The translations under genes and the position numbers were made by a program. Shown here one piece after another: positions 1 to 64,000 of a stretch of DNA of 64,000 bases. Under the pieces are notes generated by a model that was not told where the DNA came from, ran no database searches, and saw only the letters and a program-made list of their open reading frames with translations. The stretch is from the NCBI GenBank assembly GCA_900539525.1, contig UQCM01000009.1, positions 5,535-69,534 on the forward strand. The letters are read 5' to 3'. Position 1 is the stretch's first letter. Each line of letters opens with the position of its first letter. The DNA is from an uncultured Blautia sp. Its GTDB lineage: Bacteria; Bacillota; Clostridia; Lachnospirales; Lachnospiraceae.

Positions 1-357
1 TTTGCAGGTGAACGGTTCGGGCTTCAGGTGCTGGCAGACAGGATCTACGTAAACGAGGCAAATTCTACGCGCTTTATCATTGTCACGAATCAGAGAGTGT
101 TCCGGAAAGATGCCGATAAGATCAGTATCTGCTTTGAACTGCCGCATACCAGCGGAAGCCTGTATAATATGCTTTCGCATTTCATATACAATAATATTAA
201 CATGACGAAGATCGAGTCCCGGCCGATCACCGGGCGGAACTGGGAATATCGTTTCTTCATTGATTTTGAAGGAAATCTGAATGACAGCTCTGTAAAAAAT
301 GCCCTGCGCGGTATCCGTGAGGAAGCCAGAAACATGAAAATTCTTGGAAATTATTAA
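1..357 (+). CDS. pheA: Prephenate dehydratase, C-terminal ACT-domain fragment; the 5' end lies outside the window
   Basis: Translation carries the ESRP motif and an ACT-like regulatory tail (TKIESRPITGRNWEYRFFIDFEG). The ORF is open to the left edge. Confidence 0.6.
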   Translation, partial: FAGERFGLQVLADRIYVNEANSTRFIIVTNQRVFRKDADKISICFELPHTSGSLYNMLSHFIYNNINMTKIESRPITGRNWEYRFFIDFEGNLNDSSVKNALRGIREEARNMKILGNY

Positions 358-364
358 TGTGCAG

Positions 365-517
365 GTAACTACTCAGAGTCATGCAGTTTTATAAATATTT
401 GCCGTGGGGAGCCCTCTCACCGGAGGCAAATTTTATAAATCTATAGGGCGAGAGCCCTACATGAGCAAAAGGAAATCCTCGTAGAGGCGATTTTGCGAAT
501 GGACTCTGAATAGTTTC
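365..517. mobile_element. Family-1 MITE-like repeat, full copy of about 153 bp, bounded by the inverted repeats GTAACTACTCAGAGTC and GACTCTGAATAGTTTC
   Basis: The imperfect 16-bp TIRs are visible in the sequence. Its internal modules recur at 39881-39972 (5' half) and 12117-12177 (3' half). Confidence 0.6.
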
Positions 518-635
518 ATGCGCGAAGAGCAGCGGGCAGAAAGAGAGGATTTTGTCGTCAAAAGTTACATAAGTTTCCGCCGTCAGACCGGAGTCTGTCT
601 GAACGGTGGAAGGAATGCGTTTTGAGGAGTAGATT

Positions 636-1967
636 ATGAGAAAAGTGACGAAGAAAGAACAGCTGATCGTATACCGGGATTTCGGCGAAGACAGGCTGCT
701 GGAAAAAATGGAACAGGTTATGCTGTACTATGATATGGCCGGTGAGGAGCTTCCGGATGATCTCTGGTGGGAATCGGGAAGCGCGAAAGGAGACTACTGT
801 GAATGTATCCATGAGCTGATCGACCTGACCGGGAACTACGGCTTTCGCGGGAATCTCTGGCATGCTTACCTGACGCATCATCTGGTGAACAATGAGAATG
901 CATTCAGTAAGGCGTGTGAGATCAGAGGTGCCGTAGAGGGCAGTATTAATGAACTGGTAAAGCATGATTTCACGCTTTTTAAGGAATTATATGACTATGA
1001 TTTCTCAGTAATGGAGAATGCGCTGGGAATCCATTTTTATGGTCTGATTTCTGACTATCAGAATGTAAATGAAGACAGTAAGATCTTTAACCGCCGCATT
1101 CGTGACCGTATCTGCAATCTGAGTGAAAAGCTCGGGAAGGCAAAGGATATTCAGGAATTCATGGAGGATATGACCTCCTTTTACAAGGATTTCGGTGTGG
1201 GCAAGCTGGGACTTCATAAAGCCTTCCGCATCGCCCATACGGATGAGGGGGCACAGATCGTTCCGATCACCAATATCACCCATGTACATCTGGATGACCT
1301 GGTGGGATATGAGATTGCAAAGAAGAAACTGATCGACAATACAGAGGCATTTGTTCATGGAAGGAAGGCAAACAACTGTCTGCTGTTCGGAGATGCAGGG
1401 ACGGGAAAGTCCTCCAGCATCAAAGGGATCCTGAATAAGTATTACGATCAGGGACTCAGGATCATTGAAGTGTATAAGCACCAGTTCAAGGATCTGAATG
1501 ATGTGATCGCGCAGATCAAGAACAGGAACTACCGGTTCATTATTTACATGGATGACTTATCTTTTGAAGAATTTGAGATAGAATATAAATATCTGAAAGC
1601 AATCATTGAGGGCGGGCTGGAGAAGAAGCCGGAGAATGTCCTGATCTATGCCACATCCAACCGGAGACATCTGATCAAGGAGGAATTTGCCGATAAGGAA
1701 GGACGAAGAGATTCCCTTCATTCCTCCGATACCGTACAGGAAAAGCTTTCCCTGGTATCCAGATTCGGAGTACAGATCTTCTTCTGTGCGCCGAATAAAA
1801 AGGAGTATCAGAATATTGTCAGAGTGCTTGCCCAAAAGTATGGAGTTACCATGCCGGAGGAGGAGCTTTTACTGGAGGCAAACAAATGGGAGTTAAGCCA
1901 CGGAGGGCTCTCCGGACGCTCAGCACAGCAGTTTATTGATTATTTACTGGGGCAGCAGAAGGAATAG
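636..1967 (+). CDS. AAA-type ATPase of the DUF815-like family (P-loop GDAGTGKSS)
   Basis: The ATG at 636 is preceded by GGAAGGAA. A Walker A motif is present. The size (443 aa) and layout are typical of DUF815 ATP-binding proteins. Confidence 0.55.
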   Translation: MRKVTKKEQLIVYRDFGEDRLLEKMEQVMLYYDMAGEELPDDLWWESGSAKGDYCECIHELIDLTGNYGFRGNLWHAYLTHHLVNNENAFSKACEIRGAVEGSINELVKHDFTLFKELYDYDFSVMENALGIHFYGLISDYQNVNEDSKIFNRRIRDRICNLSEKLGKAKDIQEFMEDMTSFYKDFGVGKLGLHKAFRIAHTDEGAQIVPITNITHVHLDDLVGYEIAKKKLIDNTEAFVHGRKANNCLLFGDAGTGKSSSIKGILNKYYDQGLRIIEVYKHQFKDLNDVIAQIKNRNYRFIIYMDDLSFEEFEIEYKYLKAIIEGGLEKKPENVLIYATSNRRHLIKEEFADKEGRRDSLHSSDTVQEKLSLVSRFGVQIFFCAPNKKEYQNIVRVLAQKYGVTMPEEELLLEANKWELSHGGLSGRSAQQFIDYLLGQQKE

Positions 1968-1993
1968 CTGCTTCGATACAGAGGAGGGGTTTC

Positions 1994-3517
1994 ATGCAAT
2001 ACAAGATATTTGCTGCCATTGACATAGGTTCCTATGAGGTGGAAATGAAAATCTTTGAGCTGTCGCGCGCAAAGGGAATGCGTGAGATCGACAGTATCCG
2101 TCAGCGTCTGGAGCTGGGGAAGGAAGCCTATACTGCGGGAAAGATCAGTGTGGAAAAGATTGAGAGTCTGTGTATACTGCTGCAGTCCTTCCGGGAGATC
2201 ATGAAAGGATATCAGGTGGATGCATATCGTGCCTGTGCGACCAGTGCGGTCCGTGAGACGAAGAACCGGGTGATCCTCCTGGATTATATTGAAAAAAAGA
2301 CAGGGCTGAAGATTGAAGTATTAAGTAATTCAGAACAGCGCTTCCTGGATTATAAATCCATCGCATCCAGCGAAAATGAATTTAACAAGATCATTCAGAA
2401 GGGAACGGCGATCGTGGACGTGGGAGGCGGAAGCATCCAGGTATCCCTGTTTGATAAGGACAGTCTGATCAGTACCCAGAATATCCGGATCGGAACGCTG
2501 CGCATCCGCGAGCGGCTGGCGTCTCTGGAGAAAAATGTGACACACATGGAAAAAATGATCGAGGAACTGGTGAACAGCGAACTGGCAGGCTTCAAAAAGA
2601 TGTACCTGAAGGAGAGGGAAATCAAGAATCTGATCGTCATTGGTGACAATTTCCGTGAAACAGCAAAGGTTCCGTCCATGACAAGAGAGGAATTTATGGA
2701 ATTCTACCGGCTGGTTACGGAGTATTCGGCAGATGAGGCCGCAGAGAAGCTGGATGTTTCTGCAGAGAACATCTATATGCTGGTTCCCTCTCTGATCATT
2801 TACAGGCGTTTTATCGAGGAATGTGATGTTGAAACCATATGGATGCCGGGCTTTCATCTGAGCGATGGTATCGCATATGAATATGCGCAGAAAAACAAGA
2901 TCATTAAAGCCGGGCACAATTTTGAGGCAGACATCATTGCATCTGCCAGAAATATGGCAAAACGTTATATGTGCGGCAAGAATCATATCCGTGCCATTGA
3001 AGAACTGTCTCTTATGATTTTTGACAGGACAAAAAAGCTGCATGGGCTGGACGCCAGGAAACGCCTGCTTTTACAGATCGCGGCGATTCTTCACGGATGC
3101 GGAAAATACATCAGTCTTTCAGATGTGGCGGAATGCTCCTACAGCATTATCATGGCCACGGAGATCATCGGGCTGTCCCATGCAGAGAGAGAAATCATCG
3201 CAAATATTGTCAGGTACAATACACAGGAACTGGATTATTATGAAAATGCGGGCGGGATCATGGAAAACATGACAAAGGATGATTATCTGGTGATTGCCAG
3301 ACTGACCGCCATCCTGCGTATCGCGAATGCTCTTGACCGCAGCCATCTGCAGAAATTCAAAAATGTGAAAATAGAACTGAAAGATGCGGAACTGGTGATT
3401 CATGTGGAGACACCGGAGGATATTTCCCTGGAGCTGGGGCTGTTTCCTGACAAGGCAGACTTTTTCCAGGAGGTATTCAGTGTACGTCCGGTGATCAAAA
3501 GAAAAAAGGTGAGATAA
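1994..3517 (+). CDS. ppx: Ppx/GppA-family exopolyphosphatase with a C-terminal HD-like domain
   Basis: N-terminal AAIDIGSYEV actin-like fold motif of the Ppx/GppA family. GGAGG RBS. Adjacent to ppk. Confidence 0.8.
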   Translation: MQYKIFAAIDIGSYEVEMKIFELSRAKGMREIDSIRQRLELGKEAYTAGKISVEKIESLCILLQSFREIMKGYQVDAYRACATSAVRETKNRVILLDYIEKKTGLKIEVLSNSEQRFLDYKSIASSENEFNKIIQKGTAIVDVGGGSIQVSLFDKDSLISTQNIRIGTLRIRERLASLEKNVTHMEKMIEELVNSELAGFKKMYLKEREIKNLIVIGDNFRETAKVPSMTREEFMEFYRLVTEYSADEAAEKLDVSAENIYMLVPSLIIYRRFIEECDVETIWMPGFHLSDGIAYEYAQKNKIIKAGHNFEADIIASARNMAKRYMCGKNHIRAIEELSLMIFDRTKKLHGLDARKRLLLQIAAILHGCGKYISLSDVAECSYSIIMATEIIGLSHAEREIIANIVRYNTQELDYYENAGGIMENMTKDDYLVIARLTAILRIANALDRSHLQKFKNVKIELKDAELVIHVETPEDISLELGLFPDKADFFQEVFSVRPVIKRKKVR

Positions 3518-3536
3518 GGAGGCAAGGTGGAAGAGG

Positions 3537-5672
3537 ATGGAAAAATCAGAGTATAAGAAGTCGGAATATTATAGAAACAGGGAGCTTAGCTGGATCCGTT
3601 TTAATGAGCGTGTGCTGAATGAAGCAAGGGATAAGTCGATTCCTCTTTTTGAGAGACTGAAGTTTTTGAGTATTACAGCTTCCAATCTGGATGAATTCTT
3701 CATGATCCGTGTGGCATCCTTAAAAGATATGGTGCATGCCAAATGTGATAAGAAAGACATTGCCGGACTTACTCCGTCTGAACAGCTGGAAAAGATCCTG
3801 GTAGCAACTCATGATCTGGTGAATCTCCAGTATTCTACCTATAACCGTTCTCTGCTGCCTGCCCTGAAGCAGCAGGGGCTGAAGGTGATCACCGAGCATG
3901 AGAAACTGACAAAGGACCAGAAGAGTTTTGTCGATAAGTATTTTGAGGAGAACGTGTACCCGGTATTGACACCAATGGCGGTGGATTCCTCCAGACCCTT
4001 CCCGCTGATCCGCAATAAATCCCTGAATATCGGTGCGCTGATCCGGGAAAAAGGAGAAAAAGAGGCTTATGATTTTGCAACGGTACAGGTGCCCTCTGTG
4101 CTTCCGCGTATCATTGAACTGCCAGAGGGCAAGGATGGGGAGCGGAGAGTGATCCTGCTCGAAGAGGTCATAGAGCGCAACATCGGCCGGCTTTTCCTGA
4201 ACTACGATGTCATCTGTGCACATCCTTACCGGATCATGAGAAATGCCGATCTCTCGATTGATGAGGATGAGGCAGCCGATCTTCTGAAAGAGATCCAGAA
4301 GCAGCTGAAGAAACGTCAGTGGGGAGAGGTGATCCGTCTGGAGGTACAGGAGGATATGGACAGCAGGCTTTTAAAGCTGCTGAAAAAGGATTTCTCCATT
4401 AAGGAGCCTGATATCTTTTCAATCAATGGACCACTTGATCTGACCTTTTTGATGAAGATGTACGGGATGGATGGATTTGATGAGTATAAGACACCGAAAT
4501 ACCAGCCTCAGCCCGTTCCGGAAATGATGACGGATGAGGATATCTTTACACAGATCCGAAAAGGGGATATTCTGCTGCACCATCCCTATATGACCTTTGA
4601 TCCTGTTGTAAACTTTGTGAAGCAGGCGTCGAAGGATCCGGATGTACTGGCGATTAAGCAGACCCTGTATCGTGTCAGCGGCAATTCACCGATCATCGCA
4701 GCTCTGGCACAGGCTGCAGAGAATGGAAAGCAGGTGTCGGTACTGGTAGAGCTGAAGGCGCGTTTTGACGAGGAGAATAATATTATCTGGGCCAAGATGC
4801 TGGAGAAAGCAGGGTGCCATGTGATTTACGGACTGGTGGGACTGAAGACACACAGTAAGATCACTCTTGTAGTCAGAAGAGAGGAGGATGGCATCCGCCG
4901 TTATGTACATCTGGGAACAGGAAACTATAATGATTCAACGGCAAAGCTTTATACAGACTGCGGTCTTCTGACATGCGCAGAGCCTGTGGGAGAGGATGCT
5001 ACCGCAGTGTTCAATATGCTCTCCGGATACTCAGAGCCTAAGAGCTGGAACAAGCTGGTCGTGGCTCCAATCTGGCTGCGTAAGCGTTTCCTGAAGCTGA
5101 TCGAACGCGAGACGAAAAATGCACAGAACGGGAAACCGGCACATATTATTGCAAAGATGAATTCTCTGTGTGATAAGGAGATCATCGCAGCTCTTTATGA
5201 GGCCAGTGCCGCAGGCGTGAAGATTGAGCTGATCATCCGGGGAATCTGCTGTCTGAAGGTGGGCATTCCCGGTGTCAGTGAAAACATTTCTGTGCGTTCG
5301 ATCGTGGGTAATTTTCTGGAGCATGCCCGTATTTACTATTTCCTGAATGATGGCAAGGAAGAGGTGTATATGGGAAGCGCGGACTGGATGCCGAGAAATC
5401 TCGATAAACGTGTGGAGATCCTGTTCCCGGTGGAGTGTGAGAAACTGAAAGCGGAAGCGCGCCACATTCTGGATATCCAGCTGGAGGATAATGTGAAAGC
5501 TTCTGTGCTCCAGCCGGACGGCACCTATGAGAAGATCGATAAAAGAGGAAAGGTCCTGGTAAATGCACAGGAGTTTTTCTGCCGCGAGGCAATGGAAAGA
5601 GCGGAAAGGCCCGAGACGCATGAGGAGGGAAGAGTGTTTATTCCGGCAGAGCCTGCAGAGGATATGGAGTAG
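3537..5672 (+). CDS. ppk: Polyphosphate kinase 1
   Basis: N-terminal YYRNRELSWIRFNERVLNEA signature of PPK1. 711 aa. Confidence 0.9.
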   Translation: MEKSEYKKSEYYRNRELSWIRFNERVLNEARDKSIPLFERLKFLSITASNLDEFFMIRVASLKDMVHAKCDKKDIAGLTPSEQLEKILVATHDLVNLQYSTYNRSLLPALKQQGLKVITEHEKLTKDQKSFVDKYFEENVYPVLTPMAVDSSRPFPLIRNKSLNIGALIREKGEKEAYDFATVQVPSVLPRIIELPEGKDGERRVILLEEVIERNIGRLFLNYDVICAHPYRIMRNADLSIDEDEAADLLKEIQKQLKKRQWGEVIRLEVQEDMDSRLLKLLKKDFSIKEPDIFSINGPLDLTFLMKMYGMDGFDEYKTPKYQPQPVPEMMTDEDIFTQIRKGDILLHHPYMTFDPVVNFVKQASKDPDVLAIKQTLYRVSGNSPIIAALAQAAENGKQVSVLVELKARFDEENNIIWAKMLEKAGCHVIYGLVGLKTHSKITLVVRREEDGIRRYVHLGTGNYNDSTAKLYTDCGLLTCAEPVGEDATAVFNMLSGYSEPKSWNKLVVAPIWLRKRFLKLIERETKNAQNGKPAHIIAKMNSLCDKEIIAALYEASAAGVKIELIIRGICCLKVGIPGVSENISVRSIVGNFLEHARIYYFLNDGKEEVYMGSADWMPRNLDKRVEILFPVECEKLKAEARHILDIQLEDNVKASVLQPDGTYEKIDKRGKVLVNAQEFFCREAMERAERPETHEEGRVFIPAEPAEDME

Positions 5673-5675
5673 AAA

Positions 5676-6974
5676 ATGAAGTATTCAGGATATGAATTAT
5701 TATGGCTGTTCTTTGCATACTCCTTTTTCGGATGGGTGATCGAAACAGCCGTGGCATCCGGAAAACAGAAAGCATTTGTAAACAGAGGTTTCTTTACGGG
5801 TCCTGTGTGTTTTATTTATGGTCTGTCTGCTCTGCTGATGACACTGACACTGGGAGAGCTTAAGAGCAATCCGGTCTTTCTGTTTCTGGGATGTACGTTG
5901 CAGGCGACGTTCGTGGAGTGGGTTACGGGAAAATTACTGGAACGGATGAATCATCACAAGTGGTGGGATTATTCAAACAGGAGATGGAACATTGACGGAT
6001 ATGTATGTCCGGCCTATTCAATGCTCTGGGGAGCGTTGGGAATGCTGGTCATCTGTTATGCCAATGAATTTCTGGTGGTCATCTATGAACTTTTGCCCGA
6101 TCTGCTGACCAGGACGGCTATCTGGAGTATGATTGCAGTTGCGCTGCTTGACAGTATCGCTTCGTTTGCGGCAGTTTTTCACCTTCAGAAAAAGCCGTCA
6201 ACAGTCAGCCGTTTTGACGCCCGCCTGGGTGTCTGGACAGTTCGTCTGCAGAACTGGGTCATCAGCCACGTGGAGAACCGTATGGTGAAGGCATATCCGG
6301 CGATCGCACAGGAGAAGGAGGTACAGGAGCAGGAGGGACATTTTGCAGAGGGATGCGGCTTCTATAAAATGTTCTGGCTGTTTTTTATCGGCGCCTTTCT
6401 GGGGGATATCGTGGAGACGCTGTTCTGCCGTTACAGCATGGGAAGATGGATGAGCAGGAGCAGTCTGGTGTGGGGTCCTTTCAGTATCGTATGGGGACTG
6501 GCGATCGCACTTGCTACGGTTCTGCTCCACAGGGACAGGGAAAAATCAGACGGCTATATCTTTGTGCTCGGCACCTTCCTGGGCGGTGTGTATGAATATG
6601 TATGCAGTGTCTTTACAGAGCTTGTGTTTGGCAAGGTGTTCTGGGATTACAGCAAGATTCCGTTTAATCTGGGAGGAAGGATCAACCTCCTGTATTGCTT
6701 TTTCTGGGGATTCGCTGCGGTCGTCTGGATCAAGATCATGTACCCCAAGGTCTCTGCATGGATCGAAAAGATTCCTCAGAGAGCGGGAAAGATCGCAACA
6801 TGGCTTCTGGTCTGTTTTATGGCAGTGAATATCTGTGTTTCTGCTCTGGCTTTGATCCGGTATGACAGCAGAAGCCATACGGCACAGCCACGGTACAGAT
6901 GGGAGCGGGTAATGGACAGGTATTTTGATGATGACAGGATGAAGCAGATCTATCCGAATGCGATTTCGAAGTAA
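5676..6974 (+). CDS. Polytopic membrane protein made of a tandem duplication of a PF06541-like module (putative ABC-transporter type IV / DUF1113-like)
   Basis: Two internal repeats, each beginning FGWxxE...NRGFxTGPxC. A paralogue lies at 18695-19618. The start overlaps the ppk stop. Confidence 0.5.
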   Translation: MKYSGYELLWLFFAYSFFGWVIETAVASGKQKAFVNRGFFTGPVCFIYGLSALLMTLTLGELKSNPVFLFLGCTLQATFVEWVTGKLLERMNHHKWWDYSNRRWNIDGYVCPAYSMLWGALGMLVICYANEFLVVIYELLPDLLTRTAIWSMIAVALLDSIASFAAVFHLQKKPSTVSRFDARLGVWTVRLQNWVISHVENRMVKAYPAIAQEKEVQEQEGHFAEGCGFYKMFWLFFIGAFLGDIVETLFCRYSMGRWMSRSSLVWGPFSIVWGLAIALATVLLHRDREKSDGYIFVLGTFLGGVYEYVCSVFTELVFGKVFWDYSKIPFNLGGRINLLYCFFWGFAAVVWIKIMYPKVSAWIEKIPQRAGKIATWLLVCFMAVNICVSALALIRYDSRSHTAQPRYRWERVMDRYFDDDRMKQIYPNAISK

Positions 6975-7034
6975 CAGGTAACCACAAGAAATAAATAGCA
7001 CGACAATAGATAGAGATACATAGAAATACATAGA

Positions 7035-7080
7035 ACAGGCAGCCTGCGTTACTGTTTATTAAGTAACGCAGGCTGCCTGT
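7035..7080. terminator. 19-bp-stem hairpin between convergent genes; likely a bidirectional terminator
   Basis: ACAGGCAGCCTGCGTTACT / AGTAACGCAGGCTGCCTGT perfect inverted repeat. The loop contains a GTTACTGTT motif related to the MITE termini. Confidence 0.5.
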
Positions 7081-7134
7081 ATACTAAAGCGTTCATGAAC
7101 ATCTGGCGAAGCGGAATGAGAATGACGCTTTCTT

Positions 7135-8196
7135 TCAGGAAAGCATGAACTTACCGATGATTTCTGAGACACCATCCTCATTGTTCGTCCGTTTTGTTAT
7201 ATAATCGGCAGCAGCCTTTACTTCCGGTGCTGCATTGGCCATAGCCACACCGATCGCTGCCGCCTCGATCATGGAAATGTCATTTTCAGCATCTCCGGCT
7301 GCGATCGTGTTGGCCAGCGGGATATCAAGGTGCTCGCAGAGTATTCGGATTGCTTCCCCTTTAGAAATGCCGGGTGCCACATGTTCCAGATATTCCGGGT
7401 TCGAAAAGAAACGGTCCAGTTTTCCATTGCACCAGACAGCTGTTTCGTCACGGAAGTTTTGCAGCTTCTCCTGGTCTTGCGGATACATGACGATCATTTT
7501 AACAGGTTCTTTTCCGTTCAACGCTTCAATCACATCAGGAACGACACGGCCGCCTACCTTTGTGCTTTTCATATAAGCGTGATAGATCGGGGTATCCGTC
7601 TCTGTAAGAATTCCTTCTTCATCATATGTCTGACAGTGAAGGCCCATCTGCTTCGCAGCATCGAAGATCTGACGGACGTATGGCAGGGGGATCGTTTTCC
7701 GGTAAATGCTTTCGCCTTTCGCTGTATCGTAGATCTCCCCTCCGTTAAAAGAGATGATATAGCATCCCTCTCCGATAAGACCAAGCTCCTTCGCCTGTGC
7801 AAGAGCACTGACGAGAGGACGTCCTGTGGAGATGACAACCTTGTGCCCGGCGCGCAGCGCTTCACGGATCGCTTTGCGGTTTCCGGAGGTAAATTCCTTC
7901 TGGTCATTTAGAAGAGTTCCATCCAGGTCAAGAAAAATGATCCTGCGGTTCTTTTCTTTGTTCAGCAGTTCCTCCAGTGCCTCATCACTGTCACTGATCC
8001 ATACATCCTCCTCTTCGGGTGTTAGTCCGAGATATTCCCGCAGAGTACAGGTTTCATCACTGTAATTCCATTCTTCTGTATAATCAAAGATGGCATCAAA
8101 ATGAATTTCGCCTTTCATGTATTGTTCTCTGAATTTCATAATAATCTCCTGATTCTTGCCGGTAACTGTCTGGGGCAGTATCCTGGCATTACTCAT
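7135..8196 (-). CDS. Cof-type HAD-IIB phosphatase carrying an extra N-terminal domain of about 95 aa
   Basis: IIFLDLDGTLL motif I, followed by Cof-family motifs. The N-terminal extension has no recognisable motif. Confidence 0.75.
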   Translation of the reverse strand: MSNARILPQTVTGKNQEIIMKFREQYMKGEIHFDAIFDYTEEWNYSDETCTLREYLGLTPEEEDVWISDSDEALEELLNKEKNRRIIFLDLDGTLLNDQKEFTSGNRKAIREALRAGHKVVISTGRPLVSALAQAKELGLIGEGCYIISFNGGEIYDTAKGESIYRKTIPLPYVRQIFDAAKQMGLHCQTYDEEGILTETDTPIYHAYMKSTKVGGRVVPDVIEALNGKEPVKMIVMYPQDQEKLQNFRDETAVWCNGKLDRFFSNPEYLEHVAPGISKGEAIRILCEHLDIPLANTIAAGDAENDISMIEAAAIGVAMANAAPEVKAAADYITKRTNNEDGVSEIIGKFMLS

Positions 8197-8221
8197 CTGT
8201 AAACAAAAGTTACCAGTCCCT

Positions 8222-9070
8222 TTATCCCTTTGCTTCTCTTAACTTAGTCAGCAGCTCGTACGGAATCTTCAGATTTCCCTTACCGGTTCCAAGGTCGATA
8301 TCCGGCTTTGTGCTTCCGTGAAAATCGGAGCCTCCGGAGAGAAGAAGCTGATGTCTGTCAGCCATCATGCGGACATACTCCTCATCTGCACGCGAGTAGG
8401 TGGAGTAGAACCCTTCAATACCTGTAAGTCCCACAGCTTTGAGACTCTCGATCAGCTCATCCATGGAAGCATCATCCAGATGATACAGCATGGGGTGTGC
8501 CAGTACCGGTATTCCATTTGCCAGGCGGATCAGCTCAACCGCCTGTACAGGGGTGACCTTTTCTCTCGGGATGAAGCAGCAGGCATCATCTGCCAGATAC
8601 CGGGAAAATGCTTCCTTAATGTCGGGAACGTAGCCGTGTTCCAGCAGGAATTTGCCAAAATGTGCCCTTGTCCAGACGGCATCAGGGTACTCCTGCATCA
8701 TCGCCTCCCAGGTAATATCGATGCCTTCCTCGCGGAGGCGGGAAATCATTTTTTCGTTCCGGATATCCCTGGAATTCTGGAAACGGGTGAGCTGTCTGCA
8801 GAATTCCGGCATCCGGTAATCAAAATCCAGTCCCACGATATGAACATCTTTTCCGTGGAATTCCGTGGAAAACTCAATACCGCCGATGACCTCAAGGCCG
8901 GAACCCTCCGCAGCCGCGAAGATCTCAGGAAGTCCGTCAATGGTGTCGTGGTCCGTAAGGGCGATTGCCGCCAGCTTCTTTTTTAATGCGTAATCCACCA
9001 GCTCCGTCGGGGTAAAGGTACCGTCGGAGCAGTTGGAATGTACATGTAGATCGATATATTTTTTACTCAT
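8222..9070 (-). CDS. PHP-domain phosphoesterase (TrpH/YciV-like)
   Basis: MSKKYIDLHVHSNCSDG PHP signature. Start reset to the ATG at 9070, which has a GGAAAGGAACA-type RBS. The extended N-terminus in the track is rejected. Confidence 0.75.
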   Translation of the reverse strand: MSKKYIDLHVHSNCSDGTFTPTELVDYALKKKLAAIALTDHDTIDGLPEIFAAAEGSGLEVIGGIEFSTEFHGKDVHIVGLDFDYRMPEFCRQLTRFQNSRDIRNEKMISRLREEGIDITWEAMMQEYPDAVWTRAHFGKFLLEHGYVPDIKEAFSRYLADDACCFIPREKVTPVQAVELIRLANGIPVLAHPMLYHLDDASMDELIESLKAVGLTGIEGFYSTYSRADEEYVRMMADRHQLLLSGGSDFHGSTKPDIDLGTGKGNLKIPYELLTKLREAKG

Positions 9071-9304
9071 TGCTGTTCCTTTCTGCCGGAGCGTACAGGT
9101 ATCCTCAGACAGGAATACCCGGTATGACTCCGAAATGATATGATGTTGGGGGCAAAAGCATTTGACCCCATGATGACCCACGCTTTCAAAAAAGCATCCT
9201 CACCGCAACAGGAAAGGATTTCATGTGGTTTCTACTAGTATACCCGTAACGGGAAACGGTTTCAATAGAAAAAGCTGTTTTAAAAACGGTTTCTGTGATA
9301 GAAT

Positions 9305-9349
9305 GTAACTGTTCAGAGCCGGTTTTGCGAGTGGGCTCTGAACAGTTAC
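9305..9349. repeat. Family-1 minimal element: the two TIRs (GTAACTGTTCAGAGCC / GGCTCTGAACAGTTAC) flank only 13 nt
   Basis: Perfect 16-bp inverted repeat identical to the family-1 termini. Lies 25 nt upstream of the AAA+ gene start. Confidence 0.6.
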
Positions 9350-9373
9350 CTCTTTTTGAAAGGAACAGATGAA

Positions 9374-10294
9374 ATGAAAGCATACGATTTTGAGTTTTTA
9401 GAAAAACAGGGCATACAGCCGTCATTAATACAGGAACTGCAGAAATTCAGGAAGGAAAATCCGGTGGATGACGGGGTGATAAACAGACTTGCCCGTCCGG
9501 AAATGCCGTTTTTTGGAAAGGATATTCTGGAAATGGCGATTACAGGGCTGCTGCAGGGGGAGAATCTTCTCCTGAGCGGGGCGAAGGCTACCGGGAAAAA
9601 CATTCTTGCGGAGAATCTGGCATATCTGTTCGGACGTCCTGTCTATAATATCTCTTTTCATGTAAACACAGACAGCAGTGCACTGATCGGAACCGATACC
9701 TTCCGGGACAATGAGGTGCAGCTCAGAAAGGGACCGGTCTATCAGTGTGCGTCCTATGGCGGCTTTGGCATCCTGGACGAAATCAATATGGCCAAAAATG
9801 ATGCGGTTTCTGTCCTGCATGCCACACTGGATTACCGGAGAGTCATAGATGTTCCCGGATACGAGAAGATTGAAGTCCATCCTGCAGCGCGGTTTATCGG
9901 AACGATGAATTACGGATATGCGGGGACGAAGGAGCTGAATGAGGCACTGGTGTCCAGATTTCTTGTGATCAATATGCCGCCTCTGACAGAAGAGCTTCTG
10001 ATGCAGATCATGAAGACCTCTTTTCCGGATGCGAAGTCTGCGGCTCTCCAGCAGTTTTCCGGTCTGTTTCTTGATCTTCAGCTGAAAGCCTCCAATGGTG
10101 AGATCTCAACAAAGCCGCTGGATCTGAGAGGACTCCTGGCAGCGGTCAAGGTCATGAAGGGAGGACTCTCTCCCCAGGTGGCAATTACAATGGGAATCAC
10201 CAATAAGTGCTTTGATGTCTTCGAGAGGGAAATGGTGGAGGATATTGTGATGACAAGGATTCCGTCCGGCTGGACCTGTGCGGATGTCTTTTGA
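9374..10294 (+). CDS. MoxR-like AAA+ ATPase (AAA_5; CbbQ/NorQ/CobS-like)
   Basis: Walker A GAKATGKN and Walker B ILDEI. About 300 aa. Start taken at ATG 9374; the track begins at a TTG at 9356. Confidence 0.75.
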   Translation: MKAYDFEFLEKQGIQPSLIQELQKFRKENPVDDGVINRLARPEMPFFGKDILEMAITGLLQGENLLLSGAKATGKNILAENLAYLFGRPVYNISFHVNTDSSALIGTDTFRDNEVQLRKGPVYQCASYGGFGILDEINMAKNDAVSVLHATLDYRRVIDVPGYEKIEVHPAARFIGTMNYGYAGTKELNEALVSRFLVINMPPLTEELLMQIMKTSFPDAKSAALQQFSGLFLDLQLKASNGEISTKPLDLRGLLAAVKVMKGGLSPQVAITMGITNKCFDVFEREMVEDIVMTRIPSGWTCADVF

Positions 10295-12050
10295 GGAAGA
10301 GCTTATGGATGAATATTATCGAATGGAGGCGGAAAACAGAATCCGCAATCTGATGTGGACGGTGAGCGGCGATTATGCTCTGGATACGGAACCGGATCTT
10401 GCACATTATTCAAGATCAAAGGATATTTCCATTTATGACGCTGTGAAGCAGGGCGCATTTTCGAAATTTTTTGATAAAGAGCAGTTTGGCATGTATATGG
10501 TCAAAAAGGTCTTTCTCGGTGCGGAAGAACCGTCGCTGGTACAGATCGGACAGCTCTGTGTGGACAGTGCGGTTTTCCCGAAGATTGCCCGAGAACGTAT
10601 CGGTGTGCCGGATATCAGGCGCCGGGCCTTCCTGGATCTGCTGGAGTATGACTTTGAAAAGCTGTCAGGCTCTTTTGCGGGGCGGGTCAGGCTGGCTCTG
10701 ATGAGGGGCTATGTGACGGGAGATATGCATGGGGAAAAACGGATCCGGGAGGCTGCCGACAGAATCTGTGCATTGGCAGAGGCAGAGGATACGATGGAAC
10801 TGATCCGCACGGTGGACAGTTTTTACAATACCTATATTGACAGAGGCTTCGAGAAAAAACATGGTGATCTGGAGAAAGTACTGGCAGTGACGATGGAGCA
10901 GCTTCGGACCTTTAACTGGCAGGATTATCTGGATGAGGAGATGCGCCAGGATCAGCTGGAACGCTATCTGAACCGGATGACGGATTCCATGACCAGGTCC
11001 GGTGAGGAGGACAGGGAAAAGAAACAGGGTAAGGGCGGCGTCATTTATCTGGATGAGGCTGCTGTGGAGAAGATGTATTCCTACATTGAACTGAACTATG
11101 GCAGATCCTATCTGAATGAGCAGGAGCAGAAGAGAATCAACAGCAGGGTATGCCGGGGGATCCACGGGGACTGTTCTCTGTACTTTACTGACGGCATTCT
11201 GTCCGGGATGGTAAAAGTGAATTCGCAGTCAGAGTATGCCAGAAAGACAAAAGAAATCAATCTGCGCACCTGGCGGCAGAACAGGCGGGTGACAAAGCGA
11301 AATATCGATCTTCTTTCTGATATGCTGAAGCGGACACTGCTGCTTCGCAGTGAACGTGAGGTATGTCCGGCGGAATACGGAACGATTATACCTAACAGAC
11401 TCTGGAAGATCGGGAGGACTGAGGACAGGAAGCTTTTTGAACGGGAATTTAAAAAGGACAGCTCTGATTTTGTGGTAGATGTGCTGATTGATTCCAGCGG
11501 CTCACAGAGGGTGAGACAGAGTCAGGTGGCATTGCAGGCGTATATCATCAGCGAGGCACTCAGCAAAGTACAGATTCCCCACAGGGTCATGGGATTTTGT
11601 ACCTTCTGGGATTATACCGTCATGCGCAGGTTTCGGGAATATGACGAGGGACGGGAGGCAAATGAGAGGATTTTTGAGTTCTATGGCTCATCAAATAACA
11701 GGGATGGTCTTGCCATCCGGGCGGCAGCACTGGGACTGTCAGAGAGGGCAGAGGAACACAAGATTCTGATCGTGCTGAGTGACGGAAGACCAAATGATAT
11801 CATTGTGAACCGCCCGAACAGCAGGAATCCGAAACCCTATTTTGGCGAGTATGCGGTAAGGGATACTGCGTTCGAGGTGAGGAAGCTGAGAAATACAGGA
11901 ATCGCGGTGCTCGGTGTGTTTGCAGGTGATGAACAGGATCTTCAGGCGGAAAGAAAAATCTTTGGAAAAGATTTTGCATATATCCGGAACATCGGAAATT
12001 TCGCAAATGTAGTGGGAAGGTATCTCCAGAAACAGCTTGAGGACGAATGA
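10284..12050 (+). CDS. Von Willebrand factor A domain protein, partner of the upstream AAA+ ATPase (NorD/CobT/CoxE-like)
   Basis: C-terminal MIDAS-like VDVLIDSSGSQ ... ILIVLSDGRPND. Overlaps the upstream stop by 11 nt (translational coupling). Confidence 0.7.
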   Translation: MSFEEELMDEYYRMEAENRIRNLMWTVSGDYALDTEPDLAHYSRSKDISIYDAVKQGAFSKFFDKEQFGMYMVKKVFLGAEEPSLVQIGQLCVDSAVFPKIARERIGVPDIRRRAFLDLLEYDFEKLSGSFAGRVRLALMRGYVTGDMHGEKRIREAADRICALAEAEDTMELIRTVDSFYNTYIDRGFEKKHGDLEKVLAVTMEQLRTFNWQDYLDEEMRQDQLERYLNRMTDSMTRSGEEDREKKQGKGGVIYLDEAAVEKMYSYIELNYGRSYLNEQEQKRINSRVCRGIHGDCSLYFTDGILSGMVKVNSQSEYARKTKEINLRTWRQNRRVTKRNIDLLSDMLKRTLLLRSEREVCPAEYGTIIPNRLWKIGRTEDRKLFEREFKKDSSDFVVDVLIDSSGSQRVRQSQVALQAYIISEALSKVQIPHRVMGFCTFWDYTVMRRFREYDEGREANERIFEFYGSSNNRDGLAIRAAALGLSERAEEHKILIVLSDGRPNDIIVNRPNSRNPKPYFGEYAVRDTAFEVRKLRNTGIAVLGVFAGDEQDLQAERKIFGKDFAYIRNIGNFANVVGRYLQKQLEDE

Positions 12051-12116
12051 TTGCCCCGGACTGTTTATAGAGCAGAGCGCAGATATATCCACTGTCATGC
12101 GAGCAAAGTGAGAGTC

Positions 12117-12177
12117 CTGCATGTGCAAAAGGAAAGCCTCACAGAGGCGATCTTGCGAATGGACTCTGAACAGTTAC
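12117..12177. repeat. Family-1 MITE 3' half (internal module C plus the right TIR GACTCTGAACAGTTAC)
   Basis: About 85% identical to 455-517. Confidence 0.55.
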
Positions 12178-12201
12178 GAATAAAAATAAGGCGGATAGAG
12201 A

Positions 12202-13434
12202 ATGAGTAAAGTGATAATCATTGGCGGCGGAGCTGCCGGAATGTTTGCCGCAGTGACGGCAGCAGAAAACAGACATGAGGTCCATGTGTATGAAAAAAAT
12301 GAAAAGCTTGGAAAGAAGCTGTATATTACAGGAAAGGGCAGATGTAACCTGACGAATGCCTGTGATATGGAAGAGCTGTTTGAGGCAGTATGTACGAACG
12401 GGAAATTTCTGTACAGTGCATTTTATGGTTTTACGAATCAGGATGCGATCCGGTTTTTCGAGGAAAGCGGTCTTCTGACGAAGGTAGAGAGAGGAAACAG
12501 GGTATTTCCGGAATCCGATCACTCCTCGGATGTGATCAGTGTCCTGCAGCGTCAGATGAAGAAGCGTGGTGTGCAGATCCATTTGAATACAGGGGTAAAG
12601 GAGGTTCTCGCTGAGGAAGGACATGTAAAAGGCATTCTTACAGCAGATGGGAAAAAAGTGGATGCAGATGCAGTCATCATTGCTACAGGAGGATTCTCTT
12701 ATCAGAGTACGGGATCGGATGGTGACGGCTACCGGTTTGCCAGAGAACTTGGACACCGTGTGACAGAGCTGTCACCATCACTGGTTCCTCTGAACGTTAA
12801 GGAAGAGACCGTGCGGCATCTGCAGGGGCTTTCTCTTAAAAATATCAGGGTTTCTGTCTTTGACGGAAAGAAATGTCTGTATGAGGATTTTGGTGAAATG
12901 ATGTTTACACATTTTGGGGTGACAGGGCCTCTGATCCTTACAGCAAGCAGCCGGATACAGAAGCAGCTGAAAAAGAAGGAGCTGGTTCTGTCTATCGATC
13001 TGAAGCCTGCCCTGTCCGAAGAACAGCTGGATCACAGACTGCTGAAGGACTTTGAGGAGGCAAAGAATAAGCAGTTTAAAAATGCGCTGAACGGGCTTTT
13101 TCCTGCGAAGCTGATACCTGTCATGGTAGAAAAGTCCGGAATCCTTCCGGAGAAAAAGGTCAATGAGATCTCCAGGGAAGAAAGACATCATTTTTTGCAG
13201 CTGATAAAAAATTTCAGGTTGACCATCACGGGATTCAGAGGATATAATGAGGCTATTATCACAAAAGGCGGTGTTCACGTAAAAGAGATCAATCCATCCA
13301 CCATGGAGTCCAGAATCGTTTCCGGTGTATATTTTGCCGGGGAGGTGCTGGATCTGGATGCAGTGACAGGAGGGTTTAATCTCCAGATCGCGTGGTCAAC
13401 GGCTTATGCCGCGGGAATGAGCATTCCGCAGTAA
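12202..13434 (+). CDS. HI0933/BaiN-like NAD(P)/FAD-dependent flavoprotein (aminoacetone oxidase family)
   Basis: N-terminal VIIIGGGAAGMFAA dinucleotide-binding motif. 410 aa. Confidence 0.8.
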   Translation: MSKVIIIGGGAAGMFAAVTAAENRHEVHVYEKNEKLGKKLYITGKGRCNLTNACDMEELFEAVCTNGKFLYSAFYGFTNQDAIRFFEESGLLTKVERGNRVFPESDHSSDVISVLQRQMKKRGVQIHLNTGVKEVLAEEGHVKGILTADGKKVDADAVIIATGGFSYQSTGSDGDGYRFARELGHRVTELSPSLVPLNVKEETVRHLQGLSLKNIRVSVFDGKKCLYEDFGEMMFTHFGVTGPLILTASSRIQKQLKKKELVLSIDLKPALSEEQLDHRLLKDFEEAKNKQFKNALNGLFPAKLIPVMVEKSGILPEKKVNEISREERHHFLQLIKNFRLTITGFRGYNEAIITKGGVHVKEINPSTMESRIVSGVYFAGEVLDLDAVTGGFNLQIAWSTAYAAGMSIPQ

Positions 13435-13455
13435 GAGATGATGAGGAGGTTTTCG

Positions 13456-14133
13456 ATGAGTTTTAATATAGCTATAGACGGCCCTGCGGGAGCCGGAAAA
13501 AGCACGATTGCAAAAAAAGTTGCAAAAGAGCTGTCGTTCATTTATGTAGATACCGGAGCGATGTACCGGGCGATTGCCCTTCATCTGCTCAGAAATGGAA
13601 TATCACCGGATGATGAAGAGCGTCTCACGGAAGCCTGCAGGCAGATCACGGTCAGTATAGAGTATCAGAACGGTGAGCAGCAGGTCATCTTAAATGGTGA
13701 AAATGTCACAGGAGAGATCCGGACAGAGGAAGTTGGAAACATGGCTTCTGCAGCGTCTGCAAAGCCGTGTGTAAGACAGGCATTGCTGAGTATTCAGAGA
13801 GATCTGGCGGCAAAGGCAGATGTACTGATGGATGGAAGAGATATCGGAACCAACATCCTGCCGGATGCCCAGCTGAAGATCTATCTGACGGCAAGCACAG
13901 AAACCAGGGCAAGGCGCCGCTTCCTGGAACTTCGGGAAAAGGGAGAAGCATGCGATCTGGCATCCATCGAGCGTGATATTGAGGAAAGAGACAGAAGGGA
14001 CATGACCAGGCAGATCGCACCCCTTTGTCAGGCGAAAGATGCCATACTGGTGGATTCTTCAGACATGAGTATTGATGAGGTGGTAACATGTATTATATCG
14101 TTGTATCATGATGCCAGGGTCAAAAGGTCATGA
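13456..14133 (+). CDS. cmk: Cytidylate kinase
   Basis: IAIDGPAGAGKSTIAK motif. Start placed at the ATG with a GAGGAGG RBS. Confidence 0.9.
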   Translation: MSFNIAIDGPAGAGKSTIAKKVAKELSFIYVDTGAMYRAIALHLLRNGISPDDEERLTEACRQITVSIEYQNGEQQVILNGENVTGEIRTEEVGNMASAASAKPCVRQALLSIQRDLAAKADVLMDGRDIGTNILPDAQLKIYLTASTETRARRRFLELREKGEACDLASIERDIEERDRRDMTRQIAPLCQAKDAILVDSSDMSIDEVVTCIISLYHDARVKRS

Positions 14134-14182
14134 TTTTCATGCAGATAGATACCGGAAAATTGAAATCACGGAGGCTTTAAAG

Positions 14183-15028
14183 ATGAAAGTAAAAGTAGCC
14201 AAAACCGCCGGCTTCTGCTTTGGCGTGAAACGTGCCGTCGATAAAGTTTATGAACAGGTTGAAAAATCGGAAGTTCCTATTTACACCTATGGTCCGATCA
14301 TCCACAACGAAGAAGTGGTAAAGGATCTGGAAGCCAGGGGCGTAAAAGTGATCAATGGGAAAGAAGAACTGGAAAGACTGGAAAGGGGGACGGTAGTCAT
14401 CCGTTCCCACGGAGTATCCGAAGAGATTCAGAGGCTGATCGAGGAGAAGGGACTGCAGCTGGTTGATGCAACCTGTCCTTTTGTAAAGAAGATCCATAAG
14501 ATCGTAAAGAAAGAAAGTCACGAGGGGGCTCATATCGTCATTATCGGAAACAGCAGTCATCCGGAGGTAGAAGGTATCAAAGGATGGTGTGAAGGGACAG
14601 TTACCGTACTGGAATCAGAGGAAGAGGCACAGAATTTTACCTGTGACGGGCAAAAAAAGCTCTGTCTGGTGTCTCAGACGACATTTAATTACAATAAATT
14701 TCATAAATTAGTTGAAATTATTTCCGAAAAGGGGTATGATATACTTGTTTTAAATACGATCTGCAATGCGACGGAAGAACGTCAGACTGAGGCCAGGAGC
14801 ATTGCGCGGGAATCGGACGGTATGATCGTCATTGGCGGCAGGCACAGTTCCAATACCCAGAAGTTATTTGAAATATGCAAGAAAGAATGTGAAAATACTT
14901 ACTTTATACAGACACTCGATGATTTGGATGTAGACTGGCTGCACTCCATGAGTTGCGTAGGTATTACCGCAGGGGCTTCAACCCCAAATAATATAATTGA
15001 GGAGGTTCTGAAAGAATGTCAGAAATGA
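14183..15028 (+). CDS. ispH: 4-hydroxy-3-methylbut-2-enyl diphosphate reductase
   Basis: MKVKVAKTAGFCFGVKRAV. Conserved cmk-ispH-rpsA arrangement. Confidence 0.9.
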   Translation: MKVKVAKTAGFCFGVKRAVDKVYEQVEKSEVPIYTYGPIIHNEEVVKDLEARGVKVINGKEELERLERGTVVIRSHGVSEEIQRLIEEKGLQLVDATCPFVKKIHKIVKKESHEGAHIVIIGNSSHPEVEGIKGWCEGTVTVLESEEEAQNFTCDGQKKLCLVSQTTFNYNKFHKLVEIISEKGYDILVLNTICNATEERQTEARSIARESDGMIVIGGRHSSNTQKLFEICKKECENTYFIQTLDDLDVDWLHSMSCVGITAGASTPNNIIEEVLKECQK

Positions 15029-16098
15029 GCTTTGAGCAGATGCTGGACGAGTCGTTCAAAACAATTCATAATGGGGAGGTAGTCGAGGGTACAGTTATTG
15101 ATGTTAAAGAAGACGAGATCATCTTAAACATCGGTTATAAAGCTGATGGTATCATCAGTAAGAGCGAGTACTCCAATGACTCTAGTATTGATCTTCGTGA
15201 AGTTGTTCATGTAAACGACAAGATGGAAGCAAAGGTCCTGAAAGTAAACGATGGTGAGGGTCAGGTTTCACTTACCTACAAGAGACTCGCAGCAGAAAAA
15301 GGAAACAAGAGATTAGAGGAGGCTTTCGAATCACATGAAGTTCTGAAGGCTCCGGTAGCACAGGTATTAGACGGTGGACTGAGTGTCATCGTGGATGAAG
15401 CAAGAGTATTCATCCCGGCAAGTCTGGTATCCGATACTTATGAGAAGAATCTTGCAAAATATGCAGGTCAGGAAATTGAATTCGTTATCAGCGAGTTCAA
15501 TCCGCGCAGAAGAAGAATCATCGGCGACAGAAAACAGCTCCTTGTTGCGAAAAAGGCAGAGATGCAGAAAGAACTGTTTGCAAGAATCAATATTGGCGAT
15601 GTAGTTGAAGGTGTTGTTAAGAATGTGACAGATTTTGGAGCATTCATTGACCTGGGAGGAGCAGACGGTCTGCTTCACATCTCCGAAATGTCCTGGGGAC
15701 GCGTGGAGAATCCGAAGAAGGTATTCAAGGTTGGCGAGAAGCTTTCCGTTCTGATCAAAGACATCAGCGGCGAGAAGATTGCACTGAGCCTGAAGTTTGA
15801 GGATCAGAATCCATGGCTGACAGCAGCAGAGAAATATGCAGTAGGAAATGTAGTAGAAGGAAAGGTTGCCAGAATGACAGATTTCGGTGCTTTCGTAGAG
15901 TTAGAGCCGGGTGTGGATGCACTTCTTCACGTTTCACAGATTTCTCATGAGCATGTAGACAAGCCGTCTGATGTACTGAATGTTGGTCAGATCATCAGCG
16001 CTAAGGTTGTAGATTTCAACGAAGCTGACAGAAAGATCAGCCTGAGTATGAAAGCACTGGAGACAGCTGCTCCTGCTGAGGAAGCCGTAGAAGAGTAA
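15016..16098 (+). CDS. rpsA: 30S ribosomal protein S1 (four S1 domains)
   Basis: Repeated S1-domain motifs (GxV.G.V..I..FGAFV). Confidence 0.85.
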   Translation: MSEMSFEQMLDESFKTIHNGEVVEGTVIDVKEDEIILNIGYKADGIISKSEYSNDSSIDLREVVHVNDKMEAKVLKVNDGEGQVSLTYKRLAAEKGNKRLEEAFESHEVLKAPVAQVLDGGLSVIVDEARVFIPASLVSDTYEKNLAKYAGQEIEFVISEFNPRRRRIIGDRKQLLVAKKAEMQKELFARINIGDVVEGVVKNVTDFGAFIDLGGADGLLHISEMSWGRVENPKKVFKVGEKLSVLIKDISGEKIALSLKFEDQNPWLTAAEKYAVGNVVEGKVARMTDFGAFVELEPGVDALLHVSQISHEHVDKPSDVLNVGQIISAKVVDFNEADRKISLSMKALETAAPAEEAVEE

Positions 16099-16124
16099 AT
16101 CGTTTATTTGCAATGTATAATGAA

Positions 16125-16155
16125 GGGATATCTCATGTGAGGTATCCCTTTTTTT
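16125..16155 (+). terminator. Rho-independent terminator after rpsA
   Basis: GGGATATCTCA..TGAGGTATCCC stem followed by TTTTTTT. Confidence 0.7.
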
Positions 16156-16358
16156 GCCCGTTTTCCAGTGATTAAGACTCGTTTACAAAACAATGATGAT
16201 TTTGTTTTCTCTTCAAGATAGAATAATATGAGCCAAGGGACAAATGGACATAAAAATCCGAAGGCATCATGGGGTCAAAAGATCTTTTCCCCATGATACC
16301 GAGGATTTATGAATAACGGATTCATATAATAGTCAGAAAATGAGGGGAGAAATTTCGA

Positions 16359-17327
16359 ATGATGAGACAGGAAAACAGAAATCACAGGATAAGGGAACGG
16401 GAAAGGTTTCGCAGAATGGAAAGAAGGAGAAGAAGGGTGCGGAGGATACGCAGAGCCATTGTCTGTATGTTCAGCCTGATGATGATACTGATCCTGCTTG
16501 GAATCATCACGCATATGTTGAAACCGTTCAGAGAGATGCCGAATACGGACAGGATAAAACACGCAGTGGTTGCATTTGAACAGGAGAACATTTTGGGAGA
16601 AACTGATTCAGAAAGCAATATGAAATATGAGATTCCCTGGCTGGACGAACTGAAAGCAATGGAGAAGCAGGACGGGCGTATCAGGGGTGTAGTAGAACAT
16701 GCAGAGGAATATCCGGAAAAGGTATTAAAGATGCTTGCAAAGAATATTGAAACACTGGATTTTGTACTGAATTATTTTGATAAAAAGGATCTGCCCTGTT
16801 CGGAAACCATCGGAGAACTTGAAATGAACGGTGAGATTCCTTTGCTCATCCAGTGGGATGAGCGGTGGGGATATGGTTCTTATGGAAGCAGCATGGTAGC
16901 TGTCAGCGGCTGCGGGCCCGCCTGTATCGCTATGGTGGCATCCGGGCTGACCGGAAGGACAGATATTACCCCGTATTCGGTGGCATCCTACAGCGAAGAA
17001 AACGGCTTTCTGACACCGGAGCTTGATACCAGCTGGGATCTGATGACCTACGGCTGTGAAGTATTTGGTATTACCGGTACGATGCTGGGACTGGACGAAG
17101 CGGCTATGGCAAATACGCTGAACGGGGGCTGTCCGATTATATGCAGCATGGGTCCGGGAGACTTTACGGAAAGTGGACATTTTATAGTGCTTACATCCTA
17201 TGAGGCCGGAGCCTTCCATGTGAACGACCCCAACAGCCGGATCCGAAGCGGGCAAATCTGGAGCTATGAAACGCTGAAAGATCAGATTGTAAATATGTGG
17301 TATTATACGGTTACAGGCGATGATTAA
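16359..17327 (+). CDS. Membrane-anchored C39-like (papain-fold) peptidase-domain protein with an Arg-rich N-terminal tail
   Basis: SGCGPACIAMVASG catalytic-Cys motif of Peptidase_C39_2. One TM helix after a 30-aa poly-Arg segment. RBS GAGGGGAG. Confidence 0.6.
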   Translation: MMRQENRNHRIRERERFRRMERRRRRVRRIRRAIVCMFSLMMILILLGIITHMLKPFREMPNTDRIKHAVVAFEQENILGETDSESNMKYEIPWLDELKAMEKQDGRIRGVVEHAEEYPEKVLKMLAKNIETLDFVLNYFDKKDLPCSETIGELEMNGEIPLLIQWDERWGYGSYGSSMVAVSGCGPACIAMVASGLTGRTDITPYSVASYSEENGFLTPELDTSWDLMTYGCEVFGITGTMLGLDEAAMANTLNGGCPIICSMGPGDFTESGHFIVLTSYEAGAFHVNDPNSRIRSGQIWSYETLKDQIVNMWYYTVTGDD

Positions 17328-17399
17328 GAACAAGTTTCCTGTTTGTTACTGGTCTTTTACTATCGCAGTGCGAGATTATGCAGTATGCATCCTGCCTGT

Positions 17400-17456
17400 G
17401 CAGAAACCTTGCGTGTTACTGGCCACAGAGTGAACAGTAACACGCAAGATTTCTGC
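17400..17456. terminator. 27-bp-stem hairpin plus T-tract, built around the family-2 TIR hairpin (GTTACTGGCCAC-AGA-GTGAACAGTAAC)
   Basis: Near-perfect inverted repeat GCAGAAACCTTGCGTGTTACTGGCCAC / GTGAACAGTAACACGCAAGATTTCTGC followed by TTTTATTTTT. Degenerate element remnants lie upstream at 17344-17399. Confidence 0.6.
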
Positions 17457-17508
17457 TTTTATTTTTGGGAGATTGTGCTATAATGGAACATAGGAAAAAG
17501 ACTTCAGC

Positions 17509-18585
17509 CTAAACATGTTTCAGAAGTCCTGAAAGGTATTGCTCCAGTGCCCGGGTATCCGAAAGAAATTCGGGAGTACATTCCATGAAGTAAGAGACAT
17601 CCTTGTAGTCTTTTTTAAATAAGGGGGTAACGGCTGTGTCATATACGGGAAGAAAGCAGCCGTTTTTTCTGCAGTAGCAGGTGGAGGCTTTTGCAGGAAC
17701 ACGATGCTCCCTGTCTACATAAGACGCAACACTTTTGTGGATGGCAGTATCCTCCAATGGCAGGTAGTAATAGTTTTTATAATCATTAAAAAAATATTTC
17801 AGATTTCCCCGGAATCCATGGATACTCATTCTGCAGGAAGATCCACAGGCAGTCAGATATCCGTGTTCCAGCGGGACGGAGATCTGCTTCGGAACAGGTG
17901 TCTTAAGAGTAAGAGAAAGGAGAAGCTGAAAAGAATTCTCATCTTCTTCCATCTGTGAAACTCCGGAAAGCTCGAATTTTCCATCCAGCAGATCTGAATA
18001 GGAGAAGAGGGAAAAGAGCGATGCGGTTCCCAGAAGATCATCATGATTATGGAGAAGCAGGATTTCCTGTAAGTCGTATGCTCCGGTCTGAGCAAACTGA
18101 TGGTAGACGGAAATCAGTTTTCCACCATCCATAGTATCCTTTCTGGATACGGAGAGAAATTCTTCCAGAGATTTCAGGTTCATGGCAGAAAGCTTCAGAA
18201 GTTTTTTCAAAGGCCGGAATGTCCTGTATAAATCAATACTTTGCAGATTTTCCGGAAAAAAAGGAAGCTCGAGAGCTGTACACCTTTTCATGAGATAGGG
18301 GAGATCAAAGGCATCTCCATTAAAATGTACCAGAACTTGAAAGTCTTTCATAAAATAAAAGAAGGACGTGAGGAGCTCCTTCTCATCCTCCGGTGTTTCA
18401 CTGAGCCACTGGGTCATTTTCCAGTTGTTTTCTTCCGGGAACAGGACACCGATGAGGTAGGTAAAAGAGCTTTCAGGAGAGAAGCCTGTCGTTTCGATAT
18501 CAAAGATGACGGGTTTACCGAATGTTGAATAACGATCAGGAAATTCAAAAGCGGGAGTCCCGTATATTTCTGTTTTGGTTATCAT
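17509..18585 (-). CDS. RNase H-like 3'-5' exonuclease domain protein (YprB-like) with a Cys-rich C-terminal region
   Basis: FDIETTGFSPE DEDD-type motif. Start set at the internal ATG with a GGAGGAATTTTT RBS. Confidence 0.6.
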   Translation of the reverse strand: MITKTEIYGTPAFEFPDRYSTFGKPVIFDIETTGFSPESSFTYLIGVLFPEENNWKMTQWLSETPEDEKELLTSFFYFMKDFQVLVHFNGDAFDLPYLMKRCTALELPFFPENLQSIDLYRTFRPLKKLLKLSAMNLKSLEEFLSVSRKDTMDGGKLISVYHQFAQTGAYDLQEILLLHNHDDLLGTASLFSLFSYSDLLDGKFELSGVSQMEEDENSFQLLLSLTLKTPVPKQISVPLEHGYLTACGSSCRMSIHGFRGNLKYFFNDYKNYYYLPLEDTAIHKSVASYVDREHRVPAKASTCYCRKNGCFLPVYDTAVTPLFKKDYKDVSYFMECTPEFLSDTRALEQYLSGLLKHV

Positions 18586-18694
18586 AAAAATTCCTCCATA
18601 AAGGTTGAGCTGAAGACAGTATATCGCATTTTCCGGATTTCTCAAAGAAGAAAGTAGAAATGAACGGAAATGACAGAATGAAAGGAAAGTATGT

Positions 18695-19618
18695 ATGTGG
18701 GAAATAGAGATTGCAGGTGTGGATTTGTATCATATACTTGCCTGGCTGTTTGTATATAGTTTTCTGGGGTGGCTGTGGGAAAGCTGCTATGTATCGATCA
18801 AGCAGAAAAAACTGGTCAACAGGGGATTTGTCACCGGACCGGTATGTACGATTTACGGGGTGGGAGCAGTCAGTGTTTATTTGATCTTAAAGCCTCTGGC
18901 TGACAATCTGATCGTTCTGTATTTCGGAGGAGTTCTGGTCGCTACAGTGCTTGAATATTTTACAGCAGTCCTTATGGAGAAGCTGTTTCACACAAGCTGG
19001 TGGGATTACAGTAATAACCGGTTTAATTTCCAGGGGAGGATCTGTCTCGGAAGTTCGATCGCATGGGGATTCTTTACTGTAGTAATGTTCCGGGTCCTCC
19101 AGCCATTTGTGGAAATGATCGTCAGCCTGGTCAGCGAGAGTACAGGTCAGGTCATTCTGATGGTAGTCATGTTCGTCTATGCAGCAGATTTCGGATTTGC
19201 AACAGCGACTGCGATGGAACTCGGAAAGAAGCTGGAGCAGGTGGAGAAGGCAATGGCGGATTTCAACGATCAGCTTCAGAAATCAAAGCTTTATACCTCA
19301 GCATCTGAGGCACTGGAGGCACTGGAGAATCACAGGCGTGTACTGAGAGATTTAAATTTAAAGGAACGCATGGAGAAATACCAGGAACTGATGTCAGAGC
19401 GTTTTGAAAAGCTGGGGCTTCAGGAACAGAAGGAAGCTGCGGTGGAAAAATGGAAAGAAGTCAGTGAGAAGCTGTCTAATGCTGTCAACAGGGGAAGCTG
19501 GAACAGCAGGCGTCTGATAAAAGCATATCCAAATCTTAGTAAGGCAACCAGGGTACACAGAAAGCTCATTCATCTGAGCAGGCTTGAAAGGAAAAAACAT
19601 AAAAAGGATAAAAAATAA
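18695..19618 (+). CDS. PF06541-like membrane protein (paralogue of 5676-6974) with a C-terminal coiled-coil/basic tail
   Basis: FLGWLWESCY...NRGFVTGPVCTIYG. Lies immediately upstream of rnfC. Confidence 0.5.
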   Translation: MWEIEIAGVDLYHILAWLFVYSFLGWLWESCYVSIKQKKLVNRGFVTGPVCTIYGVGAVSVYLILKPLADNLIVLYFGGVLVATVLEYFTAVLMEKLFHTSWWDYSNNRFNFQGRICLGSSIAWGFFTVVMFRVLQPFVEMIVSLVSESTGQVILMVVMFVYAADFGFATATAMELGKKLEQVEKAMADFNDQLQKSKLYTSASEALEALENHRRVLRDLNLKERMEKYQELMSERFEKLGLQEQKEAAVEKWKEVSEKLSNAVNRGSWNSRRLIKAYPNLSKATRVHRKLIHLSRLERKKHKKDKK

Positions 19619-19635
19619 AGAAAGGAACGAGAAAG

Positions 19636-20955
19636 ATGGCAAAATTAACATTTACGGGGGGAATCCACCCTTACGATGGGAAGGACTTGTCAAAAGATAA
19701 GCCGATCCGGGACGTGTTACCTAAAGGGGAACTGGTTTATCCGCTTTCCCAGCACATCGGTGCGCCAGCAGCGCCGGTGGTGAAGAAAGGTGATCATGTT
19801 CTGGTCGGACAGATGATCGCTGAGGCAGGGGGGGTTGTATCTGCGCCGATTCATGCCTCTGTCTCAGGAACCGTGAAGGGTGTGGAAAAGCGTCTGACAG
19901 TAACGGGAATGCTGGCAGATGCGATCATTATTGAAAATGACGGTGAGTATAAGGAAATCGAATGGCCCGAAAGGAAGCCTCTGGAGAGTTTAAGCGGAGC
20001 AGAGATTCTTCAGTATGTAAAGGAGGCCGGTATCGTCGGCATGGGAGGTGCAGGTTTTCCGACTCATGTAAAGCTGTCACCGAAGGAGCCGGAGAAGATC
20101 GATTATGTCATTGCAAACTGCGCGGAATGTGAGCCGTATCTTACATCGGATTACCGGAGAATGATGGAGGAGCCGGAGAAGATCGTGGCGGGGCTTAAGG
20201 CTGCACTTCGGATCTTTCCTCATGCGAAGGGAATCCTTGCAGTTGAGAATAATAAAAGGGATGCCGCACAGCGTTTACGTGAAGCAGCAAAGAATGAGGA
20301 GAATATCGAGGTCATGGAGCTGAAAACAAAGTACCCGCAGGGTGCGGAGAGACAGCTGATCTATGCGACTACGGGTCGTAAGATCAATTCCTCCATGCTT
20401 CCGGCAGATGCAGGCTGCGTGGTAGATAACTGTGATACCATTTATGCCATCTATCAGGCAGTCTACACAGGACGTCCTCTGATGCACAGGATCGTGACAG
20501 TGACAGGTGATGCGATCGCGGATCCGCGCAATTTCCGTGTATGTACCGGAACGAATTATGCAGAGCTGGTGGATGAAGCGGGCGGATTTAAGACACAGCC
20601 GGAAAAGATCATATCGGGCGGTCCGATGATGGGATTTGGTCTTTACGATCTGAATGTACCGACGACAAAGACTTCCTCGGCACTCCTGTGTCTTACAAAG
20701 GATGAGGTGGCAGAGTACGAACCATCGAACTGTATCAACTGTGGACGATGTGTGAGTGTCTGTCCGGGAAGAGTGGTTCCGTCAAGACTGGCAGATTATG
20801 CCGAGCGCCATGATGAGGAGGCATTTGTGAAAGCAGACGGTATGGAATGCTGTGAATGCGGATGCTGCAGCTTTATCTGTCCGGCAAAACGGCCTCTGAC
20901 ACAGTACATAAAGTCCATGCGTAAGATCGTATTAGGAAACCGAAAGAAAAAATAG
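19636..20955 (+). CDS. rnfC: Rnf electron-transport complex subunit C
   Basis: N-terminal MAKLTFTGGIHP. C-terminal 2x[4Fe-4S] Cys motifs. Confidence 0.9.
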   Translation: MAKLTFTGGIHPYDGKDLSKDKPIRDVLPKGELVYPLSQHIGAPAAPVVKKGDHVLVGQMIAEAGGVVSAPIHASVSGTVKGVEKRLTVTGMLADAIIIENDGEYKEIEWPERKPLESLSGAEILQYVKEAGIVGMGGAGFPTHVKLSPKEPEKIDYVIANCAECEPYLTSDYRRMMEEPEKIVAGLKAALRIFPHAKGILAVENNKRDAAQRLREAAKNEENIEVMELKTKYPQGAERQLIYATTGRKINSSMLPADAGCVVDNCDTIYAIYQAVYTGRPLMHRIVTVTGDAIADPRNFRVCTGTNYAELVDEAGGFKTQPEKIISGGPMMGFGLYDLNVPTTKTSSALLCLTKDEVAEYEPSNCINCGRCVSVCPGRVVPSRLADYAERHDEEAFVKADGMECCECGCCSFICPAKRPLTQYIKSMRKIVLGNRKKK

Positions 20956-20965
20956 AAGGGAGAAC

Positions 20966-21904
20966 ATGAAGATGAGTGACTTATTGAATGTGTCATCCAA
21001 CCCCCATATCCGGTCACATGACACAACGGCAAAGATTATGCTTATGGTAGTAATTGCATTGCTTCCGGCAAGTGCTTTCGGTATCTTTCATTTCGGGCTG
21101 CGTGCACTTCTGCTGATACTGATATCAATTGCGACCTGCGTACTGACAGAATATACCTATGAGAAGCTGATGCACCGCAAAATCACGATCGGAGATTTCA
21201 GTGCGGTGGTAACAGGACTTCTCCTGGCATTGAATCTCCCGGTATCAGCTCCCTGGTGGATTCCGGTGTTTGGCGGTGTTTTTGCTATTTTGATCGTGAA
21301 ACAGCTTTTTGGAGGGCTGGGACAGAATTTTATGAATCCTGCACTGGGAGCCAGATGTTTTCTTCTGATTTCCTTCACAGGAAGAATGACGAACTTTGCA
21401 TTTGATGGATTTACGGGTGCTACACCGCTGGCAGCGTTGAAGGCAGGCGAATCCGTCAATCTTATGGACATGTTTCTGGGAAATACGGCTGGAACGATTG
21501 GTGAGACATCCGTCCTTGCGATCCTGTTGGGAGCAGCGATCCTCCTCTGGTTCGGAATCATTGATCTTCGGATTCCCGGAACCTATCTGGCAAGCTTTGC
21601 ACTGTTCGCAGTGCTTTTTGGCGGTCACGGACTGGATGGACAGTATCTGGTGGCTCAGCTTTGCGGCGGTGGTTTGATGCTTGGAGCATTTTTCATGGCG
21701 ACAGATTATGTGACGACTCCGATTACAAAAAAAGGACAGCTGGTTTACGGGTGTATTCTGGGAATCCTGACCGGCCTTTTCCGTATTTTCGGAAATGCAG
21801 CAGAGGGTGTATCTTATGCGATTATTATCGGAAATCTGCTGGTACCGCTGATTGAAAAGCTGACACCCCCTACAGCATTTGGCAAAGGAGGGAAAAAAGC
21901 ATGA
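20966..21904 (+). CDS. rnfD: Rnf complex subunit D
   Basis: NqrB/RnfD polytopic membrane protein in the expected order. Confidence 0.85.
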   Translation: MKMSDLLNVSSNPHIRSHDTTAKIMLMVVIALLPASAFGIFHFGLRALLLILISIATCVLTEYTYEKLMHRKITIGDFSAVVTGLLLALNLPVSAPWWIPVFGGVFAILIVKQLFGGLGQNFMNPALGARCFLLISFTGRMTNFAFDGFTGATPLAALKAGESVNLMDMFLGNTAGTIGETSVLAILLGAAILLWFGIIDLRIPGTYLASFALFAVLFGGHGLDGQYLVAQLCGGGLMLGAFFMATDYVTTPITKKGQLVYGCILGILTGLFRIFGNAAEGVSYAIIIGNLLVPLIEKLTPPTAFGKGGKKA

Positions 21905-22539
21905 ATAAAATTGTAAAAAATGCATTGATCCTGATGGCGATCACGCTGGTTGCAGGCATCTGTCTTGGATTTGTATATGAAATTACAAAGGAGCCGATTG
22001 CAATACAGGAGCAGCAGGCGAAGGAAGAAGCTTATCAGGCTGTTTTTCCCGGAATGGCTTCCATGGAAGCGGTTTATGGGCTGGACGAAGAGACGGATGC
22101 AGCACAGGTACAGGCGGAGGCAGATGCAGTCCTCACAGAAAATGATATGGGAGATATCCGGGTAGAGGAAGCATACCGCGCTGTAGATGAGAGCGGTGAG
22201 ACGCTTGGTATTGTGATGAATCTTACGACATCCGGTTATGGCGGAGAGATTAATTTTTCTATGGGTATACAGAAGGATGGGACTGTGAACGGTATCGAGA
22301 TCCTTTCCATCAGTGAGACAGCCGGTCTTGGTATGAGAGCAACAGAAGACGAATTTAAAAGTCAGTTCTCAGGAAAAAATGTTGAAAAATTTGCGGTAAC
22401 AAAGAGCGGCGCTTCTGCAGATGATGAGATTGATGCCATCAGCGGAGCTACGATTACCTCCAATGGAATGACAAAAGGTGTGAATGCGGGAATCTGCTAT
22501 TTCAGAAGCCTGGTGGAAGGAGGAGTATTCAATGAATAA
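21901..22539 (+). CDS. rnfG: Rnf complex subunit G (FMN-binding)
   Basis: FMN_bind domain with a SGAT(I/V)TS flavinylation motif. Confidence 0.8.
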   Translation: MNKIVKNALILMAITLVAGICLGFVYEITKEPIAIQEQQAKEEAYQAVFPGMASMEAVYGLDEETDAAQVQAEADAVLTENDMGDIRVEEAYRAVDESGETLGIVMNLTTSGYGGEINFSMGIQKDGTVNGIEILSISETAGLGMRATEDEFKSQFSGKNVEKFAVTKSGASADDEIDAISGATITSNGMTKGVNAGICYFRSLVEGGVFNE

Positions 22540-23215
22540 GCTGACAGAACGTCTATATAATGGAATCATAAAAGAAAATCCTACTTTTGTGTTAATGCTG
22601 GGAATGTGTCCCACGCTGGCGGTTACTACATCAGCAGTGAACGGTCTTGGCATGGGACTGACAACCACGATTATCCTGGCACTGTCGAATGCCATGATTT
22701 CCGCACTCAGGAAAATCATTCCGAATGGAGTCCGCATGCCGGCATTTATTGTGGTTGTGGCATCCTTCGTAACGATTGTACAGTTTCTGCTTCAGGGATA
22801 TGTACCGTCTCTGTATGACAGCCTGGGTATCTATATTCCGCTGATCGTGGTAAACTGTATCATATTGGGCCGTGCGGAAGCATATGCTTCTCAGAATCCG
22901 ATCCTTCCGTCTCTGTTTGACGGAATCGGTATGGGGCTTGGATTTACCATTGGACTTACCTGTATTGGTATCGTACGTGAGGTGATTGGCTCCGGAAAGA
23001 TTTTCGGTATGCAGGTCATGCCGTCATCCTATGAGCCGGTGACGATTTTTATTCTGGCTCCGGGCGCATTCCTGGTACTGTCTATGCTGACGGCACTTCA
23101 GAATAAAGTTAAGAAGAATATGGAACAAAAGGGACAGGAGACAAAGATTGGAACAGGATGTACCGGTTCCTGTGCTACATGCTCCAGCTCATGCAGTAAA
23201 GGAGGGGAAGCATAA
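22532..23215 (+). CDS. rnfE: Rnf complex subunit E
   Basis: Start set at MNKLTERLYNG with a GAAGGAGGAG RBS. Confidence 0.85.
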   Translation: MNKLTERLYNGIIKENPTFVLMLGMCPTLAVTTSAVNGLGMGLTTTIILALSNAMISALRKIIPNGVRMPAFIVVVASFVTIVQFLLQGYVPSLYDSLGIYIPLIVVNCIILGRAEAYASQNPILPSLFDGIGMGLGFTIGLTCIGIVREVIGSGKIFGMQVMPSSYEPVTIFILAPGAFLVLSMLTALQNKVKKNMEQKGQETKIGTGCTGSCATCSSSCSKGGEA

Positions 23216-23790
23216 TGGGAAAATTATTGATGATCGCAGTGGGAGCTGCATTTATTAACAATGTAGTGCTGAGCCAGTTCCTGGGTATCTGTGCGTTTGT
23301 GGGCGTTTCCAGAAAGACAGAGACAGCTGCGGGAATGGGAGCGGCAGTTGTGTTTGTTATCACCCTTTCCTCACTGATTGCAGGAGTGATCTATAAGTGC
23401 ATCCTGGTGCCGCTGAATGTCACCTATCTACAGACGATCGTTTTTATCCTGGTGATCGCTGCTCTGGTACAGCTTGTTGAGATGGTCATAAAGAAATACA
23501 GTATGGCGCTCTATGAAGCACTTGGTGTGTATCTGCCGCTGATCACAACGAACTGTGCAGTACTTGGAGTGGCATTGATCAATGTGACAAAATCCTATAC
23601 GATTTTTGAAGGTGTGGTAAATGGATTCGCAACAGCAGTGGGATTTCTGATCGCCATTGTACTGATGGCAGGTATCCGGGAAAAGACAGAGCATAATGAT
23701 ATTCCCGAATCCTTTCAGGGATCGCCAATCGTACTGCTGACAGCGTGTCTGATGGCAATCGCATTTTTCGGCTTTTCAGGACTGAAATAA
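23215..23790 (+). CDS. rnfA: Rnf complex subunit A
   Basis: RnfA/NqrE-like. The ATG overlaps the rnfE stop. Confidence 0.85.
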   Translation: MGKLLMIAVGAAFINNVVLSQFLGICAFVGVSRKTETAAGMGAAVVFVITLSSLIAGVIYKCILVPLNVTYLQTIVFILVIAALVQLVEMVIKKYSMALYEALGVYLPLITTNCAVLGVALINVTKSYTIFEGVVNGFATAVGFLIAIVLMAGIREKTEHNDIPESFQGSPIVLLTACLMAIAFFGFSGLK

Positions 23791-23802
23791 GGAGGAAGGC
23801 AT

Positions 23803-24624
23803 ATGAACGGAATAATACTGGCCGCCCTGATCGTAGGCGGTACCGGCCTGATTCTCGGTTTGTTTCTGGGACTGGCCGATAAGAAATTCAAGGTAGAAAC
23901 AGATGAAAAGGTGGAGATGATCCGTGCAGAGCTTCCCGGAAACAACTGTGGAGGATGCGGATATGCAGGATGTGACGCGGTTGCCAAGGCAATCGCAGCC
24001 GGAGAGGCAGAAGTGTCAGCCTGTCCCGTAGGAGGTGTTGTTACAGCAGCCAGAATCGCCGCTATTATGGGGAAGGAAGCAAAAGAGGAAGAACGCATGG
24101 TGGCGTTTGTCAAATGTGCCGGAACCTGTGAAAAGACCCATAGCAACTATGATTACTACGGTGTTCGGGATTGTGAAATGATGAGTTTCGTGCCATCCGG
24201 AGGACCGAAAAGCTGTAATTACGGATGTCTCGGCTATGGCTCCTGTGTGAAAGCATGCCAGTTCGATGCGATTCATGTCATTGATGGAATCGCAGTTGTA
24301 GATAAAGAAAAATGTAAGGCCTGCGGAAAATGTGTGAGCAGATGTCCGAAGCATTTGATCGAACTGGTGCCTTACAGGGCAGAGCAGCTGGTACAGTGTG
24401 CGTCCAGAGATAAGGGAAAAACTCTGATGCAGGCATGTAAGGCTGGCTGTATCGGATGCAAGAAATGCGAAAAGGAATGTCCGCAGCAGGCAGTTACAGT
24501 GACGGACAATGTGGCACATATTGATTATGCGAAATGTACAAACTGCGGCACATGCGCTTCGGTATGTCCGAGGAAGATTATCGTTACTATTCACACGTCA
24601 GCCAGTTCGAGGTGTTTTCTGTGA
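23803..24624 (+). CDS. rnfB: Rnf complex subunit B (polyferredoxin). The last 14 codons are supplied by the inserted MITE.
   Basis: Multiple CxxCxxCxxxCP motifs. The ORF runs 42 nt into the repeat copy 24583-24738. Confidence 0.85.
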   Translation: MNGIILAALIVGGTGLILGLFLGLADKKFKVETDEKVEMIRAELPGNNCGGCGYAGCDAVAKAIAAGEAEVSACPVGGVVTAARIAAIMGKEAKEEERMVAFVKCAGTCEKTHSNYDYYGVRDCEMMSFVPSGGPKSCNYGCLGYGSCVKACQFDAIHVIDGIAVVDKEKCKACGKCVSRCPKHLIELVPYRAEQLVQCASRDKGKTLMQACKAGCIGCKKCEKECPQQAVTVTDNVAHIDYAKCTNCGTCASVCPRKIIVTIHTSASSRCFL

Positions 24625-24738
24625 GTGTAGCGAAGCGAAAGTCACGTAAAAACCCGAGAGTAGCAGCGCGATATGATGCAGAATGCATCATATCTGTGCA
24701 TCGCGAAGCGTGTTACTGGTCACGGAGTGAACAGTAAC
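24583..24738 (+). mobile_element. Family-2 MITE-like element, full copy A (TIRs GTTACTATTCAC / GTGAACAGTAAC)
   Basis: About 155 bp. More than 90% identical to 28418-28572 and 55224-55379. Contains an internal 11-bp-stem palindrome GATATGATGCA-GAA-TGCATCATATC. Confidence 0.7.
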
Positions 24739-24944
24739 AGATTATCAGTACACCAGAAAAAAGGTGAGAAATTGTCAGATAGCGAAAGAGACAACGGAAA
24801 GATACAAAAGAAGTGGAAGAAAGAGCAGTCTTCGTTTATAAAGGTGCAAAATGGTTAGAATGAGAAACCGTGTCATGCAGAACGAAGTAATAAGAAAGCT
24901 GACTTTGAATGTCAGCGCTACTGAAAGAAGGGAGAAGCATGATC

Positions 24945-25934
24945 ATGAATAAGAGAAGATTTGGGGTTTTAGCTTTTTTCGTGTTTACACTCAGTCTGTT
25001 CGTTCCCGCTTCTGTATTTGCAGAGGGAAACGCGAATGGATTTGTAAAACAGGGAACAGCTACGTATTATTTTCAGGATGGAAAAATGCAGAAAGGCTGG
25101 CAGGTCGTTGATGGAAAGCGATATTTTTTTCGGAAAAACGGACAAATGGCAGTTGGGCGATACAAAATCGGAAAGACCACATACTATTTTAATACGAAGG
25201 GCGTTTGTGTAAAGAAGATTCCGGATGCATCCTGGGAAGTAGATAAGAAAGGGCGCCGCTACTGCGACGGAATGGATAAATATCTGAAGAACGGCTGGAA
25301 GACGATTCAGGGAAGAAAGTTTTGCTTCGATAAAAAGGGATATGTGCTGACGGGTATACAGACAGTAGGAAAATATACGTACTGTTTCAGCAGCAACGGT
25401 ATCATGAGAACAAACAAATGGGTGCGCTCGAATGGAGGAAAATACTATTTCGGGGCTGACGGGCGAATGGTGAGGAATGCCTGGGTGGATGATATTTATC
25501 TTGGAGATGACGGCAGGCAGATCAAAGATTATGTGGATGAGACCAGAAATAACAGTAAGAAAACGGGATGGGTAGGATATGCAAGACTCTGGAAATACTA
25601 TGTAAACGGCAAGCTTGTGACCGGATGGAAAGATATTCAGAATAAAAGATATTTCTTCCAGTCCACAGGATACATGAAAATCGGCTGGTACAATGATGGA
25701 AAGAACTATTATTTCCTGAACACCACAGCTGGAAGGGAAACTCTTGGTGTCATGGCAACGAATTTCATGAGAATTGATGGAAAGGTTTACTATTTCTTCC
25801 CGAAAGATGTGAAGGATTCTGACGGAAAGCTTCATCCAAGAGGAAGTATGGCAAGAGGGTTAATGATCCGCTATAATGGCAAGGAATACTCTTTTGATAA
25901 CCAGGGAGTATGCAAAGAGCTGACAGAGAGCTGA
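24945..25934 (+). CDS. Secreted protein with cell-wall-binding (CW_binding_1 / choline-binding-type) repeats
   Basis: Signal peptide MNKRRFGVLAFFVF...A. Repeated GW..DG..YYF modules. Confidence 0.7.
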   Translation: MNKRRFGVLAFFVFTLSLFVPASVFAEGNANGFVKQGTATYYFQDGKMQKGWQVVDGKRYFFRKNGQMAVGRYKIGKTTYYFNTKGVCVKKIPDASWEVDKKGRRYCDGMDKYLKNGWKTIQGRKFCFDKKGYVLTGIQTVGKYTYCFSSNGIMRTNKWVRSNGGKYYFGADGRMVRNAWVDDIYLGDDGRQIKDYVDETRNNSKKTGWVGYARLWKYYVNGKLVTGWKDIQNKRYFFQSTGYMKIGWYNDGKNYYFLNTTAGRETLGVMATNFMRIDGKVYYFFPKDVKDSDGKLHPRGSMARGLMIRYNGKEYSFDNQGVCKELTES

Positions 25935-25967
25935 CAGAGAATCCAAACGAAATATGAAACAAAGGAA

Positions 25968-26007
25968 AGCCGCGGTGCTGCATTTCACGTGCAGACCGCG
26001 GCTTTTA
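25968..26007. terminator. Bidirectional hairpin between convergent genes
   Basis: AAAGCCGCGGT...ACCGCGGCTTT inverted repeat. Confidence 0.55.
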
Positions 26008-26025
26008 CAAACCACAGGAGATACT

Positions 26026-27015
26026 CTACCGGGGAAATCCGGAGGAATAGTGAAGCTGGTAATCTTCTGTGATAAACAGTGCTTCTGTATCGTCCATAGA
26101 TTCAATCAGTTCCATTCCTTTTTCCATTCCAAGACCGAAGCAAGAGGTGGAGAGTGCATCGGCTTCTGCCGAAGACTCACAGAGAATGGTTACGCTGTAA
26201 AGTCCGTTGTCGAAAGGATATCCCCCGGCTGGATCCAGCAGATGATGATAAAGGATATCATTCTCTTCAAAACATCGCTCATAAATGCCGGAAGTTACCA
26301 AAGACTGATCATTTAGTGCAGCGGCAGCAATGGAATCAGAGGCATCAGCAAATGGACGCTGGATTCCAATGCGAAAAGCAGTGCCATCCGGCTTGCTTCC
26401 TACAGCCAGCACGTTACCGCCCAGATTAATCAGAGCACTGCCGGTACCTTCAGAAACGAGGAAGGCCTTCAGCTGATCGGCGATATAGCCCTTTGCAATA
26501 CCGCCGAGGTCAAGTGCCATTTCCGGATCTGTTAGAGTTACTGTGTTTCCACGCAGGAGTATCTTGCGATAATCCACATGGGAACATGCTTCTGCAATAT
26601 CCTGTCCGGAAGGAACCGCGGCATCTTTCCTGTGAAAATCCCAGATATCAGAAAGCGGGGCAATAGAACAGTCAAAGGTACCATTCGTCAGTCGGCTGTA
26701 GTAGAGAGCTGTTTCGAGCAGAGAGGCAGTCTCCTCAGATACCTCCACAGGCTGCCCATTGGCATGGTTGATCCGGTAAATGTCACTTCCTTCTATGGTA
26801 CGTGAGAATAGATGTTCATATTCTTCACAGAGCGAGAGACACTCATTCAGAAGTGTCTCTCGCTCTGTCCTGCTGTCCGTTTCATAGATCGTGACTGTGA
26901 TAACAGTATCAAAGTAAAAGCCGCTTTTGCTTACCGGATCATCTGTTTTTCCGCAGCCGGTCAATATTACGGCACTCAGGAAAGACAGCAGAAGCACAAG
27001 ACACTTTCTACACAT
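26026..27015 (-). CDS. apbE: FAD:protein FMN transferase lipoprotein (ApbE), the expected flavinylation partner of RnfG/RnfD
   Basis: Lipobox LTGCGK and ApbE-family motifs. Start ATG at 27015 overlaps the trpB2 stop. Confidence 0.8.
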   Translation of the reverse strand: MCRKCLVLLLSFLSAVILTGCGKTDDPVSKSGFYFDTVITVTIYETDSRTERETLLNECLSLCEEYEHLFSRTIEGSDIYRINHANGQPVEVSEETASLLETALYYSRLTNGTFDCSIAPLSDIWDFHRKDAAVPSGQDIAEACSHVDYRKILLRGNTVTLTDPEMALDLGGIAKGYIADQLKAFLVSEGTGSALINLGGNVLAVGSKPDGTAFRIGIQRPFADASDSIAAAALNDQSLVTSGIYERCFEENDILYHHLLDPAGGYPFDNGLYSVTILCESSAEADALSTSCFGLGMEKGMELIESMDDTEALFITEDYQLHYSSGFPR

Positions 27016-28378
27016 TCGGCAGTGAAGCAAATCCCGGAGCCAGATCTTCGTCTGTAGGGATGTAATCTCTCATCTCACCATTGTTGTATTTTCCGTATGC
27101 AACCATATCGAAGTATCCTGTTCCTGTCAGTCCGAATACAATGGTCTTTTCCTCGCCGGTTTCCCTGCACTTCAGGGCCTCATCAATGGCAACACGGATC
27201 GCATGGCTGCTTTCCGGTGCCGGAAGGATTCCTTCCACTCGTGCGAATTGCTGTGCTGCTTCAAATACTGAAGTCTGTTCGACAGAGACAGCCTCCAGAA
27301 GACCGTCATCATAGAGCTGGGAGACGGTAGAGCTCATGCCGTGGTAGCGAAGTCCGCCTGCATGGTTGGCAGATGGAATAAAGCCGCTTCCAAGAGTATA
27401 CATTTTTGCGAGCGGACAGACCATTCCGGTATCACAGAAGTCATAAGCATATCTGCCGCGGGTAAGACTCGGACAGGATGCCGGCTCTACTGCGATGATC
27501 CGGTAATGGTCTTCACCTCGAAGCATATCACCTACAAACGGGGAGATCAGGCCGCCCAGATTCGAACCGCCTCCGGCACAGCCGATGATGATATCGGGAT
27601 GAATGTCATATTTATTCAGGGCTGCTTTTGCCTCCAGGCCGATGATGGACTGATGCAGCAATACCTGGGAGAGTACAGATCCGAGCACATAGCGGTAACC
27701 TTCTGTCTTTGTTGCTGTCTCAACAGCTTCTGAGATCGCGCAGCCAAGACTGCCGGTGGTTCCGGGATGTGCAGCCAGAATCTTCTTTCCTACCTCGGTG
27801 GTTTCAGATGGGGATGGCGTCACGGAAGCGCCATACGTTCTCATAACCTCCCGGCGGAAAGGCTTCTGTTCATAGGAGACCTTTACCATGTAAACCTTAC
27901 AGTCCAGGTCAAAGTAGGAGCATGCCATGGAAAGTGCTGTGCCCCACTGACCTGCACCTGTCTCTGTAGTCACGCCCTTTAAGCCCTGCTTTTTTGCATA
28001 GTAAGCCTGAGCGATGGCAGAGTTCAGCTTGTGGCTGCCCGAGGTGTTATTTCCCTCAAACTTGTAATAGATTTTCGCAGGGGTATCTAGCTTTTTCTCA
28101 AGACAGTATGCTCTTACAAGAGGAGACGGACGGTACATTTTGTAAAAATCACGGATTTCCACCGGAATATCGATGTAAGGCGTTGTATCATCCAGCTCCT
28201 GCATGGCCAGCTCACGGCAGAAGATCTGCTCCATTTCCTCCAGAGTCAAAGGCTGCAGAGTAGCAGGATTCAGAAGCGGAGCGGGCTTGTTTTTCATATC
28301 TGCGCGGACATTGTACCACTGTCTGGGCATTTCGCTTTCTTCCAGATAAATCTTATAGGGGATTTTCTTTTCTGTCAT
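27008..28378 (-). CDS. TrpB2-type tryptophan synthase beta-like PLP enzyme
   Basis: N-terminal MTEKKIPYKIYLEE..MPRQWYNV, typical of TrpB2. Start reset to the ATG with a GAAAGGAA RBS. Confidence 0.8.
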   Translation of the reverse strand: MTEKKIPYKIYLEESEMPRQWYNVRADMKNKPAPLLNPATLQPLTLEEMEQIFCRELAMQELDDTTPYIDIPVEIRDFYKMYRPSPLVRAYCLEKKLDTPAKIYYKFEGNNTSGSHKLNSAIAQAYYAKKQGLKGVTTETGAGQWGTALSMACSYFDLDCKVYMVKVSYEQKPFRREVMRTYGASVTPSPSETTEVGKKILAAHPGTTGSLGCAISEAVETATKTEGYRYVLGSVLSQVLLHQSIIGLEAKAALNKYDIHPDIIIGCAGGGSNLGGLISPFVGDMLRGEDHYRIIAVEPASCPSLTRGRYAYDFCDTGMVCPLAKMYTLGSGFIPSANHAGGLRYHGMSSTVSQLYDDGLLEAVSVEQTSVFEAAQQFARVEGILPAPESSHAIRVAIDEALKCRETGEEKTIVFGLTGTGYFDMVAYGKYNNGEMRDYIPTDEDLAPGFASLPNV

Positions 28379-28417
28379 AGTATTAATGTTCCTTTCTTTT
28401 CTTTGTGAAGATAATTT

Positions 28418-28572
28418 GTTACTATACACACGTCAGCCAATTCGAGGTGTTTTCTGTGAGTGTAGCGAAGCGAAAGTCACAGAAAACCCAAAAGTAGCAG
28501 CGCGATATGATGCAGAATGCATCATATCTGTGCATCGCGAAGCGTTTTACTGGCCACGGAGTGAACAGTAAC
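28418..28572 (+). mobile_element. Family-2 MITE-like element, copy B (TIRs GTTACTATACAC / GTGAACAGTAAC)
   Basis: Lies 40 nt upstream of the trpB2 start codon, in the divergent region before galK. Confidence 0.7.
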
Positions 28573-28733
28573 GATGATTTCGTAAAGGCACATACCCTGC
28601 TATGCAAGTATGGTGTCTCTTCGGGTTTTTGACATTTATATCCAAAAATACTATTGTCAGTTTACTATAAGGAAAATGGGAAATCAATAGTTACTTTTCA
28701 GTCCCCTGACCAGTACTAATGTTAATTATGCAC

Positions 28734-28761
28734 TTTACAATCTTGTTAAATATGTTATAAT
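28734..28761 (+). promoter_or_regulatory. SigA-type promoter for galK-galT: TTTACA, 16 nt, TGTTATAAT (extended -10)
   Basis: Good match to the consensus, about 80 nt upstream of galK. Confidence 0.55.
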
Positions 28762-28786
28762 GATTTTAGAAACATTTTTTGTGTTT

Positions 28787-28806
28787 AAAAACAATAATAT
28801 TGTTTT
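28787..28806. promoter_or_regulatory. Candidate operator: 8-3-8 inverted repeat AAAACAAT-AAT-ATTGTTTT between the -10 and the RBS of galK
   Basis: Perfect palindrome. Its position fits a repressor binding site. Confidence 0.35.
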
Positions 28807-28841
28807 AATTCAAAATATTCAAAAGTTAAAGGAGAAGCGAA

Positions 28842-30005
28842 ATGAAGGAACAGTTATTGGGGAAATTTAAAGAGCTTTTTGGGGGTGAAGGCGATATTCG
28901 GGCTTATTTCGCACCGGGCCGTGTCAATCTGATTGGTGAGCATACAGACTACAATGGCGGACATGTATTTCCATGTGCTCTGACAATCGGAACCTATGCG
29001 GTAGCAAGAAAACGTGAAGATAAAGATTTGCGCTTCTATTCCATGAATTTTGAACGTCAGGGTGTGATAAAGACCAGTCTTCTGGAAATGGCACCTGGAA
29101 AAGAGAATATCTGGACAGCCTATCCAAAAGGAGTGATGTGGGCATTCGAGCAGCGTGGAATGGAGATTCCAAATGGTCTGGATATTGTAATCTACGGTAA
29201 TATTCCAAATGGTTCAGGATTATCTTCCTCTGCATCTCTTGAGGTTCTGACCGGCTACATATTAAAGGATATGTTCGGGTTTGATGTTACGAACCAGGAT
29301 CTGGCACTGATCGGACAGTATTCTGAAAATCATTACAATGGTGTAAACTGTGGTATTATGGATCAGTTTGCAATCGCTATGGGTAAAAAAGATCATGCGA
29401 TCTTCCTTGACACCAGCAATCTGGAGTATCAGTATGCACCGATTCATCTGGAGGGAGCAAAGATTGTCATTGCATGCAGCAATAAAAAGCGTGGTCTTGG
29501 TGATTCAAAATATAATGAAAGACGTTCCGAATGTGAGACAGCTCTTGCTGAACTGCAGAAGGTGATTAAGATAGACAACCTTGGACAGCTCACAGAGGAA
29601 GAGTTCGAGGCAAACAAAGGTGCGATCGCAGATGAAGTGCGTGTGCGCCGTGCAAAACATGCCGTATATGAGAATCAGAGAACATTGCGTGCAGTGGAGG
29701 CATTGAAGTCAGATGATATTCGTCTCTTTGGTGAGCTTATGAATGCCTCTCATGTTTCACTTCGAGATGACTATGAAGTGACAGGTATTGAACTGGATAC
29801 ACTGGTTGAAGAATCCTGGAAGCAGCCGGGTGTGATCGGTTCCCGTATGACAGGCGCCGGATTCGGAGGATGTACTGTCAGCATCGTAGAAGATGATGCC
29901 ATTGAGAACTTTAAGAAAAATGTCGGGGAAGCATACAAAGCGAAGATTGGATATGCTGCTGATTTCTATGTAGTAGAGATTGGTGACGGTCCTGTCAGAT
30001 TATAG
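28842..30005 (+). CDS. galK: Galactokinase
   Basis: GEHTDYNGG and GSGLSSSAS signatures. Confidence 0.9.
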   Translation: MKEQLLGKFKELFGGEGDIRAYFAPGRVNLIGEHTDYNGGHVFPCALTIGTYAVARKREDKDLRFYSMNFERQGVIKTSLLEMAPGKENIWTAYPKGVMWAFEQRGMEIPNGLDIVIYGNIPNGSGLSSSASLEVLTGYILKDMFGFDVTNQDLALIGQYSENHYNGVNCGIMDQFAIAMGKKDHAIFLDTSNLEYQYAPIHLEGAKIVIACSNKKRGLGDSKYNERRSECETALAELQKVIKIDNLGQLTEEEFEANKGAIADEVRVRRAKHAVYENQRTLRAVEALKSDDIRLFGELMNASHVSLRDDYEVTGIELDTLVEESWKQPGVIGSRMTGAGFGGCTVSIVEDDAIENFKKNVGEAYKAKIGYAADFYVVEIGDGPVRL

Positions 30006-30041
30006 AAGATAAAAAATAGAAGATAGAAGGAGGAGTCTGCC

Positions 30042-31535
30042 GTGATTTATGAAAGCATTAAAAAACTGGTAACTTACGGTCTGGAAACCGGACTGATCTC
30101 GGAGGAAGATAAGCTCTTTACCACCAATGAGCTTCTTGAAGCACTGAAGCTTGACGAATACGAGGAACCGGAAGAGAACTATACAGATGTTGATCTGGAA
30201 TCGACGCTGGCAGAAATTCTGGATTTTGCTGCTGAGAATGGACTGATGGAGGATAACAGCATCGTATATCGTGACCTGTTTGATACGAAGCTGATGGGAC
30301 TTCTGACACCAAGACCTCATGAGGTCATCCGCAGATTCCAGGAGCTGTATGCACAGTCTCCAAAGGCTGCCACAGATGCATACTATAAGTTCAGCCAGGA
30401 CACGGACTATATTCGCCGTTACCGCATTGCAAGAGATAGAAAGTGGATGACATCCACGCCATACGGGGATCTGGATATTACGATCAATCTTTCCAAGCCG
30501 GAAAAGGATCCCAAGGCAATCGCAGCAGCGAAGCTTGCAAAGCAGAGCGGATACCCGAAATGTCAGCTCTGTATGGAAAATATCGGATATGCAGGACGTA
30601 CTAATCATCCGGCAAGGCAGAATCACCGGGTAATACCGATTACGGTAAATGGAAAACCCTGGGGATTCCAGTATTCACCTTATGTATATTACAATGAGCA
30701 CTGCATCGTGTTCAATTCCGAGCATACACCAATGAAGATCGAGCGTGATACGTTTGCAAAACTGCTGGATTTTGTACGTCAGTTCCCGCACTATTTCGTA
30801 GGCTCCAATGCGGATCTTCCAATCGTAGGAGGCTCTATTTTGAGCCACGATCATTTCCAGGGAGGCTGTTATGAATTTGCCATGGCAAAGGCTCCGGTAG
30901 AATCAAACTTTACCGTTGAGGGATTTGAGGATGTAACAGCAGGAATCGTGAAATGGCCGATGTCTGTGATCCGTCTTCAGAGTGGAGATACCGAGAGGCT
31001 GGTGGCATTTGCAGATCATATTCTGAGTGCATGGAGAGGATACACAGACGAGGAAGCGTTTATTTTCGCAGAGACAGACGGAGAACCTCATAATACGATT
31101 ACTCCGATCGCGAGAAAGCGCGGTGATATCTATGAACTGGATCTGGTGCTCCGCAATAACATTACTACAGAAGAGCACCCGATGGGGGTTTACCATCCGC
31201 ATGCAGAGCTGCATCATATCAAAAAGGAGAACATCGGTCTGATTGAAGTAATGGGACTGGCAGTTCTTCCGGCAAGACTGAAATCAGAGCTTGAGCTTCT
31301 TGCAGAATATCTGGCAGATGGTAAGGATGTGCGTTCAAATGAGATACTGGAGAAGCACGCAGACTGGGTAGACGAATTCTCTCCAAAATACGATGGATTT
31401 ACAAAAGAAAATGTCATGGATATCCTTCAGCAGGAGGTAGGAAATGTATTCATGAAGGTTCTGGAGTGTTCAGGCGTCTATAAGTGCGACGAGACGGGGC
31501 GTAAGAACTTCATGAGATTTATTGAAACATTGTAA
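30042..31535 (+). CDS. galT: UDP-glucose--hexose-1-phosphate uridylyltransferase (type 2 GalT, about 500 aa)
   Basis: Firmicute class-II GalT length and motifs. Directly follows galK. Confidence 0.85.
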   Translation: MIYESIKKLVTYGLETGLISEEDKLFTTNELLEALKLDEYEEPEENYTDVDLESTLAEILDFAAENGLMEDNSIVYRDLFDTKLMGLLTPRPHEVIRRFQELYAQSPKAATDAYYKFSQDTDYIRRYRIARDRKWMTSTPYGDLDITINLSKPEKDPKAIAAAKLAKQSGYPKCQLCMENIGYAGRTNHPARQNHRVIPITVNGKPWGFQYSPYVYYNEHCIVFNSEHTPMKIERDTFAKLLDFVRQFPHYFVGSNADLPIVGGSILSHDHFQGGCYEFAMAKAPVESNFTVEGFEDVTAGIVKWPMSVIRLQSGDTERLVAFADHILSAWRGYTDEEAFIFAETDGEPHNTITPIARKRGDIYELDLVLRNNITTEEHPMGVYHPHAELHHIKKENIGLIEVMGLAVLPARLKSELELLAEYLADGKDVRSNEILEKHADWVDEFSPKYDGFTKENVMDILQQEVGNVFMKVLECSGVYKCDETGRKNFMRFIETL

Positions 31536-31585
31536 ATCCTGAAAATACTCGTGCAACAATCCGTAAACCAGTTTTGACAGCTAAT

Positions 31586-31630
31586 AAACAGACAGGCATT
31601 GTTTGATTGCAGTGCCTGTCTGTTTTGTTA
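31586..31630 (+). terminator. Rho-independent terminator after galT
   Basis: AACAGACAGGCA...TGCCTGTCTGTT stem followed by TTTGTT. Confidence 0.65.
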
Positions 31631-31667
31631 ATGTTTCCGTAAAATTCTTAAATAAATCGAAACAGTA

Positions 31668-31697
31668 TTGATTTAAATTGGAAGAAAGTGCTATAAT
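31668..31697 (+). promoter_or_regulatory. SigA-type promoter: TTGATT, 18 nt, TGCTATAAT
   Basis: Upstream of the PAP2-like gene. Confidence 0.45.
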
Positions 31698-31750
31698 CAT
31701 GCCGATAAAAGTGTGCAAACATAAAGTGTTGTCAGGCAGGAGATGATTTA

Positions 31751-32407
31751 ATGAAATGGATAAAGCAGTACAGGCACTTTTTGATCGTGCCCGTGTATTT
31801 CATTTTTTATATGCTGATATTCGGATATGTGGAGAAACGTTCAGGGGTGCATATCTATATTCTTCACTCGCGTCTGGATGATTTTATTCCGTTTTGTGAG
31901 TATTTTATTGTACCTTACTTCCTCTGGTTTTTCTATGTTGCCGGAGCAGTAGTTTATTTTGGATTAAGAAAGAATCACCTGATCGAGTATTATCGTCTGA
32001 TTATGACTCTGGGAATCGGAATGACGCTTTTTCTCGTGGTTTCGCTGGTATTTCCGAACGGACATTCACTCAGACCCTGGCATTTTGAGCATGAGAATGT
32101 TTTTGTAGATATGGTGAGGTTCCTTTACAGCATTGATACCCCTACAAATGTACTGCCGAGTATTCATGTGTTTAATTCGATTGCTGTGGCGATTGCAGTC
32201 GCGGATTGTGAAGCATGTAAGAAACAGATCTGGGTCGTGCGCTGTTCCAATGTTCTGGCTATTCTGATCGTATGCGCCACGGTATTTTTAAAACAGCATA
32301 CAGTCATTGATGTCGTTACTGCACTGATACTGAATGCAGCCTGCTATTATCTGATCTACAGGCCGCGTTATGTATTTGGACGAAAGCCGCTTCCGGAAAC
32401 ACATTAG
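31751..32407 (+). CDS. PAP2-superfamily integral membrane protein (phosphatase or phosphotransferase)
   Basis: Degenerate PAP2 motifs: RP, PSIH, and QHTVID (H-x3-D). Six predicted TM helices. Confidence 0.45.
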   Translation: MKWIKQYRHFLIVPVYFIFYMLIFGYVEKRSGVHIYILHSRLDDFIPFCEYFIVPYFLWFFYVAGAVVYFGLRKNHLIEYYRLIMTLGIGMTLFLVVSLVFPNGHSLRPWHFEHENVFVDMVRFLYSIDTPTNVLPSIHVFNSIAVAIAVADCEACKKQIWVVRCSNVLAILIVCATVFLKQHTVIDVVTALILNAACYYLIYRPRYVFGRKPLPETH

Positions 32408-32507
32408 TGTCCGGATAAAAAGAATCCTGTTTTGCAGGATTCTTTTTTGTATTCTTTCACGTTTCTTTGCGTATAATGGTAATAATTTCTCTTCCAATGA
32501 GGTTATT

Positions 32508-32765
32508 ATGCGTATCTGTGATCTCCGTCAAAAAGAAGTAATTAATATCTGTACCTGCCGTTCTCTTGGATGTGTCGGTGATGTAGATATTGATCCAAAA
32601 TCAGGCTGTATTCTATTTCTCATCATTCCCGGACCTGGAAAGCTCTGCTCCTTTCTTGGCCGTGACACGGAATTCATCATCCCGTGGAAATGTATCAGAC
32701 AAATTGGAAATGACATAATTCTTGTTGAAATAAATGAAGATGAGTGTCAGAAAAAATGCGAGTAA
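32508..32765 (+). CDS. ymxH: YlmC/YmxH-family PRC-barrel sporulation protein
   Basis: MRICDLRQKEVINICTCRSLGCVGDVDIDPKSGCI, typical of the family. Found upstream of sigG as in other Clostridia. Confidence 0.65.
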   Translation: MRICDLRQKEVINICTCRSLGCVGDVDIDPKSGCILFLIIPGPGKLCSFLGRDTEFIIPWKCIRQIGNDIILVEINEDECQKKCE

Positions 32766-32882
32766 GCTTATTACGACATCCATTCTGTCAAGGGCTAAAA
32801 CTTTATAAAATTTTAGCCTTACATGAATATGTAAGAGCCATAATGTGAACCATTTTATTATACCATTTGACAGGAGGATTAC

Positions 32883-33662
32883 ATGATGGCTCTTAATAAG
32901 GTTGAGATATGCGGTGTAAATACATCCAAGCTTCCACTCTTATCTAACGAAGAAAAGGAAGCGCTTTTTGCGCGTATCAAAGAAGGGGATATGGAGGCGC
33001 GTGAACTTTATATTAAGGGAAATCTGCGCCTTGTACTAAGTGTGATCAAACGTTTTGGGAGCAGTAATGAGAATGCCGATGACTTGTTTCAGATCGGATG
33101 CATCGGGCTCATTAAAGCGATTGATAATTTCGATGCAACCTTGAATGTGAAATTCTCCACTTATGCGGTACCGATGATCATCGGTGAAGTCCGCAGATAT
33201 CTGAGGGATAACAACAGCATTCGTGTGAGCAGGTCTTTAAGAGATACCGCCTATAAAGCAATTTATGCAAAAGAAAACTATATGAGAAAGAATCTGAAGG
33301 AACCGACAATTCATGAGATTGCTGAGGAAATCGGAATCTCAAAGGAGGATATCGTCTTCGCCATGGATGCCATTCAGACACCTGTGAGCCTCTATGAACC
33401 CGTTTACACCGAAGGCGGTGACACCCTCTATGTAATGGATCAGATCAGCGACCGCAAAAACAAAGAGGAGAAATGGGTAGAATCAATTGCTTTAAATGAA
33501 GCAATTAAACGGCTTGGAGAACGCGAAAAAATGATTATTGAAATGCGTTTCTATGAAGGCAAGACTCAGATGGAAGTGGCCAATGAAATTCACATCTCGC
33601 AGGCACAGGTAAGCAGGCTGGAAAAAAATGCACTGCGACTGATGCGGGCTTATCTGGATTAG
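32883..33662 (+). CDS. sigG: Sporulation sigma factor SigG
   Basis: N-terminal NKVEICGVNTSKLPLLSNEE is near-identical to the SigG signature. Sigma-70 regions 2-4 present. Confidence 0.8.
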   Translation: MMALNKVEICGVNTSKLPLLSNEEKEALFARIKEGDMEARELYIKGNLRLVLSVIKRFGSSNENADDLFQIGCIGLIKAIDNFDATLNVKFSTYAVPMIIGEVRRYLRDNNSIRVSRSLRDTAYKAIYAKENYMRKNLKEPTIHEIAEEIGISKEDIVFAMDAIQTPVSLYEPVYTEGGDTLYVMDQISDRKNKEEKWVESIALNEAIKRLGEREKMIIEMRFYEGKTQMEVANEIHISQAQVSRLEKNALRLMRAYLD

Positions 33663-33668
33663 AAAAAC

Positions 33669-33748
33669 AAAAAACACCTCTACTTGGCTGACATGTGAAT
33701 CGTAACAGTTACTGTTCATGTGCGTGTCAGCCAATTCGAGGTGTTTTT
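33669..33748. repeat. 80-bp palindrome made of two inverted family-2 5' modules (…GGCTGACATGTG / CGTGTCAGCC…) joined at a GTTACTGTTCA core; probable terminator of sigG
   Basis: Visible inverted repeat, followed by TTTTTCATT. Confidence 0.5.
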
Positions 33749-33833
33749 CATTGACAATATACAGGAAATTGGGGTATAACTAAGGAAAAGAATCAGAAGG
33801 ATACTGTTTCAGTTACGATCAGGGAGGAAAAGA

Positions 33834-34283
33834 ATGAAGTGTCCATTTTGTAACCAGGATAATACGAGAGTCGTGGACTCCAGGCCGGCTGATGATAATT
33901 ATTCCATCAGACGGCGCAGGATGTGTGATGAGTGCGGGAAGCGTTTTACCACTTATGAGAAGGTTGAAACGATTCCTTTGATTGTCATTAAAAAGGACCG
34001 GAGCAGAGAAGAGTATGACCGTTCCAAGATCGAGGCGGGTGTTTTGCGTGCATGTTATAAAAGACCGATTCCTGTTCAGAAAATCAATGAACTGGTGGAC
34101 AACGTGGAGACAGAGCTGTTTAACCGGGAGGAGAGAGAAATCGAAAGTAATCTGATCGGAGAAATCGTTATGGACAAGCTTAAAGATCTTGAAGCTGTAG
34201 CCTATGTACGGTTTGCCTCTGTGTACCGTGAGTTCAAAGACGTGAATACGTTTATGGATGAACTGAAAAAAATACTGAAGTAG
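33834..34283 (+). CDS. nrdR: Transcriptional repressor NrdR
   Basis: MKCPFCNQDNTRVVDSRP zinc ribbon plus ATP-cone. Confidence 0.9.
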   Translation: MKCPFCNQDNTRVVDSRPADDNYSIRRRRMCDECGKRFTTYEKVETIPLIVIKKDRSREEYDRSKIEAGVLRACYKRPIPVQKINELVDNVETELFNREEREIESNLIGEIVMDKLKDLEAVAYVRFASVYREFKDVNTFMDELKKILK

Positions 34284-34287
34284 ACAG

Positions 34288-37200
34288 GTGAATATTTTGA
34301 AGAAAAGAATCGAACAGTTATTAAACGAAGAATTTGAATATGAACCATCACCCATGCGGATTTCGCAGGCGAGAATCCATGCAGTCCTCCGGAAAGGGGC
34401 GGCATTTCGCGGAGAATTTACCGTAGAAAGTGAAGACCAGAAAAAAATGAAGGGCTTTATCTATTCCAGCAGTCCACGGATGGGATATGAGCCCTCTGAT
34501 TTTGATGGAATCAGGGAAAAGATCATTTATGAGCTGGACAGTACAGGAATGAACGAGGGAGATGTACTCGAAGGCGCATTCACAATCTGCTCAAATCGGG
34601 GAGAATATCAGGTGCCCTATCATATTGAGATCGCCAAAAGTGTCGTAAAGACTTCAACAGAGGTAATCGACAGTCTGGATGATTTCATCAAAATTGCAAA
34701 AGAGGATTTTCAGAAAGCGTACTCGATCTTTCTTTCAGACGGTTTCTTGAAAATTCTTTCCGGGCAGGCACCCCGATGGATGCCTCTCTATGAAGGGCTG
34801 CAGATGAAGCCATCTGGCTGTCAGGATATGGAGGAGTTTCTGATCGGTATTCACAGCAAAGAAAGAGTGAAGTTCTCACTGGGAGAGTCGAAAGTGTGCC
34901 TGGACAGCTCCGACCAGGTGCAGCAGGAGTCTCTGACGATCTTAAAGGACAGCTGGGGATTTCAGAAGCTGGATATTTCTTCTGACGCAGATTTTATTCA
35001 GCCGGAAAGACAGTCGGTTACGACGGATGATTTTATCGGGAGTTCCTGTTGCCTGAACTATCTGATCTGCCCGGAGAAACTTCATGCGGGAAATAACTAT
35101 GGACGGATTCGTATAAAGAGTTCGTTTCAGACACTGGTATGTGAGATAACGGTGGTGAAATCTTCACACAATGCGTCTTCTTTGGAACGAAGAGAGCAGA
35201 AGAAAAGAATAAAAAGCCTTCTGGAGAGATACCTTGCGTTTCGACTGAACAGAATCAGTCTGAAGGAATGGGTGGAAGTATCACAGGAGGATCTGGATGA
35301 ATATCGAAGAGCCGGCGGTGCAGAACTTATGGTCGAGTTGTACCGGGCACATCTTTGCTTTGCATCAGGCAGGGAAGAGGATGGATGCATTCTTTTGTCA
35401 GAATTACAGGGAAACAGGGAAATTGCAGCGATTCCCGAGCTACAGGGATATTACCTGTATCTGACGACCTTCTATAACAAAGACCGCAAGTATGTCGACT
35501 ATGTTGAGGAAAGACTGCTGGAGCTGCTCGGGCAGAATCAGGAGAACTGGATACTGCAGTGGTTTTTGATGTATTTACAGGAAAACCTGGTTTCTCATCT
35601 GACAGAAAGGCTTGAGGTGATCCGGAGGCAGTTTCTGTGCGGCTGCAGGAGCAGGATCATGTATCTGGAAGCATATAAGATTATTGAAAAAAGTCCGCTC
35701 CTGCTTAAAAAATTCGGAGAGTTTGAACGCTGCCTTCTGCGATTTATCAGCAGAGAGGAACTGTTGAATAATGAAATCATCATGCAGGTGGGTGATCTGG
35801 CTTCCAGGAACAGAGAGTATTCTGGAGAATTATATGAGATTTTGAAAAAATGCTATCAGATAAAACCATCAGACGGACTGGCGGGTGCGATATGCCGTCT
35901 TCTGATCAAGGGAAACAAAGAGGGTGGAGAGTATTTTGAGTGGTACGAAAAAGCGGTGGAGGCGGATCTTAGAATTACCGGACTCTATGAGTACTATGTG
36001 AAATCTCTGGATCCGGAGAGTAAGGTTGAGCTTCCGCGAATGGTCAGAATGTATTTTGCCTATAATAATACACTGGATTACCGGAAGAAAGCGCAGGTAT
36101 ATGCAAATGTGATTGAAAATCGCGAAAAAGATCCCCGAACGTTCCAGAATTACCGCCCGATCATTGAAAAATTTATGGTGGATCAGATTGCTGCCGGGCG
36201 TATCAATCGTGAACTGGCCGTTATCTACCGTACCTTTTTAAATCGATCTGTACTAAATGAGCGGATGGCCAAACAGCTTGCAGCAGTCTTATTTTCCTGT
36301 GAAATACATAGTGATGATCCGAATGCGAAATTTGCAGTTGTGATCCATCGACAGCTAAAGGGAGAGCAGAGGGTCTCTCTGACAGGAAAAAAAGCAGTGG
36401 TCCAGATATATACGGATGACTATGAGATTCTGATTGAGGATGAAAAGGGATACAGGTATCCGTCCTTACAGCCAGTTGAGATGGTTCGGCTGCTTGATGA
36501 ACCTGAACTGATCAGTCTTTGCAGAGAACTGGCACCAAAATGCCCGGAGATAATCCTTTATGTATGCAGAACTATGGATGAGAAGCATCCGGTCAGGGAA
36601 GAAAATGTTAAGGATTTTTGCAGCCTCCTGGATATGAAAGAGATCAGGGAGAGTTTCAGGGAAAAGATACGACAGGAGATTCTCGATTATTATTATCATA
36701 ATCCGAAGTCAGAATCCTTATATGATTTTCTTCATGAAATAGAGCCCGGTCAGTTTGTTTTAATTGGGAAGAGGAAGCTGACAGAGCTGCTGGTATCGGA
36801 AGGGATGAGCCGGGAGGCTTTCGAACTGACGGAAGTCTACGGAGCGGAAGATGTGGACTGCGGCGTGCTGGTCCGTATGTGCAGCCGGATGATTATCAGT
36901 AAGGAATTCGATGAAGATGAAATGCTTCTCTCCAATTGCTGGCATTGCTTTGTGAATGATAAATATGATGAGACAGTGTTATCCTACCTGGTAAAATACT
37001 ATGACGGTCCGATCGAGAACATGAAACGTCTCTGGAGAGCAGGAAAGCAGTTTGAACTGGAAACTTTTGAACTGGAGGAAAAGATCCTTCTGGTATTGGT
37101 TTTCATGCGATGTAAAGCCGGACAGACAGAAGAAATTTTTGCGTCCTACAGGCGGAAGATGGGTAAGAAGAAGCTTTTGAAAGCATATGCGATCAGCCGT

Positions 37201-37851
37201 GCCTATGATTATTTTGTCCGTGAGGAGACGATAGGTGATCAGGTATTTACATATATAGAACAGGCTTATGAGAGAGAAAAGATTCAGCCACGGGTATGTC
37301 TGCTGGCTCTGCTTCGATGGTATGCAGCGAGTGCATCCCTGACAGAAAAACAGCAGGAAAACGTGCAGAAGCTCCTGGAGGAATTCTACTATGGAGGAAT
37401 GCAGTTTGCTTTTTATCAGAAATTTGACCGGATATTGACCCGGCCATTCCAGATACAGGATAAGAGTTATGTGGAGTATCGTACCAATCCCGGGGCCACA
37501 GTGACGCTAACATGGTATCTGGAAAAATCAGACGGAGAAAAGACCAGAGAAATCTCCGAGCCTATGAAAAATGTATATGAAGGAATCTTTGTGAAGGAAT
37601 TTACCCTGTTCTACGGAGAAACCGTTCATTACAGTATTCAGGAGGAACAAAATGGTACCAGAAAAGAGAAGAACGATCAGACGCTTAGCTTTTGCAGCAA
37701 CAGCAGTACCGGGGATCATTCCTGCTATGATCTGATCAACCGGCTGGCAAAAGCTCTGGATGACAGAGACGAAAAGGCGGTAAAACATGTGATGGAGCTT
37801 TATCTGGAGCAGAAATGTCTGGCAGATCACATTTTTCCGTGCAACGAATAG
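34288..37851 (+). CDS. Giant (1187 aa) cytoplasmic protein of unknown function: beta-rich N-terminal repeats and a long helical-repeat body
   Basis: No TM helix or signal peptide. The first in-frame ATG is only at codon 23, so the start is presumably the GTG at 34288 (4 nt after the nrdR stop) or the TTG at 34297. Confidence 0.45.
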   Translation: MNILKKRIEQLLNEEFEYEPSPMRISQARIHAVLRKGAAFRGEFTVESEDQKKMKGFIYSSSPRMGYEPSDFDGIREKIIYELDSTGMNEGDVLEGAFTICSNRGEYQVPYHIEIAKSVVKTSTEVIDSLDDFIKIAKEDFQKAYSIFLSDGFLKILSGQAPRWMPLYEGLQMKPSGCQDMEEFLIGIHSKERVKFSLGESKVCLDSSDQVQQESLTILKDSWGFQKLDISSDADFIQPERQSVTTDDFIGSSCCLNYLICPEKLHAGNNYGRIRIKSSFQTLVCEITVVKSSHNASSLERREQKKRIKSLLERYLAFRLNRISLKEWVEVSQEDLDEYRRAGGAELMVELYRAHLCFASGREEDGCILLSELQGNREIAAIPELQGYYLYLTTFYNKDRKYVDYVEERLLELLGQNQENWILQWFLMYLQENLVSHLTERLEVIRRQFLCGCRSRIMYLEAYKIIEKSPLLLKKFGEFERCLLRFISREELLNNEIIMQVGDLASRNREYSGELYEILKKCYQIKPSDGLAGAICRLLIKGNKEGGEYFEWYEKAVEADLRITGLYEYYVKSLDPESKVELPRMVRMYFAYNNTLDYRKKAQVYANVIENREKDPRTFQNYRPIIEKFMVDQIAAGRINRELAVIYRTFLNRSVLNERMAKQLAAVLFSCEIHSDDPNAKFAVVIHRQLKGEQRVSLTGKKAVVQIYTDDYEILIEDEKGYRYPSLQPVEMVRLLDEPELISLCRELAPKCPEIILYVCRTMDEKHPVREENVKDFCSLLDMKEIRESFREKIRQEILDYYYHNPKSESLYDFLHEIEPGQFVLIGKRKLTELLVSEGMSREAFELTEVYGAEDVDCGVLVRMCSRMIISKEFDEDEMLLSNCWHCFVNDKYDETVLSYLVKYYDGPIENMKRLWRAGKQFELETFELEEKILLVLVFMRCKAGQTEEIFASYRRKMGKKKLLKAYAISRAYDYFVREETIGDQVFTYIEQAYEREKIQPRVCLLALLRWYAASASLTEKQQENVQKLLEEFYYGGMQFAFYQKFDRILTRPFQIQDKSYVEYRTNPGATVTLTWYLEKSDGEKTREISEPMKNVYEGIFVKEFTLFYGETVHYSIQEEQNGTRKEKNDQTLSFCSNSSTGDHSCYDLINRLAKALDDRDEKAVKHVMELYLEQKCLADHIFPCNE

Positions 37852-37865
37852 TTTCGGAGGCGAAT

Positions 37866-39029
37866 ATGGCAATGGAATATAATGAGGTAGTCATAGGGTT
37901 TGATCTCGGACGTGACTCCTCGATACTTACCTTTTATCATAAGAATAATACGGAGCCTATGACGGTCAGCTCTGTTCCCGGAGAAGAAAAATATCAGATA
38001 CCTACACCAAGGGATTTGTTTCCGCTCATTGAGCAGGGGGCAGAGCTTGGTACTGCGCTGCTGTCAAATTTTTTCAAGATGTGCTTCGAAAAACTTTCGG
38101 CAGTAGGTCCGATGCAGGATATTTCTGTGATGGTAACGATGGAGAAGGTACGGCCGGTCTGGATTCATGAGATCCGGAGTGCACTGGAAATGCTGGATAT
38201 CCCGCGTAACAGGATTTATCTGCAGGATCATCTGGAAAGCTTTTACTATTATGCATTAAGTCAGAGAAAAGATCTGTGGCGCTATAAGGTTGCATTATTT
38301 GAATATGAAAAGGACTACATAACAGGATATGAGCTGAGTATCGACAATACGACAAAGCCTGCATTTGTAAAGGTTAAAAACAGAGGACGCATCTGTCTGG
38401 ATGCAAAGGTGAGAGGAAGCCGCAAGCCGGAGCACTGGAAGAGGATGAAGGATATCCGTTTTCTGGAGCTGGCTAAGAAGATTATGGGAAGTGATGCATT
38501 TTCCTCCGTGTATCTGGTTGGCGAGTCTTTTGATCAGAGCTGGGAGAAGGAATCTCTGAAATATCTGTGCTTCAGGCGAAAGGTTTTTCAGGGAAGAAAT
38601 CTTTATTCCAAAGGTGCATGCTATGGTGCCATGCATCTGTCAGGGATGCAGCCTCTTGGAAGTTTTCTTTATGCGGGGCCGGATATGATCGAGCATAATA
38701 TCGGCATGATGATGCTTCAAAGGGGAACGGAGAGCTATGTGAATATGATCAATGCCGGGATCAACTATTATATGGCATACTATGAGTGTGAGTTTATTCC
38801 GGATGATACGGAAGAGCTGGTACTTCTGTCAGGCAGTATCCATGGAGAAAAGAAGGTACATACGATAGAGATGACGGATTTTCCCGGACGTCCGAACCGG
38901 GCTACAAGAATCCATATGGAGCTGACATTTCCGGCAAAGAACAGGTGCCGGGTAAGACTTGAGGATATGGGTTTCGGTGAACTGTACAGAAGTACAGGGA
39001 AAATATGGGAAGCAGTCATCGAGCTGTAG
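37866..39029 (+). CDS. Hsp70/actin-fold (ASKHA-like) ATPase-domain protein, uncharacterised
   Basis: VVIGFDLGRDSS (phosphate-1-like), ISVMVTM, and VYLVGESF (phosphate-2-like). GGAGG RBS. Coupled to the upstream giant ORF. Confidence 0.45.
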   Translation: MAMEYNEVVIGFDLGRDSSILTFYHKNNTEPMTVSSVPGEEKYQIPTPRDLFPLIEQGAELGTALLSNFFKMCFEKLSAVGPMQDISVMVTMEKVRPVWIHEIRSALEMLDIPRNRIYLQDHLESFYYYALSQRKDLWRYKVALFEYEKDYITGYELSIDNTTKPAFVKVKNRGRICLDAKVRGSRKPEHWKRMKDIRFLELAKKIMGSDAFSSVYLVGESFDQSWEKESLKYLCFRRKVFQGRNLYSKGACYGAMHLSGMQPLGSFLYAGPDMIEHNIGMMMLQRGTESYVNMINAGINYYMAYYECEFIPDDTEELVLLSGSIHGEKKVHTIEMTDFPGRPNRATRIHMELTFPAKNRCRVRLEDMGFGELYRSTGKIWEAVIEL

Positions 39030-39042
39030 AAAGGAGGTCAGT

Positions 39043-39831
39043 ATGAGTGGTTTTCATTTGTGCCAGGTGAGAAAAGCAAAGAATCCGTATTATATTGAGA
39101 GCATCAGTACCAATATCTACACGATAGAGGAGCTGTGCTTCTATCTGAAGCAGAATATTTATCTGGTGGATGACACACTTGTAAATGAGACTCTCTGTAA
39201 CTGGATCAGGGATGAGCTGGGACTTACGAAGCTGTACCGGAAGCTGACAGAGCGTCTCGCGGAGGCACGGGAAGGACGTATTGCCGGATTTATTTTTGCA
39301 GTATTTAAAGAGATCGAATACCTTTCGGCAGACGAATATCGAAAAGTGCAGGAGCAGATCTCCAGTATGGAAATACAGCCGGAGGATCTGCGCAGGAAGA
39401 TGAAAGCAGACTATCTGATGAAATACGAAATGTACGGCAATGCCATTCGGGAGTACTATCAGATCTTAAAAGAGAGGAATCCGGGAAACCTGGGAATCCA
39501 GTTTTATGCTGCGGTTCTTGACAGCATGGCAGCGGCATATGGCAAATTGTTTTTGTTTGAAGAGGCAGCAGACTGTCTGTGGCAGTCCTATGGAATCGTC
39601 CGTTCTGCAACCACCTGGAACCGCTATCTCTCTCTGCTTCCTTTGTTTATGGACAGGGAGGCCTATCGCAGGAGACTGAAAGAACTGTCAGTGCCAAGAG
39701 AGCAGATTGACAGGATCGAATCAAAAAATGCCGGGTACATCCGGGCAGAAGTCCCGAAGGCACTGAAGAAATTAAAGCCCGAGGATTTTCTGAAACAGAT
39801 CAGAGAAAGCTACCATAAAAGTGTGTGCTAG
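39043..39831 (+). CDS. Small helical (TPR-like) cytoplasmic protein, third member of the cluster
   Basis: AAAGGAGG RBS 6 nt upstream. Starts 14 nt after the previous stop. Confidence 0.4.
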   Translation: MSGFHLCQVRKAKNPYYIESISTNIYTIEELCFYLKQNIYLVDDTLVNETLCNWIRDELGLTKLYRKLTERLAEAREGRIAGFIFAVFKEIEYLSADEYRKVQEQISSMEIQPEDLRRKMKADYLMKYEMYGNAIREYYQILKERNPGNLGIQFYAAVLDSMAAAYGKLFLFEEAADCLWQSYGIVRSATTWNRYLSLLPLFMDREAYRRRLKELSVPREQIDRIESKNAGYIRAEVPKALKKLKPEDFLKQIRESYHKSVC

Positions 39832-39845
39832 CAATATGATTACTT

Positions 39846-39972
39846 GTTACTGTTTACTCCGTGACCAGAAACCTGACGTGGTAACTGTTCAGAGTCATGC
39901 AGATTTATAAATATTTGCCTTGGGGAGCTTGCTCACCGGAGGCAAATTTTATAAATCTATAGGGCGAGAGCC
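39846..39972. repeat. Composite: a degenerate family-2 solo hairpin (39846-39872) followed by the family-1 5' half (39881-39972)
   Basis: 39881-39972 is about 90% identical to 365-458. Confidence 0.6.
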
Positions 39973-40096
39973 GATCACTTCTATATATGCAGTTGACAGT
40001 TTCGGGAATCTATGTTAGTATGTGTTTGCTGATTTATCACATTAGAGTGCTCAATCAGTAAAGATACCGAAAGATACAGATAATGGAGGAAGTATT

Positions 40097-40972
40097 ATGA
40101 AAAAGCAGATCATCAGTGTGATGTTAGCTGCATCTATGGTTGCAGTTATGGCAGCAGGATGCGGTTCAAAGAAAGCAGAGACAGAGGCACCGGCAACAGA
40201 TGCAGTTACAGAGGCTGATACAGAAGCAGCCGGAGATGAGACGGTTGCATTAGAGGATACAGCAGATACAGCAGCAGGTGATACCTTTACCGTAGGATTT
40301 GACCAGGATTTTCCGCCAATGGGCTTTGTAGGTGGGGATGGCGAGTTTACAGGATTTGACCTGGATCTGGCAACAGAGGTTGCTAACCGTCTGGGCAAAG
40401 AGATCGTATATCAGCCGATCGCATGGGATGCGAAGGATATGGAGCTGGAGTTCGGTACGATCGACTGCATCTGGAACGGATTTACCATCAACGGACGTGA
40501 GGACGATTATACCTGGAGTGAGCCGTATATGGAGAATAATCAGGTGTTTGTAGTAAAGGCGGATTCCGGTATCTCTTCAACAGCTGATCTGGCAGGAAAG
40601 ATTGTTGATGTGCAGACAGATTCCAGTGCAGAAGCTGCTCTGAATGATGATCCGGATCTTATGAATTCCTTTGGACAGCTGATCACTGTAGCAGATTACA
40701 ATACAGCATTTATGGATCTGGAGTCCGGTGCGGTAGATGCCATTGCCATGGATGATGTGGTTGCAAGCTATCAGATCGAACAGAGACAGGCAGATTTCGT
40801 AGTGCTGGATGAGACTCTGGCAGCAGAGGAGTATGGTGTAGGCTTTAAGAAGGGCAATGAGGAGCTGCGTGACCAGGTACAGAAGGCACTGGAAGAAATG
40901 GCAGCAGACGGAACGCTGGCTGAGATTTCAGACAGGTGGTTCGGAAAAGATATTACTACGATCGGTAAATAA
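40097..40972 (+). CDS. Polar amino-acid ABC transporter substrate-binding lipoprotein (family 3) with an acidic Thr/Ala/Asp/Glu linker
   Basis: Lipobox AAGCGSKK. SBP_bac_3-like core. Confidence 0.8.
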   Translation: MKKQIISVMLAASMVAVMAAGCGSKKAETEAPATDAVTEADTEAAGDETVALEDTADTAAGDTFTVGFDQDFPPMGFVGGDGEFTGFDLDLATEVANRLGKEIVYQPIAWDAKDMELEFGTIDCIWNGFTINGREDDYTWSEPYMENNQVFVVKADSGISSTADLAGKIVDVQTDSSAEAALNDDPDLMNSFGQLITVADYNTAFMDLESGAVDAIAMDDVVASYQIEQRQADFVVLDETLAAEEYGVGFKKGNEELRDQVQKALEEMAADGTLAEISDRWFGKDITTIGK

Positions 40973-40987
40973 GAAACAGTTATCACA

Positions 40988-41019
40988 GGACTGTTGCATT
41001 CAGGCAACAGTCCTTTTTC
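40988..41019 (+). terminator. Rho-independent terminator after the SBP gene
   Basis: AGGACTGTTGC..GCAACAGTCCT followed by TTTTT. Confidence 0.6.
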
Positions 41020-41022
41020 TAA

Positions 41023-41087
41023 GTAACTGTTCAGAGTCATGCAGATTTATAAATAATAGTGTAACTGTTCAGTACCTTCACAGTTAC
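41023..41087. repeat. Family-1 fragment: left end (GTAACTGTTCAGAGTCATGCAGATTTATAAATA) plus a second TIR pair
   Basis: Identical to the 39881 and 365 left ends. Confidence 0.55.
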
Positions 41088-41126
41088 GAGCAAGTTACTT
41101 TTCTGGTAAAGCGGGAGGATTTGAAG

Positions 41127-41777
41127 ATGGATTATGGGATGATGCTTTCAAAACTGGCGGGGGGAATGATGACGACAGTTGTAATATTTGGACTGACTCT
41201 ATTGTTTTCCATGCCCCTTGGCATGCTGGTGACGTTTGGAAGAATGGCTAAGAATGGAATCATTCGAAATATTACAAAGATTTACATATCGATCATGCGT
41301 GGCACGCCGCTGATGCTGCAGGTAATGGTTGTTTATTTCGGACCGTATTATCTGCTGGGGATCAATATTAGGCCATCTTACCGGTTTGTAGCTGTGATCA
41401 TCGGATTTGTACTGAATTATGCAGCCTATTTTGCCGAGATCTACCGTGGAGGAATCGAGTCTATGCCGGTAGGACAATATGAGGCGGCTAAGCTTCTGGG
41501 TTACACAAAAAGCCAGACATTTCTGCGCATTATTCTCCCGCAGGTGATCAAAAGGATCGTTCCCTCTGTCACCAATGAGGTGATCACACTGGTAAAGGAC
41601 ACTTCTCTTTCTATGGTTATCGCAGTGTCGGAAATGTTTACGATTGCAAAGGCGCTGGCTTCTTCAAGTACCAGTATGATTCCGTATGTGGCAGCCGGAA
41701 TCTTCTATTATGTTTTTAATTTCCTGGTGGCTTATGTGATGGAATATATCGAAAAGAAGCTCAATTACTACAGATAG
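41127..41777 (+). CDS. Amino-acid ABC transporter permease
   Basis: HisM/GlnP-like EAA loop. Start at the ATG with a GGGAGGA RBS. Confidence 0.8.
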
Positions 41778-41788
41778 GAGGACTGATT

Positions 41789-42547
41789 ATGAAGCTATTG
41801 GAAATGAACCATGTTAAGAAGCAGTTCGGGGATCTTAAGGTATTAAAGGATATTTCCCTGACAGTAGAAAAGGGAGAGGTTCTTGCGATCATCGGACCAT
41901 CGGGCTCCGGTAAGTCCACGCTTCTGCGCTGTGCCACCATGCTGGAGACCATGGATGATGGTGAGATGTTCTATCTGGGAGAACAGGCTGTGAGAAGTGA
42001 AGGAGGAAAGGCGGTCTACGCAAAGCCTGCCGATATCCGCAGGATGCAGGGATATTACGGGCTGGTATTTCAGAATTTCAATCTGTTTCCTCATTTTTCA
42101 GTCTTAAAAAACATTATGGATGCGCCGCTCCATGTACAGAAACGGGAAAAAGAGGAAGTAAAAAAACAGGCCATGGAACTGCTTGAAAAGATGGGGCTGG
42201 GCGACAAGGCAGACGTTTACCCTTATCAGCTGTCAGGTGGTCAGCAGCAGCGTGTGTCGATCGCAAGGGCGCTGGCGATGAATCCGAAGATCCTCTTTTT
42301 CGATGAACCGACTTCAGCACTGGATCCGGAGCTGACAGGGGAAATCCTGAAGGTCATTAAGAATCTGGCGGCAGAGCATATGACGATGGTAATCGTTACC
42401 CATGAAATGAATTTTGCAAGAAATGTGGCAGATCATATTATTTTTATGGAGCACGGAATCATTGCAGAGCAGGGAACACCGGAGGAGCTGTTTAACTCAA
42501 ACAACCAGAGGACAAAGGAATTTCTCGGAAAATACGGGACGGTTTGA
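41789..42547 (+). CDS. Amino-acid ABC transporter ATP-binding protein
   Basis: GPSGSGKST Walker [10 protein letters not shown] signature, and Walker B. Confidence 0.85.
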
Positions 42548-42555
42548 GATTTTAT

Positions 42556-42582
42556 GTTACTGGTCACGGAGTGAACAGTAAA
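42556..42582. repeat. Family-2 solo TIR hairpin GTTACTGGTCAC-GGA-GTGAACAGTAAA, probably acting as a terminator
   Basis: Lies 9 nt after the ABC ATPase stop, followed by a T-rich run. Confidence 0.55.
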
Positions 42583-42729
42583 GATTTTATCGAACTTCGA
42601 ACTTGCTTTATAGATTACATTGTTATATACTTGCTATGGTGTGAGGATCAGTACACCCACGCCGGATAACTCCGGCAGGACAGAAGACATAACCGTATCA
42701 GAACATAAGAATGTGGACGGAGTGATAAT

Positions 42730-44172
42730 ATGCGAAATATACATGACCAGAAAGCGGAAACAGAGAAGCTGAAAGAAGAGTGCGGTGTTTTTGGCATCTA
42801 TGATTTTGACGGCAATGATGTGGCATCAACGATCTATTACGGACTATTTGCATTGCAGCACCGGGGACAGGAAAGCTGCGGTATCGCAGTGAGCGATACA
42901 CAGGGACCCAAGGGACAGGTACAGTCCTACAAAGGCATGGGGCTCGTCAATGAGGTGTTTACCGGAGAGGAACTGTCAGGCATGAAGGGCGATATCGGTG
43001 TCGGACATGTACGTTATTCTACAGCCGGAGCCAGCACCAGAGAGAATGCACAGCCACTGGTTCTGAATTATATCAAGGGAACTCTGGCACTTGCACACAA
43101 TGGAAATCTGATCAATACGCCCGAGCTTCGCAAGGAACTGGCATACGGCGGTGCGATCTTCCAGACGACCATTGATTCTGAGGTGATCGCCTATCATATT
43201 GCCAGGGCTCGTGTCACTTCTGCAACTGCTGAGGAGGCCGTGGCAAAGGCCATGAAAAAGATCAAAGGTGCCTACTCTCTGGTTGTCATGTCGCCGAGAA
43301 AGCTGATGGGAGCCAGAGATCCTTATGGATTTAAGCCTTTATGTATCGGGAAAAGAGATCATGCCTATATCCTGGCATCGGAAAGCTGTGCCCTTGATAC
43401 GATAGGAGCAGAGTTTGTGCGTGATGTACTGCCGGGTGAGATCGTAACGATCACAAAGGACGGCATCCGGTCAGATACCAGCATGTGTCTTCCCGCAAAG
43501 AAAGAGGCCAGATGTATCTTTGAGTATATCTATTTTGCAAGACCGGACAGTCATATCGACGGTGTGAGCGTTTATCATTCACGCATCATGGCAGGAAGAT
43601 ATCTGGCAATCGACTCACCGGTGGATGCCGACCTTGTGGTGGGGGTACCGGAATCCGGAAATGCAGCGGCACTCGGGTATTCTCTGCAGTCGGGAATCCC
43701 TTATGGTACAGCATTCGTAAAGAACGGATATGTGGGAAGAACATTCATCAAGCCCGGGCAGAGCAGCAGGGAATCCAGCGTGCGTGTAAAGCTGAATGTA
43801 TTGAAGGAAGCTGTGAAAGGCAAAAGAGTCATCATGATCGATGATTCCATTGTCAGAGGAACGACCAGTGACAGGATCGTAAGTATGCTGAAGGAGGCGG
43901 GAGCCACGGAGGTACATATGCGAGTCAGTTCGCCTCCATTCCTGTGGCCGTGCTATTTTGGTACGGATGTCCCGGCGAGAGAGCAGCTGATCGCTTATAA
44001 CCGGACAGTGGAAGAGATCCGGCAGCTGATTGGTGCAGATTCTCTTGGGTATTTAAGCATTGACCGTCTTGAGGAGATGGTAGACGGTCTGCCTATCTGC
44101 AAAGGGTGTTTCACAGGTGAGTACCCTATGGAACCACCTGCGGAAGACATTCGCGGGAATTACGAAAAATAG
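42730..44172 (+). CDS. purF: Amidophosphoribosyltransferase
   Basis: Propeptide followed by CGVFGIYD. PRTase motif. Confidence 0.9.
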   Translation: MRNIHDQKAETEKLKEECGVFGIYDFDGNDVASTIYYGLFALQHRGQESCGIAVSDTQGPKGQVQSYKGMGLVNEVFTGEELSGMKGDIGVGHVRYSTAGASTRENAQPLVLNYIKGTLALAHNGNLINTPELRKELAYGGAIFQTTIDSEVIAYHIARARVTSATAEEAVAKAMKKIKGAYSLVVMSPRKLMGARDPYGFKPLCIGKRDHAYILASESCALDTIGAEFVRDVLPGEIVTITKDGIRSDTSMCLPAKKEARCIFEYIYFARPDSHIDGVSVYHSRIMAGRYLAIDSPVDADLVVGVPESGNAAALGYSLQSGIPYGTAFVKNGYVGRTFIKPGQSSRESSVRVKLNVLKEAVKGKRVIMIDDSIVRGTTSDRIVSMLKEAGATEVHMRVSSPPFLWPCYFGTDVPAREQLIAYNRTVEEIRQLIGADSLGYLSIDRLEEMVDGLPICKGCFTGEYPMEPPAEDIRGNYEK

Positions 44173-44523
44173 AATAAACAATAGCAGGTGGTGAGATGAA
44201 TTGCCAGATAGACACAACTCTATCAATAAATAGAAAAGAACATTTGTTCTGCGTCGCGGATAGTGCTATAATGTAATCAGTCGGAAACATAAGGAGGCTG
44301 ATCATATGAAAGAAATACGTCCGTAACCGGACAAACAGATAGAAATGCCCGTATCCGGGCAAAAAACAATCGCGGGACACGCGAGGATAGCCTGCAGATA
44401 CTTGGCTCATGAGGGCCATTGAACAGGAAGCTCCCACTTCAAAATCTTTGATTTAAGTGGTGGGAGCATTTAACTTGAAGATCAGGGAGACGAAGCAGCT
44501 CCCGGGATAAAAGGAGAGAACAG
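44173..44523 (+). promoter_or_regulatory. 350-nt purB leader: promoter (TTGTTC, 17 nt, TGCTATAAT), a uORF MKEIRP-stop with its own AAGGAGG RBS, and several hairpins
   Basis: The uORF spans 44307-44327. Hairpins GTCCG-TAAC-CGGAC, GCCCG..CGGGC, CGCG-GGACA-CGCG, and GCTCCCAC...GTGGGAGC. Confidence 0.4.
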
Positions 44524-45957
44524 ATGAGTACAGACAGATATCAAAGCCCATTGTCTGAGCGCTATGCCAGCAAAGAAATGCAGTATATCTTTTCACCGGA
44601 TATGAAGTTCCGCACATGGAGAAAGCTCTGGATCGCACTTGCAGAGACAGAGAAAGAGCTGGGACTGAATATTACCGATGAGCAGATCGAAGAGCTGAAG
44701 GCTCATGCCGAGGATATTAATTATGAAGTGGCAAAAGAGAGAGAGAAGATCGTCCGTCATGATGTTATGTCGCATGTGTATGCATACGGTGTTCAGTGCC
44801 CGAAAGCAAAGGGAATCATTCATCTGGGTGCGACATCCTGCTATGTGGGTGATAATACAGACATTATCGTTATGACTGAGGCGCTGAAGCTGGTGAAGAA
44901 AAAGCTGGTAAATGTTATCGCAGAGCTGGCAAAGTTTGCAGATGAGTACAAGAACCAGCCGACGCTGGCATTTACACATTTTCAGCCGGCACAGCCGACC
45001 ACCGTTGGAAAACGTGCAACTCTGTGGATGCAGGAGTTCCTTCTGGATCTTGAGGATCTGGAGCACGTACTTGGTACAATGAAGCTGCTTGGCTCCAAAG
45101 GAACAACAGGAACACAGGCCAGCTTTCTGGAGCTGTTTGACGGTGATCAGGAGACCATTGATAAGATCGATCCGATGATCGCAGAAAAGATAGGATTCAG
45201 GGAGTGCTATCCGGTATCAGGCCAGACCTATTCAAGAAAGGTCGATACCAGAGTCGTGAATGTGCTGGCGGGCATCGCTGCAAGTGCACATAAGTTTTCC
45301 AATGATATTCGTCTGCTTCAGCATTTAAAAGAAGTGGAAGAACCTTTTGAAAAGACGCAGATCGGATCCTCTGCGATGGCATATAAGAGAAATCCGATGA
45401 GAAGTGAGAGAATCGCTTCCCTTTCCCGTTTTGTGATGGCAGACGCTTTAAATCCGGCCATCACTTCTGCGACACAGTGGTTTGAAAGAACGCTGGATGA
45501 TTCGGCAAATAAGAGACTGTCGATTCCAGAGGGATTTCTCGCAGTCGATGGTATTCTGGATCTCTGCCTGAATGTTGTAGACGGACTCGTGGTATACCCG
45601 AAGGTCATTGAAAAGCGTCTGATGTCCGAGCTCCCGTTTATGGCAACAGAGAATATTATGATGGATGCCGTTAAAGCCGGAGGAGACAGACAGGAGCTGC
45701 ACGAGCGCATTCGCGAGCTTTCCATGGAAGCAGGAAGGAACGTAAAGGTTGAGGGAAGAGAGAATAATCTCCTTGAACTCATCGCGGCAGATCCGGCTTT
45801 CAATCTTACACTGGATGAGTTGAAAAAGACCATGGATCCGTCAAAATATGTGGGACGTGCACCGCTTCAGGTGGAGAATTTCCTGAAGAAGATGGTAAAT
45901 CCGATTCTTGAGGAAAACAAAGAGCTGCTGGGTGTAAAGGCGGAAATTAATGTATAA
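44524..45957 (+). CDS. purB: Adenylosuccinate lyase
   Basis: Lyase_1 family with an ADSL C-terminal domain. Confidence 0.9.
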
Positions 45958-46092
45958 TAAATCAGTTTTACATATAGAAAAAAATGTAGTATACTAAAAA
46001 GGAAGCTGTTCGAACAGCCGGATTTGACTATTATGGGTCTGTTCAATATGGATATGAGCGGCCAGAGAGATTGAACCACGGGAGGAAGTAAT

Positions 46093-47367
46093 ATGGTACA
46101 AGCAGTTGTAGGAGCAAACTGGGGCGATGAGGGAAAAGGCAAGATCACAGATATGCTTGCCGAGAAAGCGGATATCATCGTAAGATTTCAGGGAGGCGCG
46201 AATGCGGGTCACACCATTGTGAATAATTATGGAAAGTTCGCACTTCACACATTGCCATCAGGTGTATTTTACGGACACACCACCAGCATTATCGGCAACG
46301 GCGTGGCATTGAATATTCCTGTTTTATTTAATGAGGTTAAGAGTATTGTGGACAGAGGCGTTCCCATGCCTAAGATACTGGTATCGAATCGTGCCCAGAT
46401 CGTGATGTCCTATCACATCCTCTTTGATCAGTATGAGGAGGAGCGTCTGGGAGGAAAGTCTTTCGGCTCCACCAAGTCCGGTATTGCGCCGTTCTATTCA
46501 GATAAATATGCGAAGATCGGTTTCCAGGTAAGTGAGCTTTTTGATGAGGAGCTTTTAAAAGAAAAGGCAGTCCGTGTATGTGAGCAGAAGAATGTCATTC
46601 TGGAGCATCTGTATCACAAGCCGGCGCTGAAACCGGAAGAACTGTTAGAAGAACTGCATGGATACAGGGAGATGGTAGAGCCGTTTGTCTGCGACACTTC
46701 CGCCTATCTCTGGAATGCCATCAAAGAAGGAAAGAATATTCTGCTGGAGGGACAGCTTGGTTCCTTAAAGGATCCGGATCATGGTATTTATCCGATGGTA
46801 ACATCTTCGTCTACACTGGCTGCTTATGGTGCGATCGGAGCAGGCATTCCGCCATATGAGATTAAAAAGATCGTAACTGTAGTAAAGGCTTATTCGAGTG
46901 CAGTAGGAGCAGGTGCGTTTGTCAGCGAGATTTTCGGTGAAGAAGCAGATGAGCTGAGAAAGCGTGGCGGTGACGGCGGAGAGTTCGGAGCGACAACAGG
47001 ACGTCCAAGACGTATGGGATGGTTCGACTGTGTAGCGACGAAATACGGTTGCCGTGTGCAGGGAACGACAGACGTGGCATTTACGGTACTGGATGTCCTT
47101 GGATATCTGGATGAGATTCCGGTATGTGTGGGATATGAGATCGACGGTCAGGTGACGACAGACTTCCCGACGACTGCACAGCTCTCCAAAGCAAAACCGG
47201 TTCTTGAAAAACTGCCGGGCTGGAAATCAGACATCCGCGGCATCAGGAAATACGAAGACCTTCCGGAAAACTGCAGAAAATATGTGGAATTCGTAGAGAA
47301 GCAGATCGGATTCCCGATCACCATGGTTTCCAATGGTCCGGGACGTGAGGATATCATTTACAGATAA
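46093..47367 (+). CDS. purA: Adenylosuccinate synthetase
   Basis: GANWGDEGKGK P-loop. Confidence 0.9.
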   Translation: MVQAVVGANWGDEGKGKITDMLAEKADIIVRFQGGANAGHTIVNNYGKFALHTLPSGVFYGHTTSIIGNGVALNIPVLFNEVKSIVDRGVPMPKILVSNRAQIVMSYHILFDQYEEERLGGKSFGSTKSGIAPFYSDKYAKIGFQVSELFDEELLKEKAVRVCEQKNVILEHLYHKPALKPEELLEELHGYREMVEPFVCDTSAYLWNAIKEGKNILLEGQLGSLKDPDHGIYPMVTSSSTLAAYGAIGAGIPPYEIKKIVTVVKAYSSAVGAGAFVSEIFGEEADELRKRGGDGGEFGATTGRPRRMGWFDCVATKYGCRVQGTTDVAFTVLDVLGYLDEIPVCVGYEIDGQVTTDFPTTAQLSKAKPVLEKLPGWKSDIRGIRKYEDLPENCRKYVEFVEKQIGFPITMVSNGPGREDIIYR

Positions 47368-47372
47368 AGTTC

Positions 47373-47447
47373 AGGTATGCCCTGGCATACCTTTTACAGA
47401 GAATTCGCCGGCAGTTCATCAGAGTTTTGATGAACTGCCGGCGTTTT
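47373..47447 (+). terminator. Two tandem rho-independent terminators after purA
   Basis: AGGTATGCC-CTG-GCATACCTTTT, then CGCCGGCAGTTCATC...GATGAACTGCCGGCGTTTT. Confidence 0.7.
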
Positions 47448-47700
47448 AAGTTATCATACGGAAAATTTGTCACTGAGCATTCTGCGTCAGTACACGCTGT
47501 GGGGAACAGAAAAGTTACCCTGGAGGAGAAACGTGCAGATCTGTCCGCTTATGTTAGACAAAAATGTCAAAAAAAAAATGGAAAGTGTAAATAATTTGTG
47601 CAAAAGATATAGTAATATAAAAGCTATCATGGCACTTATAAACGATGCGGGAAGCAAAGCATAGTGCCTCCGGCATCATGTGATGAAAAGGAGAGGAAGA

Positions 47701-50700
47701 ATGAGAAAGGTAAGGCATTTAAAAAAGGCAGGGCAGAAGACGATTGCTTTTATGATTGCTCTGGGACTGACAGTCTCACTTATGCCGGCGGCACCGGTAT
47801 TGCCGACAAAGGCTGCAGATTTTACCGGGACTCTGACGGAAGTGAAGGGAGTTGAGCGGGACAAGACAGATGTGAATATTGTCTGGGTTACCTTCAATGA
47901 TAATGTGAAGGCAAAGCTTACATTCCTGGATAACGGGATTTTCCGTTATAATGTGGATCCGACGGGAGAATTTTCCAACTATGCGGTGCCCAGGAGCAGC
48001 AGCCATGCGGCACGGATCCAGCAATACCCGGATACTTCTGTAAAGTATGCACATCCGGAAGCCAGTGTGGAAAGCAGTACAGATGCTTTTACCGTCAAGG
48101 CGGGGGATGTGACAGTCATTTTTGACAAGGATACGGCAAAAATGACCATCAAAGACGGATCCAAAACTGTGATGGAAGAGAAAGAAGCGCTTTCCATTAA
48201 CGGAACATCTACGGTGCAGACTTTGGTAAAACAGGAAGATGAGAATTTCTACGGTGGAGGAACGCAGAACGGACGCTTTGTGCATACAGGCGAGAAGATC
48301 CACATCGCAAATGAGAGCGGATGGACAGATGGAGGTGTGGCATCACCCAATCCGTTTTATTACACAACGGGCGGTTATGGCGTTCTGAGAAATACCTTCC
48401 GGGACGGGGATTATGATTTTGGCAAAGCAAAAGATGGCACTGTTACAGCGGAACATGAGGAAAATGAATTTGACGCTTATTATTTTGTGTCAGATGCTTC
48501 AGATGGAAGAGGCGTGGCACAGGAACTTCTGCAGGGATACTACAAGGTCACCGGAAACCCGGCACTTCTTCCAGAGTATGCTTTTTATGAAGGGCATCTG
48601 AACGCATACAACCGTGACTCCTGGTCAGATACATCAGGACAGAAGGCATGGACGATCAAAGGTACCGATTCCGCCTCCAGTGAAGGAACGACGATTTATG
48701 AGAGCGGAATGGCAGCAGGGTATAAGCTGTCAGACGGCATGTTTTCAGAGTCACTGAACGGGACAGGACCAACAGTTGCTGCTGATAAATATCCGAATGT
48801 AACAACACCTTATAAGTATTCCGCAAGAGCAGTGATCGATCAGTATGTGGACTATGATATGCCTCTGGGCTACTTCCTGCCAAATGATGGTTACGGTGCA
48901 GGCTACGGACAGAACGGCTATGGAATGACGGGCGGCGTGAATACAGATGGCAGCAGCAGCGCCGAGCGTCTGGCGGCAGTAGATGCCAACGTGGCGAATC
49001 TGAAAGCTTTTGCAGATTATGCAAAGACAAAGGGTGTGGAGACAGGACTCTGGACACAGAGTTATCTGGTACCGGATTCCAATCCGAACACAGAATGGCA
49101 GCTTCTGCGTGACTTTAAGAAAGAGGTACAGGCAGGTGTTACCACTCTGAAGACGGATGTGGCATGGGTAGGATATGGATACTCCATGCAGCTTGACGGA
49201 GTAAAGACGGCTTATGATACGGCAACAACGACAGTGAATTACCGGCCGAATATTATTTCGCTGGATGGATGGGCAGGCTCTCAGAGATACAACAGCATCT
49301 GGACAGGTGACCAGTATGGTGGAAACTGGGAGTATATCCGTTTCCATATCCCGACTTACATCGGAACCTCCCTGAGCGGAAATCCGAATGTGGGAAGTGA
49401 TATGGACGGTATCTTCAGCGGAGACAAGATCGTGTCAACGAGAGATTATCAGTGGAAGATCTTCACCCAGGAAATGCTGAATATGGATGGCTGGGGAAGC
49501 TATGCGAAGACGCCGTATACATTCGGTGATCCGTATACAGGTATTAACCGTATGTATCTGAAGACGAAGGCGAAGTTGATGCCCTATCTGTATACGACTG
49601 CCTATTCTTCCTCAAATATCAATACCGGAAATCAGGATACAGGACTTCCTATGATCCGGGCAATGTTCCTGGAATACCCGGATGATCCTTATGCGTTCAG
49701 CAGGAGCATGCAGTATCAGTTTATGTTCGGTTCACAGTTCCTGGTTGCACCGATCTATCAGAACACGGCGGATACGCAAGGTACGGGCGATGATGTGAGA
49801 AATAATATCTATCTGCCGGATAAGGATGCCGTGTGGGTAGACTTCTTTACAGGCGAGCAGTACAGAGGCGGACAGACACTGAACAACTTTGCAGCACCTC
49901 TGTGGAAGCTTCCGGTCTTTGTAAAGAATGGTTCTATCATACCGCAGTACGAGGAAAACAACTCACCGTCTGAGATTGACAGGACAAACAGAATCGTAGA
50001 ATTCTGGCCGGCAGGCTCTACGGAGTATACAGCTGTTGAGGATGACGGAACATACATTGAAAATGAGATTACAGAAGATGTAGAGTACGGTAAGATTGAC
50101 AATATCTCCTATGGAGATCATGTATCAACCACCTACACCTCGGAGGTGAGCGGAACTACAGCCACTCTGACAGCAGAAAAATCTGCCGGAACCTATACAG
50201 GATATCAGCAGAATAAAAATACCACTTTTGTAGTACATGTTTCTCAGAAGCCGACGGGCATCACAGCTAAAAATGGTGAAACTGCGCTGAATACAGCAGA
50301 AGTAACAACAAAAGAGGCTTTTGAACAGGCAGTACCGGAAGCAGGAAAAGCAGTATGGTTCTACGATGCCGCACCGGAAATCGAAACCTATGCATCGGAG
50401 AAAGAAACTGAATTCAAGAATATGGTAAAAGATGTTAAGGTTGCACCGAAGCTTTATGTAAAGTTTGCCAAAGCAGATGCAAAGGCTGTGGATCAGACCC
50501 TTGTAATTGATGGCTTTGCAAATGATGGAAATCTTCCGGCAGAGAAGGAAAATACAGGGCTTGGCGTTCCGACCCTTACAGAAGATGAAGAAGCGAGGAC
50601 ACCGTCCAGCATTACTGTGAACTGGACGGCAGTGGAAGGTGCCACATCCTATGAGGTTATGGTGGATGGAATCATCAATACTGCAGGAGCAGCGCTTACG

Positions 50701-53397
50701 TATACCCACACTGATCTGGATTACAGTTCCTCCCATACTTATAAGGTGCGTTCAAGAAATGCAGATGGATATTCTGCCTGGAGTCAGGAACAGACATTTA
50801 CGTCCGCAGATGACCCGTGGAAGGATACACCGGATCCTCAGAACATTGAATGGACGGGAACGCTGTATGGAAATCACAGAGCAGAACTGGCATTTGATAA
50901 GGAATTCCAGGCAGGTGATGGAGGTTTCCACTCGGGGGATAATGCCATTGGACAGACACTGACAGTAGATTACGGCCTTGCCTGGGAGTTTGACAGAATC
51001 GAATATTATCCGCGTGATGATGCCGGAAATGGTACTGTGACAAAGATGCGTCTGGAAACCAGCCTGGATGGAGTAACCTGGACAGAGGCGAAGGTATTTG
51101 ACTGGAATGCAAATGCAGAGACAAAGACAATGACGGTCGGTGCAGCTGCCCGGTATATCCGGTTCACTCCGCTGGCAGCTGTAGGAAACTTCTTCTCGGC
51201 AAGTGAGATCAAGGCATATGTAAAAGAAAATTCCAGGGGCTTTGCAGTGGGAAGCACCCTTGGCAATGCAGAGGTAGCTGATGGTGATTATACGAATATG
51301 AAGAATTACCTGGGTATGTGCGTGAAGGATGAGACCTTTGTAAATCAGATCCAGAAGCGCTATGGCGATATCAATGGAAATGGTTATTATGATGCATATG
51401 ATTATGCCTTTACCATGTTCCAGCTGGATGGCGGCACAAAGAAAAAGGGCAATGTCAGCGGTACGGTCGGCCTGCAGCCCTCCGTGACAGAAATCGCAGC
51501 AGGTGAAACCTTTACGATTGATTTCTATGCAGAGGATACACTTAATGTAAATGCGGCCGGAAAAGTCATCAGCTATGATCCGGATGTGCTTGAATTTGTA
51601 TCGGTACAGAAATCAAATGCCATCGAAGACATGGAGGATCTGTCGATTCACAAGACATACGCAGATGGTACAGCGTATGTAAATCTGGCATTTGCAAATC
51701 GTGGTGACAAAGCGCTGTATAGTGGAAGCGGTACACTGGCGACGGTTACTGTGAAAGCAAAGAAAGCACTGTCTCTGAGCGGGACGGATGCCATCGATCT
51801 GACTGCCGGTATGCTGATCGGTCCGGATTACAGTACAGAAGGCACTGTGCTTCAGGGAACTCTGGAATCACCGGTTGTACAGCAGAAGTATCAGCAGAGT
51901 GATTTCGCCATCACGATGACAAATGAGAAGCTTCCGACAGATAACGGTACAAATGTATCATCCATGATCCAGCAGGGCAGCTACAACGGATTGTTTGACG
52001 GAAACAAAGGACGTGATTTTGAGTTTAAGTGGGATATTCAGCAGAATTTTGACAATACAGGGGCTCTTCCGGCGTATGTTACCCTTCCGGTAACTCTGCA
52101 TTTCAATCTGAAAAAGCCGGGCACCCTGCGTAAGCTTGTCGTTTATAACGCAAACAAGGCGAACGGATATGTGACCGCTGTTAAGGCAAAAGTAAATTAT
52201 GCAGACGGAACATCCTCGGAAGAATTCACGAAAAACCTGACGGGTTCTTATGAGGACTGGAGTGATTACTCTACGTTTACTTTTAGTTTTGCGGATGATA
52301 AGGAAGCCGACGGTGCAGATGTGACCATCCTGAAGGCAGTGAAAAGGGATGGTACAGAGATTGCCAATATGCTGACACTGGCAGAAATCGACCTCATGGG
52401 AAGTAAGGCAGAAGAGCAGACAGATTACACAGGGCTTTCAGAAAAGTATGAAGAGTATGCAAAGATTGTAAATACGGACAACAGGTATACGGAAGAAAGC
52501 TGGAAGAAATTCCAGGATGCACTTGCGGCAGCAAAGGCAGTACTGGATGATACAGCAGCAGATCAGGCGGCTGTAGACGCAGCTTTAGAGAATCTGAATC
52601 TTGCATATCAGGCTCTGGCAGAGGTACCGGCTGCGGTAGACCGTACAGAGATTACGAATAAGTGCAATACCTATGCAGCAGTGACCAACACAGGTAATAC
52701 GTATACAGCAGAGAGCTGGAAAACCTTCCAGGATGCGCTTGTGGCAGCAAAGGCGGTGCTTGCAGATGAAAAATCAGATCAGGCAGTTATAGACAGTGCA
52801 TTAAAAACACTGGAAGCTGCATATGCCGCATTGAAGAAGGTCTCCGATTCTGGAAAACCAGATCCGGAAACACCGGAGCCGGGAAATAAGACGCCGGTTG
52901 TCAAAGGAAAGATATATACAGTAAACGGAGAGAACTATCAGGTTCTAACAACTTCTGCTGCAGGAGGAACCGTGAAGTATAACGGATATGCTGGAAATGG
53001 CAGGTCCACGGTGAAGATACATGATACTGTAACACTGGAGGGTGCTGTCTATAAGGTGACTGTCATCGCAAAGAAGGCACTCTATCAGAAGAGCAAGGTA
53101 AAAAAAGTAACAGTTGGCAATAACATTTCCACGATCGAAGCTTCTGCATTTGAGAAGTGTACCGGTCTGAAATCTGTCACTCTCGGGAAAAATGTGAAGT
53201 CCATCGGCAAGCATGCGTTCTGTGGAGACAAGAAGCTCCGTACGATGATCGTGAAAAGTACAAAGCTGAAAAAGGTGGCAAAGCATTCACTGGCACAGGT
53301 GAAGAATCTGAAAGTAAAGGCCCCGAAGAAACAGATGAAGAAGTATGCGAAGCTTTTCAAAGGAAAGGGCGCTGCCGGTCTAAAGGTAGTAAAATAA
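47701..53397 (+). CDS. Giant secreted GH31-family glycosidase (about 1.9 kaa) with CBM32/F5-8-type-C, FIVAR repeats and a C-terminal BspA-type leucine-rich repeat; possibly alpha-N-acetylgalactosaminidase-like
   Basis: Signal peptide. GH31 acid/base block GWAGSQRYNSIWTGDQYGGNW...NPNVGSDMDGIFSG. FIVAR-like YTEESWKKFQDAL..A. LRR_5 block TIEASAFEKCTGLKSVTLG. Start taken at ATG 47701 with an AAAGGAGAGG RBS. Confidence 0.65.
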   Translation: MRKVRHLKKAGQKTIAFMIALGLTVSLMPAAPVLPTKAADFTGTLTEVKGVERDKTDVNIVWVTFNDNVKAKLTFLDNGIFRYNVDPTGEFSNYAVPRSSSHAARIQQYPDTSVKYAHPEASVESSTDAFTVKAGDVTVIFDKDTAKMTIKDGSKTVMEEKEALSINGTSTVQTLVKQEDENFYGGGTQNGRFVHTGEKIHIANESGWTDGGVASPNPFYYTTGGYGVLRNTFRDGDYDFGKAKDGTVTAEHEENEFDAYYFVSDASDGRGVAQELLQGYYKVTGNPALLPEYAFYEGHLNAYNRDSWSDTSGQKAWTIKGTDSASSEGTTIYESGMAAGYKLSDGMFSESLNGTGPTVAADKYPNVTTPYKYSARAVIDQYVDYDMPLGYFLPNDGYGAGYGQNGYGMTGGVNTDGSSSAERLAAVDANVANLKAFADYAKTKGVETGLWTQSYLVPDSNPNTEWQLLRDFKKEVQAGVTTLKTDVAWVGYGYSMQLDGVKTAYDTATTTVNYRPNIISLDGWAGSQRYNSIWTGDQYGGNWEYIRFHIPTYIGTSLSGNPNVGSDMDGIFSGDKIVSTRDYQWKIFTQEMLNMDGWGSYAKTPYTFGDPYTGINRMYLKTKAKLMPYLYTTAYSSSNINTGNQDTGLPMIRAMFLEYPDDPYAFSRSMQYQFMFGSQFLVAPIYQNTADTQGTGDDVRNNIYLPDKDAVWVDFFTGEQYRGGQTLNNFAAPLWKLPVFVKNGSIIPQYEENNSPSEIDRTNRIVEFWPAGSTEYTAVEDDGTYIENEITEDVEYGKIDNISYGDHVSTTYTSEVSGTTATLTAEKSAGTYTGYQQNKNTTFVVHVSQKPTGITAKNGETALNTAEVTTKEAFEQAVPEAGKAVWFYDAAPEIETYASEKETEFKNMVKDVKVAPKLYVKFAKADAKAVDQTLVIDGFANDGNLPAEKENTGLGVPTLTEDEEARTPSSITVNWTAVEGATSYEVMVDGIINTAGAALTYTHTDLDYSSSHTYKVRSRNADGYSAWSQEQTFTSADDPWKDTPDPQNIEWTGTLYGNHRAELAFDKEFQAGDGGFHSGDNAIGQTLTVDYGLAWEFDRIEYYPRDDAGNGTVTKMRLETSLDGVTWTEAKVFDWNANAETKTMTVGAAARYIRFTPLAAVGNFFSASEIKAYVKENSRGFAVGSTLGNAEVADGDYTNMKNYLGMCVKDETFVNQIQKRYGDINGNGYYDAYDYAFTMFQLDGGTKKKGNVSGTVGLQPSVTEIAAGETFTIDFYAEDTLNVNAAGKVISYDPDVLEFVSVQKSNAIEDMEDLSIHKTYADGTAYVNLAFANRGDKALYSGSGTLATVTVKAKKALSLSGTDAIDLTAGMLIGPDYSTEGTVLQGTLESPVVQQKYQQSDFAITMTNEKLPTDNGTNVSSMIQQGSYNGLFDGNKGRDFEFKWDIQQNFDNTGALPAYVTLPVTLHFNLKKPGTLRKLVVYNANKANGYVTAVKAKVNYADGTSSEEFTKNLTGSYEDWSDYSTFTFSFADDKEADGADVTILKAVKRDGTEIANMLTLAEIDLMGSKAEEQTDYTGLSEKYEEYAKIVNTDNRYTEESWKKFQDALAAAKAVLDDTAADQAAVDAALENLNLAYQALAEVPAAVDRTEITNKCNTYAAVTNTGNTYTAESWKTFQDALVAAKAVLADEKSDQAVIDSALKTLEAAYAALKKVSDSGKPDPETPEPGNKTPVVKGKIYTVNGENYQVLTTSAAGGTVKYNGYAGNGRSTVKIHDTVTLEGAVYKVTVIAKKALYQKSKVKKVTVGNNISTIEASAFEKCTGLKSVTLGKNVKSIGKHAFCGDKKLRTMIVKSTKLKKVAKHSLAQVKNLKVKAPKKQMKKYAKLFKGKGAAGLKVVK

Positions 53398-53412
53398 CAT
53401 CACATCTGATAA

Positions 53413-53447
53413 AGAACACGCAGCTTACAGGCTGCGTGTTCTTTTTA
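53413..53447 (+). terminator. Rho-independent terminator after the GH31 gene
   Basis: AGAACACGCAGC..GCTGCGTGTTCT followed by TTTT. Confidence 0.7.
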
Positions 53448-53454
53448 GGGATGG

Positions 53455-53483
53455 TTGACATCCTATGCCAACATTGATAAAAT
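53455..53483 (+). promoter_or_regulatory. SigA-type promoter for prfC: TTGACA, 17 nt, TAAAAT
   Basis: Consensus -35 element. Confidence 0.5.
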
Positions 53484-53514
53484 AGCCGTGGCTGTCCAGA
53501 ACAGAAGGGCAAAG

Positions 53515-53541
53515 GTTACTGTCCACTTCGTGACCAGTAAC
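53515..53541. repeat. Family-2 solo TIR hairpin (GTTACTGTCCAC-TTC-GTGACCAGTAAC) in the prfC 5' UTR
   Basis: Same palindrome as 42556-42582. Confidence 0.5.
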
Positions 53542-53608
53542 ACGCTTCCTGATGTTCTGAAAAGACAAAGATAACCGGAGAAACAAGAAAATAAGTGGAG
53601 GAATCACT

Positions 53609-55195
53609 GTGACTGATATAAGAAAAGAAATTGAAAAACGCCGGACATTTGCCATCATTTCTCACCCGGATGCCGGAAAGACAACGCTGACAGAAAAGTT
53701 TCTTCTTTACGGAGGAGCGATCAATCTGGCTGGTTCCGTAAAGGGAAAGGCAACGGCAAGACATGCCGTATCAGACTGGATGGAGATTGAGAAAGAGAGA
53801 GGTATTTCCGTCACCTCATCCGTGCTGCAGTTTAACTATGGAGGATACTGTATCAATATCCTGGATACACCGGGACATCAGGACTTCTCGGAGGATACCT
53901 ACCGGACACTGATGGCGGCAGATTCTGCTGTCATGGTTATCGATGCGTCGAAGGGTGTGGAGGCACAGACAAGAAAGCTTTTTAAGGTCTGTGTCATGCG
54001 TCATATCCCCATCTTTACCTTTATCAATAAGATGGACCGGGATGCCAATGATACCTTTGAGCTTCTGGATGATATCGAAAAGGAGCTGGGAATCGCCACC
54101 TGTCCCATCAACTGGCCGATCGGTTCCGGTAAGAGCTTCAAGGGCGTGTACGAGCGCGGAAGTAAGAAGATCACTGTATTTACCGATACCGAAAAGGGAA
54201 CGAAGGAAGGAGAGGCCAGAGAGATTCCGCTGGATTCCCCGGAATTTGATGAAGTCGTTGACGAATATCAGAAGAGTCAGTTACTGGAGGAAATCGAGCT
54301 TCTGGACGGTGCCAGCGCAGAGTTTGATCAGGAGCTGGTGAGCAAGGGAGAACTGTCACCTGTATTTTTCGGGTCGGCACTTACGAATTTCGGCGTGGAG
54401 ATCTTTCTGAAGCATTTCCTTTCCATGACCACATCTCCGCTTCCGCGAAAAGCAGATATCGGTATTGTGGATCCGATGGAAGAAGATTTTTCCGCTTTTG
54501 TATTTAAGATTCAGGCGAATATGAATAAGGCACATCGCGACAGGATCGCCTTTATGCGCATCTGCTCCGGTGAGTTCGATGCAGGCATGGAGGTTTATCA
54601 TGTGCAGGGTGACAGAAAGCAGAGACTTTCCCAGCCCCAGCAGATGATGGCACAGGAACGTCACATCGTGGACAAGGCTTATGCGGGAGACATTATCGGC
54701 GTCTTTGATCCGGGTATCTTTTCCATTGGTGACACGATATGTATGCCTGGAAAGAAATTTGCCTATGAAGGCATACCGACTTTCGCCCCGGAGCATTTTG
54801 CGAGAGTGCGTCAGGTCGATACCATGAAGCGGAAGCAGTTCGTCAAGGGAATCAACCAGATCGCCCAGGAAGGTGCGATACAGATCTTTCAGGAATACAA
54901 CACCGGTATGGAGGAGATCATCGTAGGCGTGGTAGGTGTGCTGCAGTTTGAGGTTCTTAAGTACCGCCTGGAAAACGAATACAATGTGGACATCCGTCTG
55001 GAGACGCTTCCGTACGAGCACATCCGCTGGATCGAAAATAAAGATATCGATCTGAATAAACTGGTGGGAACTTCCGATATGAAGAAAGTCAGGGATCTGA
55101 AAGGAAATCCGCTTCTGCTCTGGGTAAATTCCTGGAGCATTGGCATGACGCTGGACCGGAACGAAGGATTGCAGCTGGCGGAGTTTGGAAGATAG
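53609..55195 (+). CDS. prfC: Peptide chain release factor 3 (GTG start)
   Basis: AIISHPDAGKTTLTEK G-domain. GTG at 53609 with an AAGTGGAGGA RBS. Confidence 0.9.
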   Translation: MTDIRKEIEKRRTFAIISHPDAGKTTLTEKFLLYGGAINLAGSVKGKATARHAVSDWMEIEKERGISVTSSVLQFNYGGYCINILDTPGHQDFSEDTYRTLMAADSAVMVIDASKGVEAQTRKLFKVCVMRHIPIFTFINKMDRDANDTFELLDDIEKELGIATCPINWPIGSGKSFKGVYERGSKKITVFTDTEKGTKEGEAREIPLDSPEFDEVVDEYQKSQLLEEIELLDGASAEFDQELVSKGELSPVFFGSALTNFGVEIFLKHFLSMTTSPLPRKADIGIVDPMEEDFSAFVFKIQANMNKAHRDRIAFMRICSGEFDAGMEVYHVQGDRKQRLSQPQQMMAQERHIVDKAYAGDIIGVFDPGIFSIGDTICMPGKKFAYEGIPTFAPEHFARVRQVDTMKRKQFVKGINQIAQEGAIQIFQEYNTGMEEIIVGVVGVLQFEVLKYRLENEYNVDIRLETLPYEHIRWIENKDIDLNKLVGTSDMKKVRDLKGNPLLLWVNSWSIGMTLDRNEGLQLAEFGR

Positions 55196-55223
55196 CATTT
55201 TTGCCAGATGGGGACTGTCAAGA

Positions 55224-55379
55224 GTTACTGTTCACACGTCAGCCAGTTCGAGGTGTTTTTTGTGAGTGTAGCGAAGCGAAAGTCACATAAAAACCCGAGA
55301 GTAGCAGCGCGATATGATGCAGAATGCATCATATCTGTGCATCGCGAAGCGTGTTACTGGTCACGGAGTGAACAGTAAG
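55224..55379 (+). mobile_element. Family-2 MITE-like element, copy C, with perfect 12-bp TIRs GTTACTGTTCAC / GTGAACAGTAAG
   Basis: The best-preserved copy, 156 bp. Confidence 0.7.
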
Positions 55380-55480
55380 CGTTAAGATAGAGAAACGAAA
55401 AATTTGATTGCCAACTTCCCGCATCTTGGTATATAATAAGAACCATACAAGCATCCACAGAGAAACGAGGAGGTCTTTAC

Positions 55481-55867
55481 ATGAGCAGGGAAGAAAATCA
55501 GAATAATTATACATTACAGAGCGATGAGAGCTTCGGACAGGTGCAGATAGCAGATGAGGTTGTGGCGATCATTGCAGGGCTGGCAGCTACCGAGGTCGAG
55601 GGCGTTGCAAGTATGGCAGGGAATATCACGAATGAGCTGGTTGGAAAGCTTGGAATGAAGAATCTTTCCAAGGGGATCAAGGTTGCCGTTGAGGACGGCG
55701 TGGTACAGGTAGACGTAGCGCTGAATATAGCATACGGATACAGTGTTCCGAAGACCTGCCAGAAGGTACAGGAAAAAGTAAAAGCGTCCATTGAAAACAT
55801 GACCGGATTAGAAGTATCCAGTGTAAATATACGGATTGCCAGTGTGAGCATGGAAAAACGTAAATGA
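55481..55867 (+). CDS. Asp23/Gls24-family alkaline-shock/envelope-stress protein
   Basis: VQIADEVVAIIAGLAATEVEGV motif. Confidence 0.8.
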   Translation: MSREENQNNYTLQSDESFGQVQIADEVVAIIAGLAATEVEGVASMAGNITNELVGKLGMKNLSKGIKVAVEDGVVQVDVALNIAYGYSVPKTCQKVQEKVKASIENMTGLEVSSVNIRIASVSMEKRK

Positions 55868-55874
55868 TTTATAG

Positions 55875-55906
55875 AGGGATGTCTGGTTTCAGACATCCCT
55901 TTTATT
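55875..55906 (+). terminator. Hairpin plus T-tract between asp23 and nusB
   Basis: AGGGATGTCTG-GTTT-CAGACATCCCT followed by TTTATT. Confidence 0.55.
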
Positions 55907-55920
55907 GGAAAGGAAAAGCG

Positions 55921-56316
55921 ATGACAAGACATGAATTAAGAGAACATATTTTCAGACTGCTCTTTATGGTGGAGTTTCATGAGCACGAGGAGCTGCCGGA
56001 GCAGGTAATCCTTTATTTTGACGAGATGGGGGAGGCTTCCGAGAAGGATCTGGCATACATCGAAGAAAAGTATGCAAAGATTAAGGAATTGATCCCTGAG
56101 ATTGATGAAGCGATCAATGCGGCAGTGACAGGATGGAAAACAGCACGTATGGGAAAAGCGGAGCTGTCCATTCTGCGCCTGGCAGTCTATGAACTGAAAT
56201 ATGACACTGAGATTCCGACGGGAGTAGCGATCAACGAAGCCGTTGAACTGGGGAAAACCTTCTGTGGAGAAGAATCGCCCGCATTTATCAACGGAATTCT
56301 GGCAAAACTGGTATAG
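55921..56316 (+). CDS. nusB: Transcription antitermination factor NusB
   Basis: Size and position (asp23-nusB-xseA). Start set at MTRHELREH. Confidence 0.75.
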   Translation: MTRHELREHIFRLLFMVEFHEHEELPEQVILYFDEMGEASEKDLAYIEEKYAKIKELIPEIDEAINAAVTGWKTARMGKAELSILRLAVYELKYDTEIPTGVAINEAVELGKTFCGEESPAFINGILAKLV

Positions 56317-56328
56317 ACGGCGAAAACC

Positions 56329-57570
56329 ATGCAGAAAAGAGCTTATTCCGTAGGGCAGATCAACACATATATAAAAAACATGTTTACCCGGGACTTTGTG
56401 CTGAAGCGCATTTATGTCAAGGGTGAGGTTTCCAACTGTAAATACCACACTTCAGGACATATCTACTTTTCGTTGAAGGATGAGACGGGAAGTATTGCCT
56501 GTATTATGTTTGCAGGTATGAGAAAGGGACTGGCTTTCCATATGGAGAACGGTCAGCAGGTGGTAGTACTGGGCAGTGTAAATGTCTATGAGAGAGACGG
56601 AAGATACCAGCTTTATGCCAGTGAGATCATACTGGACGGTGCAGGCCTTTTATATGAAAGGTTTGAGGCGCTGAAAAGAGAGCTGGAGGAAATGGGGATG
56701 TTCGCACCGGAGTACAAGCAGCCGATACCGAAGCATATCCGAAGGCTGGGAATTGTCACAGCACCTACCGGGGCGGCCATTCGTGATATGATGAATATTT
56801 CGTCAAGAAGAAATCCATACGTTCAGCTTATCCTGTATCCGGCCCTGGTGCAGGGAGAGGGTGCAGCCGACAGTATCGTGAGAGGAATCCAGACCCTGGA
56901 TTCCTATGGAGTCGATACGATGATCGTGGGAAGAGGGGGAGGATCCATTGAGGATCTCTGGGCCTTCAATGAAGAAAAGGTGGCAAGAGCGATTTTCGCG
57001 TGCAGTACCCCCGTGATTTCTGCAGTCGGCCATGAGACGGATGTAACGATTGCTGACTTTGTGGCAGATCTTCGTGCTCCGACTCCTTCGGCAGCGGCAG
57101 AGCTGGCCGTAGAAGATATCCGTCTGGTGCAGGAGAGACTTTTGCAGTATCAGATCCATCTGAACCGCCGGATGGGGGACAGGATCCGTGAAGAAAGACT
57201 GCGTCTTTCGGGCTATCGGACAAAACTGACCTATCTGAGTCCCGAGAACCAGCTCCGGGAAAAGCAGCAGATGCTTGTGGAGCGCGAGGAGAGACTTTCT
57301 TCACTGATGGAACAGAAGCTCAGACAGAAGCGTCACCAGCTGGAGCTGTATATCGAAAAACTGAAAGGGCTTTCGCCCCTGGACAAGCTGAGCCGGGGAT
57401 ATGCGTATCTGTCTGACGAGGAGAACAGAAAGATTACTTCCGTGTCACAGATGCAGGAAGGAAGCAGAGTACAGATCTATGTGAGGGACGGAAGTGTGAC
57501 GGCATATGTAGAAGAAGTTCACCGATTAAATAGATTCCCGGATAATCAGAAAGAATCTGATATGGGTTGA
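56329..57570 (+). CDS. xseA: Exodeoxyribonuclease VII large subunit
   Basis: OB-fold N-terminus plus an ExoVII_L core. Confidence 0.9.
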   Translation: MQKRAYSVGQINTYIKNMFTRDFVLKRIYVKGEVSNCKYHTSGHIYFSLKDETGSIACIMFAGMRKGLAFHMENGQQVVVLGSVNVYERDGRYQLYASEIILDGAGLLYERFEALKRELEEMGMFAPEYKQPIPKHIRRLGIVTAPTGAAIRDMMNISSRRNPYVQLILYPALVQGEGAADSIVRGIQTLDSYGVDTMIVGRGGGSIEDLWAFNEEKVARAIFACSTPVISAVGHETDVTIADFVADLRAPTPSAAAELAVEDIRLVQERLLQYQIHLNRRMGDRIREERLRLSGYRTKLTYLSPENQLREKQQMLVEREERLSSLMEQKLRQKRHQLELYIEKLKGLSPLDKLSRGYAYLSDEENRKITSVSQMQEGSRVQIYVRDGSVTAYVEEVHRLNRFPDNQKESDMG

Positions 57571-57708
57571 AGAAGACAGGACGATACAAATTGAGCCGTC
57601 AGGAATAGTAGTGATGGATGACGGAAGATATGGAAAAATCATGGTAAATATATGAAACCGTCAAAACATATTGAGTAACATGCATATGCATAAAATCCGG
57701 GAGGGAAA

Positions 57709-57948
57709 ATGGCAGAAAATAAAGAAAAGCAGTCAGGGTCACAGAACGGGGAAATGACTCTGGAGGAGGCATTTCAGCAGCTGGATCAGACGATCGAGGC
57801 ACTGGAAAGCAGAGAGATCACTCTTGAAGATTCCTTTGTGCAATACCGGAAGGGAATGGAGCTGCTCAGGCAGTGCAGCGAAAAGATTGATACCGTAGAG
57901 AAAAAGATGCTGGTTCTAAATGAGAATGGAGAAGCCTATGAATTTTAA
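57709..57948 (+). CDS. xseB: Exodeoxyribonuclease VII small subunit
   Basis: 79 aa helical protein in the conserved position. Confidence 0.8.
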   Translation: MAENKEKQSGSQNGEMTLEEAFQQLDQTIEALESREITLEDSFVQYRKGMELLRQCSEKIDTVEKKMLVLNENGEAYEF

Positions 57949-58825
57949 TGAGGAATTGAAGATACGCACAGCCAGGGTGCAGAAGATCATTGAATCCTGG
58001 CTGCCGGAAGCGGAAGGCTTTCAGAAGACGGTGCTGGAGGCAATGAACTACAGCATGCTGGCCGGTGGCAAAAGGCTCCGCCCCATGCTGATGCAGGAAA
58101 CCTATCATCTGTTCGGGGGAGAAGGCAGGATCATAGAGCCGTTTATGGCAGCGATGGAAATGATCCACACCTATTCGCTGGTTCATGATGATCTTCCGGC
58201 ACTGGACGGGGATGAATACCGGAGAGGGCGGAAGACGACCTGGGTAGTCTATGGGGAAACCATGGGAATCCTTGCCGGTGACGGTCTGTTAAATTATGCC
58301 TATGAAACGGCATGCGAAGCCTTCAAGATGGAGCCGGGAAATCCGTACATCGGGCAGGCACTGTCTGTACTGGCCAGAAAGTCCGGTGTCTACGGGATGC
58401 TGGGAGGACAGTGTACGGATGTGGAGGCAGTGGGAAAGACACTTTCCCGTGAGAAGCTGGATTTCATTTACCGTCTGAAGACGAGTGCTCTGATCGAGGC
58501 GGCTATGATGACAGGCGCTATCCTGGCAGGAGCTGCGAAAGAGGATGTTGAGGCAGTGGAGAGAATTGCCTCAGATGTGGGACTGGCCTTCCAGATCCAG
58601 GATGATATCCTGGATGTGACCAGCACGACGGAGGAGCTTGGAAAGCCTGTGCTGAGTGATGAAAAAAACGAAAAGACCACGTATGTGACGCTGGAAGGAA
58701 TGGAAAAAGCAAAGGCAGAGGTGGAGCGCATTTCACAGAATGCGATCGACACACTGGACAGTCTGAAGGCAGAGAATGAATTCCTGAGGGAATTGATCAT
58801 ACATCTGATAAATCGCAAAAAGTAG
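57938..58825 (+). CDS. ispA: Farnesyl/geranyl diphosphate synthase
   Basis: LVHDDLPALD and FQIQDDILD Asp-rich motifs. Start ambiguous (57920, 57926 or 57938). Confidence 0.85.
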   Translation: MNFNEELKIRTARVQKIIESWLPEAEGFQKTVLEAMNYSMLAGGKRLRPMLMQETYHLFGGEGRIIEPFMAAMEMIHTYSLVHDDLPALDGDEYRRGRKTTWVVYGETMGILAGDGLLNYAYETACEAFKMEPGNPYIGQALSVLARKSGVYGMLGGQCTDVEAVGKTLSREKLDFIYRLKTSALIEAAMMTGAILAGAAKEDVEAVERIASDVGLAFQIQDDILDVTSTTEELGKPVLSDEKNEKTTYVTLEGMEKAKAEVERISQNAIDTLDSLKAENEFLRELIIHLINRKK

Positions 58826-58878
58826 GACGCCTGTTCCGGACGGTGGACAGGAACGGCGGAAGAAAAGCAGGTGATAAG

Positions 58879-60744
58879 ATGATTTTAGAGAAAATAAATG
58901 AAGTAAATGACATCAAGAAGCTGGACAGCGGCGAGCTTCCGCTTCTGGCAGAGGAAATCAGGGACTTCCTGATCCAGAAGATCAGTCTTTCCGGAGGGCA
59001 TCTGGCTTCCAACCTGGGTGTTGTAGAGCTGACGATGGCATTACATCTTGCATTTGATCTTCCGGAGGACAAGCTGATCTGGGATGTCGGACATCAGTCC
59101 TATACCCATAAGCTGCTGACAGGAAGAAGAGAGGGATTCGACACGCTTCGGAAGTATGGCGGCATGAGCGGCTTCCCGAAGCGCAAGGAGAGCAGCTGTG
59201 ATGCCTTTGATACCGGACACAGCTCTACATCTATCTCAGCGGGGCTGGGCTATGCCAGAGCGCGGGATATCCGGGGCGAGGACTATCATGTCGTATCGGT
59301 CATCGGCGACGGTTCTCTGACCGGAGGAATGGCCTATGAGGCTTTGAACAATGCAGCCCGGATCAAATCAAACTTTATCATTGTTCTCAATGACAATAAT
59401 ATGTCCATCTCAGAAAATGTAGGAGGCATGTCCACCTATCTGGGAGATCTGCGGACGAATGAGGCTTACACCGGATTTAAAAGCGGTGTCACCAATACAC
59501 TGAACCGGATACCGGTATATGGTGAAAGAATCGTAAAGCGTTTACACAAGACAAAGAGCGGGATCAAGCAGCTCTTTATTCCAGGTATGCTTTTTGAGGA
59601 GATGGGGATCACCTATCTGGGTCCCGTAGACGGACACAATATCCAGCAGATGATCCGTGTATTTCAGGAGGCGAAGAAACTGGATGAAGCAGTACTGGTA
59701 CATGTCATTACGAAAAAAGGAAGGGGATACGCTCCTGCTGAACGCCATCCGGCCAGATTTCATGGGGCTGAACCTTTTGATATAGAAACAGGTCTTCCGA
59801 CCCATAAAAGGACGAAGGCGAATTACACAGATATCTTTTCAACGGTCATGAGAAAGCTGGGAGACAGAAATCCCAATGTGGTGGCGATCACGGCGGCGAT
59901 GCCGGATGGTACAGGACTGGCACGTTTCCGGAATATGTTTCCTGACCGGTTCTTTGACGTGGGGATCGCGGAAGAGCATGCCGTTACATTTGCGGCGGGT
60001 CTTGCGGCAGGAGGACTCATTCCTGTGGTTGCAGTCTACTCTTCCTTTTTACAGAGAGCATACGACCAGGTGCTGCACGATGTGTGCATCCAGAATCTTC
60101 ATGTCGTCTTTGCCATCGACCGGGCCGGTCTGGTGGGAAGTGACGGAGAGACGCATCAGGGAATCTTTGATCTGTCTTATCTGTCTACCATCCCGAATAT
60201 GTGCGTCATGGCGCCGAAGAATAAATGGGAGCTTTCTGACATGATGAAGTTTGCCGTGGATTACACAGGCCCGATCGCACTGCGCTACCCGAGAGGTGAG
60301 GCATATGACGGAATGCAGGAATTCCGCGCACCTGTCGTTTACGGGAAGAGCGAGGTGCTTTATGATGAAGAGGGCATCCTTCTTCTGGCCGTGGGAAGTA
60401 TGGTGAAGGTGGCAGATGAGGTGCGCCGGCACCTGAAAGAGCTGGGATATCCGTGTACGCTGGTCAATGCCAGATTTGTCAAGCCGATCGATGAGGATAT
60501 GCTTCTGGAGATGGAAAAGGAGCATAAGCTGATCGTTACCATGGAAGAAAATGTAAAGTGCGGCGGCTTTGGCGAACATGTACTTGATTTTTTAAGTGAG
60601 ATCGGAAGCAGGGCACGGGTGATTCAGGTGGCGCTGCCCGACGATTATATTGAGCATGGAAATGTGGATATTTTAAGAAAAGAAGCAGGCATTGATGCGG
60701 ATTCCATTGAGAAGCGCATTGTGGCAGAATATATAGGACTGTAA
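58879..60744 (+). CDS. dxs: 1-deoxy-D-xylulose-5-phosphate synthase
   Basis: DVGHQSYTHK and the TPP-binding GDGSLTGGMAYEALN. Confidence 0.9.
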   Translation: MILEKINEVNDIKKLDSGELPLLAEEIRDFLIQKISLSGGHLASNLGVVELTMALHLAFDLPEDKLIWDVGHQSYTHKLLTGRREGFDTLRKYGGMSGFPKRKESSCDAFDTGHSSTSISAGLGYARARDIRGEDYHVVSVIGDGSLTGGMAYEALNNAARIKSNFIIVLNDNNMSISENVGGMSTYLGDLRTNEAYTGFKSGVTNTLNRIPVYGERIVKRLHKTKSGIKQLFIPGMLFEEMGITYLGPVDGHNIQQMIRVFQEAKKLDEAVLVHVITKKGRGYAPAERHPARFHGAEPFDIETGLPTHKRTKANYTDIFSTVMRKLGDRNPNVVAITAAMPDGTGLARFRNMFPDRFFDVGIAEEHAVTFAAGLAAGGLIPVVAVYSSFLQRAYDQVLHDVCIQNLHVVFAIDRAGLVGSDGETHQGIFDLSYLSTIPNMCVMAPKNKWELSDMMKFAVDYTGPIALRYPRGEAYDGMQEFRAPVVYGKSEVLYDEEGILLLAVGSMVKVADEVRRHLKELGYPCTLVNARFVKPIDEDMLLEMEKEHKLIVTMEENVKCGGFGEHVLDFLSEIGSRARVIQVALPDDYIEHGNVDILRKEAGIDADSIEKRIVAEYIGL

Positions 60745-60755
60745 TAGGAGATATT

Positions 60756-61577
60756 ATGAAAGAGCGTTTGGACGTGCTGCTGGTAAAAAGAAACCTGGCT
60801 GCATCGAGGGAAAAGGCAAAAGCGATCATTATGTCCGGAAATGTATTTGTGGAGGGGCAGAGAGAGGATAAGGCCGGATCCATGTTTCAGGATACCGTGC
60901 AGATCGAGGTAAAGGGCAGCACCCTGAAATACGTGAGCCGTGGAGGCCTGAAGCTGGAAAAGGCAATGAGTCATTTTGATCTTACACTGGACGGAAAGGT
61001 CTGCATGGATGTGGGGTCCTCAACGGGAGGATTCACCGACTGCATGCTGCAGAATGGAGCGGTAAAGGTCTATGCGGTGGACGTCGGACACGGACAGCTG
61101 GACTGGAAGCTGCGTCAGGATGAGAGAGTCGTCTGCATGGAAAAGACGAATATCCGCTATGTGACACCGGAGGATATCCGGGAACCGGCAGCGTTTTCGT
61201 CCATCGATGTATCCTTTATCTCATTGACAAAGGTGCTGCTCCCTGTGAGAAATCTGCTGACAGAGGACGGAGAGATCGTCTGCCTGATCAAGCCCCAGTT
61301 TGAGGCAGGCAGAGAAAAGGTGGGAAAAAAAGGAGTCGTCAGGGACAGCCGTGTCCATGAAGAGGTGATCCGCAAGGTGCTGGAGTATGCAAAAAGCATA
61401 TCCTTCGAGGCGCTCCATCTGGAATTCTCACCGATCAAGGGGCCGGAGGGCAATATCGAATACCTTCTTCATCTGAAAAAGAGGGAAGAGGGAACAATCT
61501 GGGAAGCGGTTCCGTTTTCGATTGAAGAGACAGTGGCGGCGGCACATGAGAAACTGGACAAAACGCAGGTGGTGTAG
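60756..61577 (+). CDS. tlyA: TlyA-family rRNA 2'-O-methyltransferase
   Basis: S4 domain plus the FtsJ-like MTase motif VGSSTGGFTD. Confidence 0.8.
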   Translation: MKERLDVLLVKRNLAASREKAKAIIMSGNVFVEGQREDKAGSMFQDTVQIEVKGSTLKYVSRGGLKLEKAMSHFDLTLDGKVCMDVGSSTGGFTDCMLQNGAVKVYAVDVGHGQLDWKLRQDERVVCMEKTNIRYVTPEDIREPAAFSSIDVSFISLTKVLLPVRNLLTEDGEIVCLIKPQFEAGREKVGKKGVVRDSRVHEEVIRKVLEYAKSISFEALHLEFSPIKGPEGNIEYLLHLKKREEGTIWEAVPFSIEETVAAAHEKLDKTQVV

Positions 61578-62441
61578 ATGGACAAATTTTACATAATTAC
61601 AAACAGCGACAAGGATCCAAGACTTGAAACCGCCGGATTTGTCCGGGATTATCTTACTGAGAAGGGAAAAACCTGCATCATACAGGAGCAGAGCCAGACA
61701 GAAGCAGGCAGTTCCTATAAGTATACCGATGCCAAACAGATTCCGGGGGATGTCGATTGCGTATTGGTTGTCGGCGGTGACGGAACGCTTCTGCAGGCGT
61801 GCCGTGATCTGGTGGAAAAAGATCTGCGGCTGCTGGGCATCAATATGGGAACACTGGGATATCTGGCAGAGATCGAGCGGCAGAATGTGCAGCCGGCACT
61901 GGATAAACTGATACACGATGAATATGTGACGGAAAGCCGCATGATGCTTGAGGGAACCGTTAGCAGGAACGGGAAAAGGCTGATGGAGGACATGGCACTC
62001 AATGATATTGTGATCGGCAGGGACGGGAAGCCCCGGATCATTGATTTTAATATCTATGTCAATGGAGAGTTTCTGAATTCTTATAGTGCGGACGGAATCA
62101 TCGTTTCCACACCGACAGGTTCTACCGGCTACAGTCTGTCTGCCGGCGGTCCGATTGTCTCGCCGGAGGCATCCCTGATCCTGCTCAGTCCCATTGCTCC
62201 CCATACACTGAATACCAGAAGTATCGTGCTTCCGGATGATGTGGAAATCATGGTGGAGGTAAAGGAAGGGCACAGACGCGGGGAAGAAGGCGCTGTCGTG
62301 ACCTTTGACGGGGACACCTGTGTGAGCTTAAGATGTGCAGATCAGGTGGTGATCCGGAAATCATCCAGACATGCGAGACTGGTTAAAATCAATAATATCA
62401 GCTTCCTGGAGGTGCTCAGAAAGAAAATGAGCAGCCAGTAG
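61578..62441 (+). CDS. nadK: NAD kinase
   Basis: GGDGTLL motif. Confidence 0.85.
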   Translation: MDKFYIITNSDKDPRLETAGFVRDYLTEKGKTCIIQEQSQTEAGSSYKYTDAKQIPGDVDCVLVVGGDGTLLQACRDLVEKDLRLLGINMGTLGYLAEIERQNVQPALDKLIHDEYVTESRMMLEGTVSRNGKRLMEDMALNDIVIGRDGKPRIIDFNIYVNGEFLNSYSADGIIVSTPTGSTGYSLSAGGPIVSPEASLILLSPIAPHTLNTRSIVLPDDVEIMVEVKEGHRRGEEGAVVTFDGDTCVSLRCADQVVIRKSSRHARLVKINNISFLEVLRKKMSSQ

Positions 62442-62548
62442 GGAAGCGAAAGTCAAAGAAAACCCGAGAGTAGCAGCGCAATATGATGCGGAATGCATCA
62501 TATCTGTGCATCGCGAAGCGTGTTACTGGTCACGGAGTGAACAGTAAC
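62442..62548 (+). repeat. Family-2 MITE-like element, copy D, 5'-truncated, abutting the nadK stop codon
   Basis: Homologous to the 3' two-thirds of copies A-C. Right TIR GTGAACAGTAAC intact. Confidence 0.65.
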
Positions 62549-62579
62549 CATTCATGACGTATGGATTCAGGAGGGAACT

Positions 62580-63032
62580 ATGAAGATAGCGAGACATGCA
62601 AAAATAATCGACCTTATCAACCGCTATGATATAGAAACGCAGGAGGAGCTGGCAGAGCGTCTGAATAAAGAGGGATTTGCAGTTACACAGGCGACTGTAT
62701 CCAGAGATATCCGTGAATTAAAGCTGACAAAAATCTCTTTAAACGGAGGCAGACAGAAATATGCAGTGATGCATACCCACAGCACAAGTATGGATGAAAA
62801 ATACCTGCGTGTACTGAAGGATGGTTTTGTATCCATGGATATGGCACAGAACATTCTGGTGGTCAAGACGGTTTCGGGTATGGCCATGGCAGTGGCTGCT
62901 GCGATCGATGCCATGCACTGGACGGAGGTGGCTGGAAGTATTGCCGGAGACGATACCGTAATGTGTGCCATCCGCAGTGTGGATGATACCCTTCTGGTGA
63001 TGGACAAGATCAGCCGGATGGTCGGAAAGTAA
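62580..63032 (+). CDS. argR: Arginine repressor
   Basis: N-terminal wHTH (QEELAERLNKEGFAVTQATVSRDI) plus the oligomerisation domain. Confidence 0.85.
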   Translation: MKIARHAKIIDLINRYDIETQEELAERLNKEGFAVTQATVSRDIRELKLTKISLNGGRQKYAVMHTHSTSMDEKYLRVLKDGFVSMDMAQNILVVKTVSGMAMAVAAAIDAMHWTEVAGSIAGDDTVMCAIRSVDDTLLVMDKISRMVGK

Positions 63033-63060
63033 TAGAAACGGGAGAGAGTGGGAAGAGACT

Positions 63061-64000
63061 ATGTTATGGAACATTCATGTTAAAAATATGGCGTTGATAC
63101 AGGAGGTGGAGGTGGAACTCTCACCCGGCCTGAACATCCTCACCGGCGAGACAGGCGCAGGAAAATCTATCATCATCGGAGCAGTAAACGTCGCACTCGG
63201 GGCCGCATCTTTTAAGGGTTTTGCCAGAGAGGATGCGGACTATGCACTGGTCGAGCTCGTCTTTACAGTAGAAAATGATAAAATCAGGAAGCGGCTGCTG
63301 GAGCTTGATGTGCCTCTGGAGGATGATACTGTCATTATTTCCAGAAGGCTCACAAACGGAAGAAGTGTGAGCAAGGTGAACGGAGAGACGGTCACAGTGG
63401 CACGCATCCGTGAAATTGCAGAGGTGCTGATTGATATTCACGGGCAGCATGAGCATCAGTCCCTTCTGCACCGGAAAAATCATCTGACGATTCTCGATGA
63501 ATACGCGAAAGAAGAACTGGAGCCTTACCGCATCCAAAATGAAGAATTATACAGGAACTGGCAGGAGAACAGAAAAAAGCTCTCGGAAATGCAGACAGAT
63601 GAAACAGCCAGGGCCAAGGAAGCGGATTTCCTGCGGTTTGAGATCGATGAGATCGAGACAGCAGGCTTAACAGAGGGAGAAGATGAGAGACTGGAGGAAA
63701 ACTATCGCCGGATGGTAAACGGGAGAAAGATTTCAGAGGCGGCAGCTGAGATCTGCAGCCTGCTCTCTTCGGACGGTGGAGCCGCAGAGCTGACAGGCAG
63801 GGCGATCCGCAGCATGTCATCGATTGCTGAGCTGGACAGCACTGTTTCCGGCCTGAATGATCAGCTTTACGATATCGACAATCTCCTGAGTGATTTCAAC
63901 AGAGAGCTGTCCGGATATCTGGAGAGCTTAAGCTTTGATGAAGCAGAATTTTTCAGGACAGAGGAACGGCTGGATCTGATCAATCATTTAAAGGCAAAAT
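63061..64000 (+). CDS. recN: DNA repair protein RecN, N-terminal part; the 3' end lies outside the window
   Basis: MLWNIHVKNMALIQEVEVELSPGLNILTGETGAGKS. Not in the ORF track because it runs off the edge. Confidence 0.85.
   Translation, partial: MLWNIHVKNMALIQEVEVELSPGLNILTGETGAGKSIIIGAVNVALGAASFKGFAREDADYALVELVFTVENDKIRKRLLELDVPLEDDTVIISRRLTNGRSVSKVNGETVTVARIREIAEVLIDIHGQHEHQSLLHRKNHLTILDEYAKEELEPYRIQNEELYRNWQENRKKLSEMQTDETARAKEADFLRFEIDEIETAGLTEGEDERLEENYRRMVNGRKISEAAAEICSLLSSDGGAAELTGRAIRSMSSIAELDSTVSGLNDQLYDIDNLLSDFNRELSGYLESLSFDEAEFFRTEERLDLINHLKAK

Follow-up and report, generated by a model that had tools for sequence, protein, structure and literature searches.

The 64,000-nucleotide stretch of Blautia DNA analysed here (the window) carries several closely similar copies of a sequence of about 155 bp, which raises the question of whether this repeat is a mobile element, a structured RNA or a signal used by the host at the ends of its genes. 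The original prediction was that of a MITE-like element mobilised in trans. This reading is upheld by the presence of terminal inverted repeats (TIRs), the lack of an ORF of its own, the occurrence of 8-bp target-site duplications (TSDs), the existence of an orthologous empty site and the finding of autonomous ISs with matching ends. Altogether, these data make it very probable that the repeat is a non-autonomous IS66-family DNA transposon (MITE) that has spread through the Lachnospiraceae, core bacteria of the human gut. The copies and related pieces found in the window are the following:

17345-17441, + strand: shorter relative, 97 bp
24583-24738, + strand: family-2 copy 1 (type A), 156 bp, overlapping the rnfB stop codon
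28418-28572, + strand: family-2 copy 2, 155 bp, between a PLP-enzyme gene and a galactokinase gene that are divergent
33675-33743, no strand assigned: two family-2 5' ends, head to head (...GTGAATCGTAAC-A-GTTACTGTTCAT...)
39846-39872, - strand: slightly decayed solo hairpin of 27 bp, located 8 bp upstream of a family-1 element
42556-42582, + strand: solo 27-bp hairpin with a perfect 8-bp duplication on either side
53515-53554, - strand: reversed 3'-end fragment, consisting of the hairpin and 13 nt
55224-55379, + strand: family-2 copy 3, 156 bp, between prfC (RF3) and asp23
62393-62548, + strand: family-2 copy 4, with a decayed 5' part, overlapping the 3' end of the NAD kinase gene

Thus, the predicted minimum of four copies is made up of three full copies and a decayed fourth, and five related pieces overlooked earlier must be added. 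When the related family 1 is included, the window contains 14 pieces, approximately one every 5 kb, which occupy 2% of its DNA. As predicted, the four named copies all lie on the + strand and all copies seen are located at gene 3' ends or between genes. The claim that they are more than 90% identical also holds: pairwise identities of the three full copies are 94.2%, 98.1% and 93.5%, and copy 4 is 92-95% identical to the others from position 62438 onward. Copy 4 had been described as truncated at 62442; its 5' end is less clean than that, since the strong identity beginning at 62438 is preceded by weak homology that extends into the NAD kinase ORF as far as about 62393. This decayed portion constitutes the last 16 or so codons of the ORF; in its 287-residue product, the NAD_kinase_C domain extends to residue 270. 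Copy 4 has no recognisable TSD. In the shorter relative, positions 17365-17441 are about 78% identical to the 3' half of family 2 by BLAST. The ORFs crossing the elements are all tails of host genes.

Each element opens with a 12-bp 5' TIR (GTTACTGTTCAC), continues with two inner stem-loops and closes with a terminal foldback of 27 bp, the outer arm of which constitutes the 3' TIR. Given this foldback, the 12-mer is present three times per element; allowing for one mismatch at most, the window contains 16 occurrences of it, where 0.15 would be expected. In copy 1 the parts are arranged as follows:

24575-24582, no strand assigned: left TSD, AGATTATC, 8 bp, perfect, with the right copy at 24739-24746
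24583-24594, + strand: 5' TIR, GTTACTATTCAC (consensus GTTACTGTTCAC)
24620-24646, + strand: inner stem-loop 1, from fold prediction, with a species-variable sequence and compensatory changes
24670-24694, + strand: inner stem-loop 2, a palindrome with an 11-bp stem and a GAA loop
24712-24738, + strand: terminal 27-bp foldback, GTTACTGGTCAC-GGA-GTGAACAGTAAC, with one G.A mismatch

The TIR core (GTTACTGTTCAC ... GTGAACAGTAAC) measures 12 bp, imperfect pairing continues out to about 23 bp, and the resulting helix 1 is 98.9% paired. A 12-bp TIR had been attributed to each copy; the 5' TIR is exact in copy 3 only, copies 1 and 2 reading GTTACTATTCAC and GTTACTATACAC, respectively. Similarly, the internal palindrome described for every copy, GATATGATGCA-GAA-TGCATCATATC, is exact in the three full copies and carries 2 mismatches in the fourth; no match to it was obtained in 100 shuffles. 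The terminal hairpin has the G.A-mismatch form in 108 of the 120 hairpins from an unbiased metagenome sample, and its triloop is of the GNA type (GGA in 115/132). The family is modular, as type A and type B bodies share this one terminal hairpin and the 27-bp foldback is also found solo, flanked by TSDs.

The 8-bp TSDs, whose presence had been proposed as a check on the MITE reading, are found both inside and outside the window. In the window, the match between the two flanks is 8/8 for copy 1 and for the solo hairpin at 42556 (GATTTTAT, positions 42548-42555 and 42583-42590), 7/8 for copy 2 (GATAATTT / GATGATTT) and 6/8 for copy 3 (TGTCAAGA / CGTTAAGA). A survey of 118 Lachnospiraceae genome loci plus the window covered 110 elements with the terminal 27-bp hairpin: at least seven of the eight positions matched in 59 of them and all eight in 41, with a shifted control giving no case at 7/8 or better. 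An independent metagenome sample yielded TSDs in 44 of 94 elements and in none of the controls. The alternative that only the four named copies exist proved false, with the exact terminal hairpin occurring at more than 118 genome loci across many Lachnospiraceae genera. Cultured bacteria that carry the family include Blautia faecis, Murimonas intestini and Anaerobium acetethylicum.

The effects of insertion can be followed most closely in copy 1, which provides the stop codon of rnfB, a conserved gene of energy metabolism, and the 13 codons before it. The gene has lost 6 terminal codons to the element and gained these 13 new ones. Excising copy 1 in silico, together with one copy of the TSD, restores a 266-aa RnfB ending in ...IISTPEKR*. 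RnfB homologues are 261-270 aa long, align over 95-96% of the query and lack the 13-aa tail, two of them ending in SNIPQK and TGIPEKR (P0003 and P0006, respectively). At the orthologous rnfB locus of a related species (L121), examined with respect to copy 1 alone, the element is absent and the site is empty. The family can thus generate false or altered gene ends, exemplified by the 13 foreign residues of RnfB and by the NAD kinase tail that overlaps copy 4. It also breaks metagenome assemblies: one contig of the window's species stops 77 bp past the rnfB stop codon, within the element.

Comparison of strains was used as a test of mobility. BLAST comparison with six strain contigs showed copy 3 in every one of them, and the spacing between prfC and asp23 is identical in all eight contigs shown. 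Around the solo hairpin at 42556, two strain contigs are collinear with the window by BLAST and the flanking genes have the same spacing in all ten contigs shown. Hence, no insertion polymorphism was detected for either piece, each being found in every strain contig compared. The reversed fragment at 53515, part of which is deleted in other strains, is the only polymorphism among the pieces compared. We infer that the window copies are old and that only insertions at tolerated positions have survived. BLAST searches with the element gave no match on plasmids and, among phages, identified two unannotated faecal contigs with 74-75% identity. The TIR strings did not appear in the literature searched, and searches for MITEs in Lachnospiraceae returned only unrelated papers.

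Mobilisation in trans calls for an autonomous partner. The statement that the window contains no transposase gene stands for the IS66 type, which is the type that was screened (tblastn E >= 0.6); nor was such a transposase found in the hairpin-bearing genome loci, which together with the window amount to 0.94 Mb. In three scripted scans of the fetched loci, TIR pairs enclosing ORFs flanked ordinary genes exclusively, identified by eye as, for example, those for malic enzyme, an aldo-keto reductase and a MATE pump. A transposase of the cognate type was found outside the window, in Blautia stercoris, in one 4.8-Mb assembly contig and in gut metagenomes. The partner ISs are 2.24-2.25 kb long, encode a DDE_Tnp_IS66 protein of 557-559 aa, have ends of sequence GTTACTGTTCA(C/G) and are flanked by 8-bp TSDs. 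Two of them (L160/L161, from the 4.8-Mb contig) start with GTTACTGTTCACTCC and end with ...CTGAACAGTAAC between perfect TSDs. The first of these sequences matches the MITE 3' end, taken as its reverse complement, at 15/15 positions, and the TIR consensus GTTACTGTTCAC is identical to the left end of the same ISs at 12/12. The Blautia stercoris IS has 16-bp TIRs (GTTACTGTTCAGAGGT) and perfect TSDs as well. One partner transposase (P0223) scores 75 bits on PF03050, whose cut-off is 23.1, and all 120 homologues carry a precomputed PF03050 match. These IS66-type transposases are very abundant in the gut and mostly unnamed, their clusters comprising 8182 and 1955 sequences whose names come from Blautia and Lachnospiraceae; the present data tie them to defined ends and to an 8-bp TSD.

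Since the ISs share with the MITEs their terminal 12-15 nt (12-16 nt being exact at the ends) and the length of the TSD, the sequence comparisons support mobilisation in trans. An IS66-family DDE transposase of about 558 aa, supplied by ISs of 2.24-2.25 kb, would bind the two outer 12-mers, and the element would be inserted through an 8-bp staggered cut that produces the 8-bp TSD. The similarity between MITEs and ISs does not extend to internal sequences, so the MITEs are not simple deletion derivatives of the particular ISs found. All partner ISs come from other genomes, and no IS contig could be tied to MAGs of the window's species. At 27-156 bp, the elements offer a compact substrate for the study of IS66-type transposases.

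Within the IS66 family, the closest resemblance is to the ISBst12 group (ISBst12, ISDge4 and the Geobacillus ISGka4-type elements), which shares with the Lachnospiraceae ISs the end type GT(A/T)ACT(G/A)(T/C)TCA(G/C) and an 8-bp TSD, as found with the window element. The single-ORF ISs of this type from Geobacillus, Bacillus and Planococcus plasmids have ends GTAACTATTCAG/C, GTAACTACTCAG and GTAACTACTTAG, with TSDs that match at 7/8 in the Bacillus element and perfectly in three cases. In ISDge4, TIRs GTAACTGCTCAGCA occur together with a direct repeat of 8 bp (PMC12898284). The 5' TIR of copy 1 is identical at 11/12 positions to the right end (GTAACTATTCAC) of the ISBst12-type IS from Geobacillus thermoleovorans. 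The ends of the window element read GTTACT, one base away from the GTAACT of the ISBst12 type and shared with the Lachnospiraceae ISs. The latter resemble the single-transposase layout of the ISBst12 type: the canonical tnpA/tnpB/tnpC organisation was not encountered, and an ORF of 54-57 aa accompanies the 557-559-aa transposase, whereas the ISBst12-type elements examined and ISDge4 encode a single protein of about 450-490 aa. In canonical IS66 (IS682), the ends are GTAAGCG and the TSD measures 8 bp. Canonical IS66 elements in the faecal contigs from the phage search were set aside, their ends being GTAAGC or GTATCA and not those of the MITEs, and plasmid tblastn with the E. coli IS682 TnpC returned mostly enterobacterial matches. 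The IS4-related ISPepr1 and IS701 were discarded because end consensus or TSD length does not fit. Relative to IS66-family ISs, the window element lacks a transposase gene, has its TIR repeated once more in inverted form, which creates the 27-bp foldback at one end, and contains two covarying stem-loops.

Classical bacterial MITEs, such as the Neisseria Correia elements, enterobacterial ERIC/IRU, pneumococcal RUP and Bacillus cereus bcr1, are about 100-170 bp long, have TIRs and TSDs, occur in many intergenic copies and fold strongly; they depend on mobilisation in trans, and fusions to the ends of genes occur at times. The window element is like them in size, TIRs and TSDs, intergenic copies, folding and gene-end fusion. 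The classical elements depend on other transposase families and produce other TSDs (TA for Correia and RUP). Moreover, in contrast to them, the window family is distributed over many genera within a single bacterial family, combines type A and type B bodies with one hairpin and has a minimal form of 27 bp.

The folding properties of the element were analysed further. The folding z-score of copy 1 is -4.7 on the + strand and -5.1 on the - strand, and 96.7% of the alignment cells are paired. Changes on both sides of a pair affect 15 of 43 pairs (7 in helix 2, that is, stem-loop 1, and 8 in helix 3, that is, stem-loop 2), as compared to 9.9 +/- 1.4 in shuffles and 2-4 in slid controls. The + strand folds better, with more G.U pairs, in 36 of 41 elements. 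Covariation and the better folding of the + strand point to a constraint beyond a plain double-stranded cut-and-paste model. One could envisage that the 27-bp foldback is the minimal mobile unit, and that both it and the longer elements are recognised, or moved, in the form of a folded single strand with one polarity. Such a scheme would explain the GNA loops, the compensated stems across genera and the strand preference in folding. Moreover, a rigid 27-bp duplex cannot join its tips for an 8-bp staggered insertion, while a hairpin can. To our knowledge, the foldback is far smaller than any known MITE. The solo hairpins of the unbiased sample (13 G.A, 2 T.A and 1 G.C) fit either deletion between the two direct 12-mers or transposition in their own right. 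On balance, we regard the scheme as doubtful. If true, it would imply that IS66-type transposition, the mechanism of which is poorly known, uses structured single-stranded ends.

The location of the elements between genes and at the 3' ends of genes, together with the high stability of their hairpins, could suggest that they persist as host terminators, mRNA stabilisers or outward promoters. The variant at 17345-17441 also fits, as its hairpin stem is prolonged by flanking sequence and a T-run (TTTTATTTTT) comes next. This variant alone has a T-run after the stem, whereas an intrinsic terminator would be a G+C-rich hairpin with a T-run directly behind it, and it was not flagged by the consensus scan. 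All four family-2 copies terminate in GTAAC, typically with the TSD behind it, and have no T-run, and the scan, carried out between 17000 and 30000, detected no terminator-like site on copies 1 and 2. Promoter matches on these two copies reach 9/12, the background level (25 found versus 19.9 expected), and the elements lie in both orientations relative to genes. The suggestion that they act as terminators or carry outward-facing signals is therefore not supported, and persistence through host use appears unlikely.

The folding and covariation data would also be expected of a primarily structured RNA, cis-regulatory or small, kept for its fold in gene-linked copies with no transposon involved. 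Because the stems covary, the element can be mistaken for a regulatory RNA. The original prediction had itself named, as an alternative, a conserved RNA with compensatory covariation, such as a riboswitch; the covariation is present, in the two inner stems, but riboswitch identity is not borne out. Among 126 hairpins, 93 have a gene on both sides: 38 are co-directional with these genes, 19 are antisense, 27 lie between divergent genes and 9 between convergent ones. Although this amounts to a 2:1 bias towards co-direction, a riboswitch or leader would keep its orientation and position fixed with respect to a defined set of genes, and the distribution over all four classes (38, 19, 27 and 9), with 19 elements antisense and 36 between divergent or convergent genes, differs from this expectation. 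The flanking genes are unrelated to each other, copies overlap coding 3' ends, and 8-bp TSDs and an empty site exist. No element matches Rfam at the gathering score or at E <= 1, the three matches at E <= 1 all falling elsewhere in the window. Palindromes can stay perfect through template-switch correction, without selection. With the hallmarks of a transposon and both orientations occurring alongside covariation, we conclude that covariation does not make the element a riboswitch, and a structured RNA without a transposon is a very improbable explanation.

Still less credible is a palindrome of the REP/REPIN type whose single-stranded DNA would be moved by a RAYT, a Y1 HUH transposase resembling those of IS200/IS605. 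REP/REPIN sequences and the window family have in common short imperfect palindromes, dense intergenic occurrence, solo and composite forms and a hairpin conserved in related genomes; the conserved mismatch, the GNA triloop with its predominance of GGA, the strand-asymmetric folding and the lack of an IS adjoining the copies would fit as well. However, REPs are tied to the Y1 HUH enzyme, and neither REP/RAYT nor IS200/IS605 insertions duplicate the target, whereas about half of all copies of the present family keep an 8-bp TSD and their terminal 12-15 nt are the ends of DDE-type IS66-family ISs.

Finally, a mobilising enzyme of the IS6/IS26 type (for instance from the long clostridial clade) in place of IS66 has hardly any likelihood: while that family leaves 8-bp TSDs and its TIR consensus GGTTCTGTTGCAAA has G1 and CTGTT at positions 5-9 in common with GTTACTGTTCAC (PMC6807381), the match covers just 8 of 12 positions and no IS6-type element with MITE ends was seen, the exact 12-16 nt identity to these ends being found in IS66-family ISs instead.

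Family 2 is represented in the window by three full copies of 155-156 bp, at the places originally predicted and all on the + strand, with pairwise identities of 94.2%, 98.1% and 93.5%. The fourth copy of the prediction is also present; however, it is not simply truncated at its 5' end, and five related pieces had been overlooked. Together with those of a sister family (family 1), the 14 pieces take up 2% of the window (~1.3 kb):

Family-2 and family-1 repeat pieces
24583-24738, + strand: family-2 copy 1, full
28418-28572, + strand: family-2 copy 2, full
55224-55379, + strand: family-2 copy 3, full
62438-62548: family-2 copy 4, 92-95% identity, with weaker 5' homology back to ~62393, inside the NAD kinase ORF
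17345-17441: 97-bp family-2-related variant
33675-33743: head-to-head pair of family-2 5' ends
39846-39872: solo 27-bp hairpin
42556-42582: solo 27-bp hairpin
53515-53554: reversed family-2 3' fragment
365-517, 9305-9349, 12110-12177, 39881-39975 and 41023-41087: family 1, ends GTAACTGTTCAGAGTC ... GACTCTGAACAGTTAC

The full element begins with the 5' terminal inverted repeat (TIR) GTTACTGTTCAC, a 12-mer found 16 times in the window with at most one mismatch (0.15 expected). There follow a conserved block CGAGGTGTTTT, stem-loop 1, AAAACCCGAG, GCAGCGCGA, stem-loop 2, TCTGTGCATCGCGAAGCGT and a 27-bp foldback, GTTACTGGTCAC-GGA-GTGAACAGTAAC, whose outer arm is the 3' TIR. Stem-loop 2 is the palindrome noticed originally, GATATGATGCA-GAA-TGCATCATATC, which is exact in all three full copies and had no match in 100 shuffles. 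One G.A mismatch is a constant of the foldback, and the loop is GGA in 115 of 132; where sampling put no bias on the mismatch positions, 108 of 120 hairpins had the G.A form. Sizes fall into classes: solo hairpins measure 27 bp, type B (another body on the same terminal hairpin) 132-135 bp, and type A, to which family 2 corresponds, 142-145, 151-156 or 168 bp.

A perfect 8-bp target-site duplication (TSD), AGATTATC, brackets copy 1, and the solo hairpin at 42556 has GATTTTAT on both sides; the match is 7/8 at copy 2 and 6/8 at copy 3. The repeat is far from limited to four copies: when one genome of each species was scanned, the 26-nt hairpin core was exact at more than 118 places, in genera including Anaerobium, Blautia, Dorea, Murimonas, Eisenbergiella, Acetatifactor, Kineothrix, Robinsoniella and Roseburia. 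Flanking 8-bp repeats matched at 7/8 or better in 59 of the 110 elements with enough flank (41 perfectly), against none in a shifted control, and an independent metagenome scan gave TSDs in 44 of 94 elements against none. Insertions tend to fall within or next to the termini of elements already in place (L163:974-1001, L164:3250-3260 and L167:790-800; also L022, L035 and L097), and several MITE TSDs (AACAGTTC, CAGCAGTT and CAGTTCAG) sit inside apparent TIRs of other elements. At locus L016 (1149-1423), a 133-bp type-B element occurs twice in tandem without a difference, and the 8 bp AAGCTGAC follow each copy: a duplication of element plus TSD.

The element is absent from the orthologous rnfB locus of an 86%-identical relative. 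Removing copy 1 and one TSD copy in silico yields a 266-aa RnfB ending in CPRKIISTPEKR before the stop, where the present-day protein ends in CPRKIIVTIHTSASSRCFL; RnfB homologues are 261-270 aa long, cover just 95-96% of the query and end in, for example, SNIPQK (P0003) or TGIPEKR (P0006). The NAD kinase tail may be a second case of an element-supplied protein end: the Pfam domain stops at residue 270 of 287, and the final ~16 codons, which lie past it, coincide with the decayed 5' part of copy 4 (62393-62441).

BLAST comparison with six strain contigs showed copy 3 in every one of them, both contigs compared at the 42556 locus are collinear with the window, and the remaining strain contigs have the same flanking gene spacing at these two loci. 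The window copies therefore look old, and present-day mobility was not seen among the strains compared. The 53515 fragment is partially deleted in some strains. One contig of this species stops inside copy 1, 77 bp past the rnfB stop, as expected of a multi-copy repeat. Separately, a 1905-aa GH31-type gene (47424-53410) is a strain indel: several metagenome strains and one NCBI MAG have prfC directly after purA, and both junctions lie within similar palindromic, terminator-like hairpins (47406-47443 and 53411-53444). At locus L098 (3537-4799), a perfect 42-bp inverted repeat pair surrounds ~1.2 kb that could be invertible, inside an apparent MATE-type transporter gene.

An 8-bp TSD together with ends of the form GT.ACTGTTCA points to a partner in the IS66 family. 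No IS66-type transposase is encoded in the window, so that the original remark on its lacking one holds for this type, and none was found when genome loci were added to make 0.94 Mb in all. In ISDge4, of the ISBst12 group, the TIRs are GTGACTACTCAGCA / GTAACTGCTCAGCA and the direct repeat is 8 bp long (PMC12898284). The canonical IS682 of E. coli Sakai has GTAAGCG ends and an 8-bp TSD, TCTTTCTC. Plasmid-borne, single-ORF ISBst12-type elements were recovered as follows:

ISBst12-type elements
Geobacillus kaustophilus: ends GTATCTATTCAGCC / GTAACTATTCAGCC, TSD perfect
G. thermoleovorans: ends GTAACTATTCAGCC / GTAACTATTCACCC, TSD perfect
Bacillus thuringiensis: end GTAACTACTCAGCTT, TSD 7/8
Planococcus: end GTAACTACTTAGGT, TSD perfect

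The 5' end of copy 1, GTTACTATTCAC, is identical to the G. thermoleovorans right end at 11 of 12 positions. On a human faecal contig, an IS66-type transposase precedes an IS end, ACCTCTGAACAGTAAC; its homologues (557-559 aa) carry a DDE_Tnp_IS66 domain and belong to gut clusters of 8182 and 1955 member sequences, with Blautia stercoris, a Lachnospiraceae MAG and Petrocella among the source names. Two 2251-bp IS copies on a 4.8-Mb contig start with GTTACTGTTCACTCC, end with CTGAACAGTAAC and are bounded by perfect TSDs, TAAAATAG and ATCGGAAC. Their first 15 nt match the 3' end of the MITE when it is read as reverse complement, and nothing is shared past these terminal 15 nt. The Blautia stercoris IS (2248 bp) has perfect 16-bp TIRs, GTTACTGTTCAGAGGT, and TSDs TTATTATA and TTTTTATT. 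In each of these ISs the transposase is preceded by an ORF of 54-57 aa, and tnpA and tnpB are lacking. The cognate type of transposase was found outside the window, in other genomes, and we infer that an IS66-type enzyme mobilises family 2. One Blautia IS adjoins a decayed hairpin (TSD CAGTAATG) and another copy abuts ...CAGTAAC. A further copy of the gut IS (L290-L299, 718-2955), covered by 23 contigs from many samples, has unchanged flanks at ten places, no TSD (cccatagc / gaaaattc) and a left TIR matching the right for just 13 bp, so it may have been inserted long ago or rearranged since.

The alternative of a conserved functional RNA draws on the two inner stems, which differ in sequence between species and keep their pairing. 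Across 16 type-A elements, 96.7% of cells are paired and both sides have changed at 15 of 43 pairs, versus 9.9 +/- 1.4 in shuffles (1 of 500 reached 15) and 2-4 in slid controls. Of 41 elements, 36 have a more stable fold on the + strand than on the - strand (by 3.8 kcal/mol on average, with more G.U pairs), an asymmetry that is suggestive only, the 41 sequences being kin. Against this alternative stand the TSDs, the lack of any Rfam match on any element at the gathering score or E <= 1, which discards membership of a known Rfam family, and mixed gene orientations: among the 93 of 126 hairpins with a flanking gene on both sides, 38 are co-directional with both, 19 antisense, 27 divergent and 9 convergent. 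Family 2 is a transposon rather than a gene-linked RNA. What preserves its inner stems may be selection acting on one strand in its folded state, either DNA during transposition or RNA, or it may be template-switch correction, which can keep quasi-palindromes.

The suggestion that the elements act as terminators or carry outward signals fared poorly: a scan of 17000-30000 gave no terminator-like site on copies 1 and 2 and promoter-like matches at background level only, and the family-2 element has no T-run, the defining mark of an intrinsic terminator. The sole copy resembling one, at 17400-17470, has a stem reaching into the flanks (GCAGAAA..TTGCGT / ACGCAAG..TTCTGC) followed by TTTTATTTTT, and was not flagged by the scan. 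A REP/REPIN origin is ruled out by the TSDs and DDE-type ends.

Altogether, size, TIRs, a TSD of fixed length, the empty rnfB site and the existence of autonomous elements whose ends match bear out the MITE interpretation, and the element works like classical bacterial MITEs in every structural respect tested. No description of it was found in the searchable literature (partial coverage, without ISfinder). Its unusual trait among MITE features is that the 27-bp foldback also occurs alone with TSDs (15 cases in genomes, 16 in metagenomes), and it is this trait that merits experimental attention. Solo hairpins may be self-mobile, or may have been left by deletion from one direct 12-mer to the other; their position 8 (13 G, 2 T, 1 compensated) is compatible with both.

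In family 1, clear TSDs were not found at the five window copies. Its end is identical to the ISDge4 TIR at 11 of 14 positions and near those of the Geobacillus and Bacillus ISBst12-type elements; the piece at 9305-9349 is a 45-bp form made of the TIRs alone. The element family under study also occurs on small human-faecal contigs labelled viral or 'Bacteriophage sp.' (L002:~150-211 from IMG/VR, MT836813.1 and MT838670.1), the first carrying a 60-bp form whose 5' end, GTTACTGTTCAGAGG, is the Blautia IS TIR.
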